Origin: Rickettsiales bacterium
Lineage (GTDB): Bacteria > Pseudomonadota > Alphaproteobacteria > Rs-D84
NCBI GenBank assembly: GCA_031288835.1
Contig: JAITQO010000002.1
Span: forward strand, 3,598 to 67,597
Reading direction: 5' to 3'
Length of the DNA: 64,000 nt
Shown: piece by piece, positions 1 to 64,000 of the stretch
Layout of the letters: each line of letters starts with the position of its first letter
How positions within the stretch are numbered: the stretch's first letter is position 1
Made by a program: the position numbers and the translations under genes
The notes under the pieces: generated by a model
Told to the model about the DNA's origin: nothing
What the model saw: only the letters and a program-made list of their open reading frames with translations
Database searches by the model: none

Positions 1-2181
1 AGTGGCACCAATGATACTCCCTCGGCTAATTGCAGTGCAATAAACTACGACATTACATACATTCTAAACGGTGGAACAAACAATGCAAGCAATCCAACAA
101 CTTATACCGTAGAAACTGCGACCATTACCTTACTATCTCCAGCAAAAACAGGATATGCGTTCGATGGATGGTATACCTCTAGCAACTTTTTAGGGCAGGC
201 TGTGACATCTATACCAAAAGGCAGCACCGGAAATAAAACATTTTATGCAAAATGGGTGTGCAACGGAGGCTATAAGTGCAGCGATGCCAATTGCAGTTCT
301 TGTGCCGCATGCGATAGCGGAACATTCTCAACAGGTCCAAATTCGACAACTGCATGCACGGCATGCGCCGTCGGTTCTTATAATACCAACGTGAGTCAAA
401 CTACTTGCACTGCTTGCGCAGGCGGAAAAACAACTGAAAATCAAGGTAGCACTTCCTGCACAGATTGCAACCAAAAAAATGTGCAAACATGGGAAACACC
501 ATCATGGACCAATAATACCATGACAAACTTGTGCGAAATTAAAACATGCAATAATGGATATGAAAATAAATCCAATACATGCTCTCCTGAGACTTATAAC
601 ATTTCATACACTCTAGACGGTGGAACAAACAATACAAGCAACCCAACAACTTATACCGTAGAAACTGCGACCATTACCTTACTATCTCCAACAAAAACAG
701 GATATACGTTCAGTGGGTGGTGCGATGATTCCGGGCTTTCGTCAAACTGCACGACTAGCAAGCAGATAGCCAAAGGCAGCACCGGAAATAAAACATTCTA
801 TGCAAAATGGACAGTAAAAATTTATACAGTAACACTTGACCCAAACGAAGGAACACCTGGAACGAAATCAACTGTTGATGTATCTTATGGTTCCACAATA
901 CCTAATTTTCTCAATCCTGATTCAGAGCTACCACGAATGGCAGGTTATATATTCAACGGATATTGGAGCGAGACAGTCAACGGAAAACAATATATAGCTG
1001 CGGATGGAACAACCATATCAGATGCTATATGGACAACAGATGGAGACGACACATTATATGCCCAGTGGACGGAATGTCCAAGCAGCGGCCATTTCTGCGG
1101 AGGTAGTTTATATAATGATAAGAAATCTTGCGACACTAATTTATCCAAACCAAGCGATTTTCCAACAAACGGAACATACAGCACCGACCCCGCAAAGGGC
1201 GCAACAGACCCAACCAGTTGCAGATACAAGGCGCCTTCGAAGACTTTACCTGGATGTGAAAAAGCCGAATCAAATCTAACATCATATGAAAATAATGCAT
1301 GGAATCCGGTGACATATTATGTTACTGCAGAAAAAGGATATAAAAATATAAATCAGGATACCGCAAGTGCAGAGTGTAAACCATGTGAAAACGGAGAATA
1401 TCAAGATGAGACGGGACAAAATGAATGCAAAAAATGTTCAGGATTACAAAACCAATATAAAGATCATCCGGACAATACAGAGGCCGCCACTTATTCATCC
1501 AATAACCCTTTTGATGCCGCGACTGTTTGTAGATACAGTGTAAATAGAAACATACCTACAAACTGCGAAAGTATACAAATGAAAACAGACGCTGCATATA
1601 ATGGCACAGATTATGATGGCTTGCAATATACAGTTACAAACAGTAGTACATGTGGATGCAGTATAAAAGATAATGATTCTGATCATCCGACATGCCCAAA
1701 ATGTCTTCCAGGTTCTGCGCAAAATAAAGAAGACCCGACTAAGTGCACAGATTGCTCAGAAGAGGACGGATTCAGCACACAAGAAGGGGCGACAAGTTGC
1801 ACTCCGTGTCCAAGCATGACGAAGACCGACGACGGAAAAGCCGCAAAAGTTTCAGACTGTTATATTCCGTTCAACACACAGTTTCACGATACAAATAATA
1901 ACAAATTGGACTTCGGGGCGTTGTTTGTTAGCAATTATGCTTCGGAAGCCAAGTGTTATTTCCATGATATCAGCAATAGTTCTAATTCGGGGAACGAGTG
2001 CGCGGCGAGTTCATCTGGCGAACTTTTCTGCACGGGATTGCCTGGGACGTGCTCATTGCAAAGTGGAGCTCAACACTCGTGTACAATTGTGGAAGGAGGA
2101 CAGACTATAAACATGACCTGCACTGGTGGAATTTATACGGTATCTGACAAGACTTTCAATTTCAAATGCGTGCAAATATAA
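1..2181 (+). CDS. Cysteine-rich repeat surface protein, 5'-truncated by the window edge (Listeria-Bacteroides-type repeats plus CxxC modules)
   Basis: Frame 1 is open from nt 1, upstream of the track's 202 start, and stops at 2179-2181. Units of the form Y(I/T)LxGGTNNxSNPTTYTVETATITLLSPxKTGYxFxGW...GNKTFYAKW fit the Listeria-Bacteroides (Flg_new) repeat pattern. Many C-x2-C-x(5-15)-C-x2-C modules are present, e.g. CTACAVGSYNTNVSQTTCTACAGG and CKPCENGEYQDETGQNECKKCSG. Confidence 0.8.
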   Translation, partial: SGTNDTPSANCSAINYDITYILNGGTNNASNPTTYTVETATITLLSPAKTGYAFDGWYTSSNFLGQAVTSIPKGSTGNKTFYAKWVCNGGYKCSDANCSSCAACDSGTFSTGPNSTTACTACAVGSYNTNVSQTTCTACAGGKTTENQGSTSCTDCNQKNVQTWETPSWTNNTMTNLCEIKTCNNGYENKSNTCSPETYNISYTLDGGTNNTSNPTTYTVETATITLLSPTKTGYTFSGWCDDSGLSSNCTTSKQIAKGSTGNKTFYAKWTVKIYTVTLDPNEGTPGTKSTVDVSYGSTIPNFLNPDSELPRMAGYIFNGYWSETVNGKQYIAADGTTISDAIWTTDGDDTLYAQWTECPSSGHFCGGSLYNDKKSCDTNLSKPSDFPTNGTYSTDPAKGATDPTSCRYKAPSKTLPGCEKAESNLTSYENNAWNPVTYYVTAEKGYKNINQDTASAECKPCENGEYQDETGQNECKKCSGLQNQYKDHPDNTEAATYSSNNPFDAATVCRYSVNRNIPTNCESIQMKTDAAYNGTDYDGLQYTVTNSSTCGCSIKDNDSDHPTCPKCLPGSAQNKEDPTKCTDCSEEDGFSTQEGATSCTPCPSMTKTDDGKAAKVSDCYIPFNTQFHDTNNNKLDFGALFVSNYASEAKCYFHDISNSSNSGNECAASSSGELFCTGLPGTCSLQSGAQHSCTIVEGGQTINMTCTGGIYTVSDKTFNFKCVQI

Positions 2182-2234
2182 TAACAAGTCATCTTATCGC
2201 ATTACCCTTCGGCGCCGAAACGGAATGATAAAAC

Positions 2235-2260
2235 AAAAATCCCGCAAATGCGGGATTTTT
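2235..2260. terminator. Bidirectional intrinsic terminator between convergent genes
   Basis: AAAAATCCCGC-AAAT-GCGGGATTTTT is a perfect 7-bp GC-rich stem flanked by an A-run and a T-run. Confidence 0.7.
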
Positions 2261-2282
2261 GCAATCAATCATGCAATGCAAA

Positions 2283-3047
2283 TTATCCCCGTCCCACCCT
2301 TTGGGAATAATTATTGATAATACGGCTGTAAACAATCCTTTTCGCACCGTTGCTGTGCTGCCGATTAAGTTCCCTAAATTGCCTTGCGTCCGCTGCTTTT
2401 TTATTCGCAAGATAATTTGAGAAATACGCATGTCCTGTTCCTCGGGAACCGGATGCCAGGCGCAGTTTTTCCTTCGCTTTCGACACTGTCGCCATTTCTT
2501 TCATTTTTCCAAAAATATAGGCGAGCCATGAGCGCATGTCAATCTCGTCTCCTTCCCTCAGATAGCCGGCGCGCAAAATTATTGTTCCGGAATCATACGC
2601 ATAGCAATCATCGCCGCCCCTGTAATTATCGACAACGATTGTGATTGCCGAAGGATTGTTCTTAATATACAAGATTTCCGGGGCGGAATTCATGTTGGCG
2701 TTCAGAAAATCCAGCGCCTTTATTATCTTTGCCTTGTTCGTCGGGTTCAGCAATCCGGATTCGTCCCTGATGACAATCTGCTTGCGCCCCAGATAAACAT
2801 CTGTGTGCGTTGACGGCTGAACGCGGATATCGTCGTCAACGTAACCATAGTTTGGAGTGGTTGGCGCCCGGTCGTTCGATTGCTCCGATTTTTTAACCGC
2901 CAATTTATCACTGGCGTAGATAAATATTATTGTTCCTGCTGCCAAAGAGGTTGCTATGCCCACTCCAAAGCCCACCGCTAAACCACGAATAAGTGCCAAT
3001 TTAGCATTGCGCCCCGCTGTTTTTTGGTCAATATAACTCTCTGACAT
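2283..3047 (-). CDS. Hypothetical N-terminally membrane-anchored protein
   Basis: 254-aa ORF with one hydrophobic helix (LIRGLAVGFGVGIATSLAAGTIIFIYA) near the N-terminus. No motif recognised. Confidence 0.55.
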   Translation of the reverse strand: MSESYIDQKTAGRNAKLALIRGLAVGFGVGIATSLAAGTIIFIYASDKLAVKKSEQSNDRAPTTPNYGYVDDDIRVQPSTHTDVYLGRKQIVIRDESGLLNPTNKAKIIKALDFLNANMNSAPEILYIKNNPSAITIVVDNYRGGDDCYAYDSGTIILRAGYLREGDEIDMRSWLAYIFGKMKEMATVSKAKEKLRLASGSRGTGHAYFSNYLANKKAADARQFRELNRQHSNGAKRIVYSRIINNYSQRVGRG

Positions 3048-3109
3048 TTCGGTTCCTTTGTATTATATTTATACCCTACATGTAATACAAAAAAACACAT
3101 TTGTCAAGT

Positions 3110-3481
3110 CTATTCTTCAATCATGACAACCGCGGCGGAATAATCCCCCTGGTCGGTCAATGATATGTGAACGCGGGCGTTTTCGGACAGGTTTTTCAGC
3201 GCGGTTTTCGCGCCGCCGGCCAAAACTATCTCCGGCCGCCCCTTTTCATCATGGCCGACCGACACGTCCGAAAACTGCATGTCGTCACCGAACCCCTTGC
3301 CCAGCGCCTTTACGAACGCCTCGCGCGCAGCCCAAAAGTTTGCCAGATGCCGTTCGCCTCCGGCGTTGTCCGCCTCCGCGTAATCCAATTCTTTCTTTGT
3401 GAAAATCCGAAATTTCTTGAACTGGGACCAATCCAAAAAGCGGTCGCATTCCACCAAGTCAATTCCAATTCCAAGAATCAT
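3110..3481 (-). CDS. acpS: Holo-[acyl-carrier-protein] synthase
   Basis: 123 aa. N-terminal MILGIGIDLVE and overall size are typical of AcpS 4'-phosphopantetheinyl transferases. Confidence 0.88.
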   Translation of the reverse strand: MILGIGIDLVECDRFLDWSQFKKFRIFTKKELDYAEADNAGGERHLANFWAAREAFVKALGKGFGDDMQFSDVSVGHDEKGRPEIVLAGGAKTALKNLSENARVHISLTDQGDYSAAVVMIEE

Positions 3482-3597
3482 TCAAGAGGCTCCTTTTTTC
3501 CCGATGGCGATATGATGATTGAATCGCGCGCCTTAGTCAAGAAAAAAATGAAGAAAAAAGGATGGGGGAAGTGATAAGAAACAAGTGGCACAGTTAA

Positions 3598-3866
3598 CGT
3601 CATTCCAACGAAGGCCGGAATAGGGACTATAAAACGCGAGCGAAGCGAACCATCTTTATTTAGAGAACAAGTAACAGCAGAGGGCACCGGACGAAATGAC
3701 TTTATATGCTTGCTCGTTTTACTGTCATTCAAACAAAGTTTTGACCTGCAAGACCGAAAGACCCTATTCCCGCCTGCGCGGGAATGACAAAATCCCATTG
3801 GGATTTTTTACCACATGTCTCCAGTTGTCGGCGCCATTCGGCGCCGCAACGGAATGACGCTCCCTT
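3598..3866. repeat. Cluster of GC-rich palindromic repeat units (ATTCC..GGAAT family)
   Basis: Units seen: GTCATTCCAACGAAGGCCGGAAT (3599-3621), GTCATTC...ATTCCCGCCTGCGCGGGAATGAC (3724-3788) and GCCGCAACGGAATGAC (3843-3858). The same motifs recur at 57500-57595, 60811-61220 and 62578-62600. Confidence 0.7.
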
Positions 3867-3868
3867 GA

Positions 3869-4492
3869 TTACTCGATACAACAATTTACGGATTTTTTCA
3901 CCCAAGCACCCAGGTCGGATAACAGCCCGCCTTTTTTCGAATCCCGGATTTCGGATTTCGTTTCGGCCTTCGCGGGGGTGACATTTTGAACATTGTCCCC
4001 TATATTCCGTTTTCCATCAATCCATTCCAAGAGTTTTGAATCCAGCGATTCGTCCTTCCTCACGCCGGCCAGGTCTATCAATTCCATGTTAATCCCCCAA
4101 AACAAAGAATAAAGCTCATACGCCTTGCCAAACAAGTCGCGCGCATCCTGCTTTTTCCCCGCGCCCTGCGCCTTGGTTCCGACCTCCACCAGCCGCATCG
4201 ACGCGGCCAGCAGATGCTTTGATATGCACCATACCTCGCCGTTTTCCGCGGTGGATTTCTTCACAATCCGCGACATCAGTTCTTTGCGCATTTCCCGCAC
4301 GACATTTATCAGGTCATAAAATCCGGGCCTGCCCGTTTTTCCGCCGCTGAAAAAGAAATGTTCCTCCAGCGAAATCAAATTCATCAGCGCAATCGACAAA
4401 TCCTGGTCGGATGACAAATCCAGCGGGTTCGCCTTTTTCGCCGCGTCGGTTTTTTCAATCAGTTCTTCCAATGTCAGTTTTTTGTTCGCCAT
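3869..4492 (-). CDS. Hypothetical protein (207 aa)
   Basis: Clean ORF with an ATG start, 3 nt downstream of the preceding gene's stop. No motif recognised. Confidence 0.6.
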   Translation of the reverse strand: MANKKLTLEELIEKTDAAKKANPLDLSSDQDLSIALMNLISLEEHFFFSGGKTGRPGFYDLINVVREMRKELMSRIVKKSTAENGEVWCISKHLLAASMRLVEVGTKAQGAGKKQDARDLFGKAYELYSLFWGINMELIDLAGVRKDESLDSKLLEWIDGKRNIGDNVQNVTPAKAETKSEIRDSKKGGLLSDLGAWVKKSVNCCIE

Positions 4493-4495
4493 TTT

Positions 4496-5011
4496 TTACC
4501 CCTTGTAATATAAAACCAAAACCCCGAGCGCGGCCGACAGCAGCAGCAGCGAGCAGAATGGAATGACCACTTTTTGGAACTTGAAATACGACTTCCCTCC
4601 GTTTTTATGCAAGAGGCTATGGTTCCATTTTTCGGCCGCATAAAATACAACGCTTCCCGAAACTATTCCCACCAGAAATTGGTCGGCGCCCAATACGGTA
4701 TTTTTCCCGTATTCCACATTCGGCGTAAAATACACGGCAGCCAGCAGTACGTACCAGACAACCAAATCAAAAATATACCAAATCGCGTTCTCAATCCCTT
4801 TGCGCGACATATACCTCGCAGTCCAAAACACCATTATTAGCGTGAACGCGCCTGCCCACGCGCCGGTAATCGCATCCGCAACCCCCAACAGGCGCGCGCC
4901 CTCCAAGCCGGCGCCAACCGCGACCGTGCAGACGGGACAAACGGCGTAGGCTGAGGAGGCGAAAAGAAACAAGAGACCAGAGACAAGAGACAAATAGCGC
5001 GATTTTTTCAT
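4496..5011 (-). CDS. Hypothetical multi-pass membrane protein with N-terminal CPVC motif
   Basis: 171 aa with a signal-like N-terminus, AVCPVCTVAVGAG, and about 4 hydrophobic segments. Its ATG overlaps the rsmH stop (ATGA at 5008-5011). Confidence 0.65.
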   Translation of the reverse strand: MKKSRYLSLVSGLLFLFASSAYAVCPVCTVAVGAGLEGARLLGVADAITGAWAGAFTLIMVFWTARYMSRKGIENAIWYIFDLVVWYVLLAAVYFTPNVEYGKNTVLGADQFLVGIVSGSVVFYAAEKWNHSLLHKNGGKSYFKFQKVVIPFCSLLLLSAALGVLVLYYKG

Positions 5012-5883
5012 AATAATTCCTTTTCGCTAATTTTATCGATTTTCCGAACGGCGCGCAAGTGAGAACTTCGCGCGCGCGGATTCGCCGCCAATTCCGATTC
5101 GTCCGGACGGAATGTTTTCAATATCGCGAACGGGGCCGGTTTTTGCGGCAGCCGCGGGTCGCCCGCCGGCGTCGCCCATTCGCGGAACTTTTGCTTTACA
5201 ATCCTGTCCTCCAGCGAATGAAACGTGACGCAAACGCATGCGCCGCCGTCCGGGAGCAGGGCGGACACGGCGTCCAGCGCCCGCTCGATTTCTCCCAATT
5301 CGTCGTTCACGGCAATGCGCAGCGCCTGAAACACCGGCGCGACGTCGCCCGGATTAAAAACCAATTCCCGCAATTCGCCCGTCGTCTTCGGCGGCATTTT
5401 CTTTATCGCGCGCGCGATTGCCGCCGCCTTTCCCACGTCGCCATATTCGCGGAGAATCCGCGCCAATTCCTCCGCGGACGATTTCTCAATCAATTCCGCC
5501 GCGCTCTCGCCGCCGCCCATACGCATATCCAACGGCGCGTCAAAACGCCACGAAAATCCGCGTTCCGGAGAATCTATTTGCATGCTTGACACGCCGAAAT
5601 CAAATACGATATCCGAGGCTTGAGACCCGATATCCAAAATATGCGAAAAAGGTTCATTTATAAATCGAAAATCATCGCCGTGTTCCTTTTTCAATTCCCC
5701 GGCGAACAACAGGACGGACGGGTCGCGGTCGAAAGCAATCACTTTCGCGCCGCGCTCCAGAAACGCGCGCGAGTATCCGCCGGCGCCGAACGTCGCGTCG
5801 ACGATTGTCCGGCCGCGGATATTACCGAGCGTTTCAAGAACACGAGGCAGTAAAACCGGAGTATGCGCCCTATTCAATTTCAA
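5008..5883 (-). CDS. rsmH: 16S rRNA (cytosine1402-N4)-methyltransferase
   Basis: HTPVLL...DATFGAGGYS SAM-binding motif and the typical ~290-aa RsmH/MraW length. Confidence 0.9.
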   Translation of the reverse strand: MKLNRAHTPVLLPRVLETLGNIRGRTIVDATFGAGGYSRAFLERGAKVIAFDRDPSVLLFAGELKKEHGDDFRFINEPFSHILDIGSQASDIVFDFGVSSMQIDSPERGFSWRFDAPLDMRMGGGESAAELIEKSSAEELARILREYGDVGKAAAIARAIKKMPPKTTGELRELVFNPGDVAPVFQALRIAVNDELGEIERALDAVSALLPDGGACVCVTFHSLEDRIVKQKFREWATPAGDPRLPQKPAPFAILKTFRPDESELAANPRARSSHLRAVRKIDKISEKELL

Positions 5884-8800
5884 CCTTTATCCCCATTTCG
5901 GAAACCCGCGCCATCGTGTCCGGCATCAGGCGGACGCCGCGCGGCAGCGCCAGGACGGCCTCTTTCTCACCGTCGCTGATTTTCATAGTTATCTTGCCAA
6001 GCCCGTTCGGCAGCGCATCGATTATTTCTTTCAGGTCGGCGAGGCGCGCCCTGTCCAGTATCGAAAGCGTGATTTTTTTCGCCGACATCGCCGCCCATTC
6101 GTCTATCGGCACAATCGTGTCGATGAACAAGGATACGCTGTTGTCTTCGCGCACGGCCGTGCGGCCGGCTATCACCACAGTTTCATGCTCCCTAAGAACA
6201 CCCTCCAATTCGAACACCCCGTCGCCGAACGCGACCGTATCTATATTTGTCTTGCCGTCCGTTCCCTTGACAACCATCATCGGCCGGCCGGTTTTTGTCG
6301 TCCGCCGGCTGTATCCGATGACATTCATGGCGATTCGGACGGATTTTCTGTCCCCTTGGTTCGACAATTCGCCGCATTTCAGCAATTTCTGCGAATCAAT
6401 CAATTTCTTATACGGGTCGAGTCTTGAAGATCGCAGCGAAAATCCCAGCGCCTCCGTCTCCATCGCCAGCTGCTCGTTGAATCCCCATGACTGAGAACGC
6501 GCGAGGTCCTTCGCGAGATTGTCGCCGGTCACATCGTCCTCAGTCGTGTTCTCGAACAGGGACAGGGTTTGCGCGCCTTCCTTTTGGCGCCCCGCATACA
6601 GCAGAATCGCGTCGGCATTGTAATAAAGTTTCGCGCGATCCGGACAAAACGAGTCCAACACGCCCGCCTTGATAAAGTTCTCCAACACGCGCTTGTTTAT
6701 AACCCCGGCCGTCCTCTTCGCAAAATCCGTAAGATTCCGGAACTTTCCGTTTTCGTTCCTTTCTTTCACGATAACATCGGTGACCGCCCGTCCGATGCCC
6801 TTGATTGCCGCAAGGCCGAATATTATTTTCCCATTTCGGACGGAAAATAGCGAATCGGATTCGTTTATGTTCGGCGGCGCGACGTCGACGTTGAAATTAT
6901 TTCTGGCGTCCCGCATGTCTTCGGCCAGATAATCCGTGTCGTTCAGTTTGGACCCCATGTCCGCGGCGATGAACTCGGCCGGATAATGCGCCTTCAGCCA
7001 CGCGCATTGGTTGGCGACGACGGCATAGCACAGGGAATGGGATTTGTTGAACGCGTATTCCGCGAACTTCTCGAACTGCCCGTATAATTCCTCGGCCTCT
7101 TGCTCGGCCAGCGTCTTGTTCGCGACGCACCCGTCCACGAACTTTTTGTGATGCTGCTCCATCAATTCCTTGATTTTCTTGCCCATCGCCTTGCGCAGGC
7201 TGTCCGATTCTCCGCGCGTGTATCCGGCCAGCACGCGAGAAAGCTGCATCACCTGCTCCTGATAGACAAGTATCCCGTAGGTTTCCTTCAGCACGTCTTC
7301 GGCCAGGGGATGAGGATACGATACCTTCTCCTCGCCGTGCATCCTGGCGATATAGTTCGGAATGAACGCCGCCGGGCCGGGCCGGTTCAGGGCGTTCAAC
7401 GCGACGATGTTCGCAAAGCACGTCGGCTTCATTGCCTGAAGGTATCTCTGCATGTGCGGAGCATCAAACTGGAACACGCCGAGCGTCCGCCCGTTCTGCC
7501 ATATCGTCTTGTAAACCGCCTCGTCCTCCAGTGGAATCAATTCGGAATTTATGTCGACGCCGTGGTTCTCTCGAATCATTTTAATCGCCCGCTTTACGAC
7601 GGTCAGGGTTTCCAATAGAAGAAAGTCGAACTTTATCAGGCCGCTTGATTCCAGATAATGCCCGTCGAACTGGGATGACGGCACGCTGTTCGACGGGTCG
7701 CGGTAAACGGGCGCGATTTTTGTAATCGGATGGTCTCCGATGACGAACCCGCAGGCATGCTGCCCAAGGTTGCGATAGCTTCCTTCGAGCTCTCCGGCGA
7801 TTTCCACAACCTTGCGCATATCCGGGTCTTCTTCCAGCGCCTCTTTTATTCCGCGGTCATTCAGCGCCTGCTTCAACTTTTTCGCGTCCTGAGGAATCAT
7901 TTTGGCAAACCTATCCGATTTTGAATAGGGGATTCCGAAAACGCGCCCGACGTCGCGGATTGCGCCGCGCGCCTGCAGGGAGCCGAACGTGATGATGCGG
8001 CAGATGTGGTCGGCGCCGTACTTATTCTGGATATAATCGATAATCTGGTCTATTTTGTCGGGCTCGAAATCAATATCGAAATCGGGCATCGAAATGCGGT
8101 CCGGGTTCAAAAAACGCTCGAACAACAGGCCGTATTTCAGCGGGTCGACCTTCGTTATCCCAAGCGACCACGCGACGACGGAGCCCGCCCCGCTGCCGCG
8201 GCCGGGCCCGACGGCGATGTCGTTGTTCTCCGCCCACCTGATATAATCCGCGACAATCAGAAAATATCCCGGGAAACCCATTTTTATAATCGTTTCCAAT
8301 TCGAATTCCGCCTGGTCGAAATATTTTTTCTGCTCCGATTCGGCAATCTTGTTTTCGGACATTCTCTTTCTCAATCCGGCTATCGCATCATCGCGCAACA
8401 TTCTGCACTCTTCGTCGAAATTGTCTCCGAATTTCGGCAAAAGCGGCTTTTCATGAACATTCACCATGAACGCGCAGCGGCGGGCGATGTCCAGCGTGTT
8501 TTCAACCGCCTCGGGCAGGTCAGAGAACAATTCGGCCATTTCTTCCGGCGATTTGAAATACTGCTCGGCGTTCGCGCGCGTCCGTCCGTCCTGAATCACC
8601 TTCGTCTGTCCCAGGATGCAATGCAGGGCGTCCGTCGCCTCGTAATCGGGCGGCGACGCGAAGCATACGTCGTTCGTCGCGACAATCGGAATATTCTTGT
8701 CAACGGCCAGTTTCAGGAACGCCGGCTCGGTCTTGATTTGCTCCGAGAGTCCAAAGCGAGAAAGTTCGATATAAAACCTGTCGCCGAAAATCGACAAGAA

Positions 8801-9316
8801 CCTGTCGGCCAACTCCGCGGCAAATCGTTCCTGGTTTTCAAGAATCGCCCTTCCAATGGCGCCGTTATGCCCCCCGGAGAGGCATATCAGGCCGCCCGCG
8901 TGCGGCGCCAGTTCGTCAAGCGTGACATGCGCGCCCAGGTGCCAGTTGTCCTGCCGCATATACATGATTTCCGAAATCTTGCAAAGATTCAGGTAGCCAT
9001 CATGGTTTTGCGCAAGCAAAACAATCTGCGACATCTGCTCCGCCCGCAGAATCCCGGGCGCGGCGTTCGCATGATGATTCAGGGTGATTGTTATTCCGAC
9101 AATCGGCTGGATGCCCTCATCCGGAGATTTATCCGACAGTTCCGCGCTGGCGGTCATCAGGTTGTTGTCGGTGATTGCGACGGCCGGCATCCGGTAATCC
9201 CTGCAAAACGATATTATGTTTTTTTTATCCGGCTCTTTCTTGTTAAACGCAATCGGCAGCGTTCCGAACCCCACGGAATAAACGGAATGAACGCGAAGAT
9301 GGACGAATTGCGACAT
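5870..9316 (-). CDS. dnaE: DNA polymerase III alpha subunit
   Basis: 1148 aa. PHP-domain N-terminus (FVHLRVHSVYS), a polymerase core (GPGRGSGAGSVVAWSLGITKVDP) and an OB-fold C-terminus. Confidence 0.97.
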   Translation of the reverse strand: MSQFVHLRVHSVYSVGFGTLPIAFNKKEPDKKNIISFCRDYRMPAVAITDNNLMTASAELSDKSPDEGIQPIVGITITLNHHANAAPGILRAEQMSQIVLLAQNHDGYLNLCKISEIMYMRQDNWHLGAHVTLDELAPHAGGLICLSGGHNGAIGRAILENQERFAAELADRFLSIFGDRFYIELSRFGLSEQIKTEPAFLKLAVDKNIPIVATNDVCFASPPDYEATDALHCILGQTKVIQDGRTRANAEQYFKSPEEMAELFSDLPEAVENTLDIARRCAFMVNVHEKPLLPKFGDNFDEECRMLRDDAIAGLRKRMSENKIAESEQKKYFDQAEFELETIIKMGFPGYFLIVADYIRWAENNDIAVGPGRGSGAGSVVAWSLGITKVDPLKYGLLFERFLNPDRISMPDFDIDFEPDKIDQIIDYIQNKYGADHICRIITFGSLQARGAIRDVGRVFGIPYSKSDRFAKMIPQDAKKLKQALNDRGIKEALEEDPDMRKVVEIAGELEGSYRNLGQHACGFVIGDHPITKIAPVYRDPSNSVPSSQFDGHYLESSGLIKFDFLLLETLTVVKRAIKMIRENHGVDINSELIPLEDEAVYKTIWQNGRTLGVFQFDAPHMQRYLQAMKPTCFANIVALNALNRPGPAAFIPNYIARMHGEEKVSYPHPLAEDVLKETYGILVYQEQVMQLSRVLAGYTRGESDSLRKAMGKKIKELMEQHHKKFVDGCVANKTLAEQEAEELYGQFEKFAEYAFNKSHSLCYAVVANQCAWLKAHYPAEFIAADMGSKLNDTDYLAEDMRDARNNFNVDVAPPNINESDSLFSVRNGKIIFGLAAIKGIGRAVTDVIVKERNENGKFRNLTDFAKRTAGVINKRVLENFIKAGVLDSFCPDRAKLYYNADAILLYAGRQKEGAQTLSLFENTTEDDVTGDNLAKDLARSQSWGFNEQLAMETEALGFSLRSSRLDPYKKLIDSQKLLKCGELSNQGDRKSVRIAMNVIGYSRRTTKTGRPMMVVKGTDGKTNIDTVAFGDGVFELEGVLREHETVVIAGRTAVREDNSVSLFIDTIVPIDEWAAMSAKKITLSILDRARLADLKEIIDALPNGLGKITMKISDGEKEAVLALPRGVRLMPDTMARVSEMGIKVEIE

Positions 9317-9410
9317 AGTAGTTATAAGTTATTAAGTCTTTTCATTATTCCAATTTGTGTTTTTTCTTTCATACTTTTATACATGCTGAGCCTCCGTAGA
9401 CTTATAACTA

Positions 9411-11900
9411 TCACGCTTTATGATTGATTCTGCACAGATACATCACCGCGTTCTGCTTGAAGTTCATAATCGAGTTCTTGAACAGCTCGAGCGCCTCGCG
9501 CTTGTATTCGTAAAGCGGATTCTTTTGCGCGTATCCGCGAAGCCCTATGCCGGTCTGCAGATAATCCATTTGCCCAAGATGTCTGCGCCAATTTATATCA
9601 AGCGACTGCAGCGCGCATTGGCGCAGCGCGTCCGCGAACATCTCGTTCCCGTATTCCTGCCGTTTCGCGTCGAAACGCGCATGCGCCAGTTTTGCCAAAA
9701 TCTCGAACGCCTTGCGCTCGTCCACGCTATCGTCATGCTTCCAATTATCGATGTCGGTTATGTCGAGGCCGAAAGTCATTTTCATGGCGTTGTTTATGTT
9801 CTGCGTGTTCCAGTCTTCGCGGTGCGATTTTTCGGGAATGTTCTGTTCGCAGATAAACTCTATAATATCGCCGGTAATTTCATCCAAAAATCCGGTCAGG
9901 TCAGGCGAACGCATCAAATTGTCCCTTTGCGCGTAAATCACCTTGCGTTGGTCGTTCATCACGTCGTCGTATTTCAAGAGTTCCTTTCTGGCCTCGAAAT
10001 GACGCGCCTCGACGCGTTTCTGCGCCTTTTCAAGCGCGCGGGTAATCCAGGGATGGGTAATCGCCTCGTCCGGCTGAAGCCCGAAGGTAACCAGCATCCC
10101 CTGCAGCCGCTCCGCCCCGAAAATCCGCATCAGGTCGTCGTCCAGCGCCAAAAAGAACTTCGAATTGCCCGGGTCTCCTTGGCGGCCGCCGCGGCCGCGC
10201 AGCTGATTGTCGATGCGGCGCGACTCGTGCCGCTCCGTTCCTATGACATACAGGCCTCCCGCGTCCAGAACCTGCCTCTTTTGTTTCTCTATGCGTTCGT
10301 ATATTTCCCGTTTTTTCTTCTCAAAATCGTCCGCCGTTCCTTTTTCTTCGCCCTTCGACAATTCCTCTATCAGAAACTCCGCATTCCCGCCGAGCTTTAT
10401 GTCCGTTCCGCGCCCCGCCATGTTGGTCGCGATTGTCAGCGCGCCCGGCGCGCCGGCCTGGGCGATTATATGCGCCTCCCTTTCGTGGTGCTTCGCGTTC
10501 AAAACCTCGGGCTTTATACGCAATTCTTTCTCAACCTGCCGCGCCAGTTCCTCGGATTTTTCAATTGTGGTCATTCCGACAAGCACGGGCTGGCCGCGAA
10601 CGTGGCAGTCCTTTATCTGCCTCAGAATTGCCGAAAACTTTTCTTCCTTGTTGCGATAAATCTCATCCTGCTCGTCAATGCGGATGACCGGACGGTTGGT
10701 GGGAACCGACACGACCCGCAGGTGATAAATCTCATCAAACTCGGCCGCCTCGGTCATCGCCGTGCCGGTCATGCCGGCCAAGGTCGGATACAGGCGGAAC
10801 AGATTCTGATATGAAATCGATGATACGGTTTGATTTTCGGCCTGAATCTCCACATGCTCCTTCGCCTCAATCGCCTGGTGCAGTCCGCGGGACAGGCGGC
10901 GGCCGGTCATGACGCGCCCGGTGAATTCGTCCACCAGCAGCACCTCGCCATCGCGGACGACATAATTCACATTCTTCTGATACAACTTATGCGCCAGCAG
11001 AGACTGCTGTATATGCATCACCAGCTGGGCGTTTTCCGGCGAATACAAATTGTCGCCCGAAAGGACGCCCGCGTCCGCCAAAAGTTTGGTAACCGTGTCG
11101 ACGCCAGCGTCGGTCAGGGTCACATGGCGGTCTTTTTCGTCCTTTTTATAATCGGGTTCGGACAATTTAAGGACGATGACGTCGATTGTCTTATAAAGCT
11201 CGGACGAATCCTCGGCCGGGCCGGAAATAATCAGCGGCGTCCGCGCCTCGTCAATCAAAATGCTGTCCACCTCGTCGACAATGGCGTAAAAAAACGGGCG
11301 CTGAACCAACTGCTCGGCCGCGAACTTCATATTGTCGCGAAGATAGTCGAATCCGACCTCGCTGTTCGTTGCATACGTGATGTCGCAATTATACGCCGCG
11401 CGCCTTTCCTCGTCCTCCATATCGTGCTGAATCACGCCGACGGTCATGCCGAGAAACTTGTAAATCTCGCCCATCCATTCGGAATCGCGCTCCGCCAGAT
11501 AATCGTTCACGGTTATCAAGTGGGCGCCCTTGCCGTGCAGCGCCTTCAGATACAGGGCCAGGGTCGCGACAAGGGTTTTCCCCTCGCCCGTTTTCATCTC
11601 GCAAATCATGCCGTCCCTCAGCACCATTCCGCCGATTAGCTGCACGTTGAAATGCCGCATGCCGAGCGTCCGGTTCGACGCCTCGCGCACCGCGGCGAAG
11701 GCGTCCGGCAGGATATCCGACTCTTTTGCCCCGGCCGCCAGTTTCTCGCGGAAAACCCGCGTTTGTCCGCGCAGTTCTTCGTCCGACATCGCATGATATC
11801 TCGGCTCCAAGTCATTTATCAGCGACACCGTCTTGTCATGCGATTTAATCAATCTGTCGTTCGCGGACCCCAATAGCTTCCTAATCAATCCGGCAATCAT
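9411..11900 (-). CDS. secA: Preprotein translocase ATPase SecA
   Basis: Motifs MKTGEGKT, DEVDSILIDEARTPLIISG and LAGMTGTA. I trimmed the start to the ATG at 11898-11900 (MIAGLIRKLLGS), which is preceded by AAAGGAAAA. The track ORF begins 18 codons further upstream. Confidence 0.96.
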   Translation of the reverse strand: MIAGLIRKLLGSANDRLIKSHDKTVSLINDLEPRYHAMSDEELRGQTRVFREKLAAGAKESDILPDAFAAVREASNRTLGMRHFNVQLIGGMVLRDGMICEMKTGEGKTLVATLALYLKALHGKGAHLITVNDYLAERDSEWMGEIYKFLGMTVGVIQHDMEDEERRAAYNCDITYATNSEVGFDYLRDNMKFAAEQLVQRPFFYAIVDEVDSILIDEARTPLIISGPAEDSSELYKTIDVIVLKLSEPDYKKDEKDRHVTLTDAGVDTVTKLLADAGVLSGDNLYSPENAQLVMHIQQSLLAHKLYQKNVNYVVRDGEVLLVDEFTGRVMTGRRLSRGLHQAIEAKEHVEIQAENQTVSSISYQNLFRLYPTLAGMTGTAMTEAAEFDEIYHLRVVSVPTNRPVIRIDEQDEIYRNKEEKFSAILRQIKDCHVRGQPVLVGMTTIEKSEELARQVEKELRIKPEVLNAKHHEREAHIIAQAGAPGALTIATNMAGRGTDIKLGGNAEFLIEELSKGEEKGTADDFEKKKREIYERIEKQKRQVLDAGGLYVIGTERHESRRIDNQLRGRGGRQGDPGNSKFFLALDDDLMRIFGAERLQGMLVTFGLQPDEAITHPWITRALEKAQKRVEARHFEARKELLKYDDVMNDQRKVIYAQRDNLMRSPDLTGFLDEITGDIIEFICEQNIPEKSHREDWNTQNINNAMKMTFGLDITDIDNWKHDDSVDERKAFEILAKLAHARFDAKRQEYGNEMFADALRQCALQSLDINWRRHLGQMDYLQTGIGLRGYAQKNPLYEYKREALELFKNSIMNFKQNAVMYLCRINHKA

Positions 11901-12076
11901 AAATTTTTCCTTTTTCGTTAGGAAGTATATAGTAAAAAAGCCGCCCAAATGCAAGAAATAAAAGGGACAAAAAGGGAAAAGGGAAAAAGGTGAAGAAATG
12001 TAGAATGGCGTAGTTTCACCATCATGCCTGTCCCTTTTTCCTTGCGTTCCTTTGATTTTCCTATAAAATAACCTCC

Positions 12077-12365
12077 GCAGATGCCTTTGATGTGGCCGTG
12101 CCGCAAAGGCATGGAGGAAAGTCCGGACTGCGCATGACAGGATAGCGGCTAATGACCGCCGGGGGCGACCCCAGGATTAGAGCAACAGAGACGAGTCGAT
12201 TCAATTCGGGTGAAACGGGCAATCTCTATCCGCAGCAACCCCAAGTAGGTTCCCACAAAGCGGGTCATGACGCGGGAACGGGTAGGGGGCTTGACGTCCG
12301 TGGAGACACGGAACGCAGATTAATCACATCACCAGACAGAATCCGGCTTACAGGGCATCTGCAAA
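12077..12365 (+). ncRNA. rnpB: RNase P RNA (bacterial type A)
   Basis: Conserved GGAGGAAAGTCCGGAC near the 5' end and ACAGAATCCGGCTTAC near the 3' end. A P1 helix can form between GCAGATGCC (12077-12085) and GGCATCTGC (12354-12362). The ends are approximate. Confidence 0.85.
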
Positions 12366-12465
12366 CACCGCTCCGTATTTGAAATCTGCAAATAAAAAAC
12401 TTTGTTTTCTTTGCTAATCCGTTTTTTTGCATTATACTTGCATCAAAATGCAATGGAGAAAAAGC

Positions 12466-12633
12466 ATGATGAATAAAAAAGAGACCGCCCTGCAATCGAT
12501 GACTGGGGCGGGAAAAACGCTACCGAAGTCGCAGAGGGTAAACTGGTCGGGAAAAACGGAAACCGCCTTCATGAATAACATTCTTGAAAGCGTCATACCT
12601 GGATACAAACAGGCTATGGAAAAGAAAAAGTAA
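12466..12633 (+). CDS. Small hypothetical protein (55 aa)
   Basis: ATG at 12466 with GGAGA 6 nt upstream. No motif recognised, so weak support. Confidence 0.3.
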   Translation: MMNKKETALQSMTGAGKTLPKSQRVNWSGKTETAFMNNILESVIPGYKQAMEKKK

Positions 12634-12766
12634 CCAAGGACAGGGATTAGGGGGGCGCAATGGCGGGAACAAGGCCTTTCAGTCTTGCAAACAAAAAGTC
12701 TGTTCGAACGACAGCAGAATGCGCAAACAAGTAAATGCCCTCTTTAAATAATTATTATTAAAAAAA

Positions 12767-12786
12767 CTGGCGGCAAATGTCGCCAG
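12767..12786. terminator. Hairpin terminator between convergent genes
   Basis: CTGGCG-GCAAATGT-CGCCAG, preceded by an A-run and followed by TTT. Confidence 0.55.
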
Positions 12787-12820
12787 TTTCTGTCCAATAT
12801 ATGTTGATTTGGTTTGTTTT

Positions 12821-13840
12821 TTAGAACCTTGCATTCAAACGAACGCCAAGTTCGGCCTTTACATCCGTTCCATTCTGGGAACCGTCATGCGCTGTATCGA
12901 ATGTATATTCGCCATACAAAGCAATCTGAATGTTATCGCTCAGCTGGTTCGCAACGGATACGGACAAAAGATATTCATCAAATCCATCGTTCAGGTTCTT
13001 GAAGCCAAGGGCATTCAGGTTGCCGTCCAAGGAGGTAATTACTGCCGCCTCTGTTCCCGGCGTAACAACATCGGCAGATGCGACTTTCTTAATTTTGTTG
13101 TCGGCATGATGTTTATATGTGAACCCGCCGCCCAGCGACCATCCGGATCCAACCTCGTAAAATGCCTTTAATCCAGCATTGTATTCGGTCGTGGATTTCA
13201 GTTCCAACGCGGCTGATTTTGCCAAGGTGGCAAACGCCGATTTGGACAAATCTATTTTATTGTTGTCATTGCCGAACGTCTGGTTGATTTCAACAAAGGC
13301 CAAGGCGGATAATTTATCCCACGTTTTTCCAATCTTGGTTCCGGCATAGAACCCCCAGCGGCCGTTCGCATAATTATCATAATTAAACGAATATGGTTTT
13401 ATGCTCGGTTTTTTCGACGGCACCAAGGCGCCTTTCATTTCCGAAACACCGCCCAGATTTGCATCCGCATAAACATCCCAAACCAACTCATTTGCGTTTT
13501 GCAAAACGCGATACGTCAATCCGACGCGCCCGACATTCAGCCCCTGGCGGTCAATATCCCCGTCGTGAGTGTATCCGAACTCGCCATTGATTGATAACCG
13601 GTCGGTAATTCCATAACCGATTGATTCGCTCAGACGCCAAATCGGGAACTCTGTCGCACCGTCATGGTCCTTCGCTTTCATCGCATTCGTGCCGTCGGCT
13701 TTCTTATACATCAATCCGACGCCCGTTTTGGAATAAACCTCGCCCGCCTTAGGGACATAGAGAGGATTCTCCAAATTCGCCGCGAATGCAGGCGCCGTAA
13801 AGGCAACCAAAGCCGCAGCCGCTTTTATTGTTTTTTTCAT
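12821..13840 (-). CDS. Outer-membrane beta-barrel porin-like protein
   Basis: Start trimmed to MKKTIKAAAALVAFTAPAFA (signal peptide, AGGAG upstream). Alternating amphipathic strands and a C-terminal ...LNARF, the terminal Phe typical of OMPs. Confidence 0.75.
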   Translation of the reverse strand: MKKTIKAAAALVAFTAPAFAANLENPLYVPKAGEVYSKTGVGLMYKKADGTNAMKAKDHDGATEFPIWRLSESIGYGITDRLSINGEFGYTHDGDIDRQGLNVGRVGLTYRVLQNANELVWDVYADANLGGVSEMKGALVPSKKPSIKPYSFNYDNYANGRWGFYAGTKIGKTWDKLSALAFVEINQTFGNDNNKIDLSKSAFATLAKSAALELKSTTEYNAGLKAFYEVGSGWSLGGGFTYKHHADNKIKKVASADVVTPGTEAAVITSLDGNLNALGFKNLNDGFDEYLLSVSVANQLSDNIQIALYGEYTFDTAHDGSQNGTDVKAELGVRLNARF

Positions 13841-14005
13841 CGTTTCACTCCTTATAGTTAGTGATGAAACTCCGACGCCCGTTGAACGGCAACATCGGGG
13901 CCTTTCGCCATACCGCCGGTTGAACCGCAACAGCATGTTTCTCTGCGAGAAGCACCCACACCTTACAAAATTTGGGAATAAATGACAAGGATTATTTTTT
14001 AACGC

Positions 14006-14033
14006 TTGCAAAAGCCGCCAAATATACTATAAT
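14006..14033 (+). promoter_or_regulatory. Sigma70-type promoter for tRNA-Lys
   Basis: TTGCAA, 16-nt spacer, TATAAT. It ends 14 nt before the tRNA. Confidence 0.55.
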
Positions 14034-14047
14034 GCCGCGCGTGAAAC

Positions 14048-14123
14048 GGAAGCGTAGCTCAGTCGGTAGAGCAAATGACTCTTAATCATTGGGTCCGGGG
14101 TTCGAATCCCCGCGCTTCCACCA
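14048..14123 (+). tRNA. tRNA-Lys (anticodon CTT)
   Basis: Folded by hand as a cloverleaf: acceptor GGAAGCG/CGCTTCC, anticodon loop CTCTTAA, T-loop TTCGAAT, encoded CCA. Confidence 0.95.
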
Positions 14124-14177
14124 AAAATCAAGCCGCCGGAAAGGACGGGTAAGGAAAATTGTCTTTGCAATTTCCGC

Positions 14178-14206
14178 TTGAATTGCCTAGGCTTTTATGG
14201 TATAAT
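14178..14206 (+). promoter_or_regulatory. Near-consensus sigma70 promoter
   Basis: TTGAAT (14178-14183), 17-nt spacer, TATAAT (14201-14206). Confidence 0.6.
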
Positions 14207-14259
14207 GCAAATATTAGAATGGAGTTGTGTCCGCTCGCTTTTTTTCAAAATCCCAACGC

Positions 14260-14289
14260 AACCGCCGCATAATGGCGGTTTATTTTTTT
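14260..14289 (+). terminator. Intrinsic terminator about 55 nt downstream of the 14178 promoter
   Basis: AACCGCC-GCATAAT-GGCGGTT followed by TATTTTTTT. Confidence 0.65.
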
Positions 14290-14417
14290 CAAAAAACAAA
14301 CGCAAATATTCGCCGACAAAACACGGATTTTTCCCGCCGCATTCCACGACGGGCGCTGTTTTGTTCGCAAAAAACCAAAATCACAAAGGAAGAAACAAAT
14401 AAACAAAAGGAAAAACC

Positions 14418-15317
14418 ATGAATGAAATAACATATCAGTCGTCCGGCGGCAATATTGCCGAGTTTTACTTCGATTTTCCGTTCTTCCAAACGGATGACGT
14501 GAAGGTCATGTTAAACGGCCAGTTGTTGGAATCCGATTCATACGCTGTCCGAGGAAACGAATCGGGTGCCGCGTCCGATATTCCATACAACGGTGGAAGC
14601 GTGGAATTCCCGACCGCCCCGGCCGCCGGCGTAAAAATAACCATTTTTCGTCGATTGAAATTGGAACGCGGCATAGATTATCAACCGACGCTGCCAATCA
14701 GTCAAACAATGCTGAACCAAGACATGAGTTTTTTTATCGAATGCGCGAAGGAGTTCAACGAGCGGCTGAACAATCTGCTAGCGCTCGAAAACTTCGATGC
14801 AGAGGAAATAACTGCGCGGCTCGAAGCCATAAACGAGCAAATCGAGTCATTGGATGACCTGACAGATTTCGCGCACACGTCAGATTTAGAACCGATAACG
14901 GCCGCGATTACAAACATAAGCGCCGCCCTGCAGGAATTATCTGAACAAATTGACAATATAGAGATTCCAGAATCGCCAGCGGATTATATTGTCGAACAAA
15001 GCGAAGCGGGCGCGAACCCATGGTACCGCAAATGGAACAGCGGATGGTGCGAACAGGGCGGATTGACAAGCTCTTTTACAAATACGGAAGCAGGGTCTTC
15101 TCAGACCAAAACCATCGTCCTGCCAATTACCATGCAAGACGCAGCTTATTTTCCACAATTCAACATGGAATCTAACTCTGGCGGTTGGAGTGTTCGCGCA
15201 TTTACCATACAAAACAAAACGCCGGAAAATTTCGGCATAATCTGCGTCAATAACAATACCGCCGGCGGGACGGAAAACAACAAGGTATCATGGATAATAA
15301 AAGGCCGGGCCGCGTGA
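14418..15317 (+). CDS. Phage tail-fibre-like protein (T7 gp17-type N-terminal domain, coiled coil, C-terminal knob)
   Basis: The N-terminus (YQSSGGNIAEFYFDFPFFQTDDVKVMLNG...ITIFRRLKLERGIDYQPTLPISQTMLNQDMSFFIECAKE) follows the T7 tail-fibre N-domain pattern (Y..dG....F.iPF.....v.V.l.G...R.t...r..df.dg..l....LN....Q......eE). The centre is heptad-rich. The C-terminus has PWYRKWNSGWCEQGG, as seen in tail-fibre tip domains. Confidence 0.7.
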   Translation: MNEITYQSSGGNIAEFYFDFPFFQTDDVKVMLNGQLLESDSYAVRGNESGAASDIPYNGGSVEFPTAPAAGVKITIFRRLKLERGIDYQPTLPISQTMLNQDMSFFIECAKEFNERLNNLLALENFDAEEITARLEAINEQIESLDDLTDFAHTSDLEPITAAITNISAALQELSEQIDNIEIPESPADYIVEQSEAGANPWYRKWNSGWCEQGGLTSSFTNTEAGSSQTKTIVLPITMQDAAYFPQFNMESNSGGWSVRAFTIQNKTPENFGIICVNNNTAGGTENNKVSWIIKGRAA

Positions 15318-15322
15318 TTCTT

Positions 15323-16960
15323 CTATCTCTTTTTTCTTTCGCGCGATTGTTCCTTTTCCGCGATTTTATACAATTTCGCCTCTTCTTTCGCGGAGTATAA
15401 CTCGTTGTTGTCGCAAACCCGTTGCCGAAACGCATTTCTGCAGCGGGGCGACACCCAATGTTTGCCATCGGCGGTAACTCTGTCGCGCTGTAGTAAATAG
15501 TTCGTGCCGTCAATTGCCGGACAACTGCCGAATCCCAGCCAGTTATGGCACACAAAGCAATGTTCCTGCGGGCATTTCGCGGCGGCTTCTTCGTAAAGTT
15601 TTTCGCCCTCAAAGAAGTTGCCGATAACTTTGCTTTTCGGACATGTCAGCATTTGTCCGGTGTTTATTATAACAAAACACGACACTTTTCCGGCATAACA
15701 AAAATCTTTTACCGGTCTTTCCCACATTTCAACCTTGAACCTGAATTCTTCGGAATAAAAATCCTCCCAAACTTTCGCAAACTCTTTCAAGGAGTATTTG
15801 GATAGCAATTTGACCTCTGGCACCAATTCATCGCGCGGCATGGAAAGATGGGGCAGAGCGCCGAAATTTCTCAGACACCAATCTTTTAACTCGGGAATAT
15901 ATGGAATCAATTCGTCATTGGGCACGACCTCAAGCGCGCATGTCGCGCCAGCATCCCATATTTTGCGGCAATTCCGCGCAAACTGCCCCAACAAATCCAA
16001 TCTCTTAAGTTCAAGATATTGAACGCTTGCCTTGAAAAACAACCTTGAACGAATCTCTTCCGTCATGGACAGCAATTCGTCGATATGTTTCGTTATCGTC
16101 AGATTTGTGGAGATATGCAAAAAGTGCCCGGCGTTCAGAACAGCCTTCAGATATTCCATCGTCTGCGGCAATAACAAGGTTTCCCCCGCCGTTGAAAATG
16201 TCACCACGCAGGTTCCGCCCATGCGTTTTTTATTTAATGCTTTCTCCAAATCGGCGGGGCTATACCTCGCAGGCATTATCGTTGCCCGCTCGATGTCGGT
16301 GGCATACTGCCCGACATAACAATAATGACAGCGCATATTGCAAGGAAATGAAAATAAAGCCATGTCGATATACTTTACGATTCTATCTTGAAAGGAAATC
16401 TTCGTTATTTCTGTGAAATCCCGAACAAAAAACGAATCCAGTGACAAATTATCATTCCCGGAAAAACCATTTCCCGCACGGGCATACCTGTATCCCAGTT
16501 TCCGCGCAATATCTTTTATCTGTTTATTATATTTCCAATGCGGATATGCAAGCGTGTCAAATCCGTATGGATTTTTCAGCTCTGTCATTATCTGTCTTTT
16601 GGAAAGAGTTGTCAGGTCGGCATGCGTTTTGGTATGCCAGCCCAAAATGCCACCATTGCGTTTGATTTCGTTAAAATCGGCCCTGCTTAGAAATTCATCA
16701 GAGCTGCCGATGAGATTTTCAACCACAAAAACATAAAACGGAAACCTGTGTTTTTTCATAATCTGAACGGCGTCGAAAATGTTTTTTCTTCCGTCGTCAA
16801 ATGTCAAAACGATATGTTTTGGATTATTGGAATCATATTCGTCCAGACGCACGACTTGAAATCCTCCGTCCGAAATTTCCTTCATTTGCCTGGCAAACGA
16901 ATCCCGTCCGACCCAAACATCCCCTTTGCCTTCGCCTATGTTGTGATATGTCAAAATCAT
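15323..16960 (-). CDS. Fusion protein: NodB-type polysaccharide deacetylase (N-terminal) and radical SAM domain with C-terminal Cys cluster
   Basis: N-terminal domain has LTFDDGRKN (motif 1), WHTKTH (H-S/T-x-x-H motif 2) and LAYPHW. From about residue 200 there is FPCNMRCHYCYVGQ (CxxxCxxC radical-SAM cluster). The C-terminus has CPQEHCFVCHNWLGFGSC (an auxiliary-cluster-like Cys set). Confidence 0.85.
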   Translation of the reverse strand: MILTYHNIGEGKGDVWVGRDSFARQMKEISDGGFQVVRLDEYDSNNPKHIVLTFDDGRKNIFDAVQIMKKHRFPFYVFVVENLIGSSDEFLSRADFNEIKRNGGILGWHTKTHADLTTLSKRQIMTELKNPYGFDTLAYPHWKYNKQIKDIARKLGYRYARAGNGFSGNDNLSLDSFFVRDFTEITKISFQDRIVKYIDMALFSFPCNMRCHYCYVGQYATDIERATIMPARYSPADLEKALNKKRMGGTCVVTFSTAGETLLLPQTMEYLKAVLNAGHFLHISTNLTITKHIDELLSMTEEIRSRLFFKASVQYLELKRLDLLGQFARNCRKIWDAGATCALEVVPNDELIPYIPELKDWCLRNFGALPHLSMPRDELVPEVKLLSKYSLKEFAKVWEDFYSEEFRFKVEMWERPVKDFCYAGKVSCFVIINTGQMLTCPKSKVIGNFFEGEKLYEEAAAKCPQEHCFVCHNWLGFGSCPAIDGTNYLLQRDRVTADGKHWVSPRCRNAFRQRVCDNNELYSAKEEAKLYKIAEKEQSRERKKR

Positions 16961-16962
16961 TT

Positions 16963-19608
16963 TTATTCTCTTTTACCACATAGTCGAACATTCGGCAGAT
17001 TGCAGAGCGATTGATTATATGCGCCGCTGATTTTCCCATAATTATTATCAAACAGGCACACATCCGCGCCGGTCAATGCGGCGGCGATTCCGACATGCAA
17101 TCTGTCCGTTTTCACAATGTCAAATTTGGACAATATTTTCAGTAATGTTTGCGCAACAAAATCTATATCGTCGCGCGGTTCAAATTGGCCGAACCAGCCC
17201 ATTTGGTCCGACAAATCCAAATCGGATGCATAATTGCCGGCGGATTCGGAATCTTTCCGAAATAACTTTGTTTCTTTGGGAAGTTTTGCGATTTTTTTCG
17301 CCAATGTATTCGCCATTTGGCTTAATTTTTTGGACGGAGATTCGTTCTTTTCCCAAATCGCATCCGACAATCTTAACGCCATGTCGTGGTCAAGAATGAT
17401 TTTCGCTTTCGTTCCGGCGGCAACTAAATAGCCAAAAGATTTTTCTTCTCGACAAAATACGACGAAGCGCTCGTCCAAAATATCGATGAATTCCGGAACA
17501 TTGTCAAATGATGACGGCAAAATTACAATGCGAGCGGATTTCTGCATCAAATCCATCGTCGGGCGCATATATTCTATCCATTCGCGCCGCCAGCCGCCGC
17601 CGCCGCCGTAAACAAAGTTCCTTGGGGTTTTGTTTTCTTCGACTCTTTTCCATGCAAGCCCGTTTCTATCGAACCAATCCATAGTTGCGCTTGCTATCAG
17701 CATATCCCCCATATTCCCGCTGTTTGGCATATAGCCAAATTCCCCAAGCTCTCGCAGTTCCGCCAGCAAGATTGAATCGTCGAGCGGAATCTGCAATACC
17801 TGCGACTCGCGCCCCAATGCTTTTTTTATTTTAATTTTAACAACTTGCGAGTTCAACAGCTGCTCTTTTTCATGTATCAAAGAAACATTTTTCCCGTGCC
17901 ATCTGTACCTCAACAATACTTTCTGCAAATTGGCGATTTTTGTAAATCCTGCGGCACGCAGCCATAATTCATAATCTTCGCAATACTTGTATCTGCTGTT
18001 ATATCGCAAATTATGCGCGTCAAATACAGATTTTCGAATCATTGCCGTCGGATGCCCGACCGGAGAGGTTTTCGTCATTTCTTTTAAACCCGCATACAAC
18101 GGCTTGGTTTCAATGCGGTCAATTCCGTTGCCAAATATATGAAAATAAGTGCCCAAAACACCGACTTTTTTATGCTTATCCATAAACTCGACCTGCTCAG
18201 CAAACCTCTCCGGAAACGATATATCGTCCGAATCCATTCGGGCGATATATTCGCCGCGACACATTTCCATACCTTGATTCAAGACGGCAATCACCCCATG
18301 ATTCTTTTTATTATCCACAAAAACTATGCGTGGGTCGGCGTATGCCCGAACAATTTCCGCCGTTTTATCCGTGCTGCCGTCATTTATGATAATAAACTCA
18401 AAATTCGTAAAAGTTTGAGAAAGTATCGAGTCAATCGCCTCGGCAATATATTTTTCAGAATTATACGCGGGCATAAGAACGGAAATTTTAATTCGCGGCG
18501 CATAGGACTTTTTGCCAACCGGAATGAATCCAAACAGGTAATGCTTCTCATTTTTGTCGCAATATCGCGCTTTATAAACCAGAATGCCAATGAAATAAAT
18601 CCTTTTCCGATTGCGGGTTTCCTTTATCTTTATCAACCCGCCCATATATTTTCGTTTTTCGCAAAGAATGGCGCCTGATTCCAGCATCTGCATATGCCGC
18701 CTGATGCTTTGCTTCCAAGATAAAGATTCCCATTTTTCCTTGCGAATGAAGTTTTGCGCCAGTTTTATGATTTTTTTCTTTTCGTCCGCGTCCGCTTCGT
18801 GCCGCAAAGAAAAATCAAGATACGCGAAAAACGTATCCGCCATATAATCTTTGTTCGCGGTAAATAATCCGCGCCGTTTCAGAAAATCATAAAAAATTAT
18901 TCCGACCTGCAGATGTTGTATGGAAATACCTTTCTTTTTGGAAAAAGTATCGGACATAATGGAATCGGCGTGGCGGAGATACCGATACAGTTTGTCCTTT
19001 ATAAAAAAGATATCTTTTGAAACGGCAAGATAGGCGTTTAAAAAATAAGCGTCTTCATAATTCAGCCCCGGCGGATATTCTATGCCGTTTTTCCAAATAA
19101 TTTCGCGGCGCATGATTTTATTGCAGACGGAGAAATCTATGCAGTTTTTCAATTCGTCTGTTATTTTATTCAGACCAAGAAACTTTATTTCGTAATACGA
19201 ATCGTCGCTTTTCTTTATGCCTTCGGTTCCCGGCTCATAAACTATATCCATCCCGCACATCGCTATGTCCGCACCGGATTGCTGGATGGCGGCATACATT
19301 TTTTCGCACATTTGCGGCGCGTATTCGTCATCCGAATCACAACACATGATATATGGGGCGCGCGCGGCGCCCAACCCCGCGTTTCTCGCGGCAGAAAGCC
19401 CGCAGTTCTTTTTTTGTCTGATAATTCTTATACGACCGTCCCGCGCCGCGAATTCCGAGACAATTTGCATGGAACCGTCTTGTCCGCAATCGTCAATCGC
19501 GATGATTTCTACTTCGCGGAAGGTTTGGGTCGTCAGCGATTCAAGCGCGCTGCGGACGTGCTTTTCAACATTATAAACCGGGAAAATAATACTGATTTTC
19601 GGTTTCAT
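16963..19608 (-). CDS. Tri-domain glycan synthase: GT2, GT2 and polysaccharide pyruvyl-transferase-like domain
   Basis: Two GT2 signatures (ISIIFPVYNVEKHV...AIDDCGQDGS and ISVLMPAYNSEKYI...IINDGSTDKT). The C-terminal domain carries SGNMGDMLIA...VYGGGGGW...DRLHVGIAAALTG, resembling CsaB/WcaK-type pyruvyl transferases. Start trimmed to the ATG at 19606-19608, which overlaps the upstream stop (ATGA). Confidence 0.85.
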   Translation of the reverse strand: MKPKISIIFPVYNVEKHVRSALESLTTQTFREVEIIAIDDCGQDGSMQIVSEFAARDGRIRIIRQKKNCGLSAARNAGLGAARAPYIMCCDSDDEYAPQMCEKMYAAIQQSGADIAMCGMDIVYEPGTEGIKKSDDSYYEIKFLGLNKITDELKNCIDFSVCNKIMRREIIWKNGIEYPPGLNYEDAYFLNAYLAVSKDIFFIKDKLYRYLRHADSIMSDTFSKKKGISIQHLQVGIIFYDFLKRRGLFTANKDYMADTFFAYLDFSLRHEADADEKKKIIKLAQNFIRKEKWESLSWKQSIRRHMQMLESGAILCEKRKYMGGLIKIKETRNRKRIYFIGILVYKARYCDKNEKHYLFGFIPVGKKSYAPRIKISVLMPAYNSEKYIAEAIDSILSQTFTNFEFIIINDGSTDKTAEIVRAYADPRIVFVDNKKNHGVIAVLNQGMEMCRGEYIARMDSDDISFPERFAEQVEFMDKHKKVGVLGTYFHIFGNGIDRIETKPLYAGLKEMTKTSPVGHPTAMIRKSVFDAHNLRYNSRYKYCEDYELWLRAAGFTKIANLQKVLLRYRWHGKNVSLIHEKEQLLNSQVVKIKIKKALGRESQVLQIPLDDSILLAELRELGEFGYMPNSGNMGDMLIASATMDWFDRNGLAWKRVEENKTPRNFVYGGGGGWRREWIEYMRPTMDLMQKSARIVILPSSFDNVPEFIDILDERFVVFCREEKSFGYLVAAGTKAKIILDHDMALRLSDAIWEKNESPSKKLSQMANTLAKKIAKLPKETKLFRKDSESAGNYASDLDLSDQMGWFGQFEPRDDIDFVAQTLLKILSKFDIVKTDRLHVGIAAALTGADVCLFDNNYGKISGAYNQSLCNLPNVRLCGKRE

Positions 19609-20723
19609 CTGCTTGTTTCGCCGGTAAAAGGCAGCCACTGAGAAGGGATGTCGGACGACCACACCTGAACCAACCCACCCAAAATATACCACCGCTTTTT
19701 ATCGCAGCGCAGGCGCGATTTCAAGAAAAATCTGGCAATATTGACCACAAGCCGCGCCAGTTTTAATCCAAAGTTATCCGGTTCTAAAATTCGACGGAAT
19801 TTCAACCATCCTTTCATATTGCCGAAACATCTGCGCTCCACTTCGTTGTTTTCGATGGCATTTTCGTATTCTTGGGCAAACCGCCTGCGGAATAATTCCT
19901 TGTCCGCGCCTTCCAGCCGATTCAGATTCCACCTGTAATTGCCCAATTTGACCTGGTTTCGCAGTTTCGCGCTTGATTTTTTCCATGCCGGATAATCGTC
20001 CATGAATCTGTCTATCTCCGCCCATTCGTCCGCTATGCAAAAGACCTTGCCCGTGCTGGCGATAGATTGGTTCGGATGCTGGCGATAATGCAAAAACGCC
20101 CCAGGCGTCAGATAAACTTTGTCCGCCATCGCCCAAACCTTGAAATTGAATCCGGTGTCCTGATAAGAGGCCCCCGGTGTTTCAAGAAATCTGATATTGT
20201 ATTTGTTCAAAAAGTCGCGACGGTAAATCGCGCTCCAAATGCATGGCTGGCAATAAAATATGGCGGCATTACATCCATGCTTCGGGTTCGATACTTTGTT
20301 CAGCATTTCTTTGGGCAAAAAATCTCTTTTTATATTTTTGTTTACTATATAATCGAAGTATTGGGATTTTACCACATCGCAATTGTGCTTTGTCGCCAGT
20401 GCATACAGCGCTTCATACATATCTGGCTCTATCCAATCGTCGGACTCGACAATCCCGATATATTCGCCCGTCGCCGCGTCAATTCCACGGTTCATCGTCC
20501 TGCCATAACCTTCGTTCGGCTTGTCTATGATTCGTATGCGCTCGTCGCGCTTAGCATACTCCTTCATTATTTTTGGAGAACTATCCGTGCTGCCGTCATT
20601 CACAAGAATGATTTCAATGTCACGAAGCGTCTGCCCGACTATGCTGTCCAAGCATTGGCGCAGATAATTTTCCACATTGTAAATCGGGACGATTATTGAA
20701 ACTTTCGGGGTGTTTTCTTTCAC
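19605..20723 (-). CDS. Family 2 glycosyltransferase
   Basis: VSIIVPIYNVENYLRQCLDSIVGQTLRDIEIILVNDGSTD. The GTG start overlaps the glf stop (GTGA at 20720-20723). Confidence 0.85.
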   Translation of the reverse strand: MKENTPKVSIIVPIYNVENYLRQCLDSIVGQTLRDIEIILVNDGSTDSSPKIMKEYAKRDERIRIIDKPNEGYGRTMNRGIDAATGEYIGIVESDDWIEPDMYEALYALATKHNCDVVKSQYFDYIVNKNIKRDFLPKEMLNKVSNPKHGCNAAIFYCQPCIWSAIYRRDFLNKYNIRFLETPGASYQDTGFNFKVWAMADKVYLTPGAFLHYRQHPNQSIASTGKVFCIADEWAEIDRFMDDYPAWKKSSAKLRNQVKLGNYRWNLNRLEGADKELFRRRFAQEYENAIENNEVERRCFGNMKGWLKFRRILEPDNFGLKLARLVVNIARFFLKSRLRCDKKRWYILGGLVQVWSSDIPSQWLPFTGETSR

Positions 20724-21832
20724 TGGCCAATCTCCTTGAATAAGTCCAGAGCACGGGCAATCGCCTTGTCTATGTCATAATATTTGTAATCGCCCAGACG
20801 ACCGAAAAAATGCACATTTTCCATATTCTCCGCCTTTACCAGCGCGAGGTAGCGTTTGTAAAGTTGTTCGTTCGCCTCGCCCGCAATCGGATAATAACGG
20901 TCGTTTTTGTCTCGCTGGAACGCCTCTGGATACTCGAAACTTACAATCGTGTCCGGCGTCTGGTCGTCAAGGAACCATTTGTATTCGCCAATTCTTGTCC
21001 AATCATAATCGCACGGATAATTCACGACGGCGGCTTCTTGGAAGCGTGGCTTTGCAAACCTAATAAAATCAAGGCTGATAGAACGATACGGCAACTCTCC
21101 CAGTTTATATTCAAAAAACTCATCAATCGAACCGGTGTAAAACAGCCGCTCCGCCTCCATTGATTTTTCATAAGAGGTATCGAGTTTTATGGCGATATTC
21201 TGGTGGTCAAGCATCTTCCTGACCATTTCCGTATAGCCATCGATTGGGATTCCCTGATACTTGTCTTGGAAATACCGGTCGTCGCGGGAAATATAAACCG
21301 GAACGCGTCCCGTGATTGATGAGTCAATCTTATCCGGGGTCAGGCCCCACTGCTTCAATGTGTATTCAAGGAAAACTTTTTCATAAACATAGTTCGCCAG
21401 AAACTCCAAATCTTTGTCGCCCGTCTTGCGCATCTCCAAAATCGGAACCTTCCTGTTAAATCCAAAATGCTCTATCAAACGGCCTTCTATTTTGTCTGCC
21501 AGCGATTTAGGAAATACTTGATGGAGAGAATTCAGGTTGAACGGAATCGGAACAACCTGCCCGTCTACTAGCCCTTTGACTTTATGCTGATACGGATACC
21601 ATTTTGTAAAGCGCGAGCAGAAATCCCAAACTTCCTTGTTGGTGGTGTGAAAAATATGCGCTCCGTATTTATGCACCATAATTCCAGCATCTTTATAATC
21701 AAAACAGCTGCCGGCGATATGCGGCTTTGCATCAATCACGACAACCTGCTCGCCGGCATCCGCCAGCATTCGCGCCAACGCCGCGCCCGATACGCCTGCG
21801 CCAACCACAAAATTCTTATACCGCATCGCCAT
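20720..21832 (-). CDS. glf: UDP-galactopyranose mutase
   Basis: FVVGAGVSGA FAD-binding motif and KYGAHIFHTTNKEVWDF, typical of Glf. Start trimmed to MAMRYKNF at 21832. Confidence 0.9.
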   Translation of the reverse strand: MAMRYKNFVVGAGVSGAALARMLADAGEQVVVIDAKPHIAGSCFDYKDAGIMVHKYGAHIFHTTNKEVWDFCSRFTKWYPYQHKVKGLVDGQVVPIPFNLNSLHQVFPKSLADKIEGRLIEHFGFNRKVPILEMRKTGDKDLEFLANYVYEKVFLEYTLKQWGLTPDKIDSSITGRVPVYISRDDRYFQDKYQGIPIDGYTEMVRKMLDHQNIAIKLDTSYEKSMEAERLFYTGSIDEFFEYKLGELPYRSISLDFIRFAKPRFQEAAVVNYPCDYDWTRIGEYKWFLDDQTPDTIVSFEYPEAFQRDKNDRYYPIAGEANEQLYKRYLALVKAENMENVHFFGRLGDYKYYDIDKAIARALDLFKEIGQ

Positions 21833-21932
21833 TATTAATTGGAAACGAGTATAACAAATGCCTTGCGGATAAGCAAGTCTATTTATCAAGGCGCGCTCGC
21901 TTTTTGCGGAACTTCGCGGCAAAACAAAATCC

Positions 21933-21960
21933 TTGCAATTTCCGGCGCAATCTGTATAAT
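21933..21960 (+). promoter_or_regulatory. Sigma70-type promoter for tRNA-Ala
   Basis: TTGCAA, 16-nt spacer, TATAAT. It ends 12 nt before the tRNA. Confidence 0.55.
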
Positions 21961-21972
21961 TCTTTCCGCCCC

Positions 21973-22048
21973 GGGGATGTAGCTCAGTTGATAGAGCGTC
22001 TGGTTCGCAATCAGAAGGTCGTGGGTTTGAGCCCCATCATCTCCACCA
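21973..22048 (+). tRNA. tRNA-Ala (anticodon CGC)
   Basis: Cloverleaf with acceptor GGGGATG/CATCTCC including the G3:U70 alanine identity pair, anticodon loop TTCGCAA, and encoded CCA. Confidence 0.95.
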
Positions 22049-22096
22049 ATCATTCTTTTAGCAAAACAAAAAATGAAACATTGGGATTAAAAAAAA

Positions 22097-22124
22097 CGGA
22101 CGCCGATTAGGCGCCCGATTTTTT
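22097..22124. terminator. Bidirectional terminator between tRNA-Ala and the autotransporter
   Basis: A-run, CGGACGCC-GATTA-GGCGCCCG, then TTTTTT. Confidence 0.6.
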
Positions 22125-22126
22125 CA

Positions 22127-25100
22127 CTAGAACTCGTATCTCATGCCAACGATACCGCCGAACTCGTCGTAATCGTCACCGATGCGCGACATGGCGTCAA
22201 GATACGCCGACAAACGTTTGCCCGCGGCGCGATAGTTCAGGCCGCCGCCGAACTCAATTCCTCCGACCCTGAACTTGTCCGACACGTTCAGCCCGCTGAA
22301 GTTCACCGCCGTGTCGTCCGACAAATCCGCGACATATCCGGCCTTGGCATACAGCTGCAGTTTGCCGCCGCCGCCCAAAGTCCAGCGCGGGCCGGTTATC
22401 GCGCCCAGACTGGCCTGCATATTGAACGAAGCGTCGATTTTTCCGGCCTGTCCGGCGGACACTTCGAAATCGGCACCAGATATATACGCGCCGTTGAACT
22501 GCATATGCGGAGTCAAAAACCACGCGAGCCTGTGCGCCGCCCCAAACACAAATTCGCGTCCGAAATCAAGATTCACAGAGGCCGCGGTATGGCTGCTGTC
22601 GAACTTTATCGCGACGGGCGAGCCGGCGGCGTATGCCGTCACGTCCTGCGATATGAAATGCGCCCTCAGCGCGGCGTCCGCGAACCATCCGCCCGCTCCC
22701 AGCCAGATTCCATACAATCCGGCGCCGAACGCGCCTATGTCGCTGGTGTCGGAATCCGGATTCGCGGTTTTGAACTCCGCGCTCCCGCTTGCTGCATATC
22801 CCATGAATCCGATAAAGATTTTGTTGAACCCGCTGTTCTTCGCCTTGAAGTCATATCCGAATTCCGCACCGCGCAGATTCATGTCGGCCTTGCCGCCCGC
22901 CTCCATAGCGGAGCTTTTGAATATTCCGCGCGCCCAGATGCCGCTCTTGGACGCCCCCCCTGACGACGCGGTCATGGAACCGTCCAGCCATTGCAGTTCG
23001 CCCACGCGCTTGTGCATGGAATTGGACAGTTTTTCCACCACGCTCTTTATAGAATGGGCGTGATTCAGCGTGTTCGAGAGCAGGGTGCTGGCCCTTTCGG
23101 TTTTGACCGCGGTCGTGATTCCGGTCATACCATCCGTCACGACATCCCAGTTATAAAGGCCTACGTCGATTCCGTTGTTCAACGCCGAGAACGTCGCCGC
23201 CGTCTTGTCGGCCGAATTATTTCTGACGATGTCGATACTGTCGAGAGAGTTCAGCGCCGCCGCGTCCCATATGGAATACAAAAGATTGATTGAGAATGTT
23301 CCGTCTATATCGCCGAATTCGTAAAGGTCGCTGTCCGCGCCGTTATTGCCAGAGCGGAGGGTCAAATCGATGATTCCGTTTCCGCGAACCGCAAAGTTAG
23401 CATCAAACGCGGATACGCCGTTCAGCGCCATCCGCCCCCCGCCGAGAGTCAGGGTCGCACCTGAGCCGGAAATCGACGCGGCGTCGAACAGAACCGCGCC
23501 ACCGGAATCAATCCTGTTGTTCGCGCCGCCGAAAACCGCGGTCGCGGACATGAATCGCAACACTCCGCCGGCCCCTACGACGGTATTTGAGACAGAGCCC
23601 CAGACATTCTGAACCCCGAATGCGCCAACGGAAGTAGAGGACGCCGAGCCGGACGCCGACACGGTCTGGACGCCTGTTTGCGACGCGGACAATCCGGCGA
23701 TTGCCATCCCCTCGACAGCTCCGTTTTCTACAACCTGGCTGCCGTAACTCATTTTGATTTTCGCAGCTCCGGCCGCGGTTACGGTCGCCGCCGTCCCGGA
23801 CGCGCCTATCCTCTGCGTCCCGCCGCTTATAGTAATCAGGTCGCCCGTGTCCGTCCCTATGCCGGCGCCGTCGAGTATCTCCTGAACCCCGCCGGAATTG
23901 ACAGTCGTGGCGCCCTTGACCAACCCGCCGACGGCGACCTTTTGGATTCCGCCATTTATCGTGGTGTTCGACGCGGAACCGGCCACATTCTGGGTGCCGC
24001 CAGTGATTTTCATAAAGTTCGCGACCGCGCCGGCATTCACATTCATGACGCCGCCTGAATTGACCGCGAAGTAAGCGGACGACGAGCCGATATTCGCACC
24101 CGATTCGATATTACTGATTCCGCCGTTGTTGACGGCGTTGTTTACGCCGGATATGGATGAGCCGGACTTGAGATTCATAACGCCGCCGTTATTCACCGCC
24201 GTATTCGCAGCCGTGCCGGAAACGTTCATGGTTCCGCCGTTGTTGACCTTGGTCAAAGATGCGGTCCCGCCGATATGAACGGTTTGCGTCCCGTGCAACC
24301 CAATTGTCGAGCCTGACGCGCTGCCGTATACGTTCTGCGCGGCCGATGTCGCGCTGGATACATCCATATTGGACACGGACGCGCCGGACTTGACGTTCTG
24401 CGTCCCGGAAACGAATGAAATTCGTCCGCCGGAATACGCGCCGCTTTCCAGATTCTGCACCCCGCCGTCGATAATAATGTTCGCGCCCGAAGCGATTGAC
24501 GCGCCATAAAGATTCTGCACGCCGTTCGCGCCGATTCTTGCCAGCCCCCCAAGGGTTCCGTAAACATTCTGCCTTCCGTCGGTAATCGTCGTGTCGTTCG
24601 CCGTGGCGTTTCGCGACCCCGACGCGCCGACGTTCATCACACCGCCGTTCGTTATCACGGTGTCGTTCGCGACGGAGCCATAGGCGGTTCCGTTATAGAT
24701 GTAACTGCTGCCGGACATATCCATGGTTCCGCCGGCCAGCGCCGTATTGCTTGCTGTCGTGTTGGCAAGCACAAGGTTGCCCAGCGATCCGCTGAAAAGC
24801 AAACTCCCGCTCAAAGTCATGGTTCCGCCCGCATTCACGGTCGCGCCGGATATTGTCCCGCCCCTATTGACCGTGGCGAGCCCGCCGCTGTTCACAATCG
24901 TGCCGGACGCCGCCGCATTGCTGCGGAGAATTTGTTCGCCGCCGGAATTAACCGTTGTTCCCGCCGCAGTTGCGCCCACATAAACGTTCTGCGTTCCGCC
25001 GTCTATGGTCGTGTTCGTCACAATCGAGTTCGCGTATACATTCTGAACGCCGTTCGTTTTTACTGTCGACTCGGTTGCGGACGAAAACGAATTAACATTT

Positions 25101-26311
25101 TGGATTCCCCATGCATCGACCGTTGTGTTAGCCGCGCTGCCGTTGACGGTCTGCGTGCCTTTATTATTGGTGTCGGTTCCTTTTATGGTCATGCCGGCCG
25201 CCGAGCTGCCTTTGTTGATGAACTGCTCCCCGCCGTTCATGGTTATTTTCGCGGAATTCGCGGCAGTCAAATCATGTGAATATTCGATGATGTTGTCATC
25301 ATTCACCGACCCCAGCACCTGCCTGCCGCCATTTATGACGATTGTCGCGCCGGAATCGAGCTCGGCGTTCGACAGAAGAAACTGACGGCCGGAGTTCAAT
25401 ATGGTGCTGCCAGCCAATACTCCCCAAACATCCTGTTCTCCGCCGGCGATTATCGTGCCGGACGCTGTGCCGGACGCCTGAACAACCTGACTCCCGCCGG
25501 TCTTGACGGTTGTGCCCGCCGCGGTGCCGTAAACGAGCTGGGTTCCGCCGACCATCGTATCCGTCCCGGTGCCGTTTGTCGAAACATTCTGCATACCGCC
25601 GGCCTCGACTACCGTGCCGGTTGCGGTGCCATTGTCGACATATTGCAGGCTGTTGTTTTTTACAACCGCATTCGTCACGGCGCTGCTCTCGATAATATAT
25701 TGTTTCGCAATGCCGGTGCCATCGCCGATTGTCAAATGATTCGTCGCATCGCCGCCGATAGTGCTGTTGTTTTGAATACGTTGAGTGCCGGATTTGAAAT
25801 CGAATTGGGACGCCTGGGCGGCGGTCAGGTTCTGGGTCTCATTCCACCCGCCGCCCGAATTAAGATAACCGATATACTGGATGCCTCCGTCGATGGTGAT
25901 TTTTGACGACGTGTCGGCAAACGAGAATCCGTTGCCCAAAATTTGCAAACCGCCCGTGCCGATTGTTGTATTTCCGCCCAGCGTTCCGAAGACCTGCTGC
26001 GTTCCGTCGGCCAGGATTTGCGTGTTGTTCGCCGCACCGCCCAGCAGGACGGCCTGCACCGACTGGGTTCCGGCGACAGCGGACGCGTTCGCCACGCCGC
26101 CGCCGCGCACAATCTGCTGGCCATACGAATTGACAACGGCGTTATTCGTCGTCCCGTATACATTTTGTATGCTATAGTCTCCGGCGGCGCCTTCAACGAC
26201 CGAATCGTCCGATGTCGCGCCTGCCGCGACATCGGCGGTAGTATCGGCAATCGCAGGGTTCGCACAAATCAACGCAAGCAACGATATTAGCGTAGTGGAA
26301 AGTTTTTTCAT
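22127..26311 (-). CDS. Type Va autotransporter with long beta-helical repeat passenger
   Basis: Signal peptide MKKLSTTLISLLALICANPAIA. About 1000 aa of degenerate G-rich repeats (..GGTQNV..G.A..T.V..GG.Q.V..). The C-terminal ~280-aa beta-barrel ends in GMRYEF. Confidence 0.9.
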   Translation of the reverse strand: MKKLSTTLISLLALICANPAIADTTADVAAGATSDDSVVEGAAGDYSIQNVYGTTNNAVVNSYGQQIVRGGGVANASAVAGTQSVQAVLLGGAANNTQILADGTQQVFGTLGGNTTIGTGGLQILGNGFSFADTSSKITIDGGIQYIGYLNSGGGWNETQNLTAAQASQFDFKSGTQRIQNNSTIGGDATNHLTIGDGTGIAKQYIIESSAVTNAVVKNNSLQYVDNGTATGTVVEAGGMQNVSTNGTGTDTMVGGTQLVYGTAAGTTVKTGGSQVVQASGTASGTIIAGGEQDVWGVLAGSTILNSGRQFLLSNAELDSGATIVINGGRQVLGSVNDDNIIEYSHDLTAANSAKITMNGGEQFINKGSSAAGMTIKGTDTNNKGTQTVNGSAANTTVDAWGIQNVNSFSSATESTVKTNGVQNVYANSIVTNTTIDGGTQNVYVGATAAGTTVNSGGEQILRSNAAASGTIVNSGGLATVNRGGTISGATVNAGGTMTLSGSLLFSGSLGNLVLANTTASNTALAGGTMDMSGSSYIYNGTAYGSVANDTVITNGGVMNVGASGSRNATANDTTITDGRQNVYGTLGGLARIGANGVQNLYGASIASGANIIIDGGVQNLESGAYSGGRISFVSGTQNVKSGASVSNMDVSSATSAAQNVYGSASGSTIGLHGTQTVHIGGTASLTKVNNGGTMNVSGTAANTAVNNGGVMNLKSGSSISGVNNAVNNGGISNIESGANIGSSSAYFAVNSGGVMNVNAGAVANFMKITGGTQNVAGSASNTTINGGIQKVAVGGLVKGATTVNSGGVQEILDGAGIGTDTGDLITISGGTQRIGASGTAATVTAAGAAKIKMSYGSQVVENGAVEGMAIAGLSASQTGVQTVSASGSASSTSVGAFGVQNVWGSVSNTVVGAGGVLRFMSATAVFGGANNRIDSGGAVLFDAASISGSGATLTLGGGRMALNGVSAFDANFAVRGNGIIDLTLRSGNNGADSDLYEFGDIDGTFSINLLYSIWDAAALNSLDSIDIVRNNSADKTAATFSALNNGIDVGLYNWDVVTDGMTGITTAVKTERASTLLSNTLNHAHSIKSVVEKLSNSMHKRVGELQWLDGSMTASSGGASKSGIWARGIFKSSAMEAGGKADMNLRGAEFGYDFKAKNSGFNKIFIGFMGYAASGSAEFKTANPDSDTSDIGAFGAGLYGIWLGAGGWFADAALRAHFISQDVTAYAAGSPVAIKFDSSHTAASVNLDFGREFVFGAAHRLAWFLTPHMQFNGAYISGADFEVSAGQAGKIDASFNMQASLGAITGPRWTLGGGGKLQLYAKAGYVADLSDDTAVNFSGLNVSDKFRVGGIEFGGGLNYRAAGKRLSAYLDAMSRIGDDYDEFGGIVGMRYEF

Positions 26312-26437
26312 TTTTTCTCCTTTATTCGCAGGAGGCCGGAAAAATACGGCGGGCGGCGATTTTTTTGTTCAATTCTACCCCCCCCCCTCGACATTTGTCA
26401 AGAAAAAAATCACATCGGCGCGGCGGGCAAAAATTTC

Positions 26438-26465
26438 TTGCAAAATTTCCCGCGCCGGATATAAT
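26438..26465 (+). promoter_or_regulatory. Sigma70-type promoter for prfB (predicted TSS at the ATG)
   Basis: TTGCAA, 16-nt spacer, TATAAT (26460-26465). The prfB ATG starts at 26472. Confidence 0.55.
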
Positions 26466-26471
26466 TCCGAC

Positions 26472-27564
26472 ATGCCGTCTAGCACGAACGAACTTTTGCC
26501 GCAAATCGAATCTGACATCGCGTCGGTCAGGGGGTTTCTTTGACCCGAGTAAACTGAAATCGGAAATCGCGGAAATCACAAAACAATCGGAATCGGAAAC
26601 ATTATGGGACAATCCCGACGCCGCGCGCGCGACTTTGCAAAAAAAATCGACGTTGGAAAAATCGCTGGCCGATTTGGAGAGTCTGGGCGCGGATTACAAA
26701 AATCTGTCCGAACTTTTCGCGCTGGCGCCCGATGATTCGGATGTCCGAAAAGAAATCGAAAAACTGGCGGCGCGCGCGCGCGGAGCGAAAACAATCACTT
26801 TGTTCAGCCAGACGGCAGACGGCGCGGACGCGTTCCTGTTCATCCAGGCGGGGGCCGGCGGAACCGAAGCGCAGGACTGGGCCGGCATGCTGGCGCGCAT
26901 GTATGCCAGATGGGCCGAGCGGCACGGATTCTCCATCGAAACGGTCGACGAGCACGCGGGCGATACGGCGGGGTTGAAATCAATCACCTACAAAATCGGC
27001 GGGCTTCGCGCATACGGGTGGCTTCGGAATGAAATCGGAATACACCGGCTGGTGCGGATTTCGCCGTTCAACGCGCAGGGCAAGCGGCAGACGTCGTTCG
27101 CGTCCGTCGCGGTTTCGCCGGACGTAGACGATTCCGTAAAAATAGACATCAGCGACAAGGACCTGCGCGTAGACACATACCGTTCAAGCGGCGCGGGCGG
27201 ACAGCATGTGAACAAAACCGATTCGGCGATTCGCATCACCCATATCCCGACGGGGACGGTCGTCACCTGCCAGAACGAGCGCTCGCAGTTTCAAAACAAG
27301 GACATGGCCATGAAAATGCTGCGTTCGAAGTTGTATGAATTGGAGATGCGGAAGCGCCAGGAACAGGAAAACGCGGCGCTGGCAGCGCAGAAAAAAATAG
27401 AGTGGGGGAGCCAAATCAGAAATTACGTTCTGCAGCCGTATCAATTGGTCAAAGATTTGCGCACCGGCGCCGAGCGCACCGACCCGGACGCGGTTTTGGA
27501 TGGCGACCTGGACGATTTTATGCTAGGATTATTATCAAATGAACCGCATTCTAAACGCGCTTAG
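26472..27564 (+). CDS. prfB: Peptide chain release factor 2, expressed through a programmed +1 frameshift
   Basis: Frame 0 (26472-26540) reads MPSSTNELLPQIESDIASVRGFL and hits an in-frame TGA at 26541-26543. The +1 frame from 26542 reads DPSKLKSEIAEI... and carries SPF (RISPFNAQGKRQTSFA) and GGQ (SGAGGQHVNKTDSA). Confidence 0.93.
26529..26544 (+). promoter_or_regulatory. RF2 autoregulatory +1 frameshift site
   Basis: AGGGGG TTT CTT TGA C has the same geometry as the classical E. coli site AGGGGG TAT CTT TGA C: an internal SD, a 3-nt spacer, the slippery CTT, then TGA C. Confidence 0.9.
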
Positions 27565-27892
27565 ATATTCGTGCCACGGCCTTAAAAGCGCCTTCGCGTC
27601 CGAGACCTCATTCCGGCAGGACGTCGCCATTTTTATAATCGGGACAATCGCGGCGATATTCATTCCGGTTGGGAATATGGAAAAATGCCTGTTGGCGTCG
27701 TCGCTGCTGATTATCATTCTGATGGAGTTGGCGAACACGGCGATAGAAACGATAATAAACCGCATATCCGCCGATATCCACCCGTTGTCCAAAAAGGCAA
27801 AGGATATAGGCAGCGCGCTGGTCATGCTGTCATTCGCAAACGCGGCCGTGGTTTGGGCGGTCGTCTTGTATCCAATAGTAATTAGTAATTGA
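27539..27892 (+). CDS. dgkA: Diacylglycerol kinase
   Basis: 117 aa with three TM helices, an N-terminal amphipathic helix (ALRYSCHGLKSAFASETSFRQ) and ELANTAIE. It overlaps the prfB 3' end by 26 nt. Confidence 0.88.
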   Translation: MNRILNALRYSCHGLKSAFASETSFRQDVAIFIIGTIAAIFIPVGNMEKCLLASSLLIIILMELANTAIETIINRISADIHPLSKKAKDIGSALVMLSFANAAVVWAVVLYPIVISN

Positions 27893-27981
27893 TTCAAGCT
27901 GGCAGATTTCTTGAAAATTGCAACATTATAGCAGCTGGTAATCCATGTTACTCCGGCGGCGCTTTCGCAAGAGCAATGCAA

Positions 27982-28701
27982 TCAGAATACGAACCTGATT
28001 CCTATGTCAAAAATTGTGGAAAAATTGACATCTTCCGACGGCAGCAGAAATTTCACGGATGTCGTCAGGCTGACATGCTCGGTGATTTGGAAAACATCGC
28101 CTATTTTTATAAGAAACGCGTCCACCCCGTCCCGAACGACGTCGGCCGAATCCCCGGCCTTTTTGATTGATTTGACCGTCGTCAGATTGGCGTAGCCAAA
28201 GCCTATAACCATATGCGTTTTCGGCTTCACCCTGATGTAATTGTCCAAGGACGCCCCCAAAAGGGAATACCCCACCGACACGGAATCCGCGCCATAATAA
28301 AGCGCCAGCCATTCCTCGGTGTTTCTCGAAACCATATAATCATAAAACCCAACGACACCGAGCGAGTAGATTTCGGAGACATTGAACTTTACCCCGCCTT
28401 CCAGTCCCAGTTTGAAGAACGCGTCCGGAAAATACAGAGATTCAGAATCATACTCATAGGCCAAACTCGCATACCCCAGGTTGCCGCCGGCGAACATGTC
28501 TATCGGTTTATACGACTGCTGTTGCTTTTCCGTTTTTTCCTCCGGCTGCTGTGGCCGCGCCTGCGCGTCGTCCCTTGCAAAATATCCGTCGCAGAATCTT
28601 TTCCCGTTGTCTTCCAGACAGGCATCATGGGTTTCATACTGCGGCGCGGCGAAAGAAACCGCCGGCATGAACGCCAACAACAACGCGATTATTTTTTTCA
28701 T
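27982..28701 (-). CDS. Small outer-membrane beta-barrel protein
   Basis: Start trimmed to MKKIIALLLAFMPAVSFA (signal peptide). Alternating strands and a C-terminal ...GIRFVF. Confidence 0.7.
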   Translation of the reverse strand: MKKIIALLLAFMPAVSFAAPQYETHDACLEDNGKRFCDGYFARDDAQARPQQPEEKTEKQQQSYKPIDMFAGGNLGYASLAYEYDSESLYFPDAFFKLGLEGGVKFNVSEIYSLGVVGFYDYMVSRNTEEWLALYYGADSVSVGYSLLGASLDNYIRVKPKTHMVIGFGYANLTTVKSIKKAGDSADVVRDGVDAFLIKIGDVFQITEHVSLTTSVKFLLPSEDVNFSTIFDIGIRFVF

Positions 28702-28812
28702 TTTCAAACCTTTCGGCTTATTGCCCATCCGGGGCGCGGCCTTTTCGGGCCGCCTTGCATCCCGGTTTTCCTATTATATGAACGCACGGGGATGATTGCA
28801 AGTTTTTTATTC

Positions 28813-28841
28813 TTGCTTTTTCGGCATGCTTGCCCCATAAT
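28813..28841 (+). promoter_or_regulatory. Candidate promoter for fabI
   Basis: TTGCTT, 17-nt spacer, CATAAT, 36 nt upstream of the ATG. AAGGA RBS. Confidence 0.4.
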
Positions 28842-28876
28842 GCCTGCGTCCAATATGAACAAAAAAGGAATAAAAA

Positions 28877-29689
28877 ATGGGACTCTTAGACGGGAAAAAA
28901 ATATTTATTGCCGGCGTTGCGAACGACCATTCCATGGCGTGGGCGATTGCGAAGCGCGCGCATGACGAGGGCGCGGAAATCGCGATGACGTTCGGAATGC
29001 CAAACACCGAGGCCAAGGCTCGCGAGCTGGCCGCGTCAATCGGCGCGAAAGTCATCGGGCAATACGACGTGCAGGACGACGGGCAAATCGACGCGGTATT
29101 CGCCGCGCTCGAAAAAGAATGGGGAACGCTTGACGGCTGTCTGCACGCGATAGCCAATTCCGACCCGAACGAGCTCAAGGGCAGGTACGCGGACACGACG
29201 CGCGAAAACTTCAGGAACACGATGGACGTTTCGGTATATTCGTTCGTCGAAATGGCGCGCCGCGCAAGCGCGCTGATGAAGAACGGCGGCAGCATTCTGA
29301 CCCTGACGTATTTCGGGGGCGAGAAATCCGTGCCGAATTACAACGTCATGGGCGTTGCGAAAAGCGCGCTGGATTCGTCAGTCCGCTATCTGGCGGCGGA
29401 TTTGGGAAAAGACAACGTCCGCGTGAACGCGATTTCCGCCGGGCCTATTTTGACGCGCGCGGCCAGCGGGGTCGGCGGATTCCGCAGCATGCTGGGCCTG
29501 AACGCGAAGATGACGCCGCTTCGGCGAAACATGACGCTGGACGATGTTTCCGGCGCGGCCGTTTATTTGTTCAGCAATCTTTCAAGCGCGATTACTGGCG
29601 AAGTTCATCACGCCGACTGCGGATACTCGTCCACCGGCATGCTTCCGAACGAATTGAAGGACGTATTGCTGAAAGGGCTGGAAGGATGA
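28877..29689 (+). CDS. fabI: Enoyl-[acyl-carrier-protein] reductase (NADH)
   Basis: GKKIFIAGVANDHSMAW nucleotide-binding N-terminus and the YNVMGVAKSAL (Y-x6-K) catalytic motif. Confidence 0.93.
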   Translation: MGLLDGKKIFIAGVANDHSMAWAIAKRAHDEGAEIAMTFGMPNTEAKARELAASIGAKVIGQYDVQDDGQIDAVFAALEKEWGTLDGCLHAIANSDPNELKGRYADTTRENFRNTMDVSVYSFVEMARRASALMKNGGSILTLTYFGGEKSVPNYNVMGVAKSALDSSVRYLAADLGKDNVRVNAISAGPILTRAASGVGGFRSMLGLNAKMTPLRRNMTLDDVSGAAVYLFSNLSSAITGEVHHADCGYSSTGMLPNELKDVLLKGLEG

Positions 29690-30513
29690 AAATGAAAACT
29701 CTCTTGCTGTCAGCGCTTGCGCCGCTGTGCGCCTGCACAACGGTCGCGCCGCGGCAGAAGTTTATCGACAGGCATTATGCCGACGTGCTTGAAACGCACA
29801 AAAAAATCTCCCCGGAGCCGCTGGCGGAAATGTCACCCGAGAAAATGATTTTTTTCAACGACTATGTGAAAACGCTGGAAAAAATCGGCATTTACGACAG
29901 CATGGCGTCAGACCCCAAAAAGGTCATGGACGATTATCTGGCGCGCATCAAGGCGGCGAAGGACAAACGAATCGAAGAAATAAAAAAATCAAAAAAAACA
30001 TACAAGCATGATGCCAAAGATATTGAAAACGCAATCATCCATTGCGCCGTGCAAGCAACCGAGGCGCGCCTGCCAATCGCAGCCGGGGCGTCCGGCGACA
30101 AGTTTTTCGACGGGGACACGCAAATGGAACTGCTGCTGGCGATGAACGATTTTCTATGCGCCTGCGCGATGGACAAATATGCGCCGAGGTTTCCGCCGCA
30201 GGCGCTGAAAGATTACGCGACATATGTGAAAAGCGGACAAATGCTGATAACGAAGAACGAATCGTATGCGGAACTGACCGGCAAAACAGAGGTCAAAACC
30301 ATGAACTTCGCGCTTTATAGTGCAGCGGAGACATACAAGGCGCTGGGTGGCGACGAAGCACGGGTGATAGACGCGAACGTGCTGAGTTACTTTCTACTTG
30401 CGGAAGACGAAGATTGCCTGAAAAAAGTTTCCGAAATCATAAAAAACGGGGGAAAGGAAAAGGCGGAAATAAAAACGGACGAACCCCAAAATGAAGGCGT
30501 GGCAAAGAAATAA
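29686..30513 (+). CDS. Hypothetical lipoprotein
   Basis: MKMKTLLLSALAPLCAC lipobox-like signal. The ATG overlaps the fabI stop (ATGA). Confidence 0.65.
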   Translation: MKMKTLLLSALAPLCACTTVAPRQKFIDRHYADVLETHKKISPEPLAEMSPEKMIFFNDYVKTLEKIGIYDSMASDPKKVMDDYLARIKAAKDKRIEEIKKSKKTYKHDAKDIENAIIHCAVQATEARLPIAAGASGDKFFDGDTQMELLLAMNDFLCACAMDKYAPRFPPQALKDYATYVKSGQMLITKNESYAELTGKTEVKTMNFALYSAAETYKALGGDEARVIDANVLSYFLLAEDEDCLKKVSEIIKNGGKEKAEIKTDEPQNEGVAKK

Positions 30514-30538
30514 GAAATAGTTCACGTCAAAAATCACA

Positions 30539-30572
30539 ACCCGCAGACACAAAAGCTTTGCGGGTATTTTTT
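30539..30572 (+). terminator. Intrinsic terminator after the fabI-lipoprotein operon
   Basis: CCCGCA...TGCGGG stem followed by TATTTTTT. Confidence 0.6.
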
Positions 30573-30590
30573 GTTTTTAAAAAATTTCTA

Positions 30591-30632
30591 TGTAGCGTAT
30601 ATGTAGCATGTCGGGACAGTCCCAAACACCCA
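30591..30632 (+). repeat. Left copy of the cassette-flanking repeat
   Basis: TGTAGCGTATATGTAG (30591-30606) and GTCGGGACAGTCCCAAACACCCA (30610-30632). Compare the feature at 31392-31514. Confidence 0.6.
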
Positions 30633-30724
30633 TAAAAAACAATTATGGTAGTTTTATTTACTATGGACTTTTCAGTTAAATACTAATAAACTATATTCAA
30701 AATAATAATTTAAGGTCAATCAGA

Positions 30725-31345
30725 ATGAATAAAATCATTATCAATAATAAAATATGCGACCAATCACCTGCTTGTGGCGGTGTAGAAGTTTGTCCAACAC
30801 AGGCTTTGTTTTATGACGAAAAAGCGGAACGAATTGGATTTGCAGAAGATAAATGCGTTGGCTGTGGTGCATGCGTAAATATGTGCCCTATTAAAGCAAT
30901 TGCACTTGCAAAATCCAATGACGAATTTAAAAACATTCAATCAAAAATTGACGCAGACCCACACAAAGAAGATGAATTATTTCAAGATAGATATGGCGCA
31001 GAAGGACAAATGATTATTGCAACCGAAAATGCCGCCGACACAATTAGCATTGCACGTAGCATTGACGGATACACAGCGGTTGAATTATTTGACGAGGAAA
31101 CATTGCATTGTTTGGCAACGTCTATTCCATATTCGGATATTTTTTCAGGGCATGGCGTAAAGATAAAAGTTTTTCGCGCCCAAACAGACAAAGAAATTGA
31201 AAAAGAATTTGGGATAACAGAAATTCCAGCACTAATATTTTTCAAGGATGGGGATTTAATCGGAAAAGTAGAAGGTTTTTATTTTGATGACAACCCGACT
31301 GAAAAATCATTTTTAATATCAAAAGTAAAAAAGATTCTGGTGTAA
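30725..31345 (+). CDS. 4Fe-4S ferredoxin domain fused to a thioredoxin-like domain lacking CxxC
   Basis: The N-terminus has CDQSPACGGVEVCP and the canonical CVGCGACVNMCP. The C-terminus has EFGITEIPALIFFKDGDLIGKVEG, a thioredoxin-fold C-terminal pattern, with no CxxC active site. The gene is AT-rich. Confidence 0.75.
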   Translation: MNKIIINNKICDQSPACGGVEVCPTQALFYDEKAERIGFAEDKCVGCGACVNMCPIKAIALAKSNDEFKNIQSKIDADPHKEDELFQDRYGAEGQMIIATENAADTISIARSIDGYTAVELFDEETLHCLATSIPYSDIFSGHGVKIKVFRAQTDKEIEKEFGITEIPALIFFKDGDLIGKVEGFYFDDNPTEKSFLISKVKKILV

Positions 31346-31391
31346 ATAATATTTTATACAAAAGTTTTGCTACATTGAATAGTTCCATCAA

Positions 31392-31514
31392 TGTAGTGCA
31401 TATGTAGAAATCCTGTGTAGTGTATATGTAGATTTATCTCGTCCCATGGCCTTGTCCGCCCCGAAATGCAAAAAGAACATATAACTATAATGTCCCTGTC
31501 CCCAAACACACCCA
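31392..31514 (+). repeat. Right copies of the cassette-flanking repeat
   Basis: TGTAGTGCATATGTAG (31392-31407), TGTAGTGTATATGTAG (31416-31431) and GTCCCTGTCCCCAAACACACCCA (31492-31514). Confidence 0.6.
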
Positions 31515-31569
31515 GATTGCACTCGTTTGACCCGATATGACTCCAAACGACCCGCCGAATGGGAACTAT

Positions 31570-31598
31570 AAAAAATCCGCCGAACGGCGGATTTTTTT
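31570..31598 (-). terminator. Intrinsic terminator after the small lipoprotein gene
   Basis: AAAAAATCCGCC-GAAC-GGCGGATTTTTTT is a symmetric hairpin abutting the stop at 31597. Confidence 0.65.
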
Positions 31599-31800
31599 AC
31601 TTCAGCCATTCACGGCATTCTTTTTCCGAACGCTCTTCGTTGGTCCAGGCGGTTTCGTCATATCCCAGCACCGCATTTCCGTCTTTGCGAACCACGTATT
31701 TGCATTCCTTGTTTCCAGATTTCAGGACACGCTCTGTCCCATAACCGTAACATCCGGCAAGCACAACCGCCAACCCCAGCAATGATAACATTTTTGTCAC
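31597..31800 (-). CDS. Small lipoprotein (67 aa)
   Basis: MTKMLSLLGLAVVLAGC lipobox, AAGGAGAA RBS upstream, and a terminator directly downstream. Confidence 0.6.
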   Translation of the reverse strand: MTKMLSLLGLAVVLAGCYGYGTERVLKSGNKECKYVVRKDGNAVLGYDETAWTNEERSEKECREWLK

Positions 31801-32106
31801 CTTTTCTCCTTTTGGTTAGATAACGACGGCAATTGTATTGAAAAGAAAAATTAAATCAAGCAAAAAACACCGCACGCGAACGTATCAATCCTACTCCGAA
31901 TTACTACAATCATGCCTATATGTTCCCCTTTCATCCGACGAAGGCTTAAAAACTTCGGAATTGCACTTGCTTCCAACAGAATATTTTGACCAACGTTTCT
32001 ATACGGATACGATGCAAATCGCGCACCGCTTTATTATGGGATTTTCTACGTCCCTGAACGCACATCCGCACCAATTATCGCCGCAATGCAAGGAAAAAAA
32101 TGACGC

Positions 32107-32135
32107 TTGCGAAGGAGGCGGTATTCTCCTATAAT
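32107..32135 (+). promoter_or_regulatory. Candidate promoter for ligA
   Basis: TTGCGA, 17-nt spacer, TATAAT, 20 nt upstream of the ATG. Confidence 0.45.
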
Positions 32136-32146
32136 TTTCATTGTAA

Positions 32147-34141
<1,995 letters not shown>

Positions 34142-34146
34142 AAGGA

Positions 34147-34620
34147 ATGAATATGGCAGGCTCTATCAACAAGGTAACATTAATTGGAAATCTCGGGCGG
34201 GACCCGGAAATACGCGCCACATCCACGGGCAGGGTTGCGAACTTCACAATGGCGACAACCGAATACTGGAAAGACAAGGCCACAGGCGAAAGAAAGGAGC
34301 AGACGGAATGGCACCGCATCGTCGTCTTCAATCAAAACCTGATTGACGTCGTTGAGAAAATGCTGCAAAAGGGGACAAAGGTCTATATAGAGGGAACGCT
34401 GCGCACGCGAAAATGGACGAACCAACAGGGACAGGACGTTTACACGACCGAGATTATCCTGAACCAATTCTCGGGACAGCTGGTGATTTTGAACGGCGCG
34501 AAAGCGCTGGAAGGCGGGGAATACGGCGCATCCACGGCATCCGCGTCCGCCCAGCCGTCGCCGTCCGCGCCGCGCGAGGAAATCAACGCCGGGTCAATCG
34601 GCGACGACATACCGTTTTAA
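34147..34620 (+). CDS. ssb: Single-stranded DNA-binding protein
   Basis: OB-fold N-terminus (INKVTLIGNLGRDPEIR...TEWHRIVVF), a Gly/Pro/Ser-rich linker and an acidic tip DDIPF. Confidence 0.95.
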   Translation: MNMAGSINKVTLIGNLGRDPEIRATSTGRVANFTMATTEYWKDKATGERKEQTEWHRIVVFNQNLIDVVEKMLQKGTKVYIEGTLRTRKWTNQQGQDVYTTEIILNQFSGQLVILNGAKALEGGEYGASTASASAQPSPSAPREEINAGSIGDDIPF

Positions 34621-34626
34621 CGCACC

Positions 34627-35121
34627 GTGCAAACAATCATGGAAATAGAGCGAAAGTTTTTATTGACGCGCGGGGCGGAACAGGAACTTATGTCCCTCCC
34701 CGCTCCCGTCAGAATAGAGCAGGCGTATATCAGTTTCATTCCGGAGGTCCGCATTCGCAAAAGAACATATCGCTCAACGGGTGAACTGTCGTGGCGACTG
34801 ACAATCAAGGGCGCGGGCGGGCTGTCCAGAATCGAGATTTCCCGCGAACTGCTTGAAGAGGAATATGAACAGCTGATGACGATGCGCCAAGGGTACAGCA
34901 TAATAAAACAATATCATCCAGACTTTTACGGATTCGAAGCCAGCGTTGCGGCAGTCAGGGACACAAACGACATATTTTGCTATGCTGAAAAAGAGTTCAT
35001 AAACGAAAAAGACGCAATGTCATTCAGAATAAAGGATTTTCCGATTCTGGCGCGGGACATTACAAACGAAGCCGGATGGAAAATGGCAAGCATAGCCAGA
35101 AGCGGCGGCATCCCGAGATGA
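34627..35121 (+). CDS. CYTH-domain protein (triphosphate tunnel metalloenzyme family)
   Basis: EIERKFLL signature at the N-terminus and the ~160-aa size typical of CYTH/CyaB-like proteins. Confidence 0.78.
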   Translation: MQTIMEIERKFLLTRGAEQELMSLPAPVRIEQAYISFIPEVRIRKRTYRSTGELSWRLTIKGAGGLSRIEISRELLEEEYEQLMTMRQGYSIIKQYHPDFYGFEASVAAVRDTNDIFCYAEKEFINEKDAMSFRIKDFPILARDITNEAGWKMASIARSGGIPR

Positions 35122-35137
35122 TTTTTCCGCACGTTGC

Positions 35138-35962
35138 TCAGCCTTTTATCTCCACTTCCAACTCCAGTTCCGTTTTTTCCTGAATAGCTAGGCATAACGC
35201 CTCTATGTCGGCGCTTGTGCAGCCGTCGCCGGCAATTACAAAATTCGCGTGCTTTTCCGATATTCTGGCGCCGCCGATTCGAAGCCCGTTTGGAAAATGT
35301 TCCTTTATTATCCGCCATGCGGAGCCGCCGGGCGGATTTTTGAACGTGGAGCCGGCCGTGCGCGCATCGGCGGGCTGGGCCTCCGCCTTCTTTGCGGCAA
35401 TTTCCTTCATTCTTTCGACATCCGCCGCGCCGATGCCTTCGAACTCCAGTTCGGCGGCGATAAAGTCCGTAGGCAATCCGGATTGGCGATAGCCCAGCCC
35501 GCATTCGTCTTTCGCCAATATGACTTCGGCTCCGGAAAAATCAACCCCGCGGACTGAGGTCAGAATATCGCTGATTTGTCCTCCGAAGCAACCGGCGTTC
35601 GTATGCAGCCCGCCGCCGACCGTTCCGGGAATGCCGACCATGAACTCAAATCCCCCGATATTTTTCCGCGTGGCGATATTCGCGAGCAAAGGCATCGCGA
35701 CGCCGCATTCCGCGGTTACGATATTCCCCGACATTTCGACCCTGTTCAGCAAACCGGTGTGAATCACAAGCCCCCCGATTCCGCTGTCTTTGATTAAAAT
35801 GTTCGAGCCCAGTCCCAAAACCGTTATGGGGCGAATTGCGTTCGCGTGCAAAAAGGCCGACAATTCTCCGACGCTTTCAGGCCGGAAGAAATATTCGGCT
35901 TCGCCGCCGGTTCCAAACCGCGTGTAATTCGCCAAGGAAACATTTGTTTTCAATTCGGACAT
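35138..35962 (-). CDS. murB: UDP-N-acetylenolpyruvoylglucosamine reductase
   Basis: FGTGGEAEYF, VLGLGSNILI and NAGCFGG motifs. Start trimmed to MSELKTNV at 35962; the track ORF extends 61 codons upstream with no support. Confidence 0.88.
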   Translation of the reverse strand: MSELKTNVSLANYTRFGTGGEAEYFFRPESVGELSAFLHANAIRPITVLGLGSNILIKDSGIGGLVIHTGLLNRVEMSGNIVTAECGVAMPLLANIATRKNIGGFEFMVGIPGTVGGGLHTNAGCFGGQISDILTSVRGVDFSGAEVILAKDECGLGYRQSGLPTDFIAAELEFEGIGAADVERMKEIAAKKAEAQPADARTAGSTFKNPPGGSAWRIIKEHFPNGLRIGGARISEKHANFVIAGDGCTSADIEALCLAIQEKTELELEVEIKG

Positions 35963-35994
35963 CTCGGAACCGGTTTCTATATTTCGCCGCGCAT

Positions 35995-36261
35995 TTATTT
36001 GACGAACTCTGCGGCTGGGCGCCCCGCCGCCTTTTCCAAATCTATCTTCTTGGAAATCCACTCCCTTTCCTTCGGCGTCAGCATGCCGTCGCAATAACCT
36101 TCCAGATATCCGATTCGCGCGCCGCATCCCCTGCAGGAACCGCATTGTTCCTTCACGGCATTGATTCGTTCTATTTCGATATCCTTGAATGGGCGGCCGT
36201 TCACTTCCACCTGCATTTCCGGCGTCAGCATCGCCAAATATTTATCATGATACACGAACAT
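35995..36261 (-). CDS. Small cysteine-containing hypothetical protein (88 aa)
   Basis: ORF directly upstream of murB on the same strand, containing CGSCRGCG...C. Not recognised. Confidence 0.45.
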   Translation of the reverse strand: MFVYHDKYLAMLTPEMQVEVNGRPFKDIEIERINAVKEQCGSCRGCGARIGYLEGYCDGMLTPKEREWISKKIDLEKAAGRPAAEFVK

Positions 36262-36287
36262 TTTTTGTCCCCTTTGTTTTCATGCAA

Positions 36288-36377
36288 TGGCGGATGTGAC
36301 AGGATTCGAACCTGTGATACCATTGCTGGTATGACGGTTTTCAAGACCGTTGCAATCAACCACTCTGCCACACATCC
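36288..36377 (-). tRNA. tRNA-Ser (anticodon TGA)
   Basis: The reverse complement folds with acceptor GGATGTG/CACATCC, anticodon loop CTTGAAA, a long variable arm (CATACCAGCAATGGTATC) and encoded CCA. Confidence 0.93.
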
Positions 36378-36382
36378 GTCCG

Positions 36383-36459
36383 TGGTGCGCCCGGCGCGAT
36401 TCGAACGCGCAATCCCCGCCTTCGGAGGGCGGTGCTCTATCCAGTTAAGCCACGGGCGC
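36383..36459 (-). tRNA. tRNA-Arg (anticodon CCG)
   Basis: The reverse complement folds with acceptor GCGCCCG/CGGGCGC, anticodon stem CCGCC/GGCGG with loop CTCCGAA, T-loop TTCGAAT and encoded CCA. Confidence 0.93.
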
Positions 36460-36517
36460 ACGCGTTCGCAATTATAATCTTGCATTCGCCCGAAATCAAA
36501 TATAAAATCCGAACCAT

Positions 36518-36967
36518 ATGAAAAAAGCCCTTGCCGTTTTCTTTTTGCTCGCCGGCTGCAACGCCGTCAGCATAAAGCCGCACTCGCTAGACAAAACCAA
36601 GCTATTTTACGCCGACCGCGGAGGATACACGATGAAGTTCGCAATCAAGGAAGAACTCGAGGCCCGCGGATACAAAATAATCGTCGGGAAATCCAACGGG
36701 ACGGTCGCGTCAGGCGACTCGATTTCCCTGACCTCAGAAAACCTGATGAACGCCAGATACGTCGTAAAGGTCGATGAAAAAGAGCCGACGTTCTCTCCGG
36801 TTTTATGCATATTCAACGGGTTTTGGTGGTGGAGGTTCAACGTTTCGATAGCCGACCAAAAAACGGGAGAGGAATTGCTGGCATGGACGGGCAGGGGATG
36901 TGTGAACGGCAGCCTGCGCCGGCTCCGCCGGTTTATGGACAGGCTGGAGAAAAATGACAACCTATGA
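36518..36967 (+). CDS. Hypothetical lipoprotein
   Basis: MKKALAVFFLLAGC lipobox, 149 aa. Confidence 0.6.
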   Translation: MKKALAVFFLLAGCNAVSIKPHSLDKTKLFYADRGGYTMKFAIKEELEARGYKIIVGKSNGTVASGDSISLTSENLMNARYVVKVDEKEPTFSPVLCIFNGFWWWRFNVSIADQKTGEELLAWTGRGCVNGSLRRLRRFMDRLEKNDNL

Positions 36968-37012
36968 AAATCCCCTGCGAACGCTAATGAACCCAACCAT
37001 CGGGCTCGGACG

Positions 37013-38866
37013 TTAAAGGCATGCCCTCAGCGTTTGATACATGGTTCCCAAATCGGTTTTAAGAAGCGTCGCGACGACCATATCCCTGTTGTCCGTCCGC
37101 TCCGCCCCCGCGAGCATTTTCTCGAATCCATGCACGAACTGCATCGCCTGGCTGCGGAAGACGGAGTCCTGCCTAAACATGTTCCTGACGCGCTTTTTAT
37201 CCGCGCTTTTTATCATTTTCGCGAACCATTTGCTGAATATCGCGCGGTCGCCGTCGTTGTATTTTTCCATGACGGAATCGGGGATTTCCGCGCCGATGCT
37301 GCGCGTCAAATCGACGGACAGGTCGTGAAGCTTTTCGATAATCCCTCCGATTTGCCTCGCAAAGTCCTGAGCCGGCCTTGCCGGAGCGGCCTTGTCCGGC
37401 GACGCGGACGCCGCGCGCGCGTTCTCCATGTTCGCGGCCAGTTCCCGCATGGTGCTCGCCGCCTTGGCGTAATCGTCCATCAAGTCAATCATCTGCTGGC
37501 GCGATTCGCCGGATAATTTTTCGAGCGCGAGGGTGGAATCACCGATTCCGCGCAAAGCCTGCGAGGACGCCGTGTTCAGCGCGTCGATTTTTTCCGCCAT
37601 GTCCGATATTTTTCGCGTCAAATCATCGGTCATCTCACCCGACTTGTCGGCAAGGTCGGGCAGAACCGATTCCAGTTTCTCCATCAATTCGGACAACGGC
37701 CGTATGCGCTCGCGCGCGATTTCCAATCCATCCACGGTTCCGTTAACGTTCGCCAGCATCGGAATCACGGAGTCGCGGAACTCGGCCGCTATGTTCGCGG
37801 CGTTCTCCATGGTGTGCGCCGCAGCCGCCTGCGCATTCTGCAGGTTGTCCAGGACATTTTTCGAGAAATCGTCCACTTCGGTCTGGAACTTCGCGCGTAT
37901 GCCCATGATTTCCCCGGCAATCGCGTCGAAAGTTTCCTTTATTGTCCGCGACGTCGCCGACAACTTTTCCGTCGTTTCGTTCAGTTTTCCGGCGCCGGTC
38001 TCGATTGACGACTCCGCAAGGCGTATGTCGGTGCCGATTCGGTTTGCCGTGTCGGACATCGTGTTTACCTGGCTTTGCAACAACTTCCGCGCCTGCTCGG
38101 TGAAATTTTCCATATTCTGCAGCTGGCGCGCCAGCAATTCTCCGCTGTTCGAAAGCGCGCGCTCTATTCCGTGCGACGCCGATTTCACATTTTCGAAATC
38201 TGAAATGATTGAGCGCTGCAGGCCCGACAACTCCTCGCCCATTCCCTTCGCCGCGATGGACAGCATGTTGATTTTATCCGTGCTTCCGTCGATATTCTGC
38301 CGCAATTCGTCTGAAAACCTCCGTCCCGATTCAGACCACCGCCCTATGTTGTCGTTCAATTCCGACGACAGCTCCGCGATGGAGCGGGAGTTCGACTCAA
38401 GTTCCTTAACCAGGCCGCCGACGCCTCCGTTAAAGTCCTCGGCGGAGGAACGAACCGCGTCCCACTTCGGATTGGCTATGATTTCCCCGAGATTCCCGAC
38501 AAGATTCTCCATGGTTTTTGTCATGCCCGCGATACGTTCGGACGCGACATCCGCGGTTCCGACCAAAAGTTTGTTCTCAACGCCCAGTTTTTTTTCAAGC
38601 GCCTCGGCGCGCGCCATATGCTGGCGCAGGACGGCCGTCATCGAATCGAAATTAGCGGTTATTTTTTCAATCGCGCCGGATAGAACCTCATTCAGGATAT
38701 TTTTAGCTTCGCCCAGTTTCGCGCGGCCGGGCTCGAGCAACATGCCCTGCAGGCCGCGCATCGTCCGCTCGGCGCGGCGGTTTTGAAAGAACAGAACAGG
38801 CAGCATCGCGGCCAGCAATCCTGCGGCCGATGCGAGCACAATATAGGCGATTGTTGCTTCCGGCAT
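37013..38866 (-). CDS. Membrane-anchored long coiled-coil protein
   Basis: One N-terminal TM helix (IAYIVLASAAGLLAAMLPVLFF), then about 450 aa of heptad-like, Ala/Glu/Leu/Asn-rich sequence and a distinct ~100-aa C-terminal domain. Confidence 0.7.
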   Translation of the reverse strand: MPEATIAYIVLASAAGLLAAMLPVLFFQNRRAERTMRGLQGMLLEPGRAKLGEAKNILNEVLSGAIEKITANFDSMTAVLRQHMARAEALEKKLGVENKLLVGTADVASERIAGMTKTMENLVGNLGEIIANPKWDAVRSSAEDFNGGVGGLVKELESNSRSIAELSSELNDNIGRWSESGRRFSDELRQNIDGSTDKINMLSIAAKGMGEELSGLQRSIISDFENVKSASHGIERALSNSGELLARQLQNMENFTEQARKLLQSQVNTMSDTANRIGTDIRLAESSIETGAGKLNETTEKLSATSRTIKETFDAIAGEIMGIRAKFQTEVDDFSKNVLDNLQNAQAAAAHTMENAANIAAEFRDSVIPMLANVNGTVDGLEIARERIRPLSELMEKLESVLPDLADKSGEMTDDLTRKISDMAEKIDALNTASSQALRGIGDSTLALEKLSGESRQQMIDLMDDYAKAASTMRELAANMENARAASASPDKAAPARPAQDFARQIGGIIEKLHDLSVDLTRSIGAEIPDSVMEKYNDGDRAIFSKWFAKMIKSADKKRVRNMFRQDSVFRSQAMQFVHGFEKMLAGAERTDNRDMVVATLLKTDLGTMYQTLRACL

Positions 38867-39398
38867 CCCTCTTTCCTTATAAAGCCGAATAATAAACGAA
38901 AAACAAAGGATTGCAAATTAAAAAACGCGCCGCGCGCGTTTATCTTTTTACCTGATTTCTTCCGCTTTTATATCTGCGGATAACATCCAGGCATGTCTCG
39001 AGCTCCTGCAACTGCTCGTCATCCAACTTTTCTTCCAATTGTTTGGCCCCGTATTCGTGGCGAAAAAAATTCACCCAGGAGGCCGCGCATTTAAACTCTT
39101 GCAAAGTTATGACCGCGGGTTCCGTCGTTACCTCTGTTCCTGCTGTCCCCGTTGCCTTCCAATCCGCTTAAACTGACGGAGCACCCCGGCGATGATTTCC
39201 TTATTCATAGCCCATAACTCCCCGCGGTGCCCTTTTGGAACATCGCGAAGCTGCTTCATGTTGGACAGCAGTTCTATTTCTGTAACACTTTCGGCCATAC
39301 CGACCACTTCGTTTGATAAATTATCATACAAAAATATATTTATGTCAAATATATTTTCAATGTTGCGGAACTTATAAAAATGTTATAGCATTCTTCTC

Positions 39399-40394
39399 AT
39401 GAAAATAGATTTGGTGTATTTATGGGTTGACGGCGGCGACCCGAAATGGCAGGAAAAAAAGAACGCGGCGCTGGCTAAAATGGGGCGGCCGATTCCATCC
39501 TATTCGACCGACCAGGCGCGTTTTCAGGACAACGACGAACTGAAATACAGCCTGCGCAGCGCGGAAAGGTTCGCGCCGTGGCTGAACCACATCTATGTGA
39601 TAACCGACGGGCAGACGCCGGAATGGCTGAACGCCGAAAACCCGAAAATAACAATCGTAGACCACAAGGAAATAGTTCCGGCCGAACTGCTGCCGACGTT
39701 CAATTCCAACATGCTGGAGTTTTTTTTGCACAATATTCCCGGCCTGTCCGAACACTTCCTGTATGCCAACGACGACATGTTCTTCGGACGCCCCGCGAAG
39801 CCCGACTTTTTCTTTGACGGGAAGGGCGACCCGATTGTGATTATGGGCGCGCGAAAATGGCCGCGTACGTATTATGAAAAGGGGTATGCCGCGGCGGAAA
39901 AAAAAGGCGTTTTCTTCCAATCGTGCGCGAACGCCCTGAAATACGCGTATGACAAGACCGGCATAAAGTTCCGCATGCGATACAAGCACGCGATAGAGCC
40001 CATGCGGAAATCATACCGCGCGGAAATCGCAGGCGCCGACTACGACTATTTCGCGAAAACGACTTTCACGCCGTTCCGCGAAAAAACGAAGGTTCAGCGG
40101 ATTGTCTTCGACTTTATGGACAACGCGAAGGGGCGCAATACTATCGTCGACAAGTTCAGCGCCGGAACCAGGCGGATTATCATCGGCGACAGGCTGCGCC
40201 TTGCCAAAATTGCGGCGGCGTTCGCCTGCGGAAAACTACGCAGCGGCAACATGAACATGAATTCGGTCTCGCGGCATCTAAAAAACATGCCGGAAACGTT
40301 CTGCGTGAACAGCACGCATACGCTTAACTCGTTTTCGCGGAATCTTCCCGCGATGAAGAAACTCTTTCCGGAAAAATCAGAGTTTGAGAAGTAA
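39399..40394 (+). CDS. Stealth-family sugar-1-phosphate transferase (capsule/EPS phosphotransferase)
   Basis: Stealth CR1 (IDLVYLWVDGGDPKW) and CR2 (NDELKYSLRSAERFAPWLNHIYVITDGQTPEWL) are clearly present. Confidence 0.85.
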   Translation: MKIDLVYLWVDGGDPKWQEKKNAALAKMGRPIPSYSTDQARFQDNDELKYSLRSAERFAPWLNHIYVITDGQTPEWLNAENPKITIVDHKEIVPAELLPTFNSNMLEFFLHNIPGLSEHFLYANDDMFFGRPAKPDFFFDGKGDPIVIMGARKWPRTYYEKGYAAAEKKGVFFQSCANALKYAYDKTGIKFRMRYKHAIEPMRKSYRAEIAGADYDYFAKTTFTPFREKTKVQRIVFDFMDNAKGRNTIVDKFSAGTRRIIIGDRLRLAKIAAAFACGKLRSGNMNMNSVSRHLKNMPETFCVNSTHTLNSFSRNLPAMKKLFPEKSEFEK

Positions 40395-41117
40395 TTCTGG
40401 ATAGCGTTTCGCAATCCGCGCGATGCTTTCGTCGTTTTTCGTCGCGCCGCGGCGAAAGTTCTCGCGGCGGAGCGCCAGCCCCTGGCTGAACCACGCAACC
40501 GGAGAATGCAGATAATTCTTTACAGGCTTTATCTTCTTGCCGTTCAAGACGGCCATGGCCCAGAACCACAAATCGTCGGCGCTGGGAGCTATTCTCATGA
40601 ATAATTCCGCCCGCGAGACATTGGCATGCAGGATATGCGGAGGGTATAGAATGCCTCCGTATCCGATTCCGATTTTGTCGAATCCGGCCGAAAAGTCGGA
40701 GTCCTTTCGATTCAGCTTGTGCCAATCCGCATATCTGGCCGACAAGTCGACGTTCTTCGCGCGCATCGCAATCACACAGTCCGGATTCGCACGGTGTTCG
40801 CGCAGCAACGTCTCGACGACACCGCGCCGGTATGAAATGTCGTCGTCGACCGTAACGATTATGTCGTTCGGAAAATCGCGCAGCGCGGGTATCAGTTTTT
40901 TATGCCCGCGGAAATCGGAATTGAGCCAGCGAACCTCGAAACCCCCTCCTTGCAGCCGCGCAAGCCTATCGGGCAGCCTTTTGTCCGGAAACTGCGGCGC
41001 GGCCAGATATAGAATGATTTTGTCCGGACGGATTGTCTGGCGCAGCATTCTCCTCACGACCTTGTGAGCGATGCCGATTCGCGCGGGGAAAGATGTGAAA
41101 GACACGATTATCCTCAT
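40377..41117 (-). CDS. Putative GT-A glycosyltransferase
   Basis: N-terminal IIVSFTSFPARI... and a DxD-like VTVDDDISY. Its 3' end overlaps the convergent Stealth gene by 18 nt. Confidence 0.6.
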   Translation of the reverse strand: MRIIVSFTSFPARIGIAHKVVRRMLRQTIRPDKIILYLAAPQFPDKRLPDRLARLQGGGFEVRWLNSDFRGHKKLIPALRDFPNDIIVTVDDDISYRRGVVETLLREHRANPDCVIAMRAKNVDLSARYADWHKLNRKDSDFSAGFDKIGIGYGGILYPPHILHANVSRAELFMRIAPSADDLWFWAMAVLNGKKIKPVKNYLHSPVAWFSQGLALRRENFRRGATKNDESIARIAKRYPELLLKL

Positions 41118-41914
41118 TTTGCAACCTTTTTCAATTCGCGCGCATATTCGTCCATGCGGGCGTCGTTTTTAATGTCGTTTTTATCATTTTTATGAAAATA
41201 GTCAATCTTGCGATGTCGGTTGTCGCCGAACAGGGCGTCGCCGCGCAATTGTTTTTCCGCGAACTCGTCGAATGATTTCACCATATAATGATTGACGCGG
41301 ATTACGTCCTGGCCGGCCGGCCGACGCCTTTGCCACATTTTTCTTATGGGGCGTCCCGCCGCATCGACGCGCCTGCCCAGCCACAAAACCGGGCTGTGGG
41401 TGCTGAAAAACGTCAAAATCTTGCGCGGATTGGCGATTGTCTTCACAGGCTTGTTCACCGGGTCATCCGGCAGCGAATGGGCGCGGAACCGCTTAATCAC
41501 AAAACCCGGGACGCGTTTCTTCGCGCCGCCGCTGCCATAAACGAGCCAGTTGATTTCAACCGCCGCCACATTTCCCAAACTGCGCAGATAATCGGGAATC
41601 GTCCTGTGCCTCATGGGAACGATAAACTCGTCCAAATCGATAAAGGCGATGTATTTCGCGTCGCGCCTATGGCGCCTGACGCAATCCCTGTATGCCTTCA
41701 ACTGCATTCTAACGCCGGGAAAATACACATATTCGACAAGGCCGCCGCTTATGTATGGCCCCAAAATCCCGCGCGTACCGTCGGTCGATTCGTTGTCGTA
41801 GATATAGAACTTCCGGACGCCGAGCATTTTATGGTATTCAATCCATTCCTTGAAATATTCGCCCTCGTTCTTCGCAATCGCGCAAACTGCAAGAAAGACC
41901 GCATTTTTCCTCAT
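41114..41914 (-). CDS. GT-A glycosyltransferase (Glyco_tranf_2_4 / GT92-like)
   Basis: Start trimmed to MRKNAVFLAVCAIAKNEGEYFKEWIEYHKMLGVRKFYIYDNESTDGT, and FIDLDEF is present. The track ORF extends 121 codons upstream across the divergent promoter region. Confidence 0.72.
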   Translation of the reverse strand: MRKNAVFLAVCAIAKNEGEYFKEWIEYHKMLGVRKFYIYDNESTDGTRGILGPYISGGLVEYVYFPGVRMQLKAYRDCVRRHRRDAKYIAFIDLDEFIVPMRHRTIPDYLRSLGNVAAVEINWLVYGSGGAKKRVPGFVIKRFRAHSLPDDPVNKPVKTIANPRKILTFFSTHSPVLWLGRRVDAAGRPIRKMWQRRRPAGQDVIRVNHYMVKSFDEFAEKQLRGDALFGDNRHRKIDYFHKNDKNDIKNDARMDEYARELKKVAK

Positions 41915-42013
41915 ACAGCAAGTATAGCAAATGATTTGATTTCTGCAAAGAATTATTGTATCATGCCCGCATCCGCGCGCAGTATGCTCGCGCGCGAAAT
42001 CAGGAAATAAAAA

Positions 42014-42877
42014 ATGAATGAAAAAATCAGCGTCATAATTCCGGTCTATAACGCCGGGAAATACATCCGGCAAACTTTGGACTGCATATGCTTCAACACA
42101 TATAAAAATCTCGAGGTCATATGCGTCCTGGACAAGCCGACCGACGATTCCGAAAGAATCGTCGAGGAATACGCGAAAACCGATGAACGCATAGTGGTTC
42201 TGAAACAGCCTGCGAACAGGGGAATATCGGCGGCGAGAAACCTCGGAATAAAGCGCGCCACCGGCGAATACATGCATTTCATGGACGCCGACGATTTAAT
42301 CAACATGGAGTTCTATGAAAATATGCTCGGCGCCGCGATAGCGGCGGGCGCGGATGCCGCCGCTGGAAATTTTTATCACGAGCGCGTTCCCGGATACAGC
42401 GTCTTCTTCGACTCGACGCTTGTCGTATCGACGGCGGAAGACAAGAACAATCTGCTGCAAGTCTCGTCAAAGCGATACGCATGGCGATATTTGATTCGCC
42501 GGGCGTTCTGGCTGGAAAACAATCTGGCGTTCCCGGAGGAAATGAGGTCGATGGAGGACGCGGTGATGTTCTTGGTAATAATGAAGACGAACCGCGTGGT
42601 GACGGTTCCTGGGGCAGCGTATATCTATAAACACAGGGTCAATTCAATACTGACGAATAAAAATAAAAAGCACAAGGCCGACGTCAAAAAAAACTCCGAG
42701 CTCGCCGACATGCGGATTGCGGAATTGATGAAGGAATACGGGGTATCAGGCAATCCGATTATCCTAAAAAAAGTAAAATATAAAACTTTGTTCAACCGGC
42801 CGATTATAAAAAAAGTATATACCGACAAGGGCGTGAAGGTCTATTTCCTCGGAATTCGGCTGTTAAAAATCGTCTGA
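42014..42877 (+). CDS. Family 2 glycosyltransferase
   Basis: ISVIIPVYNAGKYIRQTLDCI...VLDKPTDDS and FMDADD. Confidence 0.85.
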   Translation: MNEKISVIIPVYNAGKYIRQTLDCICFNTYKNLEVICVLDKPTDDSERIVEEYAKTDERIVVLKQPANRGISAARNLGIKRATGEYMHFMDADDLINMEFYENMLGAAIAAGADAAAGNFYHERVPGYSVFFDSTLVVSTAEDKNNLLQVSSKRYAWRYLIRRAFWLENNLAFPEEMRSMEDAVMFLVIMKTNRVVTVPGAAYIYKHRVNSILTNKNKKHKADVKKNSELADMRIAELMKEYGVSGNPIILKKVKYKTLFNRPIIKKVYTDKGVKVYFLGIRLLKIV

Positions 42878-42912
42878 CTGCGGGCAGGCGCGGGCGCGAA
42901 TGATTTTCGCGC

Positions 42913-42941
42913 TTGCATTGCCCTTCAAAAAAAAGTATAAT
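42913..42941 (+). promoter_or_regulatory. Sigma70-type promoter for the XRE regulator (predicted TSS at the ATG)
   Basis: TTGCAT, 17-nt spacer, TATAAT (42936-42941). The ATG is at 42948. Confidence 0.55.
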
Positions 42942-42947
42942 GCGAAC

Positions 42948-43370
42948 ATGGCAAAGAAAAAAATGGATTCGGCGAACAAGGGAATCAACCAATATATCGG
43001 GCGGAGAATAAAATTGCGCCGCGACATGCTAGGGCTGACGCAAAAGCAGCTGGCCGAGCATTGCGGTGTGACGTTTCAACAGATTCAGAAGTATGAAACC
43101 GGCGAAACCCGCATTTCCGCCGAACGGCTATATCAGCTGGGGCTGGTTCTGGACATGCCGGTGTCGTTTTTGTTCTCGGGACTGCCAAATCAGACGCCGG
43201 CCAGCGACTTCATATCAATCAGCCATGCGAACGAGTTCAGCGCACGGTCGCCGGATGAAAACGACCCGTTATCGAAGAATGAATCGCTCGAAGTGATAAA
43301 ACTGTATTGGAATCTGCCGAACGACGCGCTGCGGGCGAATGTCGTCGCGTTGCTGAAATCGATGAAGTAG
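42948..43370 (+). CDS. XRE-family helix-turn-helix transcriptional regulator
   Basis: IGRRIKLRRDMLGLTQKQLAEHCGVTFQQIQKYETGETRISAERLYQLGLVLDMPVSFLF is a canonical HTH_3/XRE domain. Start trimmed to MAKKKMDS. Confidence 0.85.
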   Translation: MAKKKMDSANKGINQYIGRRIKLRRDMLGLTQKQLAEHCGVTFQQIQKYETGETRISAERLYQLGLVLDMPVSFLFSGLPNQTPASDFISISHANEFSARSPDENDPLSKNESLEVIKLYWNLPNDALRANVVALLKSMK

Positions 43371-43443
43371 GCGCGCGCCTGTTATTTTTCGCTTGGATAA
43401 TTTCCACAAAAACTTTATAATTTGGGTAAACGGAAGGGACTAG

Positions 43444-44790
43444 ATGAAGAAAATGCTTTTATTTTTGGGTGTCGCCGGATTATTCGGTTGCGCTGGCGGA
43501 GGAAAAAGCGCGGAAGAAAATATGGCCGTTCCGACGCCGACGGTCGATTATGTCCGGCATTTGGACCCGCACGGCGGGGAGCACAAAGACGCGTTTTTGT
43601 CGCAATTGACAATGAACTATCGTTCATACGCGATTTATAACGCGGAGGTTTCCGGATTTCCCGACATAGGCGAGATGTTCGCGCAAAAGGCGGTATCCGC
43701 TTTTTCGGGCGAAACGCCGATGCCGGAATCATTGGACAATTGGAACATCGGCAATAAAGACGAGCTGTTCGACTTGCAGAACGCATGCCAAGAATTGATA
43801 GAACAGCTGCAAAACGACGCGTCGGTTGAAAAACCGCGCCTGGCGGCCGAGGCGCAGGCAAAGTTCGACTGTTGGCTTTCCTCGGCGTCCAGCGGGCAGT
43901 TCGGGACGGCGGACGAATGCCGCAAACGGTTCGAGAACGCGCTTTTGGCGCTGAAAGGCAATGGCGGGATTATAGACGAAAACAAACTGCTTGAAAGCAA
44001 GCCTGAGGAACAGCCGACATCCGGATTCGACGAGGCGGGCGATTATCCGGAAACGGCGGAATTGGCGGCGCTGGTGGATACAAAAAGAACGCGCGAAGGC
44101 GTGGTCGTCGTGAACAACATAAATGTGCCGAGCGACCTGATACGCCCGGCTCCGGTGCATCCGGTGGTGTTCAACCAAAACATTTACAGCAACGGCAGGG
44201 TCGATTCCGGCGGTAGCGGGGACGGACCGCTTGGAAGCGAAATGGTGTCGAGGGACGAATTCATAAACATGATGATGGCGCTTCGGAATGAAATCCAGGA
44301 AATAAACGGCAAACTCGCGGACATGCCGAAGGACACCGGCAGCGGCATCGCCACGCTGAAAATCCAGCAGATTCCGATAGAGCCGAAACAAAGGATTATG
44401 GAGGAGATTTTCGAGGTCAGATTCGACTTTGACAAAGCGACGGTAAAATCGGAATACGAGTCCGTGATTCAGAAGCTGGCGGCGACGGCGCGCGAAAGCA
44501 AAAATGTGAAAATCTCGGTCGTCGGGCATACGGATACCGTCGGCGGCGCGAACTATAACTATGCGCTGGGCGGGCGCAGGGCGGAAAATGTAAAGCAGAT
44601 GCTGATTGCGCAGGGCGTTCCGGCCGGTTCAATCATCGTTTTGTCCAGCGGAAAGAACGATTTGAAGATTCCAACGGGCAAGAATGTGAAGAATGCCGAA
44701 AATCGCCGTGTCCGCGTTGTGAAAGAGGTCAGATATAAAGAACGCCCGCAAATGCCGGAGCCGGTCGTGGAAGTTGAGATGAAAAAATAA
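43444..44790 (+). CDS. OmpA-family lipoprotein
   Basis: Lipobox LFGCAGG. The C-terminal OmpA-like peptidoglycan-binding domain reads VRFDFDKATV...VVGHTDTVGGANYNYALGGRRAENV. Confidence 0.88.
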   Translation: MKKMLLFLGVAGLFGCAGGGKSAEENMAVPTPTVDYVRHLDPHGGEHKDAFLSQLTMNYRSYAIYNAEVSGFPDIGEMFAQKAVSAFSGETPMPESLDNWNIGNKDELFDLQNACQELIEQLQNDASVEKPRLAAEAQAKFDCWLSSASSGQFGTADECRKRFENALLALKGNGGIIDENKLLESKPEEQPTSGFDEAGDYPETAELAALVDTKRTREGVVVVNNINVPSDLIRPAPVHPVVFNQNIYSNGRVDSGGSGDGPLGSEMVSRDEFINMMMALRNEIQEINGKLADMPKDTGSGIATLKIQQIPIEPKQRIMEEIFEVRFDFDKATVKSEYESVIQKLAATARESKNVKISVVGHTDTVGGANYNYALGGRRAENVKQMLIAQGVPAGSIIVLSSGKNDLKIPTGKNVKNAENRRVRVVKEVRYKERPQMPEPVVEVEMKK

Positions 44791-44795
44791 TAAAG

Positions 44796-44824
44796 TTGAC
44801 AAAATAACATTTTTAGGATATATT
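44796..44824 (+). promoter_or_regulatory. Near-consensus promoter for a small ORF
   Basis: TTGACA, 17-nt spacer, TATATT. Confidence 0.55.
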
Positions 44825-44844
44825 TAATATAAAGGCAACAAAAA

Positions 44845-44970
44845 ATGAAAAAAAAGAGCGAATCATTCAACGAAGGGGCTTCCAAAGTCCAACAGAAGCA
44901 AGAGGTCAACCTAGTGGAGGCGTTGAAAATAAAGATAAACACTGGAAATAACGGCAGCAATACGATATAG
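44845..44970 (+). CDS. Small hydrophilic protein (41 aa)
   Basis: MKKKSESFNEGASKVQQKQEVNLVEALKIKINTGNNGSNTI, framed by its own promoter and terminator. Coding status is unproven. Confidence 0.4.
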   Translation: MKKKSESFNEGASKVQQKQEVNLVEALKIKINTGNNGSNTI

Positions 44971-44973
44971 GAA

Positions 44974-44996
44974 CCCGCCGCATGGCGGTTTTTTTA
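44974..44996 (+). terminator. Intrinsic terminator
   Basis: CCCGCC-GCAT-GGCGG followed by TTTTTTT. Confidence 0.65.
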
Positions 44997-45060
44997 TTGA
45001 AAAATCAACCTTGAAATCATATGAAAAAATGCTATATAATTGCCATAGGAGCCAAACATA

Positions 45061-46845
45061 ATGAAATTATTCCTGTTGCCGACGCGCGAAATGGTTTTTC
45101 AGCCGGATACGACGCTTCCGATGTATTTAGAAAACATGATTTCGGTCAGGGCGGTGGACGCCGCCATCACGGCCAGCGATGAAAAGCTGAAACAAATCGT
45201 TCTGGTCGCGCAAAAAAATTGGAATTATCCGACAAACGCGAGGGACCTATATTCCATTGGGACGCTCGCGAACGTGATGCAGATACTGCGCATGCCCGAC
45301 GACACCATCCAGGTGATGATGCAGACGACCAGGCCCGTAAGATTGTCCGACATTCAGGTAAAGGACGGCATATTTTCTGCGGAATGCGCGCCAATTGAGC
45401 AAACAGACGACGGAAAAGACCCGATTGTTCTCGGCATGCGCGACTCCATCATGTCGGCGATGACTGCGATGGCGGCAAGAACGCCGAATCAAATAGATAT
45501 GAAAAAAATACGGCTGGTGGCGGATACGTATCCGCTGAACGCGTTTATAGACGCGATTATACACGCCGTGGGGATGGAGACGGAGGACGCGCTAGAGATT
45601 CTGTCGAAAAGAACATATCTTGAAAAACTGACGTTCATGCTTGAAAAAATGAAAATGAAAATCCAGCTGAGCAATATAGAAAACGACATATCCAAACGCG
45701 TGAGCTACGCGCTCGCCAACGGGCAAAAGGAAATATTCCTGCGCGAACGGCTGAACGAAATCCAAAAGGCGCTGGGCGAGGACGACGAAGACAGTTCCAA
45801 AACGCTGAAGCAAAAGATTGAAAAATCCAATATACCCGAAGACGTGAAGGAAAAGGCGTTCGCGGAATTGAAAAGAATGAAAAACATGTCCGCCTATTCG
45901 TCGGAGGCGGCGATGCTGAGGACATACCTGGAAGAACTGTTGTCGATGCCGTGGGGGAGGGCGGACAAAACAGAAATCGATTTGGAGGCGGCGAAGGCGA
46001 TTCTGGACACCGACCATTACGGAATGGAAAACGTGAAGGAGCGCATTCTGGAGCATCTGGCGGTGATGAAAAGAACCGGCTCGTCCAAGGGGACGATTCT
46101 TTGCCTTGTCGGCGCGCCCGGCGTCGGGAAGACGTCGCTGGGGCAGTCCGTGGCGAACGCCCTCATGCGAAAATACCAGCGGATTTCGCTTGGCGGCGTT
46201 TCGGACGAGGCGCACTTCCGCGGGCATCGCCGGACATATATCGGCAGTCAGCCCGGGCGGATTATGGACGCGCTGAAGAGGGCCGGAACGAACAACCCGG
46301 TGATAGTTCTCGACGAAATCGACAAAATGGGTCGCGACTATCGCGGAGACCCCGAGCACGCGCTGCTCGAGATTCTGGACCCAGAGCAGAACAAGGCGTT
46401 CCGCGACCACTATTTGGAGGTGGATTTCGATTTGTCGAACGTGATGTTCATCGCCACGGCGAACACGCTGAAAATGTCGCCGGCCCTTTTGGACAGAATG
46501 GAAATCATAGAAATGCCGAACTATTCCGTGGACGAAAAGGTCGAGATTGCGAGGCGGCATCTGCTGAAAAACGCCGCGACGGACACCGGATGGGACATAA
46601 ACGGAATCACCATCGGCGACGACACCATAAAGCACATAATCAACAATTACACGAACGAATCTGGCGTGCGGAACCTCAGGCGCGAATTGACGGCCTTGCT
46701 CCGGCGCGCGCTGTATACGACGAAATGCCAAGAGGACTCGTATGAGTTCACGACGGAAAAAGTCCGCGAGCTGCTGAACAACATACGTCCCGATGTTGGG
46801 CGCAAAATCGGCTTTCGCACCGCGACCCCGGCCGTAAGGCTGTGA
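45061..46845 (+). CDS. lon: Lon-like protein: LON N-domain and AAA+ module, with no S16 protease domain
   Basis: N-domain (LPTREMVFQPDTTLPMYL), Walker A GAPGVGKTS, Walker B VIVLDEIDKMG and lid ESGVRNLRREL. The ORF stops at 594 aa, about where GLAWT of the protease domain would begin. Neither of the other two + strand frames continues the protein. Confidence 0.85.
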   Translation: MKLFLLPTREMVFQPDTTLPMYLENMISVRAVDAAITASDEKLKQIVLVAQKNWNYPTNARDLYSIGTLANVMQILRMPDDTIQVMMQTTRPVRLSDIQVKDGIFSAECAPIEQTDDGKDPIVLGMRDSIMSAMTAMAARTPNQIDMKKIRLVADTYPLNAFIDAIIHAVGMETEDALEILSKRTYLEKLTFMLEKMKMKIQLSNIENDISKRVSYALANGQKEIFLRERLNEIQKALGEDDEDSSKTLKQKIEKSNIPEDVKEKAFAELKRMKNMSAYSSEAAMLRTYLEELLSMPWGRADKTEIDLEAAKAILDTDHYGMENVKERILEHLAVMKRTGSSKGTILCLVGAPGVGKTSLGQSVANALMRKYQRISLGGVSDEAHFRGHRRTYIGSQPGRIMDALKRAGTNNPVIVLDEIDKMGRDYRGDPEHALLEILDPEQNKAFRDHYLEVDFDLSNVMFIATANTLKMSPALLDRMEIIEMPNYSVDEKVEIARRHLLKNAATDTGWDINGITIGDDTIKHIINNYTNESGVRNLRRELTALLRRALYTTKCQEDSYEFTTEKVRELLNNIRPDVGRKIGFRTATPAVRL

Positions 46846-46895
46846 TAAAAAAACTTGAAAATCCGAAAAATATGGTATAACATTGGTTGGCTTAT

Positions 46896-46971
46896 TCGGG
46901 CGTAGTTCAGTCGGTAGAACAATGGACTGTTAATCCACAGGTCGCTGGTTCGAGTCCAGCCGCCCGAGCCA
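46896..46971 (+). tRNA. tRNA-Asn (anticodon GTT)
   Basis: Acceptor TCGGGCG/CGCCCGA, anticodon loop CTGTTAA, T-arm GCTGG-TTCGAGT-CCAGC, discriminator G and encoded CCA. Confidence 0.94.
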
Positions 46972-46979
46972 GATTTTAT

Positions 46980-47004
46980 AACCGCCAGTCAAACGGCGGT
47001 TTTT
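46980..47004 (+). terminator. Intrinsic terminator after tRNA-Asn
   Basis: AACCGCC-AGTCAAAC-GGCGGTT followed by TTT. Confidence 0.6.
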
Positions 47005-47012
47005 GCTTAGAT

Positions 47013-47136
47013 TTCCAAGCCTTTGAGCCGGTTCGTATCATTTCGATAATTATTATTAAAAAAATAGCCTTACACGAACTTTATCGAAACAAATCCAGCA
47101 AATCCAAGCCTTTCAGTGGTTCGAGTCCAACAGGCC
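47013..47136 (+). repeat. Island module copy A (two tRNA-3'-half-like sub-repeats)
   Basis: TTCCAAGCCTTTGAGCCGGTTCGT (47013-47036) and AATCCAAGCCTTTCAGTGGTTCGAGTCCAACAGGCC (47101-47136). The second resembles tRNA-Asn AATCCACAGGTCGCTGGTTCGAGTCCAGC. Confidence 0.7.
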
Positions 47137-47317
47137 TGTTTTGACATTATCGCCTAAAAGTGAAAAGGTTGCGAAATTCACAAACCGGGCAATGCTGATT
47201 CAATCCGCTTAGCCCAATCAGTCAAAAGGTCATTTCATTGGCGTGCGCGTGATTATGGAACTTTTTTAATTGTTTTTATGAAAGCCCTAATATTATAATC
47301 TTAAAAAAGGATTTGAT

Positions 47318-48118
47318 ATGAAAATAGTTGCAATCGGTGGTGGTGAAATCGGCAGAAAGAATGTAATGCCCGATGGTTCCGTATTCCAATATCCTGTTGA
47401 AACCATAGAAATTGAACAAAAGATAATTCGTCTGACAGAAAAGAAAAATCCTAAACTATTGCTATTGGCGACTGCAGCTAATGATTCTGAAATATATCTT
47501 GATACGGTTGAGCGGCATTTCGGGGAACGGCTCGGGTGTATGGTTTCGTGGCTGCAATTGGCGACACAAAATCCGACAGAGAATGAAATCCAAAAAGCTA
47601 TTTTAGAAACCGATATTATTTATGTTGGCGGCGGTAATACAAATAAAATGATACAAATATGGAAAGATAAGGGTGCCGACAAAGTCTTGAAGCAAGCATT
47701 GGACAGCGGAGTTATATTGTCTGGCATATCGGCGGGAGCAAATTGCTGGTTCAAGCATTACAGCACAGACAGCTTGGCGATTGATGCAGGTGTTGAAAAC
47801 GGCACGATGTTATCTATAGCCGACGGGCTTGGGTTTATAAATGGTGTTTGTGTTCCACATACTATGAGCGAGCCTGCTCGTGTTCCCTATGCGAAAGAAA
47901 TGTTGATGACAAAATATCCGAATGATGTTTTTTATGGTATTGATGATTTTACCGCTTTGATTTTTGAGAATGGAAAAATGCGGTCTCTTGTCAGTGCAAC
48001 CGGCAAAGAAAAAGGTGCCAAGGTTCGCAGGCTTTCAATGGCAAATGGGCAAGTCGTTGAGAGTGTAATTTCAACCACTCCCCAGCCTTTCTTTGAAAAG
48101 TCTGATTTCTGTCGTTAA
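47318..48118 (+). CDS. Peptidase S51 (dipeptidase E / cyanophycinase-like) family protein
   Basis: KIVAIGGGEIG..., IIYVGGGNT, nucleophile elbow LSGISAGANCW and a downstream CVPH. AT-rich gene. Confidence 0.82.
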   Translation: MKIVAIGGGEIGRKNVMPDGSVFQYPVETIEIEQKIIRLTEKKNPKLLLLATAANDSEIYLDTVERHFGERLGCMVSWLQLATQNPTENEIQKAILETDIIYVGGGNTNKMIQIWKDKGADKVLKQALDSGVILSGISAGANCWFKHYSTDSLAIDAGVENGTMLSIADGLGFINGVCVPHTMSEPARVPYAKEMLMTKYPNDVFYGIDDFTALIFENGKMRSLVSATGKEKGAKVRRLSMANGQVVESVISTTPQPFFEKSDFCR

Positions 48119-48140
48119 ACTTTGAAAATCCTTGCTTTCA

Positions 48141-48325
48141 TTGGCTCGGAAATTGCAAGCTGTGCCGAGCCAAGTTTTACAAGACCTCTTAAAAAGGGTC
48201 TTTTTTGTTTGTTTTCCAAGCCTTTGGACTGGTTCGTGCATATACTATTAAAAAAGTGCAGTTTTTCATCCAACACGAATCCGTCCTTAGAAATCCAAGC
48301 TTTTTCTGGCTCGTGTCCAGTTGGC
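48141..48325 (+). repeat. Island module copy B
   Basis: GGCTCGGAAATTGCAAGCTGTGCCGAGCCAAGTTTTACAA (tRNA 3'-end mimic), hairpin terminator AAGACCTCTTAAAAAGGGTCTTTTTT, then TTCCAAGCCTTTGGACTGGTTCGTG and AATCCAAGCTTTTTCTGGCTCGTGTCCAGTTGGC. Confidence 0.7.
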
Positions 48326-48784
48326 TTATTTTTCATTGATTTTGATAATTTGCTGTTTATAATTGCTATTACAAAATAAGCGGAGTGAATTTTATAATGA
48401 TTTATGTAATAACAGGATTGCCTATTATAGCGTATAATTTATTTGATATTGGCACTATGGATAACCTTATGAAATATCTGATAATAATAAGGCCATAAAC
48501 TATCCTGATGAATGCCATAATTGTAAAACAATCAAAGAGGCCAACGATTTATCTAAAACTATTGCAAAAGAAGAAAAGGTAAAAGAAGAACAACGCGAAA
48601 AGCAAATGACCACAAAAGATAAACTTATCAACAAGTTTATCAAAATCGCCATTTATTCTGTTTTTATAATAATCTTTGCAGTTATAATTAACTATATAAA
48701 ATAGAAGGCAATACTTCCGTATTCTCTCTTATTTTCTGATTGAAAAGTTTAATCTCTTGGATTAAAGTTGAAAATGTGTCCGGA

Positions 48785-48971
48785 TCGTCAGCTCGTAAAT
48801 TGCAAGACGACGCGAGCCAGGTTATACAACCGCGCCATCAAGGCGCGGTTTTTCTTTATCACCTTGGCTTTGGACTGGTTCGTGTTAAGGTTCTTAAAAG
48901 TTGCCGTTTTTTGACTTGATACGAACTTGCCTTTGGAAAACCAAGGCTTTTCTAGCTCGTGCCCAACTGGC
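48785..48971 (+). repeat. Island module copy C
   Basis: GCTCGTAAATTGCAAGACGACGCGAGCCAGGTTATACAA, hairpin AACCGCGCCATCAAGGCGCGGTTTTT, then CCTTGGCTTTGGACTGGTTCGTG and AACCAAGGCTTTTCTAGCTCGTGCCCAACTGGC. Confidence 0.7.
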
Positions 48972-48979
48972 TCTTGCAA

Positions 48980-49483
48980 TTATTTGCTGAATAATTTTTC
49001 TTTTAATTCTTGTTGATGTAAAAATATATTTTTATTATTCCACAGTTCAACAGGCTTATTGGTTAAACTTTTTGAAAAAATAACCGTGGTATCCATAAAA
49101 CTATGAACATCTTCTTTGGTATAATATTTTTCCATAGTCATACCAATTCTATGATAAAACTTGATAGCATCTGCATTTTCAATTAAATCGGTATAAAGTC
49201 TGGCAGTTTTTAGCCCCATTTTCTTTGATGCGGCCAGCCAAAATTCAAAAGCCTGTTTTGCGAATCCTTGCCCCTGTATTCTGGCAATATACCGAACCAT
49301 CCAAGCCAAGAATCATCAGGATAAGGCAAATCAACATCCCAGAGGGGGCATTTTTAATATTTGGGCCGATATCGGAAAAAACAGTTCGCGGCAAAGCCGC
49401 ACTGATTCGCATAAATGCAGGATTATGCGGGCTGCGTTATTTAGATTTTCGGTCCGGAAAGTTGCATTTGCCTGGAATTGCAT
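48980..49483 (-). pseudogene. GNAT-family acetyltransferase disrupted by two frameshifts
   Basis: Three consecutive reading-frame segments on the minus strand. First, MQFQANATFRTENLNNAARIILHLCESVRLCRELFFPISAQILK.. ends in a stop at 49331-49333. Second, ..CPLWDVDLPYPDDSWLGWFGILPEYRGKG. Third, from about 49265, FAKQAFEFWLAASKKMGLKTARLYTD...FYHRIGM. Joined, they give a normal ~168-aa GNAT with the (Q/R)xxGxG/A motif split by the second frameshift. Confidence 0.6.
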
Positions 49484-49489
49484 TATAAT
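49462..49489 (+). promoter_or_regulatory. Candidate promoter for the HD-domain gene
   Basis: TTGCAT, 16-nt spacer, TATAAT. The -10 lies in the palindrome CATTATAATG, which also contains the pseudogene's ATG on the other strand. Confidence 0.45.
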
Positions 49490-49536
49490 GCCCCGAAAAG
49501 CGCGACAGCGCGCGATAATACGAAGGGAATGAAGCG

Positions 49537-50670
49537 ATGGCGAAAGCGCCGAATTTGAAAAATGGAATCAGAGGCATACTGGAAAAACTGGAAGAGCAGG
49601 GCACAATCATGAAATATCCGGTTAAAATCCGGCCGCTGGTCATCAACAACGCGGAGCGCAAGGAAAACGAGCCCGCGGTATACAACTTGTATGCCTTCGA
49701 ATTTCCGAAAGGCTTTATGCCGCTGAATTCGATCGGGCGGGCGATGGCTTTGTCGTCCGGATTGAACAGGGTTATGTCAGAACGGTTGGACAGCATAATT
49801 GCATCGGCGCCGGACGATGTGGCGGCGAAGGCGGGCAGGCTTAAGAACTGGTCTTACAAAAAGACGAGCGAACATCCGCAAGAGGTCGTGGCGGAGGCTG
49901 AAAAAATCGCGTCGTCGGCCGAATTCAATTCTGCGTTCAAGGGGACGAACATCGCCGATTTAATTAGGCTGGCAAGGATAAACGCGTATGTTCACGACAT
50001 AGGAAGGCAGGGCGAAATAGATTTGTTGAACCTATGTTCGGTCGAATTGTCGTCGATATACGGAAAGGGAAAAGACCATGCGTTTGAAAGTTGGAAAATT
50101 TTGAAGACCGCCGGCGTGGCCGACCAGAGGATTCTCTTGCCCGTGAGATACCACGGGCTGATGGCTTACAAGGACGAGTTGGAGGCAGACCCCGATTACG
50201 CGAATTTGCCCGATGCGGGAAAAGAAGAGATGATTCGCCACATCGACTGCCTCCGCGACGCGGACAAAAGGGCGAACCTCATATCCAAGGCCATGAACGG
50301 CATGAAGGGCGTGGGCGAACTGAATAATCCGAGATACAAGGGCGATTACGATATAACTCCGGAAGCGCTGGACGGCGTTGTCAACGGGACATTCTGCGAC
50401 GTAAAGAAGGAATCGCATTACCTGGACGCCATGCTTCGCTGGCTGTCATGGTTCGACCAATTGGTCTATAAGGACGCCGGCGCGATGAAACTGAACGCCG
50501 AATTGTGGAGCAGGACGTTCGAGGAGGCGAAGATGGAATTCGCCGCGTCGAATGACAAAAACAAGGCGCCGTTTGAAAGGACGAGCGCGCTGCTGAAAAA
50601 GGCGCGCGCGGCCCAGACGCAAAGGCTGTTCGGCAACCAGATGTCGCGGCTGCGCGGACGCGAAAGATAG
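49537..50670 (+). CDS. HD-domain phosphohydrolase-like protein with unrecognised N-terminal extension
   Basis: RBS GAAGGGA. HD-type residues in order: INAYVHDIGR, KDHAFESWKIL, VRYHG and CLRDADKRANL. The first ~150 aa are unrecognised. Confidence 0.72.
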   Translation: MAKAPNLKNGIRGILEKLEEQGTIMKYPVKIRPLVINNAERKENEPAVYNLYAFEFPKGFMPLNSIGRAMALSSGLNRVMSERLDSIIASAPDDVAAKAGRLKNWSYKKTSEHPQEVVAEAEKIASSAEFNSAFKGTNIADLIRLARINAYVHDIGRQGEIDLLNLCSVELSSIYGKGKDHAFESWKILKTAGVADQRILLPVRYHGLMAYKDELEADPDYANLPDAGKEEMIRHIDCLRDADKRANLISKAMNGMKGVGELNNPRYKGDYDITPEALDGVVNGTFCDVKKESHYLDAMLRWLSWFDQLVYKDAGAMKLNAELWSRTFEEAKMEFAASNDKNKAPFERTSALLKKARAAQTQRLFGNQMSRLRGRER

Positions 50671-50701
50671 ATTATGAACAAAAAAATCGTTGGGGATTGC
50701 C

Positions 50702-50731
50702 GGCTCGATAATTGCAAGCTATCCCGAGCCA
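50702..50731 (+). repeat. Island module copy D (first element only)
   Basis: GGCTCGATAATTGCAAGCTATCCCGAGCCA followed by ATAATTTATAA. Confidence 0.6.
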
Positions 50732-50840
50732 ATAATTTATAATATCAAAAAAATTAAACGCCGATAAACCGAAATCTATCAACAACGCATACGGGAAGTG
50801 GCAAACCGCGCCCGTAGCACCGAAAGAACAGGAGGACGAT

Positions 50841-51071
50841 ATGACAGATACGAACAAAAAAACGCCGAAAAAAGGAATCCGGAAATGGCATGGTATTTCC
50901 GCAAACGTTCCGTTTTATTCCGAAACGGCAAGGGATGATATGTATTACAACATAATGATAAGAGGCAGAGAGCCGCTGAATATCAAATGTATAAAACACG
51001 GAGAATATCTGCAGGATGTGCGCGAAAGGGGGATAAAGCCCCGGGTGACAAGACCCGGCAGGCATAAATGA
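50841..51071 (+). CDS. Small basic hypothetical protein (76 aa)
   Basis: Strong AGGAGG RBS 7 nt upstream of the ATG. No motif recognised. Confidence 0.55.
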   Translation: MTDTNKKTPKKGIRKWHGISANVPFYSETARDDMYYNIMIRGREPLNIKCIKHGEYLQDVRERGIKPRVTRPGRHK

Positions 51072-51138
51072 ACCAAAACGGGCGTAAAAATAAGAGCCGC
51101 GGCGAAAGACGGCGAAAGACAAATTAAATTACTTTTTT

Positions 51139-52074
51139 TTGATATTGGAAAATATTCCTGTATCATTGCGGCAAAAGATAGGGCAAATGGACACCGCTTC
51201 TTACAAATCGGAAATCTACCAATATCTGCATCCCGAAGGCACTCTGGGATACATGCTTGAAAAAATGCGATACAGGCGGAAAAACGAATTCCTGCGAAAA
51301 ATCCGCGATAATATCAAATGGCTTAATCTGGACGAGATGGCGGCCATGACCGTTCTTGGCAAAATCCGGGCGCAAATATCGGGATACAAGAGCATGCTCG
51401 AAAGCAAAAGGATGTCCGGGGCGGAAATATGCAAGGGCGTCGACAATCTGATGAGTCAGACCTCTTGGGTTTACAAAAAGGCGGGCGGGCGCAAAACATT
51501 GACGCAGCCCAAGAGCGGGCCGCAAAAATCGCGAATCGTCAAAACCGATTCCGAAACGCAGATATTCGCGAGCGAAAAGGAATGGATTGAGAGCATATAT
51601 ATGCTTCTGCCGGCGGACAGGCAGAACGAAAACTACTCCATGGTCGAATTCCGCGGAGAAAAAACGGAATTGGGATACGACCCGAACGGACGCGGGGAAT
51701 ATTCCCAATTTATCCGCCCGAACGCCGCCGCGAACGAAATAAACTTCGTCTACGGCGGCAGGCGCCCCGACACGACGCTAATATGCGCGACGCTGCGCAG
51801 CCGGATTGCCGGCGCAATGAAGATAGGCGGGGGATTCTTTGTAAAGTTCGACGACATGTCGCCGGATTATTTCAGTTCCGCCTTCATAAAGGCGATGGCA
51901 ATCGTGTATTCTGAAAATCCGGCCGATTATCTGCAAACGGTGGGCGGGCTGGTCATAAACGGGAAAGAGCGCGACATATCCCTGGTTCTGCGCCTCGTAG
52001 ACCTTAAGAAAGCGGAAAAATCCCGCAATATCGCGCTGAAAAGGCGCATAAGCGAAATGGCGCGCGCCGCGTGA
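51139..52074 (+). CDS. Hypothetical protein (about 300 aa, start uncertain)
   Basis: Long ORF with ordinary codon usage. The track start is a TTG, and the first ATG is at 51187 (MDTASYKSE). No motif recognised. Confidence 0.6.
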   Translation: MILENIPVSLRQKIGQMDTASYKSEIYQYLHPEGTLGYMLEKMRYRRKNEFLRKIRDNIKWLNLDEMAAMTVLGKIRAQISGYKSMLESKRMSGAEICKGVDNLMSQTSWVYKKAGGRKTLTQPKSGPQKSRIVKTDSETQIFASEKEWIESIYMLLPADRQNENYSMVEFRGEKTELGYDPNGRGEYSQFIRPNAAANEINFVYGGRRPDTTLICATLRSRIAGAMKIGGGFFVKFDDMSPDYFSSAFIKAMAIVYSENPADYLQTVGGLVINGKERDISLVLRLVDLKKAEKSRNIALKRRISEMARAA

Positions 52075-52087
52075 ACGCCGCGGCGCG

Positions 52088-53860
52088 TCACACTTCGCCG
52101 ATAAATCCGCCCGACTGCATTCTCCACATGCGCGAATATTTGCCGCCGCGTTTCTTCAGCAGGGCCGAGTGCGCGCCCTCTTCCGCGATTCTCCCGTTTT
52201 CTATCACGACAATCCTATCCATATGGCGCAGCGTGGACAGCCGGTGCGCTATGACAATCGTCGTGCGTCCGCGCGCCAGCTCCGCGAACGACTTTTGAAT
52301 CGCCCGCTCGGTCTCCGAATCCAGGGCGGACGTCGCCTCGTCCAAAATCAAAAGCGGCGCGTTTTTCAGAAACGCGCGCGCGATGGCCACGCGCTGTTTC
52401 TGCCCGCCCGACAATTTGATTCCGCGGTCGCCGACAATCGAACCATATTTCTTTTCCGCGGCCATGATGAATCCGTCCGCCTCGGCCATTTTGGCGGCGC
52501 GGCGGATTTCCCTATCCGTCGCGTCCGCCGCGCCATAGGCGATGTTTTCCCTCAAAGTTCTGTTGAACAGCGACGGCTCCTGCGGGATGAACGATATGTT
52601 CCTGCGCAAACTGTCCTGGGACACGCCGCGAATATCCTGGCCGTCTATGAAAATCGCCCCCCTCGTCGGGTCATAAAACCGCATCAAAAGATTCACCAGC
52701 GTCGTCTTGCCCGCGCCGGAACCGCCGACCAGGCCAATTTTTTCGCCCGGCCTGATTTTCAGCGAAAAATCGTCCAGCACCATTTTCCGGTTGTATCTGA
52801 ACGAAACGCCTCGGATGTCGAGCGCGCCCCGCGGCACGGATAATTCGGGCGCGGCCGGAGCATCGGCGACGCCAATCGGCAGAACCAGTTCGTGATACGC
52901 CTGCGACGCGCCGCCAATTATGTCGACCGTATCGGGTATGCTGTGGACAAGATGGCTGATTGACTGCATGACGCTCATATACGCGGAGATTGCGTAGACT
53001 ATTTCCGATATCCTTATATCGCCCGACTGATACAACAGGACGCATTCCAGCATCACCAGCCCGAACGCGGCGTCCCATACGAACATGGGGCACGCCCAAA
53101 AAAGGCGCTGCACGAACGACGAACGAATCTGGTTTTGAATATTACGCCGCCTGGCGCCGGCCAGATACTCTTTTTCGAATACCGAGGCCGCGAACAGTTT
53201 CACGATGGAATAATTCGCGGTGCTGTCCATCAGTTTCCCGGAAAGGGTGCTGCCAGATTCGCCCGCCGCCTTCGCCGCGCGGTTCATCGGCCCCACCATA
53301 ATCGCGCTGTAAATCAGGCGGAACGCGAACATGAACGCCAAAATATACGCGATTTTCGGATTGATGATTGCGAAAACCAGCGCCGTGCTGAGCAATATGG
53401 CCGCCGCGCTGCAAAAAATCTTCATAAAATTGAAAATTACCGCGAATCCGCCGGCGACCAGCCCGATTTGCGCGGCGATTTTTCCTGGCATGCTGCTGTT
53501 CCAGAACGACATGGATTGGGAATGGATATAGTCGTTCAAAACCTCGGACAACCTGTTTTGAATATTAGGGCGCCACCGCGCCATCAGAACGCTTTGAATT
53601 ATCTCGCAAACATCAATCGCCGCCCATATGGCGACGATTCCGAAAATCGTCGGCAGCGCGAACCGGACGAACGTAATTCCGGACGGGACATCGGTCTCGA
53701 ACAGGGAAACGAACCATTCCTGCATCAAAGGAGTCGCAATGTCGTGCGCAATCCCGGAGACGGTGAAAATCAGCGCCCACGCGCCCAGCATCAATGCATG
53801 CGGCCGCGCCGCATGCATTGCATAGAATCCAAACAAAGTCTTCGGAAATCGTCCGGCCAT
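52088..53860 (-). CDS. ABC exporter, fused permease/ATPase (MsbA-like)
   Basis: Six-TM N-terminal domain, Walker A GGSGAGKTT, signature LSGGQKQR and Walker B LLILDEATSALD. Confidence 0.93.
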   Translation of the reverse strand: MAGRFPKTLFGFYAMHAARPHALMLGAWALIFTVSGIAHDIATPLMQEWFVSLFETDVPSGITFVRFALPTIFGIVAIWAAIDVCEIIQSVLMARWRPNIQNRLSEVLNDYIHSQSMSFWNSSMPGKIAAQIGLVAGGFAVIFNFMKIFCSAAAILLSTALVFAIINPKIAYILAFMFAFRLIYSAIMVGPMNRAAKAAGESGSTLSGKLMDSTANYSIVKLFAASVFEKEYLAGARRRNIQNQIRSSFVQRLFWACPMFVWDAAFGLVMLECVLLYQSGDIRISEIVYAISAYMSVMQSISHLVHSIPDTVDIIGGASQAYHELVLPIGVADAPAAPELSVPRGALDIRGVSFRYNRKMVLDDFSLKIRPGEKIGLVGGSGAGKTTLVNLLMRFYDPTRGAIFIDGQDIRGVSQDSLRRNISFIPQEPSLFNRTLRENIAYGAADATDREIRRAAKMAEADGFIMAAEKKYGSIVGDRGIKLSGGQKQRVAIARAFLKNAPLLILDEATSALDSETERAIQKSFAELARGRTTIVIAHRLSTLRHMDRIVVIENGRIAEEGAHSALLKKRGGKYSRMWRMQSGGFIGEV

Positions 53861-53929
53861 GGCCGGACGATTATAGAGCCGTTCGCTTCCTTATTCAACT
53901 AATTTTTAATCCTGGGCGGCGCTCGGCGC

Positions 53930-54811
53930 TCAGGAGAACGCATACGAAGCCGCGGACAGCACGCTCCTGCGTATGGGGGACGCATTGCGGGCGCGCCTGT
54001 ATTCGTCCGGATTGTCGGCGAACAGCGATTCGGCCGTCATGCCCAGAAAGTTCGTCCTGCCGTAATCCGGATATTCGTCCCTGACGGCGGACATGAACTC
54101 CTGCGCGGACTCGCATGTCCGGGCCAGTTCTTTTATTCTGCGCAAATACCGTATCTTGTTTTTCAAGTCGGCGACATCCTCGGGCGCGTGATGGGACGAC
54201 AGAATCAGACTGTATCCTTCCTTCAGGATGCCAATCAATTTCTTCTCTTCCTTTTCGAGCGCCTTTACGCTTGTCATAAGCGAATGCTCGTCATGCCCCA
54301 GCATGTGGATGTATTTCGCATTCAGTTCCGGGATGGTGATGTCGAAGGCCTCTTCCGTCCTGTTTATATCGAATCTGATGCCCGCTATGAACACCAAATC
54401 GCGCGCCACGTAATCCGTTATGTCGACGATGGCGCCGTCGAATACGGACGGCCCGAAGATTTTCACGAACCCCTTGACCACCCCGAGTCCGTTACCGCAC
54501 CGATATGCCTCGGCGTTCAGGGTGCTGTATCTTTTCACTCCGCCCAGGAAATTGCCGCCGGCGATGTGATACGAGCTCAGGATTCCCTCGACTGTGATTC
54601 CGAGCGACGAAATGTATTTTTCCAGCTCGATTTGATTGTCATAAAAGCATGGCATCTCTACGACAACCCCGCGGCGCGCCTTTTCCAAAATAAGGACGAA
54701 ATGCCCCATCGGATTGTTCGTCCGATAGGCATGCAGACGCGTTCGCCCGAAATCGTAAACATTTACTTCGCCTTTGGCGAGTTTTACCATTCGGTAGTCA
54801 TTTTTTTTCAT
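53930..54811 (-). CDS. Hypothetical protein (possibly a degenerate metallo-beta-lactamase fold)
   Basis: Start trimmed to MKKNDYRMVK (GGGGTGAAAG RBS). The strand pattern and His-rich positions (SSYHIAGGNF, HMLGHDEH, SSHHAPED) hint at an MBL-like fold, but the HxHxDH motif is absent. Confidence 0.55.
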   Translation of the reverse strand: MKKNDYRMVKLAKGEVNVYDFGRTRLHAYRTNNPMGHFVLILEKARRGVVVEMPCFYDNQIELEKYISSLGITVEGILSSYHIAGGNFLGGVKRYSTLNAEAYRCGNGLGVVKGFVKIFGPSVFDGAIVDITDYVARDLVFIAGIRFDINRTEEAFDITIPELNAKYIHMLGHDEHSLMTSVKALEKEEKKLIGILKEGYSLILSSHHAPEDVADLKNKIRYLRRIKELARTCESAQEFMSAVRDEYPDYGRTNFLGMTAESLFADNPDEYRRARNASPIRRSVLSAASYAFS

Positions 54812-55143
54812 GGCTTTCACCCCTTTGGTTTGATGCCGCGCGCACGCCTGCTTGACATGCACCTAATAATATGCTAGGTCATATGATACGGTTGTAAAGT
54901 AGGCACCATATGTTATCATTACTAACTAATAGGTAATAATCGTGGCGCACGTCGAGGTTCAGGTGCAAAAAAAAATTCCAAAACCGGTTGAATCATCCGC
55001 CGATTCAGTCACAAATAAGCGAAAATCGGCAGCCGCCGGATACAATTTCCAAATATACCGATTCGGCTGGGGCGGGAGAAAAATCACGACGAACAGCGCG
55101 CGCGCGTTTTTCCGGCGATACGGCGGACTGTCTCCGGCGGCGG

Positions 55144-55764
55144 TTATTTGCTGTGGGCGACGCCCCACGCCGCAACGGACACTGACACTTTCGGGTCGGT
55201 CGACAGCTTGCTGAACATATGCTCGTTTCCATAGCGCATACCAATCGGGTCGTAAATGGCGTCGCGCGAGGTTCCTTCGAAGACATACCCCGCCTTCTGC
55301 GCGACGCGCTCGCTCGCGAGATTCGGCTTCTTTTTATCAAAGTAATGGCAGAACAGGCAGACGCGGTGAATGCCGATTGAGAAGAGGTATCTGCTCAGCG
55401 TTATGACGGCGTCCGTGGCATAGCCGTTGCGCTGCGCGTTCCCGTCCATAAAGTACCCGATGTTGCGGACGACCCTGTTGTCCCAGTCGAAATCGCGCGC
55501 ATAAACCTCGCCCACGTATTTTCCCCGCGCGATGATGTCATAATATGCGTCCTTTCCAGCCATCATCTTCGCCAGGCGTTTTTTGATGAACTGCAGACAG
55601 TCGTCCGCATTCTTGTTCGCCGACAGCGAAAACCGCCACGGATAGAAAAACTCGTTGCGCGATATAAGTTCGAACATCTCGGCCGCATGCTCCGGGACGG
55701 CGGCCGGCCTCGCCAGCTTCACCACGCCGCCGCTCAGCAGTCTCGGGAATTTCGTTTTTTCCAT
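55144..55764 (-). CDS. GNAT-family N-acetyltransferase (RimJ/RimL-like)
   Basis: GYFMDGNAQRNGYATDAVITLSRYLF...RVCLFCHYFDKKKPNLASERVAQKAGYVFEG. Start trimmed to MEKTKFPRL. Confidence 0.8.
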   Translation of the reverse strand: MEKTKFPRLLSGGVVKLARPAAVPEHAAEMFELISRNEFFYPWRFSLSANKNADDCLQFIKKRLAKMMAGKDAYYDIIARGKYVGEVYARDFDWDNRVVRNIGYFMDGNAQRNGYATDAVITLSRYLFSIGIHRVCLFCHYFDKKKPNLASERVAQKAGYVFEGTSRDAIYDPIGMRYGNEHMFSKLSTDPKVSVSVAAWGVAHSK

Positions 55765-56164
55765 AATTGAGAATCCTTTTCCAATAATCATACGCGCCGC
55801 ATGAGGAATGCGCAAATCAAAAAAACTAACGAAAAATCACCTTCCGCGATTTTCTACTTGAACCAATCCGCGGATACTTGCCGTAATGCCGGTCGAATCC
55901 AAAGGGATTCGGGTTCGGGACTGTTGTAATTCGGCGCCGCCATAACCTCATCATTCCATTGGCGCGCAGGGTATACCCACAGGTATTAATGTCATTTGAT
56001 TCAAATGGCAACCACAGCTTCGTAACCGTTATTCCAGAATAAAGGATGAAACATGAGAAGAAAAATCAGAAAACTTTTTGAACGTCCGTTGGCGAGAAAG
56101 GTGGAATAAAACATTTGATTTTATTATTAAACGAATGTAGTATTTACCAAAATGACTGAATGAA

Positions 56165-57100
56165 ATGAAAAAATTATACTTCCTATGGACAAAAATCAAA
56201 AAATTGCTGATGCGTATTTTGACCGCTTTGGCAAGAGACAACAAACAACGTAAAAAAATCCGCTGCTGGTTTTTCCCAGACAATGTGAATTACATTCCCA
56301 ATGACCTTCCGATGAAAAAATGTTCGCAGAAGATAAACGTTTCTTTCTGTTTTGACAATCAGATTGCAAAATATGCGGCCGTAACGATAACCTCGTTGCT
56401 GTCCGTATCAAAGGGAAAATGCGATTACGACATATTTTGCGTGGTTGGCAAAGACGTCACAAAGGAAAATAAAAATATTCTGAAAAACGTTGTGAAAGAC
56501 ACTGGTTCTAGATTGACGTTTTTCGATGCGAACGATGATTTCGATAAATCCGGAACCGACAATGGCAAGTGGCCAACCAGCATTTACTACCGTCTGATGT
56601 TAGTAAAATTTGTGCCAAATATAGACGAAATAATTTATGCGGATATCGATGTCGTCTTTTGTAATGATTTGATAGAGGCTTCCAGAATCGACCTGGCAAA
56701 CAATCTGCTTGCCGCCGTGAACGAGGCAAAATATTCTCAGATAAACTCCGGTTTTTTGATAATGAACCTGAAACAAATCAGAAAGGAAGGGTTGTATGAG
56801 AAATGGATTGCAATATCAAAAAAAGAAAATCTTGTGAATCCCGACCAGGCTCTACTGGATGAAACTTGCCGGGGCAGGATTTTGTTTCTTCCCGTCAAAT
56901 ACAACTATCATCCCGGCAGCATGTATTTGTTCGCGGGAACGCCGCGTATTTTCAGCAAAGAGTTTCAAGAATTAAAATATCATGCCGTGGTTTTGCATTA
57001 CGTGGGCGGCTTGAAGCCGTGGAAGGATGAAAAATGCCGGTTTTTGGATTCAGAAATATGGTGGCATTATGCCGAACAAATAGGCGGTTGGAATAAATAA
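56165..57100 (+). CDS. Family 8 glycosyltransferase (LPS/LOS glycosyltransferase-like)
   Basis: NVSFCFDNQIAKYAAVTITSLL, YYRLMLVKFVP, DxD IYADIDVVF and NSGFLIMNL. The start could instead be the internal MKKCSQKI. AT-rich gene. Confidence 0.83.
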   Translation: MKKLYFLWTKIKKLLMRILTALARDNKQRKKIRCWFFPDNVNYIPNDLPMKKCSQKINVSFCFDNQIAKYAAVTITSLLSVSKGKCDYDIFCVVGKDVTKENKNILKNVVKDTGSRLTFFDANDDFDKSGTDNGKWPTSIYYRLMLVKFVPNIDEIIYADIDVVFCNDLIEASRIDLANNLLAAVNEAKYSQINSGFLIMNLKQIRKEGLYEKWIAISKKENLVNPDQALLDETCRGRILFLPVKYNYHPGSMYLFAGTPRIFSKEFQELKYHAVVLHYVGGLKPWKDEKCRFLDSEIWWHYAEQIGGWNK

Positions 57101-57499
57101 AATCTCAAAAAACATTTAATTATAGAAAATGACGAAAACTCCAGTAAAACTGGGGTTTTATATTGGAGGAGAACAAAATGGCAAGTAATGACGGAACACT
57201 AGTTTTTGACACGAAGATATAACGGCGCCCATAGAAATGTTTAAAAAGCAAAACGCCGAAGTGATTGCAGAGGCGCGAGAGCAAGCATCATGGTGGGCAA
57301 GGAATTTTTCAAGCACCGAAACAATTCTGGAGGATTTTTTCAAAAAGCAAGAGAAAGGACCGCCTTCGCAGGGATAAATTTCGATGGGAATAGGGTCACC
57401 GTCTTTTCTAGAGAACGGATAACGAATAACAGAAAGCAGATAACAATGTGCAGGGAACAAACACACCTTTTTGCTTGCTTGCATATTCTGCTTTCACTT

Positions 57500-57595
57500 G
57501 AACAAAGTTTTTCTTTGCAGGATTGAAAGACCACATTCCCGCCTTCGCGGGAATGACAAGAAGAAAGTGCAGGAATGACAAACAACTTTGTTGTT
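57500..57595. repeat. Palindromic repeat element (copy of the 3731-3790 element plus an inverted flank)
   Basis: 57500-57559 matches 3731-3790 at 49 of 60 positions (hand alignment), including ATTCCCGCCTTCGCGGGAATGACAA. It is followed by GGAATGACAAACAACTTTGTT, the inverted complement of the left end AACAAAGTT. Confidence 0.7.
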
Positions 57596-57693
57596 TGTTT
57601 TAGTTTTTATTATGAACGCAATAAAACGATGTTCACTTCGTCACTGGTTTCTTATCACTTTACCGTCCCTTGTCTTTCTTTCCGGCGCCCTTC

Positions 57694-60600
57694 TTACAAT
57701 TCCGCTTCATCCAACTGCCAGTCATGCAGCCACAGGATATGGGCGCGGATTGATTTCGACGGGTATATCCTGGACAACAGCGCCGCGTATTTTTTCAATT
57801 TTTCGACATATTCGTCCCGACGCGCGCGCGTCGAATCGGTTTTATAGTCAAGAAATTCGACGGAATCGTCTGTTTCAATCATCCGGTCGACGCGGAACGA
57901 ACAGAACCGTCCGCCGATTGTTCCGGCAATCGGAACCTCCGCGCGCCCCCCGGCCTCCCAAAATTTTGAAAGCGCTGGGTTTTGCCTTATTCTTTCCGCC
58001 AGTTCGCCATCGTCGCCCAATGACAAAAATTGCAATTTTTTATGAACATCCGTTCCGTATCTTACTCCGTATTTTTGGGAAAAATTGCCAATAATATCCG
58101 AAATCGGCGTTTTTACAATGTTTTTGGAGAAATCTAGTTCTTTCAATTGATTACCTGGAAGAATTAAAGGCGCGGGCTCGGCCTTTTCTGCGATTTTTTC
58201 GGCTGGTTTTGACGGATTCGTCTGCGGATTGGAAACAGCGATTGTCCCGTCGTCCAACACCCGCGCGCCGGGCATACCCTTTATGATTTCGTATAATTTT
58301 GAATGCCAGTTCTCATTTCGCGTCCCATCGTCGCACCCGAAGACATACAGGCGGTCTCGCGCCCGTGTAAGCGCGACATAAAACAGGCGCCAGTATTCCG
58401 AAACGCGCCCGCCGAGCTCGATTTCCTTCGCCGTTTTGTATTTCTCGCTGTCGACGTCCCCGGCCTTGCACAAAAACACGCCGTCCTCCGGATTCAAGAC
58501 CGAGAAGGGCATTTGCTTCGTCCGGCTTTTCGGATTGCGCGTCGTATCGATTAAAAACACGACGGGCGCCTCCAGTCCCTTCGACGAATGCGCGGTCAAA
58601 ATCCTGACCCCGGCGTCCCTTTCCATATCGCGGCGGACTTCGTTTTCGCCGTCCAGGAACCAGCGCAGAAATCCGGCCAATCCGCCGGCTCTCGTGCGCT
58701 CGTATGACAGGCTGAGCGTCATGAATTCGTCCAGCGGCTGAATCGCGGGACTGCCGAACGCCGCGATGAAATCCCGGCGGTATCTGCCCATGATTTCGGA
58801 AAAGAAACTATACGGAGGAAGATTCGCAAGCGACGCGATTTTCGACAATTCGTCATACGTGTCCCGATTCTTTTCGCCCAGCGTCGCGAACAGCGACCGC
58901 TCGCGGTTTCTGTCCGCGCATAAATCGTAAAGCTCCTTTTCCGTCCACCTGCAGACCGGCCCGCGCAGCACGAATGCCAGCGACGCGTCGTTTTCCCTGT
59001 CATCCGGGCGCAAAACGAAGCGAATCAGGTTCAGCAAATCGCGAATCGCCGGAAAAGCCGGCAGAATTATCCTATCGCTTCCCGCCGTCTGTATGCCTTT
59101 CCTTCTCAATTCGCGCACCAGCATCGGAACGAACGGCTCGCGCCGCTGAACCAAGACCATTATGTCCGACTGCGGAATATTCTCATTCCTTATCAAGGAT
59201 TCGATTTTATCGGCAATCGTTCCGACGTATTTTTTCCGCGCGGCCGCCAGCTCTTCGTCTCCGTTTTTGGAAAAAACCTGATGCATTTCGACCAGTCCGG
59301 CGTCCCCTTTGCGCCAGCATTTGTGCCCCACCTTCTCCGGGAAGCCGGGAAGGGCGGCGGCGTTGAAGAAATAATCGACAACATCAAGGATTGCCTGTGT
59401 CGCGCGGCGCGACTCCAACAGCGGAACGGTTTCGTATTGCCGCTTTCCGCCGCCGGCGATTCCCCTGATTTTTTCGGGAACCGACGCGAAATCGGACGGG
59501 CTGGCGCCCTGGAATGAAAAAATCGACTGCTTTATGTCTCCGACTATGAACAGCGAATGCGGATTCGCCTTTTCTCCGTTCACGAAAAAGTCGTCCAGCA
59601 TCGAAAAAATGATTTGCCACATGACGGGGGAGTTATCCTGCGACTCGTCGACCAGAATATGCTTTATATTCATGTCCAGCCGCGATAAAACATAGCCCAT
59701 GGTTTTCGGATTCGAGAACAAAATCATCGTCTTGTGCAAAATATCGTCGAAATCCAGCAACCCCCTTTGATTCTTCAGTCCGATATATTTGTCCGCGAAG
59801 GCGCCGCATAATGTCAGGAAATCGGCGGAAAGCCGCATTATCTCCGCGTTTCTCGCATATTGGTCGTATTCGTATACTTCGTTTGCGACCTTTTGCAATT
59901 CCGGCGGCAATTTTTTGCGAATATCGCCCGTTTTGGTCAAAATCAACCCGAAATCGCCATCAAAATCCGGCTTCATGGGCGGTTTGCCTATTGACAGAAA
60001 GTCTTTTGTTTTCTCAATTATATAATCGGGAAAGTTGATTTTCTGCTTCAATAAAATTATATGCCTGTATTGCTCCAGAATCGAATCCAGGAGCGCGTCC
60101 AGCGAATATTCGGACGTCAGCCCCAAAACATGTCCGAACGCCTTCTCTTCGTCCTGCCCCGCCCGATTCAACATCTCGGAAAACGACTCTTTCAGCAGCC
60201 GTTTTTGTTCCGCGCCGGAAACAAGGCGCCATGCCGGCGGCACCTCGGCTTCCACCGGAAACCTGCGCAGAATGTCTTCGCAAAAACTGTGAATCGTCTG
60301 GATTTTCAAAAGGTGCGGATTGTCTATGAAATCGTAGAAAATCCCGCGCGCCGACCGAAGGTCGGCGTCGGACGGCGGGTTGTTGTGCGCGATGCCTGAC
60401 AAAAGCCCGCGCAGTTCCGCGTCGTCCGCCACCGCCCATTCCGAAACCGCGCCCAGCACGCGGTTCCGCATTTCCGACGCGCCGGCATTCGTATAGGTAA
60501 GGCATAATATGCCGGGCGGGGCGTCCGATTTCCCGGCGTTGCCGGCGCCTTCCGTTTTTTCCTGAAACTCGCGAAAAAGTATCCGAAGCAGCCTTTGAAC

Positions 60601-60705
60601 CAGAACGAATGTCTTTCCGGTGCCCGCGTTCGCCTGAACCACGACGTTGCTCGTCGGCTCGCTTGCCTGCGACTGTTCGGGCGAAAGCATGATTTTTTTT
60701 GCCAT
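57694..60705 (-). CDS. addA: AddA-type UvrD-family helicase with C-terminal PD-(D/E)xK nuclease
   Basis: Walker A QANAGTGKTFVL, helicase motifs (HILVDESQDNSP, SRRAT) and the C-terminal nuclease FRVDRMIETDDSVEFLDYKTD. Start trimmed to MAKKIMLSPEQ at 60705. Confidence 0.87.
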   Translation of the reverse strand: MAKKIMLSPEQSQASEPTSNVVVQANAGTGKTFVLVQRLLRILFREFQEKTEGAGNAGKSDAPPGILCLTYTNAGASEMRNRVLGAVSEWAVADDAELRGLLSGIAHNNPPSDADLRSARGIFYDFIDNPHLLKIQTIHSFCEDILRRFPVEAEVPPAWRLVSGAEQKRLLKESFSEMLNRAGQDEEKAFGHVLGLTSEYSLDALLDSILEQYRHIILLKQKINFPDYIIEKTKDFLSIGKPPMKPDFDGDFGLILTKTGDIRKKLPPELQKVANEVYEYDQYARNAEIMRLSADFLTLCGAFADKYIGLKNQRGLLDFDDILHKTMILFSNPKTMGYVLSRLDMNIKHILVDESQDNSPVMWQIIFSMLDDFFVNGEKANPHSLFIVGDIKQSIFSFQGASPSDFASVPEKIRGIAGGGKRQYETVPLLESRRATQAILDVVDYFFNAAALPGFPEKVGHKCWRKGDAGLVEMHQVFSKNGDEELAAARKKYVGTIADKIESLIRNENIPQSDIMVLVQRREPFVPMLVRELRRKGIQTAGSDRIILPAFPAIRDLLNLIRFVLRPDDRENDASLAFVLRGPVCRWTEKELYDLCADRNRERSLFATLGEKNRDTYDELSKIASLANLPPYSFFSEIMGRYRRDFIAAFGSPAIQPLDEFMTLSLSYERTRAGGLAGFLRWFLDGENEVRRDMERDAGVRILTAHSSKGLEAPVVFLIDTTRNPKSRTKQMPFSVLNPEDGVFLCKAGDVDSEKYKTAKEIELGGRVSEYWRLFYVALTRARDRLYVFGCDDGTRNENWHSKLYEIIKGMPGARVLDDGTIAVSNPQTNPSKPAEKIAEKAEPAPLILPGNQLKELDFSKNIVKTPISDIIGNFSQKYGVRYGTDVHKKLQFLSLGDDGELAERIRQNPALSKFWEAGGRAEVPIAGTIGGRFCSFRVDRMIETDDSVEFLDYKTDSTRARRDEYVEKLKKYAALLSRIYPSKSIRAHILWLHDWQLDEAEL

Positions 60706-60810
60706 GCGAAAAATTATAGCATGGAAAAAACGCTTCGCAAACGCAAAGGAGAAATAGGGACTGGGAAGAGACAAGGGAAAAGGGATGAGGGACAAGGGGA
60801 TAAGTTTGCA

Positions 60811-61220
60811 TCATTCCGTTGCGGCGCCGGAGGGCGCGAACATCCTCTCCCCGTCATTCCGGAGTCGCGCCGGAGGGCGCGAACTCCGGAATCCAGGTAA
60901 ATAAGACCGCGCGCTTTGCGCGCGACAATATTATTTTACCTCGCTCCCGTTGTCGCCGCTGTTCAGCGGCGCAACGGAATGACGAGATGCGTTGTTCATG
61001 TGCCCTGCGGCGACAACGGAATGGCGGGGATTTGTTGCGACGCCTTTCTCTTTATAATTTCGCTATCTTTCATACTTGTCGTTCCCGCGCAGGCCAGGGC
61101 GGGAACGACAAGTCCATTGGGTTTGTTTTTATTGCCCGATTCCCGGCGTTCCCGCCTTTCGGCGCGATTCCGGAATGACGAATCACGGGGCGCGAACGCA
61201 CTCGCGAACCGCGCCCCGCG
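60811..61220. repeat. Dense cluster of GC-rich palindromic units filling a 420-bp intergenic region
   Basis: Units include TCATTCCGTTGCGGCGCC, CGTCATTCCGGAGTCGCGCCGGAGGGCGCGAACTCCGGAATCC (nested perfect hairpin), GCGCAACGGAATGACG, GTCGTTCCCGCGCAGGCCAGGGCGGGAACGAC and CGGGGCGCGAACGCACTCGCGAACCGCGCCCCG. Confidence 0.75.
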
Positions 61221-61222
61221 AA

Positions 61223-62206
61223 TCACATGCTGCAGGTCATTGTGTATTGTCCGACAGTATCATCACCGGTTGTTGTCCCGGTGCATTGAGTATACCCCGG
61301 CGGGCAGATGTCGTCCGCGGGAATCGACACATCGCCGCAGGGTTCTATGTGCGGGACGCAAACCGCGGCGCGGACGCCGGGGTCATCGCCGACGCCGCCC
61401 GCACAGTTGGACGCGCAGAACGACACGCAATCCTGGATGAATCCGCCTCCGAACAGGAACACCCACGCGCCGGACGCCGCGTTGTTCACTATCTGGCACC
61501 AGCAATTCACCCCCCCGCCCGTCACGGGGTTTCCTATCTCTCCCAACGAATTGCCGTCTGTGGAGGAGCATCGCGACCTGCCGGATATAGTTATCAACGC
61601 CCCGCCGTCGCCCCACGGGCCGTCCATCATCCAGGTGCTTTCCTGACCACTTCCATCCCCATAGATATAACCGTTATCGTCTTTGTTGCTTGACATATTC
61701 CCGACTATCGGGCATACGAAAACAGGCGGCGGGACACATATCGCGTTACGAAATCCGGAATCGGTCTGGACGAAGGACTTGCAGCTGTCCGCGCAATTAT
61801 TCGCGCAATTTGACGAACCTACCTCGTTTCCCAGAAACACCCACGCTCCGGCATAGGAACCGTTTATCATCTGGCACCAGCAATTTTCGCCCCCTCCCGG
61901 CGCCGGATTTCCTATTTCTCCATACGAATATTCCCGCGTATCCGAAGAACATCTCGAGTTTCCGGACACCGTTATCGACGCTCCGCCGGCGCCCCACGGG
62001 CCGCTCACCTCCCAAGCGCCTTCGTCGCCCGCTCCGCCGCCATAACTATAACCGTCCCCGTCGCTGGACATATTTTCGATTATCGGGCAGTCAAAGCCCG
62101 GCTTGCACAATACCACCGCATGCGAATCGTTTGCCGTTATCGCCAGGAAAGCCAGCGCTATCGCGATTGTTCCGCATATCGAAGCGCGCGTTCTGATTGT
62201 TTTCAT
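61223..62206 (-). CDS. Secreted cysteine-rich protein with two tandem ~125-aa repeats (CWCQ domain)
   Basis: Signal peptide MKTIRTRASICGTIAIALAFLAITANDSHA (the ATG at 62204-62206 is preferred to the GTG one codon upstream). The repeats are CPIIENMSSDGDGYSYGGGAGDEGAWEVSGPWGAGGASITVSGNSRCSS...NCWCQMINGSYAGAWVFL...C..C and CPIVGNMSSNKDDNGYIYGDGSGQESTWMMDGPWGDGGALITISGRSRCSS...NCWCQIVNNAASGAWVFL. Confidence 0.75.
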   Translation of the reverse strand: MKTIRTRASICGTIAIALAFLAITANDSHAVVLCKPGFDCPIIENMSSDGDGYSYGGGAGDEGAWEVSGPWGAGGASITVSGNSRCSSDTREYSYGEIGNPAPGGGENCWCQMINGSYAGAWVFLGNEVGSSNCANNCADSCKSFVQTDSGFRNAICVPPPVFVCPIVGNMSSNKDDNGYIYGDGSGQESTWMMDGPWGDGGALITISGRSRCSSTDGNSLGEIGNPVTGGGVNCWCQIVNNAASGAWVFLFGGGFIQDCVSFCASNCAGGVGDDPGVRAAVCVPHIEPCGDVSIPADDICPPGYTQCTGTTTGDDTVGQYTMTCSM

Positions 62207-62224
62207 CACCCTCTCTTTTCGTTA

Positions 62225-62251
62225 CAAAAAACCGCCAAGGATTTTGGCGGT
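62225..62251 (-). terminator. Intrinsic terminator about 18 nt upstream of the Cys-rich gene's ATG
   Basis: The minus strand reads ACCGCCAA-AATCC-TTGGCGGT followed by TTTTTTG, then AAAAGAGAGGGTG-ATG. Confidence 0.65.
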
Positions 62252-62689
62252 CGGGGAGTTGACAATCATATCAACGAATGATTCCGCGGTCTTTCCAGCT
62301 ATCTGTTTTTTATAGACCGCAGCTCCCCGACCATTGCCGGGGGATAATATCAATGCAGAAGAATCTTTCAGATACCAGTGCTCCTGCACCGCGTTGATAA
62401 GGCCTGTCAAAGCCCCGAACCCAAATCTCTTCGGATTCGGTTACATTATAGAAACTATCTCCGCACCGGCGCAAGGGAAAAATATGGGAATGGGCGGCGG
62501 CGCGGCTTTCCGCTCTGGCGCCGAATGGCATGGGCAACGAAACCTATGTAATAAAAACAAACAACGAAATTGTTTATCATTCCGGCGTTGCGTCGGAACA
62601 GGGTCTATAAAGTGCGAATGAAAAAGGGCGCGATGCCATCAGCAGAGTCAATTACGCCGAGCGCCGTCTCCCCCCCCATGCCGCCGCAA

Positions 62690-63652
62690 TTATTTCCCGG
62701 TCATAATTTCATACAACGCGTCGTCGTCGAGCGCGAGGAAACCGTCGTATTCCTTTTCCATGCGCACTTGCTCTTTTATCGATTCGGACAGCAGTTTGTG
62801 CAGCCCGGCGATATCGTCCGGATATTGGTAAAAGTTTCCATACTGCGATTCAAGTATCGCCCCGGGATTCGCGGGCGAAGGAAACCTCATTCCTTCGAAC
62901 TCGATTTCCGACAGCGGAAAAACCCAGTCGCGATTGTAAAATACGAATGACAGGTTCAACGAAAACAAGGTTCCGTCCGCCGCGGGCACCTTGCCGTCCA
63001 GAACCTTGTCCCTGATAAAGTCCCTCTCCCTGTCCGTTCCGAAGATTTTGGATTCCTTCACCTTCGGATTTTTCTGAATCTTTTTCCATTTATTCGTCAT
63101 CCTGTCCGAAACCGGCCTGATTCTGGCCTTAAAGTCCCGAATCTCCTGAAACGACATTTTCTTGCTATACGCGTCGAACGGAAACACGTCCAGGCATTGG
63201 AATCCGAACCCATCCCCCTCCCAATAGGCCTGCAAAAAGCCGCGGTTGAAATACCGCCATACGAATCCTTTTTCGGGAAGCGCCCTTGCGATTGATTCCA
63301 ACTTCTCATAATCCGCGCGCGGCATGCCGACGTCGAGGTCGTCGTCCCACGGAATGAATCCCCCGTGCCGAACCGCGCCCAAAAGAGTTCCGAAATCCAG
63401 CCAATAAACAAGGCCGTTGTCCTTGCACAATCTGTCGAACGCGGCCAGGCATTTCAGCTTCGCCAGCTGCATTTTGCGCACGATTCCGCGCGCCGGCGGC
63501 AGTCGCGTGATGTCGAGGTTATATCCGAGAATCTGCTTCAGATTTTCGATTCCCGCGGCATACTTGTTCTGCGGCAAAGACAGGATTTTTCTTCCGAACA
63601 GCGAGACGCGCGTGCGTCCCTTTCCGGTTTTCTCTATGCGGATTATTTTCAT
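62690..63652 (-). CDS. licD: LicD-family phosphotransferase (phosphocholine/ribitol-phosphate type)
   Basis: LDFGTLLGAVRHGGFIPWDDDLDVGMPR is the LicD signature. Confidence 0.87.
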   Translation of the reverse strand: MKIIRIEKTGKGRTRVSLFGRKILSLPQNKYAAGIENLKQILGYNLDITRLPPARGIVRKMQLAKLKCLAAFDRLCKDNGLVYWLDFGTLLGAVRHGGFIPWDDDLDVGMPRADYEKLESIARALPEKGFVWRYFNRGFLQAYWEGDGFGFQCLDVFPFDAYSKKMSFQEIRDFKARIRPVSDRMTNKWKKIQKNPKVKESKIFGTDRERDFIRDKVLDGKVPAADGTLFSLNLSFVFYNRDWVFPLSEIEFEGMRFPSPANPGAILESQYGNFYQYPDDIAGLHKLLSESIKEQVRMEKEYDGFLALDDDALYEIMTGK

Positions 63653-63695
63653 AATGCGGGATTATACGGTAAGTTTCAAAAATTGCAACGATTTT

Positions 63696-64000
63696 TTATC
63701 CGACGTAACTCGGGCGGATGTATAGGGGAATCACCGGCTGAGTCCCGCCGGCGCGGAGTTTCCAGGAAACTATCCCGGCGCCGTCCGCGATATTGTAGCC
63801 GGCTGCCGGCGCGGCGCCCGCGGGCGGTTCCTTTTCAATCCTATGCGCGCCGTTTTCGGATATGAAATAATCGCCGCGCCCGGAATCGAGCGCCAGCAGC
63901 GGGGCGTCGAAAAACTCGAAGACATTCATTCCGACCAGGGGAACGCCGAATCCGAACGCCATACCCTTCGCGAACGCGATGCCGAGGCGTATGCCCGTGA
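63696..64000 (-). CDS. tsaB: tRNA threonylcarbamoyladenosine biosynthesis protein TsaB, 5'-truncated by the window edge
   Basis: The frame stays open to nt 64000. The translation (..TGIRLGIAFAKGMAFGFGVPLVGMNVFE...PLYIRPSYV) matches the TsaB/YeaZ pattern (GSFTGIR.G...AKG.A....P..G...L). Confidence 0.75.
   Translation of the reverse strand, partial: TGIRLGIAFAKGMAFGFGVPLVGMNVFEFFDAPLLALDSGRGDYFISENGAHRIEKEPPAGAAPAAGYNIADGAGIVSWKLRAGGTQPVIPLYIRPSYVG

What the first reader, a model, noticed from the sequence alone, without database searches (positions are those of the whole stretch)
15323..16960. Single polypeptide fusing an intact NodB-type polysaccharide deacetylase to a radical SAM enzyme
Residues 1 to about 190 carry the deacetylase metal/catalytic motifs (TFDDG, H-T-K-T-H, YPHW). 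Residues from about 200 to 545 carry a CNMRCHYC radical-SAM cluster motif and a C-terminal Cys set (CPQEHCFVCHNWLGFGSC) that looks like an auxiliary Fe-S site. I do not know of a characterised enzyme with this architecture. As the last gene of a Galf/pyruvyl glycan operon, it suggests coupled de-N-acetylation and radical chemistry on a sugar (C-methylation, epimerisation, dehydration or cross-linking). That would be a previously undescribed glycan tailoring step.
Basis: partly seen in the sequence, partly recalled or inferred. Interest (0 to 1): 0.66.

Follow-up and report, generated by a model that had tools for sequence, protein, structure and literature searches.

The report
Deacetylase–radical SAM glycan-tailoring fusion enzyme
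The gene really does encode one protein joining a sugar deacetylase to a radical SAM enzyme, and that radical SAM half belongs to a widespread, uncharacterised family in anaerobes whose usual partner is a sugar pyruvyltransferase, which points to an unknown step in surface-glycan decoration.

Summary
Window 15323-16960 (-) is one intact 545-aa ORF with a CE4/NodB deacetylase domain (res 1-~190) and a radical SAM domain (res ~194-520). About 35 protein clusters from independent assemblies (34-74 % identity) keep the same fusion, so it is not a frameshift or assembly artefact.

- The auxiliary Fe-S site is not the quoted CPQEHCFVCHNWLGFGSC. Only C463 and C468 of it are conserved. The invariant set is a twitch-type motif, C421-x13-G435-x4-C440 plus C463-x4-C468.
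- The usual partner of this radical SAM module is not the deacetylase. It is a WbbZ-like ketal-pyruvyltransferase, fused or within 3 kb in 70 of 80 species-representative loci, and none in 625 kb of farther flanks. A matching leaderless CE4 is fused or nearby in only 11 of 80, through at least three independent fusions. Six of 29 fusion proteins have lost a CE4 catalytic residue; the window's copy is intact.

The gene ends a translationally coupled cassette, Glf - GT2 - GT2.GT2.pyruvyltransferase - CE4.rSAM, conserved down to 38 % identity. No solved structure or paper characterises the radical SAM family (nearest folds 11-16 % identical). The general role, cytoplasmic glycan tailoring, is well supported. 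The chemistry is unknown.

The parts
15323..16960 (-). Gene for the 545-aa CE4-radical SAM fusion protein (NCBI MDR3208252.1)
   Evidence: ORF; Pfam; identical database protein; 28 full-length homologues aligned.
16391..16960 (-). CE4/NodB deacetylase domain (res 1-190). It is leaderless and of the PgaB/IcaB/PplD subtype. Proposed catalytic His is H6; D55 is the base or water ligand; the metal triad is D56, H109, H113; the AYPHW motif is at 138-142.
   Evidence: Pfam E 1.8e-15. PDB sequence hits are 4v33, 4hd5, 6dq3 and 4wcj. Foldseek gives PgaB 1.9e-13 and PplD with TMt 0.71, rmsd 2.8.
15401..16381 (-). Radical SAM core plus twitch-type C-terminal domain (res 194-520)
   Evidence: Pfam Radical_SAM. 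AF2 model of the domain alone has pLDDT 89 and pTM 0.90. Foldseek hits are SuiB, SkfB, BlsE, viperin, MoaA, anSME and DesII at 11-16 % identity. The exhaustive search found 197 representatives with E<=1e-30.
16319..16342 (-). CNMRCHYC, the CX3CX2C motif (C207, C211, C214) for the SAM-cleaving [4Fe-4S] cluster
   Evidence: Invariant in 29/29 fusion proteins and at least 95 % conserved across 84 loci.
16178..16189 (-). AGET (res 258-261), a GGE-like SAM-binding motif. It is preceded by S256, which is Cys in 82 of 84 family members.
   Evidence: G259 and E260 are invariant.
15557..15700 (-). Proposed auxiliary [4Fe-4S] site: C421-x13-G435-x4-C440 (the twitch/SPASM half-motif) plus C463-x4-C468, with invariant H467 and H472
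   Evidence: Invariant in all alignments. A beta-hairpin is predicted at 427-448. The motif aligns with the SkfB twitch region.
16963..19692 (-). Upstream gene for GT2 - GT2 - WbbZ-like ketal-pyruvyltransferase (909 aa as listed; the likely true start is the ATG at 19608, giving an ATGA overlap). Its stop lies 2 nt before the fusion gene's ATG.
   Evidence: Pfam; junction sequence; ORF list.
16981..17784 (-). WbbZ-like pyruvyltransferase domain (res 637-904 of the 909-aa protein). It keeps the NxGD (NMGD), RxxxS (REEKS) and TDRLH motifs.
   Evidence: PDB 6x1l WbbZ at E 1.1e-24. The motifs come from PMC10629545. It is 54 % identical to the pyruvyltransferase domain that is fused to the radical SAM module in P0078.
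19605..20723 (-). GT2 glycosyltransferase (372 aa), overlapping glf by 4 bp
   Evidence: Pfam E 6e-38; coordinates.
20720..21922 (-). UDP-galactopyranose mutase (Glf), first gene of the cassette
   Evidence: Pfam GLF E 3.9e-68. The same gene order is found in L089, L090 and L091.
22097..22117 (-). Strong intrinsic-terminator-like hairpin (8 pairs, 7 GC, T8) after the upstream AIDA-like gene. It marks the 5' boundary of the four-gene operon.

Best explanation
The gene encodes a cytoplasmic, bifunctional glycan-tailoring enzyme. It is the last product of a translationally coupled four-gene cassette: Glf, GT2, GT2-GT2-pyruvyltransferase, then CE4-radical SAM. The cassette builds and decorates a galactofuranose-containing surface glycan on a lipid carrier.

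Shown here:
- The two domains are real, and the window's copy keeps every catalytic or cluster residue.
- The radical SAM half belongs to a discrete family of about 200 clusters at 50 % identity, found in anaerobes of many phyla.
- Members of that family almost always sit next to, or are fused with, a WbbZ-like ketal-pyruvyltransferase.
- A dedicated leaderless CE4 of about 195 aa is an accessory partner that has been fused to the module at least three times.

Inferred mechanism:
1. The GT2 domains assemble the chain, and the WbbZ-like domain adds a pyruvate ketal, probably to a terminal or side-chain sugar as WbbZ does in Klebsiella O1b.
2. The CE4 domain uses a Zn/Fe-bound water, with H6 as acid/base, to remove an N-acetyl (or similar acyl) group from a HexNAc of the same intermediate. 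This exposes an amine.
3. The radical SAM domain reductively cleaves SAM at the C207/C211/C214 cluster and uses the 5'-deoxyadenosyl radical to abstract a hydrogen from a sugar carbon.
4. The fully Cys-ligated auxiliary cluster (C421/C440/C463/C468) relays the electron.

My best guess for the outcome is a BtrN/DesII/BlsE-type two-electron oxidation or elimination, giving a keto or deoxy sugar. With the unmasked amine this could be a DesII-like deamination. I favour this over methylation or Cys-mediated epimerisation, but this last step is speculative.
For: - Domains and residues.
- CE4 fold and subtype: PgaB 1.9e-13; PplD TMt 0.71 at 25 % identity. PplD catalysis uses an N-terminal His, a DD pair and HxxxH, with no MT4 and no MT3 Arg. 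This matches H6 / D55-D56 / H109..H113 / AYPHW.
- Cytoplasmic location: the invariant M1-I2-x-x-Y5-H6 puts the catalytic His at residue 6, so there is no leader. A radical SAM domain needs a cytoplasmic reductant (established knowledge).
- Twitch assignment: C421-x13-G435-x4-C440 plus C463 and C468 are invariant in the 29 fusion proteins and the 24 mostly standalone domains, and at least 95 % conserved across the 84 loci. SkfB aligns through its twitch motif. The fold neighbours are SPASM/twitch and sugar- or nucleotide-acting enzymes.
- Pairing with pyruvyltransferase: 3 fused, 52 adjacent and 15 within 3 kb, out of 80 loci. That is 70 domains within 3 kb (68 on the same strand) against 0 in 625 kb of farther flank. 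Fusions occur in both orders: P0078, P0121, P0130, P0133, P0139, P0148, P0157, P0199. The window's pyruvyltransferase domain is 54 % identical to the one fused to the module in P0078, hits WbbZ at 1e-24, and keeps all conserved motifs.
- CE4 partnership: N-terminal fusions fall in two separate clades, there is one reverse-order fusion (P0039/L005), and the same subtype occurs as a separate adjacent gene in L008, L018, L020, L040, L043, L067 and L069.
- Cassette conservation: L001, L003, L089, L090, L091.
- Operon coupling: a 2-nt gap, ATGA overlaps, and an upstream terminator.
Against: - Nothing identifies the substrate or the reaction. No family member has been characterised.
- The cassette encodes no obvious HexNAc-specific gene, so the acetylated substrate of the CE4 domain is unknown.
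- Six of 29 fusion proteins, five of them among the window's closer relatives, have lost a CE4 catalytic or metal residue. Deacetylation is therefore not always needed.
- 68 of 80 loci have no matching CE4.
- The best TM-score neighbours (BlsE, viperin, MoaA) act on nucleotides or nucleoside-sugars, so a nucleotide-sugar substrate is not excluded.
- A fifth family-wide Cys is Ser in the window clade. The chemistry may therefore differ from the rest of the family.
- My pyruvyltransferase and CE4 HMMs were built from partner-type sequences, so they measure association with these subtypes only.
- I could not read model coordinates, so cluster geometry and the mutual orientation of the domains were not tested.
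Confidence: 0.55

Rival explanations
1. The radical SAM module acts directly on the pyruvyl group installed by its partner, either the enolpyruvyl ether intermediate or the finished 1-carboxyethylidene ketal, rather than on a ring carbon. Possible reactions are radical C-C bond formation onto the enol ether (as TunB and MqnE do with enol ethers) or HemN/BlsE-like oxidative decarboxylation. In this reading the CE4 domain only prepares a neighbouring group.
For: The pairing with WbbZ-like pyruvyltransferases is very tight and fusions are repeated. The megafusion P0121 joins the module to an FrhB-like flavo-FeS reductase and a pyruvyltransferase, which suggests multi-step redox processing of one group. 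The best TM-score neighbour is BlsE, a radical decarboxylase of a sugar carboxylate. Several basic residues are invariant (R246, R376, R492 and others), which would suit a carboxylate. The TunB, MqnE and HemN precedents come from my own knowledge.
Against: Ten of 80 loci lack a detectable partner pyruvyltransferase; L040, for example, has GT2-DUF6270 instead. The partner domain keeps every motif of a complete ketal-forming enzyme, so no unfinished intermediate is implied. The similarity to BlsE is remote (14 % identity, TM 0.55). There is no chemical evidence.
Confidence: 0.25
2. The enzyme works at the nucleotide-sugar level, making an unusual activated donor that the GT2s then incorporate. 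For example, it could deacetylate a UDP-HexNAc and then carry out a radical deamination, dehydration or oxidation. It would not act on the lipid-linked glycan.
For: The fold neighbours with the best TM-scores (BlsE, viperin, MoaA, DesII) all act on nucleotides or nucleotide-linked sugars. The protein is leaderless and soluble-looking. An NTP_transferase gene follows the fusion gene in L089 and L090. Small PglD_N-like domains are fused to the module in P0097 and P0134.
Against: The closest relatives of the CE4 domain (PgaB, IcaB, PplD) act on polymers or linkage units. Characterised pyruvyltransferases, the module's usual partner, act on lipid-linked or polymeric acceptors (PMC10629545). The module is also fused to GT2, GT-D, methyltransferases and SGNH hydrolases, which looks like a polymer-tailoring toolkit.
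Confidence: 0.2
3. The CE4 domain is not a working deacetylase here. It would be a carbohydrate-binding or scaffolding module that positions the glycan for the radical SAM domain.
For: Six of 29 fusion proteins have a substitution in the catalytic pentad (D55 to N/A/H; D56 to N/S; H109 to Y/R), while every radical SAM residue stays invariant. The CE4 half is also less conserved, with mean pairwise identity 0.49 against 0.56. The best PDB sequence hits, BA0330 and BC0361, are deposited only as 'putative' or 'deacetylase-like' proteins.
Against: The window protein and 22 of the 28 other fusion proteins keep the complete pentad. H6 and H113 are invariant in all 29, and D56 and H109 are kept in 27 of 29. 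The separate-gene CE4 partners that can be read in full (L008, L018, L020, L040, L067, L069) keep the DD and HxxxH motifs.
Confidence: 0.15
4. The two domains are separate genes joined by a frameshift or mis-assembly, or the radical SAM half is a RiPP (peptide) maturase that is unrelated to the glycan genes.
For: The window comes from a metagenome-assembled genome. The best foldseek E-values for the radical SAM half are for the peptide maturases SuiB and SkfB.
Against: The same continuous architecture is present in about 35 clusters from independent assemblies and several phyla, with a conserved linker. No precursor-peptide gene is apparent. Seventy of 80 loci pair the module with a pyruvyltransferase inside glycan clusters.
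Confidence: 0.02

Closest known systems
PplD / PgaB / IcaB: the circularly permuted subclass of CE4 (NodB) de-N-acetylases
   Same: The (beta/alpha)7 fold matches (foldseek PgaB 1.9e-13; PplD TMt 0.71, rmsd 2.8, 25 % identity). The residues match as well: a catalytic His near the N-terminus, a DD pair, an HxxxH metal pair, and an 'AYP' motif with no MT3 Arg and no MT4.
   Different: Those enzymes are extracytoplasmic (signal peptide, lipoprotein or TM anchor) and act on exported polymers or the wall linkage unit. This domain is leaderless, with its catalytic His at residue 6. It is only about 190 aa long and is fused to a cytoplasmic radical SAM enzyme.
NodB and ArnD: cytoplasmic or inner-face NodB-fold deacylases
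   Same: They are precedents for NodB-fold enzymes working on the cytoplasmic side, on a biosynthetic intermediate. NodB acts on the non-reducing GlcNAc of a chito-oligosaccharide (my own knowledge). ArnD acts on undecaprenyl-phosphate-linked Ara4FN (PMC10967932). In both cases the product is a free amine for the next step.
   Different: The sequence relationship is weak (NodB NCBIfam E 0.001, far below the cutoff). Neither enzyme is fused to, or known to cooperate with, a radical SAM enzyme.
WbbY/WbbZ system of Klebsiella pneumoniae O1b: galactan polymerase plus terminal pyruvyltransferase
   Same: The upstream gene's C-terminal domain hits WbbZ (6x1l) at 1e-24 and keeps the NxGD, RxxxS/T and H motifs. 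It is joined to GT2 domains in a Glf-containing cassette. This mirrors a Galf/Galp galactan capped by pyruvate (PMC10629545).
   Different: Klebsiella has no radical SAM or CE4 partner. Here the GTs and the pyruvyltransferase are a single polypeptide, and a CE4-radical SAM enzyme follows. The nature of the glycan is unknown.
Twitch/SPASM radical SAM enzymes (SkfB, SuiB, anSME, BtrN-type) and sugar-acting radical SAM enzymes (BlsE, DesII, viperin)
   Same: It shares CX3CX2C, a GGE-like motif and a partial TIM barrel. The C-terminal CX13GX4C hairpin with two further Cys fits one auxiliary cluster. BlsE gives the best TM-score (0.51/0.55).
   Different: Identity is only 11-16 %, and no solved structure is a significant sequence relative. 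It lacks the full 7-Cys SPASM motif. Its context is glycan, not peptide or antibiotic. The family has its own invariant residues (H279, N286, R376, H467, H472, R492 and others) and no known reaction.

Membership tests
CE4 / NodB polysaccharide deacetylase | NodB (beta/alpha)7-barrel fold | tested here: met
   Pfam PF01522 scores 57 bits against a 23-bit cutoff. The AF2 model (pLDDT 87.6) matches PgaB, PplD, BA0330 and IcaB by foldseek at E 1e-13 to 1e-9.
CE4 / NodB polysaccharide deacetylase | Asp-His-His metal triad and catalytic Asp (MT1 'TFDD', MT2 'HxxxH') | tested here: met
   D55 and D56 lie in TFDDG, and H109 and H113 in HTKTH. These are conserved in 23 of 29 fusion proteins and intact in the window.
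CE4 / NodB polysaccharide deacetylase | Deacetylase activity on a glycan substrate | not testable with these tools
   This needs an enzyme assay. The substrate is unknown.
PgaB/IcaB/PplD permuted CE4 subclass | Catalytic His placed N-terminal to MT1; no MT4 Asp; MT3 without Arg | tested here: met
   H6 in 'ILTYH' is invariant and aligns with the 'YH' of BA0330. The MT3 equivalent is 'AYPHW', with no Arg. The subclass description is taken from PMC8807736. I did not inspect a residue-level structural superposition.
PgaB/IcaB/PplD permuted CE4 subclass | Extracytoplasmic location (signal peptide, lipobox or TM anchor) | tested here: not met
   The protein starts M-I-L-T-Y-H, with the catalytic His at residue 6. 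The start is invariant in 29 homologues, and the separate-gene copies start the same way.
Radical SAM superfamily | CX3CX2C cluster motif, GGE-like SAM motif and partial TIM barrel | tested here: met
   C207, C211 and C214 are invariant, as are G259 and E260. Pfam PF04055 scores 38 bits against a 29.5-bit cutoff. The fold matches SuiB, SkfB, BlsE, anSME and MoaA.
Radical SAM superfamily | Reductive cleavage of SAM to the 5'-deoxyadenosyl radical | not testable with these tools
   This needs anaerobic biochemistry.
SPASM subfamily | Seven-Cys motif CX9-15GX4C - gap - CX2CX5CX3C - gap - C, binding two auxiliary clusters | tested here: not met
   Only four C-terminal Cys are invariant (C421, C440, C463, C468). 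No CX2CX5CX3C is present.
Twitch subfamily (one auxiliary cluster) | CX9-15GX4C on a beta-hairpin, plus further Cys ligands for a single auxiliary Fe-S cluster | tested here: met
   C421-x13-G435-x4-C440 is invariant. Strands are predicted at 427-431, 436-438 and 445-448. C463-x4-C468 is invariant. The motif aligns with the SkfB twitch motif. Actual cluster binding was not tested.
Cobalamin-dependent radical SAM methylases | N-terminal cobalamin-binding domain | tested here: not met
   Pfam and NCBIfam find no such domain. The N-terminal half is CE4.
Radical SAM epimerases (NeoN / EpeE type) | A conserved Cys that returns an H atom to the substrate radical | tested here: inconclusive
   The family has a fifth near-invariant Cys (82 of 84 loci) just before the GET motif. 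It is Ser256 in the window protein and Ser or Ala in its 14 closest relatives. Whether that Cys is an H donor is unknown.
Ketal-pyruvyltransferase (PF04230, WbbZ/Pvg1p clade): the upstream partner domain | Conserved NxGD, Rxxx(S/T) and His motifs of the PEP site | tested here: met
   NMGD, REEKS and TDRLH all align with WbbZ (6x1l, E 1.1e-24). The motifs are listed in PMC10629545.

The most novel reading that the evidence does not exclude
The radical SAM module defines a new, widespread class of glycan-modifying enzymes in gut and other anaerobes. It would work as an obligate pair with a pyruvyltransferase to convert a PEP-derived pyruvyl or enolpyruvyl substituent, or the sugar carbon bearing it, into a so-far undescribed structure. 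Candidates are a C-C-linked or decarboxylated pyruvate derivative, or a keto or deoxy sugar. Dedicated hydrolases (the leaderless CE4 here, SGNH domains elsewhere) would unmask the neighbouring group. This would be a new radical reaction type in surface-polysaccharide biosynthesis and a hidden source of antigenic diversity in Bacteroidales, Lachnospiraceae, Akkermansia, Treponema and gut Alphaproteobacteria.
Probability: 0.3. Interest if true: 0.8.

Novelty: new variant of a known kind. Interest (0 to 1): 0.62.

Why it matters
Very few radical SAM enzymes are known to act on bacterial surface glycans, and I found none characterised as partners of pyruvyltransferases. This family is found in capsule and O-antigen-like loci of many abundant gut anaerobes: Bacteroides, Segatella, Lachnospiraceae, Akkermansia, Megamonas, Gastranaerophilales, Treponema and gut Alphaproteobacteria. 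Its product is probably a common but structurally unrecognised epitope that matters for phage receptors, immune recognition and colonisation.

The pairing gives a concrete, testable handle. A compact four-gene cassette (Glf, GT2, GT2-GT2-pyruvyltransferase, CE4-radical SAM) could be expressed as a unit. The CE4 fusion suggests an unmask-then-radical logic, which would extend DesII/BtrN-type chemistry from antibiotics to cell-surface polymers.

It also corrects current annotation. NCBI names the protein only 'polysaccharide deacetylase family protein', which hides the radical SAM half.

Tried and rejected
1. Frameshift or assembly artefact: rejected, for the reasons given in the rival explanations.
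3. Full SPASM membership: rejected, because the 7-Cys motif is absent.
4. B12-dependent C-methylation: rejected, because there is no cobalamin domain.
5. RiPP maturase: rejected on genomic context.
6. Literature: seven full-text searches found nothing on this architecture or family. They covered radical SAM combined with polysaccharide deacetylase, pyruvyl transferase, pyruvylation, capsule, twitch, F420 and PplD. The radical SAM genes in the C. jejuni HS:19 capsule region are anSME-like or unspecified and were not linked to this family. The pyruvylation review and the NodB review do not mention radical SAM.
7. PDB sequence and profile searches with the radical SAM half gave no significant hit.
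8. The homologue search with the CE4 domain alone was shallow (111 candidates, mostly fragments). It could not show whether this CE4 subtype ever occurs away from the radical SAM module.
9. The roughly 125-aa N-terminal extension in about 20 family representatives, and the 350-aa C-terminal domain of the roughly 710-aa members, gave no Pfam hit.
10. I could not read model coordinates. Whether the two active sites face each other, and whether the four Cys cluster in space, remain untested.
11. I looked for an exporter or initiating transferase in the window operon. There is none. The only ABC exporter, MsbA-like, is about 35 kb away.
Full report

The ORF is real: ATG to TAG, 545 aa, window 15323-16960 on the minus strand. 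Pfam places Polysacc_deac_1 at residues 45-159 (E 1.8e-15) and Radical_SAM at 207-297 (E 1.9e-9), both above the curated cutoffs. NCBIfam gives only weak, sub-threshold hits to named deacetylases (PdaA, NodB, IcaB, PgaB) and to assorted radical SAM families (STM4011, twitch-domain, viperin, NrdG). It therefore belongs to no curated equivalog.

The identical protein is in NCBI as MDR3208252.1, named only 'polysaccharide deacetylase family protein [Rickettsiales bacterium]', from a MAG contig of 74,947 bp. About 35 clusters from independent assemblies keep both Pfam domains in one chain at 34-74 % identity. I aligned 28 of them with the window protein. The start (M1, I2, H6) is invariant, and the linker into the radical SAM domain (...SLDS.FV.E.T....DKIVKYID...) is conserved. 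A frameshift or chimeric assembly is therefore excluded.

**2. Anatomy of the deacetylase half**

The AF2 model of the whole protein is confident (mean pLDDT 87.6, pTM 0.71). Foldseek matches the N-terminal half to E. coli PgaB (1.9e-13), S. pyogenes PplD (TMt 0.71, rmsd 2.8 A, 25 % identity), BA0330/BC0361 and IcaB. Sequence search of the PDB finds the same set.

These enzymes form the circularly permuted CE4 subclass. In the PplD paper, the catalytic His (H105) lies N-terminal to the DD pair (D167, D168) and the HxxxH pair (H223, H227). MT4 and the MT3 Arg are missing, as in PgaB and IcaB (PMC8807736). The window protein fits this pattern:
- H6, in the invariant 'ILTYH';
- D55 and D56;
- H109 and H113;
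- 'AYPHW', with no Arg.

Unlike those enzymes it has no leader or membrane anchor, because the catalytic His is residue 6. It should therefore be cytoplasmic, which is also what a radical SAM partner needs.

Across the 29 fusion proteins the pentad is intact in 23, including the window. It is altered in 6: D55 to N, A or H; D56 to N or S; H109 to Y or R. Every radical SAM residue is invariant in all 29. Mean pairwise identity is 0.49 for the CE4 half and 0.56 for the radical SAM half.

**3. Anatomy of the radical SAM half**

C207, C211 and C214 (CX3CX2C) and G259-E260 (a GGE-like 'AGET') are invariant.

In the C-terminal part only four cysteines are invariant: C421, C440, C463 and C468. This holds in the 29 fusions and in the 24 mostly standalone domains, and all four are at least 95 % conserved across the 84 loci. 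Their spacing is C421-x13-G435-x4-C440, which is the CX9-15GX4C half-motif of SPASM/twitch domains. It sits on a predicted beta-hairpin (strands 427-431, 436-438, 445-448) and is followed by C463-x4-C468. The full seven-Cys SPASM motif is absent. The domain is therefore best described as twitch-type, with one auxiliary cluster fully ligated by Cys.

A profile of the domain finds no significant sequence relative in the PDB. SkfB aligns over the full length, including its twitch motif, but only at E 0.13.

A separate model of the domain (pLDDT 89, pTM 0.90) gives these foldseek neighbours, all at 11-16 % identity:
- best E-values: SuiB (2.6e-9) and SkfB;
- best TM-score: BlsE, cytosylglucuronate decarboxylase (TMq 0.51, TMt 0.55);
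- then viperin, MoaA, anSME, DesII and EpeE.

There is one oddity. A fifth Cys, three residues before the GET motif, is present in 82 of 84 family members. It is Ser256 in the window protein and Ser or Ala in its 14 closest relatives.

**4. The family and its partners**

This is the main new result. An exhaustive phmmer search with residues 190-545 against 1.84 billion representatives found 473 proteins at E<=1e-3, 327 at <=1e-10 and 197 at <=1e-30. This is a discrete family, mostly standalone proteins of about 345-390 aa.

A scan of one genome per GTDB species returned 80 loci. They come from anaerobes of many phyla: gut Alphaproteobacteria including Candidatus Enterousia, Bacteroidales, Lachnospiraceae and other Clostridia, Gastranaerophilales and Vampirovibrio, Akkermansia, Victivallales, Desulfovibrio, Treponema, Synergistaceae, Planctomycetota, Collinsella and Selenomonadaceae.

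| Partner domain | Fused | Adjacent or near | Farther | None |
|---|---|---|---|---|
| Partner-type PS_pyruv_trans | 3 | 52 adjacent; 15 within 3 kb | 0 | 10 |
| Matching CE4 subtype | 5 | 6 within 1.6 kb | 1 (about 4 kb) | 68 |

- In the sampled loci with a 1.6-kb gap, the gene between the radical SAM gene and the pyruvyltransferase gene is a Wzx flippase.
- As an internal control, there are 70 such pyruvyltransferase domains within 3 kb (68 on the same strand) and none in the 625 kb of more distant flank of the same loci.

Fusion proteins tell the same story. The module is joined to PS_pyruv_trans in both orders: P0078, P0130, P0133, P0139, P0157, and with an added GT2 in P0148 and P0199. 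In P0121 (1305 aa) it is joined to two ferredoxin-type clusters, an FrhB-like reductase and PS_pyruv_trans. Other partners are Methyltransf_11, FkbM methyltransferase, GDSL/SGNH hydrolase plus PglD_N, GT2, GT-D and CE4.

In the window, the pyruvyltransferase domain is the C-terminus of the upstream 909-aa GT2-GT2 protein. It is 54 % identical to the domain fused to the module in P0078. Its only solved relative is WbbZ (6x1l, E 1.1e-24), the Klebsiella O1b terminal pyruvyltransferase. It keeps the NxGD, RxxxS/T and His motifs listed for that family (PMC10629545).

**5. How the CE4 fits**

A neighbour-joining tree of the 84 radical SAM domains (no bootstrap) places CE4 fusions in at least three lineages:
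- the window clade with L009/L010, L003 and L012, whose sister L013 lacks a CE4;
- L001/L014, nested among relatives that lack a CE4 or are fused to a pyruvyltransferase;
- the reverse-order fusion P0039/L005, with the radical SAM domain first.

In L008, L018, L020, L040, L043, L067 and L069 the CE4 is a separate neighbouring gene of the same leaderless subtype of about 195 aa. These start MILxYH and carry FDDG, HxxxH and AYP. The CE4 is therefore a recurrent, dedicated accessory and not the core partner.

**6. The operon**

The window genes are glf (20720-21922), GT2 (19605-20723, with a 4-bp overlap), GT2-GT2-pyruvyltransferase (16963 to 19608 or 19692, probably an ATGA overlap) and CE4-rSAM (15323-16960). 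In the last junction the upstream TAA lies 2 nt before the ATG. A strong terminator at 22117-22097 closes the preceding AIDA-like gene.

The same order, Glf - GT2 - GT2.pyruvyltransferase - CE4.rSAM, is kept in homologues of 69 %, 42 % and 38 % identity (L089, L090, L091). The GT2.pyruvyltransferase - CE4.rSAM pair is also kept in L001 and L003. In some relatives (L005, L008) an ABC exporter follows the cassette. None is present in the window operon.

**7. Mechanism**

What is shown:
- The protein has two intact catalytic domains and is cytoplasmic and leaderless.
- It is the last gene of a Galf/pyruvyl glycan cassette.
- It belongs to a radical SAM family functionally tied to pyruvyltransferases.

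What is inferred:
- The enzyme acts on the same lipid-linked intermediate as the WbbZ-like domain.
- The CE4 removes an N-acyl group to expose an amine.
- The radical SAM domain abstracts a sugar hydrogen, and the auxiliary cluster handles the electron.

I favour an oxidation or elimination outcome (BtrN, DesII or BlsE type) for three reasons:
- The auxiliary cluster appears fully Cys-ligated, which suits electron transfer.
- No methylase cofactor domain is present.
- The one candidate H-donor Cys of the family is missing in the window clade.

This last step is a guess. Two alternatives remain open: action on the pyruvyl group itself, and action at the nucleotide-sugar level.

**8. Comparison with what is known, and novelty**

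The parts are known kinds: a permuted CE4, a twitch radical SAM and a WbbZ-like pyruvyltransferase. The following were not found in the PDB or in the literature searched:
- the radical SAM family itself;
- its near-obligate pairing with pyruvyltransferases;
- the leaderless CE4 subtype;
- their fusion.

I rate it a new variant of a known kind, with moderately high interest. The main value is a compact, testable cassette for a probably widespread but unrecognised glycan modification in anaerobes.

Noticed in passing
L005:2959-5825: A glycyl-radical enzyme (PFL-like plus Gly_radical, 697 aa) and its radical SAM activase sit inside a glycan operon. They lie between a GlfT2-like gene and the GT2-pyruvyltransferase / rSAM-CE4 pair. 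This is a second, unrelated radical enzyme in a polysaccharide cluster.
   Followed up: no
window:16178-16195 (residue S256): A fifth Cys just before the SAM-binding GET motif is present in 82 of 84 family members. It is Ser in the window protein and Ser or Ala in its 14 closest relatives. This may signal a change in how the substrate radical is resolved.
   Followed up: partly
window:14418-15317 (+): A 299-aa ORF converges on the fusion gene, with stop codons 6 nt apart. It has no Pfam domain but gives weak PHROG hits to phage tail and tail-fibre proteins (phrog_1640, E 1.2e-5).
   Followed up: partly
window:15300-22000: The glycan cassette has lower G+C (0.43-0.46) than the flanks at 22-28 kb (0.54-0.58). 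Homologous cassettes in L089 and L090 are flanked by resolvase or recombinase genes. This suggests a horizontally mobile glycan island.
   Followed up: no
P0121 (1305 aa; not in the window): A megafusion joins the radical SAM module, two ferredoxin-type 4Fe-4S motifs, FrhB_N/FrhB_C (an F420-hydrogenase-beta-like reductase) and a pyruvyltransferase. It hints at a multi-step redox pathway centred on the pyruvyl group.
   Followed up: no
L008:8001-11833: Two paralogous radical SAM genes flank a standalone leaderless CE4. The first (P0051, 712 aa) carries a 350-aa C-terminal domain with no Pfam hit. About 20 other family representatives carry an unidentified N-terminal extension of about 125 aa (precomputed label PF22674).
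   Followed up: partly
L043:4141-4798: The CE4 partner gene in this Vampirovibrio MAG is split into two overlapping ORFs, through either a frameshift or a sequencing error.
   Followed up: no
window:22127-26311 (-): A 1394-aa AIDA-like adhesin or autotransporter-stalk protein lies immediately upstream of the glycan operon and ends with its own strong terminator (22117-22097). Whether it is a glycosylation target is unknown.
   Followed up: no
window:39399-42277 and 52088-53860: The window holds further glycan genes: a Stealth-family protein (39399-40394), a GT92/GT2-like transferase (41114-42277) and an MsbA-type ABC exporter (52088-53860). DUF1796 recurs in the related cassettes L089 and L090.
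   Followed up: no

Follow-up and report, generated by a model that had tools for sequence, protein, structure and literature searches.

Tandem integrative cassettes, probably non-autonomous, at the 3′ end of a tRNA-Asn gene in a Rickettsiales bacterium

In the 64-kb stretch of DNA analysed here (the window), the region from 46972 to 50731, directly after a tRNA-Asn gene, is best read as three small non-autonomous integrative cassettes in tandem (1201, 647 and 1912 bp; Table 1) whose movement would depend on a serine recombinase. We put the probability of this reading as a whole at roughly 60%. If it holds, uncultured Alphaproteobacteria harbour a family of passenger cassettes as well as serine integrases split by their own integration.

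Table 1. Features of the tRNA-Asn array (window coordinates)
Feature	Position	Strand	Evidence or remark
tRNA-Asn(GTT), attB	46896-46971	+	ARAGORN; Rfam tRNA 71.8 bits
Module A, left end of cassette 1	46972-47142	+	Alignment; repeats D2, D4, D5; nhmmer 7.5e-15
S51-family peptidase, 266 aa, cassette 1 cargo	47318-48118	+	Pfam PF03575, 7.6e-39
Cassette 1 right end, start-less frame W-LGTACNFRANESKDFQSLTTEIRLFKERLGSG-stop	48071-48172	-	Translations; frame test; HMM 7e-19
Box B + core GGCTCGGAAATTGCAAGCTGTGCCGAGCCA	48143-48172	+	Cassette 1/cassette 2 junction
Module B, left end of cassette 2	48173-48332	+	nhmmer 8.4e-18; terminator 48181-48202
Decayed cassette 2 cargo, frameshifted small membrane-protein-like ORF	48398-48705	+	Three-frame translation
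Cassette 2 right end, tail W-LASSCNLRADDPDTFSTLIQEIKLFNQKIRENTEVLPSILYS-stop	48688-48819	-	HMM 2.8e-17
Box C + core AGCTCGTAAATTGCAAGACGACGCGAGCCA	48790-48819	+	Cassette 2/cassette 3 junction
Module C, left end of cassette 3	48820-48973	+	nhmmer 7.1e-14; terminator 48828-48850
GNAT acetyltransferase pseudogene	48980-49412	-	Pfam PF00583 on C-terminal part; translations
HD-domain protein, 377 aa	49537-50670	+	Weak Pfam HD match, 1.2e-3; GC 0.53
Cassette 3 right end, shortened tail W-LGIACNYRAGNPQRFFCS-stop	50672-50731	-	HMM 8.9e-8
Box D + core GGCTCGATAATTGCAAGCTATCCCGAGCCA	50702-50731	+	attR-type end of array

Cassette boundaries, left-end modules and cargo

The final seven nucleotides of the tRNA gene, CGAGCCA (46965-46971), form a core that is common to every cassette junction. 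The core recurs as the last part of a longer box, GCTCG-NW-AATTGCAAG-N6-CGAGCCA, of which the window holds three copies (48144-48172, 48791-48819 and 50703-50731) and, with up to three mismatches tolerated, no further one in its 64 kb. The box never appeared in 100 shuffles (0 expected, 3 observed). From 50732 onwards (ATAATTTATAATATC...) the sequence is unrelated to what follows the other cores, and we take it to be the original chromosomal flank. The array thus has four att junctions: tRNA with module, box with module (twice) and box with flank. In 22 of 22 true boxes TTGCAA ends 7 nt ahead of the core, and in most junctions TT(G/A)CAA begins 4 nt past it. The crossover probably falls on the GA of C-GA-GCCA. 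These two bases mark the centre of symmetry: 8 nt separate them from the TTGCAA of the box on one side, and 8 nt from the TT(G/A)CAA of P′ on the other.

The ~170 bp after the tRNA and after the first two boxes constitute homologous modules (A, B and C). In local alignments judged against dinucleotide shuffles, z reached 20.5 for A-B, 9.5 for A-C and 19.6 for B-C, whereas the flank after box D showed no relatedness to the modules by the same measure (z 1.6-2.6). The sequence-only reading had counted four copies of this module; three stand, and the fourth is a box with an unrelated flank. A nhmmer profile built only from the modules of other genomes recovered A, B and C and nothing besides them across the 64 kb. 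In module A, a P′-like GATTTTATAA is accompanied by a terminator (46980-47001), a sub-repeat CCAAGCCTTTGAGCCGGTTCG, an AT-rich inverted-repeat region and a pseudo T-arm (AATCCAAGCCTTTCAGTGGTTCGAGTCCA, 47100-47129). A terminator scan placed terminator-like hairpins 9-10 nt past all three cores, and every module combines its intrinsic terminator with promoter-like hexamers. In a coding test on the module no frame was preferred. The sub-repeat once likened to the T-arm half of the tRNA is part of a non-coding left-end module common to all cassettes. Nor are the repeats scars that contain a tRNA 3′ half, since their identity to the tRNA spans just 7-9 nt, (CC)CGAGCCA.

The gene content agrees with its first description: an S51 peptidase, a decayed AT-rich stretch, a minus-strand GNAT gene with a frameshift near 49300 and a truncated N-terminus, and an HD-domain gene. 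The units differ from the flanks in composition, as had been supposed, with GC of 0.41, 0.32 (32% in cassette 2) and 0.38 against 0.51-0.53; the HD part, at 0.53, is host-like. Because box D comes after the HD ORF, we count this ORF inside the array, either as true cargo or as a second, fused unit.

More than 10 other contigs show the same architecture beside tRNA-Asn, where it encloses other cargo. At 15 loci, every module is preceded by a tRNA-Asn 3′ end or by a box, and arrays finish as box and core followed by unrelated flank in the window and at loci L005 and L022. Across many genomes the cassettes measure 620-1900 bp, mostly hold one gene, have a GC of 0.30-0.48 and occur in both orientations; given an architecture this compact, the decay of full islands that had been suggested is unneeded. 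Their cargo ranges over S51, GNAT, HD, CutA1, MazG, CdiA_C, DUF218, NERD, an ART-like protein, methylases and McrBC/KAP.

Comparison of related loci bears out the proposal that the units behave as cassettes. Two metagenomes (L002 and L019) carry one cassette, 96% identical, next to different downstream units, and the identity stops within CGAGCCAAGTTTTACA, at the core. The orthologous locus L018 has the same order of Lon-like 3′ end, tRNA-Asn and module (70% nucleotide identity over 650 nt) and different cassettes. Counted against mobility of the window's own cassettes is L001, the only other copy of the window locus, which has an identical gene order. The proposal of repeated site-specific insertion at a single att site, the tRNA-Asn 3′ end, is upheld as well.

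Recombinase tails at the right ends

Read on the minus strand, each right end encodes the C-terminal tail of a large serine recombinase (LSR), severed from the rest of its gene. The supposed tRNA mimic, on the other strand, is no decayed tRNA scar but a conserved arm borne by the element. In subfamily 1, a single minus-strand frame has a mean BLOSUM62 score of 1.75 and 1 stop in 240 codons, and the remaining five frames score at most 0.70 with 11-33 stops. One column of the tail alignment contains six different Leu codons. This reading frame is coding; it starts out from the core, has no consistent start codon, and in cassette 1 shares sequence with the 3′ end of the S51 gene, which lies on the opposite strand. 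In subfamily 2 the coding signal of the tails is slight, and several tails have been cut short, which fits relics better than working parts.

In relatives, LSR genes read through the core in three independent loci, and the recombinase gene is cut and supplied with host-derived codons at L036, L040 and L041/L042. The ORF L036:3-542 crosses the 3′ half of tRNA-Asn, its product passing from ...KKPFAQMLETKGCLSW into LGQLDSNQ and a stop, and matches the C-terminal 180 aa of the 522-aa L040 protein (BLASTP 2e-15). The latter contains Resolvase, Recombinase and Zn_ribbon_recom domains, and its ORF likewise runs antisense through a tRNA gene, in this case tRNA-Leu. The codons directly before W, (G/A/V)-C-(K/L)-x-W, are those found right of the core in the cassettes. 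L036, a 179-aa fragment at a contig end, is the sole alphaproteobacterial LSR that we saw. In Legionella adelaidensis, a homologous LSR (tblastn 5e-5) enters tRNA-Asn, passing from ...RKPFDVFLNMPHRPK into WLPGQDLNL and a stop; 12.4 kb away, a repeat of ...RKPFDVFLNMPHRPK and WLP runs into a 33-aa tail and a stop, placing the severed tail at the element's far end. The match of this tail to the tail HMM was not significant, and its likeness to the cassette tails is positional and judged by eye.

We looked for intact LSRs with a cassette-type tail among 5.8 billion proteins (word-indexed search) and 1.84 billion representatives (exhaustive profile search); there were none, and all that came back were ORFs of 50-122 aa. 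As the sequence-only reading had stated, the 64-kb window contains no integrase or recombinase detectable by tblastn or by a Pfam scan of the 170-450-aa ORFs not already annotated and the other annotated genes.

A model for the cassettes and its alternatives

In the model that we favour, cassettes would have inserted one after another at the end of tRNA-Asn, CGAGCCA, through conservative site-specific recombination. Each carries one or two cargo genes between a ~170-bp non-coding module on the left and a right end. The module presents, in order, a P′-like RRTTTTRYAA, an intrinsic terminator, T-arm-like repeats and a putative promoter, and its terminator would stop transcription arriving from the tRNA or the previous cassette. 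The right end consists of the box, (Y)CTCG-NW-AATTGCAAG-N6, and the core, with the last ~30-45 codons of an LSR gene on the opposite strand. In autonomous relatives, the LSR gene spans its own attP and is split by integration at the tRNA CCA, such that its body stays beside the tRNA, reading into the antisense tRNA, and its tail comes to lie at the far end. The cassettes keep attP (box, core and P′) and the tail, with the module replacing the recombinase body; their movement must therefore rely on an LSR encoded elsewhere and acting in trans, unless they are now stranded. We infer that an LSR, not a tyrosine integrase, moves the cassettes and that the array is still mobile.

Counted against the model are the failure to find an intact LSR with a cassette-type tail, the non-significant tail match in Legionella and the degenerate or truncated tails. 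A further point against it is that a P4-like tyrosine integrase family also uses tRNA-Asn: at L030, an 8.4-kb integrase-bearing island between two tRNA halves begins with a module (nhmmer 3e-28), and the module could therefore be an arm for such an integrase. If this family mobilised the cassettes, which we consider rather unlikely, the module would be its P′ arm and the serine-recombinase tail an irrelevant relic. In line with this, the L002 and L039 integrases (Arm-DNA-bind_3 and Phage_integrase) adjoin partial tRNA-Asn halves followed by modules; the islands bear TTTGCTACC arm repeats, and a similar TTTGCTA follows the terminator in several modules. A subfamily-specific YTCGATAATT or YTCGTRAATT is also common to the module's inverted repeat and the box's left arm in copies read by eye, window cassette 3 excepted. 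However, the integrase islands use a ~47-nt block of tRNA identity and a P arm with three TTTGCTACC, both of which are missing from cassette right ends, and the module past the displaced tRNA half at L002 and L039 may simply be part of the following cassette. Such an integrase would leave unexplained the conservation of the box, the constant spacing of TTGCAA and the protein-level conservation of the tail, and the window has none. It is also unlikely that successive full serine-recombinase elements were each deleted down to one gene and their ends, with no cassette movement today. Such a history would suit the pseudogenes in cassettes 2 and 3, the truncated tail D, the degenerate subfamily 2 tails, the 64 kb devoid of a recombinase and the unchanged arrangement in the only other copy of the contig. 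Yet independent deletions would not, time after time, exchange the recombinase body for one and the same ~170-bp non-coding module in dozens of units belonging to different genera, and both the shared L002/L019 cassette with its different neighbours and the different cassettes at L018 speak against it.

The box can be folded as GGCTCG...CGAGCC around a conserved loop, AATTGCAAG, which, together with arrays of single-gene cassettes and a 7-bp core as in attI x attC recombination, might suggest a single-stranded hairpin akin to an attC site or a rolling-circle (HUH-type) end. We judge this very improbable: 20 distinct boxes show no compensatory stem change, left-arm positions 1-2 vary uncompensated with only CTCG/CGAG constant, and the fold z-scores (-2.4, -3.6 and -0.7) are modest or absent. 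Moreover, we saw no IntI or HUH gene at any of the loci, and the cassettes have their own terminators and are found in both orientations. Local duplication of a regulatory unit that does not move, either an RNA element or a terminator-promoter insulator, would account for the terminator and promoter-like hexamers of each module, and we give this explanation almost no credence. Among Rfam families only tRNA gives a match, module copies inside one array are just ~70-80% alike beside unrelated cargo, and across genera the units are confined to tRNA-Asn ends and to positions behind a box.

Relation to known integrative systems

Large serine integrases (phiC31, Bxb1, A118) act on short att sites with little attP/attB identity and do not need arm sites, so tiny passengers would be possible; the domain set of the L040 protein resembles theirs. 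To our knowledge, serine integrases rarely use tRNA genes, and we know of none with attP inside its own 3′ end. In SSV1-type split integrases and in Mx8 intP/intX, attP does lie in coding sequence. The same holds for mycobacteriophage BPs and relatives, the integration-dependent immunity phages, in which integration at a tRNA 3′ end replaces the C-terminal part of the protein by host-derived codons; tyrosine integrases, as a rule, have their attB in a tRNA gene (PMC9262239). Similarly, the recombinase gene in L036, L040 and L041/L042 holds attP and swaps its C-terminus for host codons. BPs, SSV1 and Mx8, however, rely on a tyrosine integrase, and the split gene in BPs is the repressor, whereas here it is the LSR, and many cassettes without a recombinase bear its severed tail too.

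Site-specific accretion at tRNA or 3′ gene ends is known from CIMEs (cis-mobilizable elements), which have lost their integration genes, keep attL and attR, and line up tandemly with related elements at a common att site (PMC5704250). The cassettes resemble them in these respects. But what is described as a CIME is a decayed ICE or IME many kb in size; the units here, 0.6-1.9 kb with mostly one gene, have in common a dedicated non-coding module at the left end and, as a class, recur across genera. In tycheposons and in classical tRNA genomic-island arrays (Islander/TIGER), repeated integration at one tRNA shifts older elements outward, and att repeats are left between successive elements (bioRxiv 10.1101/2020.12.28.424599; PMC4383910). 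Those elements encode their own tyrosine integrase and are separated by tRNA fragments of tens of nt, in contrast to the 7-9 nt and the recombinase-free units described here. With integrons, the cassettes share single-gene units, a recombination site whose 7-bp core is shared with a fixed insertion point, miscellaneous accessory or conflict cargo, and arrays that can stand without a nearby integrase. Unlike integrons, they involve no IntI and are conserved at their sites in sequence rather than in structure, with stem covariation absent; their insertion point is a tRNA 3′ end, and they bring their own terminator, probably their own promoter, and lie in both orientations.

Core-bounded units behind tRNA-Asn

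The tRNA-Asn gene is followed by three units, each closed on its right by a conserved box that ends in the core CGAGCCA and opened on its left by a non-coding module. The box pattern GCTCGNWAATTGCAAGN6CGAGCCA (29 nt) occurs in the 64 kb only at 48144, 48791 and 50703 (boxes B, C and D) even when three mismatches are allowed, and 100 shuffles gave 0 matches. From the shared CGAGCCA onward, ~170 nt can be aligned between the stretches that follow the tRNA (module A), box B and box C, with local-alignment scores 9.5-20.5 SD above dinucleotide shuffles. A profile built from modules of other genomes only and scanned over the 64 kb recovers all three (E values of 7.5e-15, 8.4e-18 and 7.1e-14 for A, B and C) and matches nothing further in the window. 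Each of the three cores that bear a module is followed, 9-10 nt on, by a terminator-like hairpin; the flank 3' of box D showed no relation to the modules in local alignment against shuffles. The module alignments, the foreign profile and the absence of the box from shuffles uphold the repeats described by the sequence-only reading. Of its four module copies A, B and C are homologous, but the four are really junctions: tRNA plus module, box plus module (twice) and box plus flank. The AT-rich run that it described is also borne out, at 0.32-0.41 GC in the units against 0.51-0.53 in the array's flanks, except for the HD-domain gene (0.53), which sits within the array yet is host-like in GC. The insertions have not shortened the 'Lon' gene that precedes the tRNA; homologues of this gene with 585-596 aa and the same domain set number thousands in alphaproteobacterial MAGs.

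Coordinates of features in the window and in related loci (L-numbers: loci from other genomes and metagenomes, coordinates local to each)
Locus	Feature	Position (strand)	Length	GC	Content or basis
Window	'Lon' gene	45061-46845	594 aa		substrate-binding, AAA+ and lid domains; no protease domain
Window	tRNA-Asn(GTT)	46896-46971			ARAGORN and Rfam
Window	unit 1	46972-48172	1201 bp	0.41	S51 peptidase
Window	S51 peptidase ORF	47318-48118
Window	tail region of unit 1	48071-48172			opposite strand to S51 ORF
Window	unit 2	48173-48819	647 bp	0.32	small ORF, frameshifted
Window	unit 3	48820-50731	1912 bp	0.38 then 0.53	GNAT, frameshifted, minus strand; then HD-domain ORF
Window	tRNA-Lys	14048-14123
Window	ORFs beside tRNA-Lys	12821-14011 (-); 14418-15317 (+)			no Pfam match; lower GC
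Window	further AT-rich patches	30-32 kb; 56-57 kb		0.38-0.43
L002	P4-like tyrosine integrase island	929-4531			beside ~47-nt tRNA-Asn 3' half
L030	P4-like tyrosine integrase island	9362-17935			beside ~47-nt tRNA-Asn 3' half
L036	P4-like tyrosine integrase island	513-2693			beside ~47-nt tRNA-Asn 3' half
L039	P4-like tyrosine integrase island	1187-3478			beside ~47-nt tRNA-Asn 3' half
L022	gene-less insert	3004-3207
L005	gene-less insert	5780-5607 (-)
L030	gene-less insert	18173-17936 (-)
L007	other left-end type	2871-3100
L030	other left-end type	9361-9140 (-)
L018	split box	1905-2010	76-nt insert	GC-rich
L006	cut box	2460-2510 (= L017 ~6500)	36-nt stretch	GC-rich
L042	IS3-family element (orfA + orfB)	34961-36123 (NZ_LR134433.1, 239960-241122)

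The earlier statement that an integrase is absent also holds: tblastn with tyrosine integrase and large serine recombinase (LSR) sequences gave no match in the window, and neither Pfam searches of otherwise unannotated ORFs of 170-450 aa nor annotation of the remaining window genes revealed a recombinase of either class. A same-genome integrase candidate, P0229, was dropped, as it belongs to another assembly and sits at a tRNA-Leu. Because no LSR gene lies in the window, its units are at most non-autonomous derivatives, and because it encodes no recombinase the array either depends on an enzyme encoded elsewhere in the genome or is stranded. As in CIMEs, each unit is core-bounded, with attL and attR kept, and is without a recombinase; no conjugation genes or remnants of them were seen.

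Scanning for the box in one genome per species returned 7 loci, and a metagenome collection returned 10, mostly from 'Alphaproteobacteria bacterium' MAGs and termite-gut metagenomes; the pattern scan found none in viral contigs, and junction DNA had no match in plasmid and phage collections. In most box loci the module profile adds one to three modules per locus, every one of them preceded by a full or partial tRNA-Asn 3' end or by a box. Core-to-core units measure 620-1900 bp at 0.30-0.48 GC and mostly hold a single gene in either orientation. Cargo in the relatives includes CutA1, GNAT, MazG, CdiA-CT-like, DUF218, NERD, ART-like, DNA methylase and McrBC/KAP genes, among which PADLOC found nothing convincing. 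L018 shares with the window the Lon-like 3' end, the tRNA-Asn and the first module (70% nucleotide identity over 650 nt), and behind them its cassettes differ. A two-gene cassette is 96% identical between L002 and L019; the identity ends within CGAGCCAAGTTTTACA, and the neighbours beyond differ. Three relatives with a 70-75% identical Lon-like protein show no synteny with the window; L022, which is among them, bears a separate array behind the tRNA-Asn of that genome. A contig of 6.5 kb assigned to a Muribaculaceae bin (L003, CAZJGX010000049.1) shares its tRNA-Asn allele, module and box with the alphaproteobacterial loci, which points to either a binning error or a transfer of the element between phyla.

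The box and the frame on its minus strand

The proposal that the boxes are mimics or scars of the tRNA 3' half did not survive. Boxes in the window share 7-9 nt with the resident tRNA and those of other loci no more than 12 nt, the genuine tRNA-Asn is the sole Rfam match at E<=10 between 46000 and 52000, and ARAGORN finds no tRNA at B, C or D. We also rejected the box hairpin as a functional fold, since 20 distinct boxes show no covariation and fold z-scores are weak: CTCG/CGAG alone is invariant, and no change in the outer two positions has a compensating partner. What is constant is spacing. From the end of TTGCAA to the core there are 7 nt in all true boxes, and in most junctions TT(G/A)CAA begins 4 nt past the core. 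The junctions are hybrid. TTGCAA and TT(G/A)CAA each lie 8 nt from the GA of CGAGCCA. Because this spacing is constant, the dyad would centre on the GA of C-GA-GCCA, which we predict to be the crossover.

Upon reading the minus strand of the boxes, we found that every one runs into a conserved frame, C-K-(T/S)-W-L-G-x-x-C-N-(L/Y)-R-A-x-x-P-x-x-F-x-x-L-A-R-E-I-x-x-F-K..., followed by a variable few residues and a stop. In the 12 subfamily-1 copies of this tail (mean nucleotide identity 51%), mean pairwise BLOSUM62 is 1.75 with 1 stop in 240 codons; the remaining five frames of the same copies score -0.43 to 0.70 and hold 11-33 stops. One column uses TTA, TTG, CTT, CTC, CTA and CTG. The same frame test gave the module no preferred frame, so we rejected it as coding sequence or as a gene spanning attP. 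The tail frame has no consistent start codon and no match in Pfam or PHROGs. As part of a long protein it was likewise rejected, because word-indexed and exhaustive profile searches returned only ORFs of 50-122 aa, some with other tRNA-like cores (for example GCGCACCA in L025), and a tail HMM run against all stop-to-stop ORFs of the loci fetched by then found short ORFs only. A split P4-like integrase and its neighbouring ORFs show no similarity to the tail. On the other strand, the S51 peptidase ORF overlaps the tail region by 48 nt, and its final residues (…PQPFFEKSDFCR) come from the sequence of the element end because the ORF enters this conserved region; a cargo ORF in L014 also ends within its box.

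We could connect the tail to a recombinase only by looking for ORFs that run over tRNA-Asn ends in its frame. In L036, an ORF that the contig end truncates enters the tRNA-Asn 3' half as ...KKPFAQMLETKGCLSW|LGQLDSNQ* and aligns with the C-terminal 180 residues of a protein of 522 aa (BLASTP 2e-15; tblastn 2e-7). That protein, from a human-gut 'Bacteriophage sp.' contig (L040), carries Resolvase, Recombinase and zinc-ribbon domains, and a whole tRNA-Leu gene lies antisense within its ORF, which reads ...KIGACKDW|CPEEDSN... there. The five codons before the W match the sequence found right of the core in the cassettes, with TTTACAA/TTTGCAA in the DNA at 4 nt from the core. Legionella adelaidensis NCTC12735 (L041/L042) supplies a third homologue (tblastn 5e-5); annotated 'recombinase family protein', it reads ...TTRKPFDVFLNMPHRPK|WLPGQDLNL* into tRNA-Asn. 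In this genome, 12.4 kb upstream, at least 45 nt of the ORF end and the core are repeated and continue as ...HRPK|WLPLVSILRTQRREEVVNFGRCYSSIIPVDNIKRAC*. The repeat is the surviving 3' end of a second recombinase copy, joined over the core to the tail of the first element; an IS3-family element cuts this copy upstream, so that its last ~35 pre-core codons remain and the ORF called there has 97 aa including the tail. The likeness of the Legionella tail to the cassette tails is positional, without statistical support. The 365-kb Legionella record is labelled a plasmid and has rho, fumC, uvrB and tRNA genes.

Genes split by an attP inside the ORF are seen in L036, L040 and Legionella, where both halves lie 12.4 kb apart, and the window shows 3' fragments of such a gene only. 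The LSR gene itself (Resolvase, Recombinase and zinc ribbon), absent from the window, was encountered in L040, as the L036 fragment and in L041. From these ORFs crossing the core, the cassette 'peptide' is best read as the natural C-terminal tail of an LSR with attP inside its own gene. Word-indexed and exhaustive profile searches found no gene of the alphaproteobacterial family with body and tail intact, and viral contigs held no relatives of the two LSRs.

Other occupants of the tRNA-Asn site

The same tRNA-Asn site also receives P4-like tyrosine integrase islands. Three TTTGCTACC arm repeats occur in those of L002, L030 and L036, their cargo comprises Fic, HEPN, HNH, Slam/SlipAM, AAA_14-DUF4143 and restriction-modification genes, and the integrase has 845 homologues with E<=1e-20 in public data. 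Gene-less inserts of 190-240 nt after the tRNA-Asn core are a third type of occupant of this site: 18-nt repeats of the tRNA-Asn 3' end lie on both sides of the one in L022, and those in L005 and L030 are followed by a copy of the tRNA-Asn end. In L007 and L030 another left-end type (AGAATTCCGCGCC... / AAGATTCCGGGGC...) follows the core, with repeated TGGGGCAC and TGCCCC motifs that look like the arm sites of another integrase. Boxes are themselves interrupted: in L018 between AAATT and GCAAG by the GC-rich insert, and in L006 after TTGCAAG, with the GC-rich stretch lying in the tail. Both may reflect a very small, GC-rich insertion element with the box as its target. Elsewhere in the window, the stretch around tRNA-Lys and the two AT-rich patches may be other insertions.

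Proposed mechanism, alternatives and known systems

In the mechanism that we consider most likely, the recombinase gene of a free autonomous element would span attP. Recombination with the terminal CGAGCCA of the tRNA would restore the tRNA, after which the recombinase body would read into antisense tRNA, and would leave box and tail at the element's far end. The window cassettes retain box, core and tail together with ~15 nt at the start of the P' side (right after the core at the left end), and the non-coding module replaces the recombinase body. The module's terminator would insulate each unit from the tRNA or from the gene before it. Serine integrases manage with short att sites and no arm sites, so the cassettes could be integrated in trans. 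It is possible, at roughly three chances in ten, that the tails are working spare parts, with position in the array switching recombinase activity, stability or directionality, as a serine counterpart of the integron. An LSR element landing directly at the tRNA would then yield a tail-less enzyme, and one landing behind a cassette would have its gene completed by the cassette's tail; array position would act as a switch because the landing site decides whether a tail is present. The Legionella junction is of this completed kind, though the second recombinase gene survives as a remnant only. The tails of cassettes without a recombinase would stay translatable under selection, and such cassettes could then be excised, shuffled and re-inserted at the tRNA CCA end with ~50 bp of att.

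Alternatively, the P4-like tyrosine integrase may move the cassettes, with the module being, or doubling as, its arm. This family uses the same tRNA-Asn and flanks arrays in L002 and L039, and the module may be such an arm because in L030 two 47-nt tRNA halves enclose an integrase island whose first element is the module. However, cassette right ends have neither the long tRNA block nor the TTTGCTACC repeats of the P4-like islands, and box and tail would go unexplained. As a classical tRNA island the array was rejected, with no integrase in the window and a tRNA identity of 7-9 nt against the usual 15-50; the separate islands in L002, L030, L036 and L039 are of that class. A purely fossil array fits in part, in that pseudogenes and degraded tails agree with it, but the recurrent module and the mosaic neighbours do not.

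Integron-like, HUH and regulatory-repeat readings fail, as covariation, gene content and distribution are all against them. The window has no intI or other tyrosine recombinase, and the insertion point is a tRNA rather than attI; the box does not behave as an attC-type site, being conserved in sequence with a stem that lacks compensatory changes. For IMEX/Xer-dif, the inner ATAA...TTAT alone is dif-like and the boxes lack the XerD-arm consensus (compared by eye with the E. coli dif consensus). Xer/dif sites, like IS200/IS605 and IS91-type ends, were dropped on sequence grounds.

If confirmed, the mechanism would define an LSR family that targets tRNA 3' ends with attP in its own frame, in which integration rewrites the enzyme's C-terminus and so provides a built-in sensor of the integrated versus the free state. 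It would also define, as a class, very small cassettes without a recombinase that are carried by such enzymes and stack at one tRNA, a route by which accessory and conflict genes build up in uncultured gut Alphaproteobacteria. Island finders that rely on an integrase or on an extended tRNA repeat would overlook this route. Genome engineering would gain candidate compact att sites and serine integrases directed to tRNAs. Were the array only a fossil, it would count as a common tRNA hotspot whose scar is instructive.

To our knowledge, a C-terminus rewritten by integration is so far known only in tyrosine systems and a phage repressor. SSV1-type and Mx8 integrases likewise have attP inside a gene that is truncated at a tRNA. 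In the literature, of which our coverage is incomplete, we found no account of an LSR split this way at tRNA ends, or of single-gene passenger arrays that keep an LSR tail. Tandem accretion at tRNA genes is a known phenomenon, as are CIMEs without a recombinase (PMC4383910; PMC5704250; bioRxiv 10.1101/2020.12.28.424599). In the mycobacteriophages with integration-dependent immunity, attP lies inside the repressor gene, which is truncated on integration at a tRNA (PMC9262239). The LSR genes of L036, L040 and L041/L042 resemble this system in having attP in a gene cut at a tRNA, with the difference that the gene here is an LSR and there a repressor.
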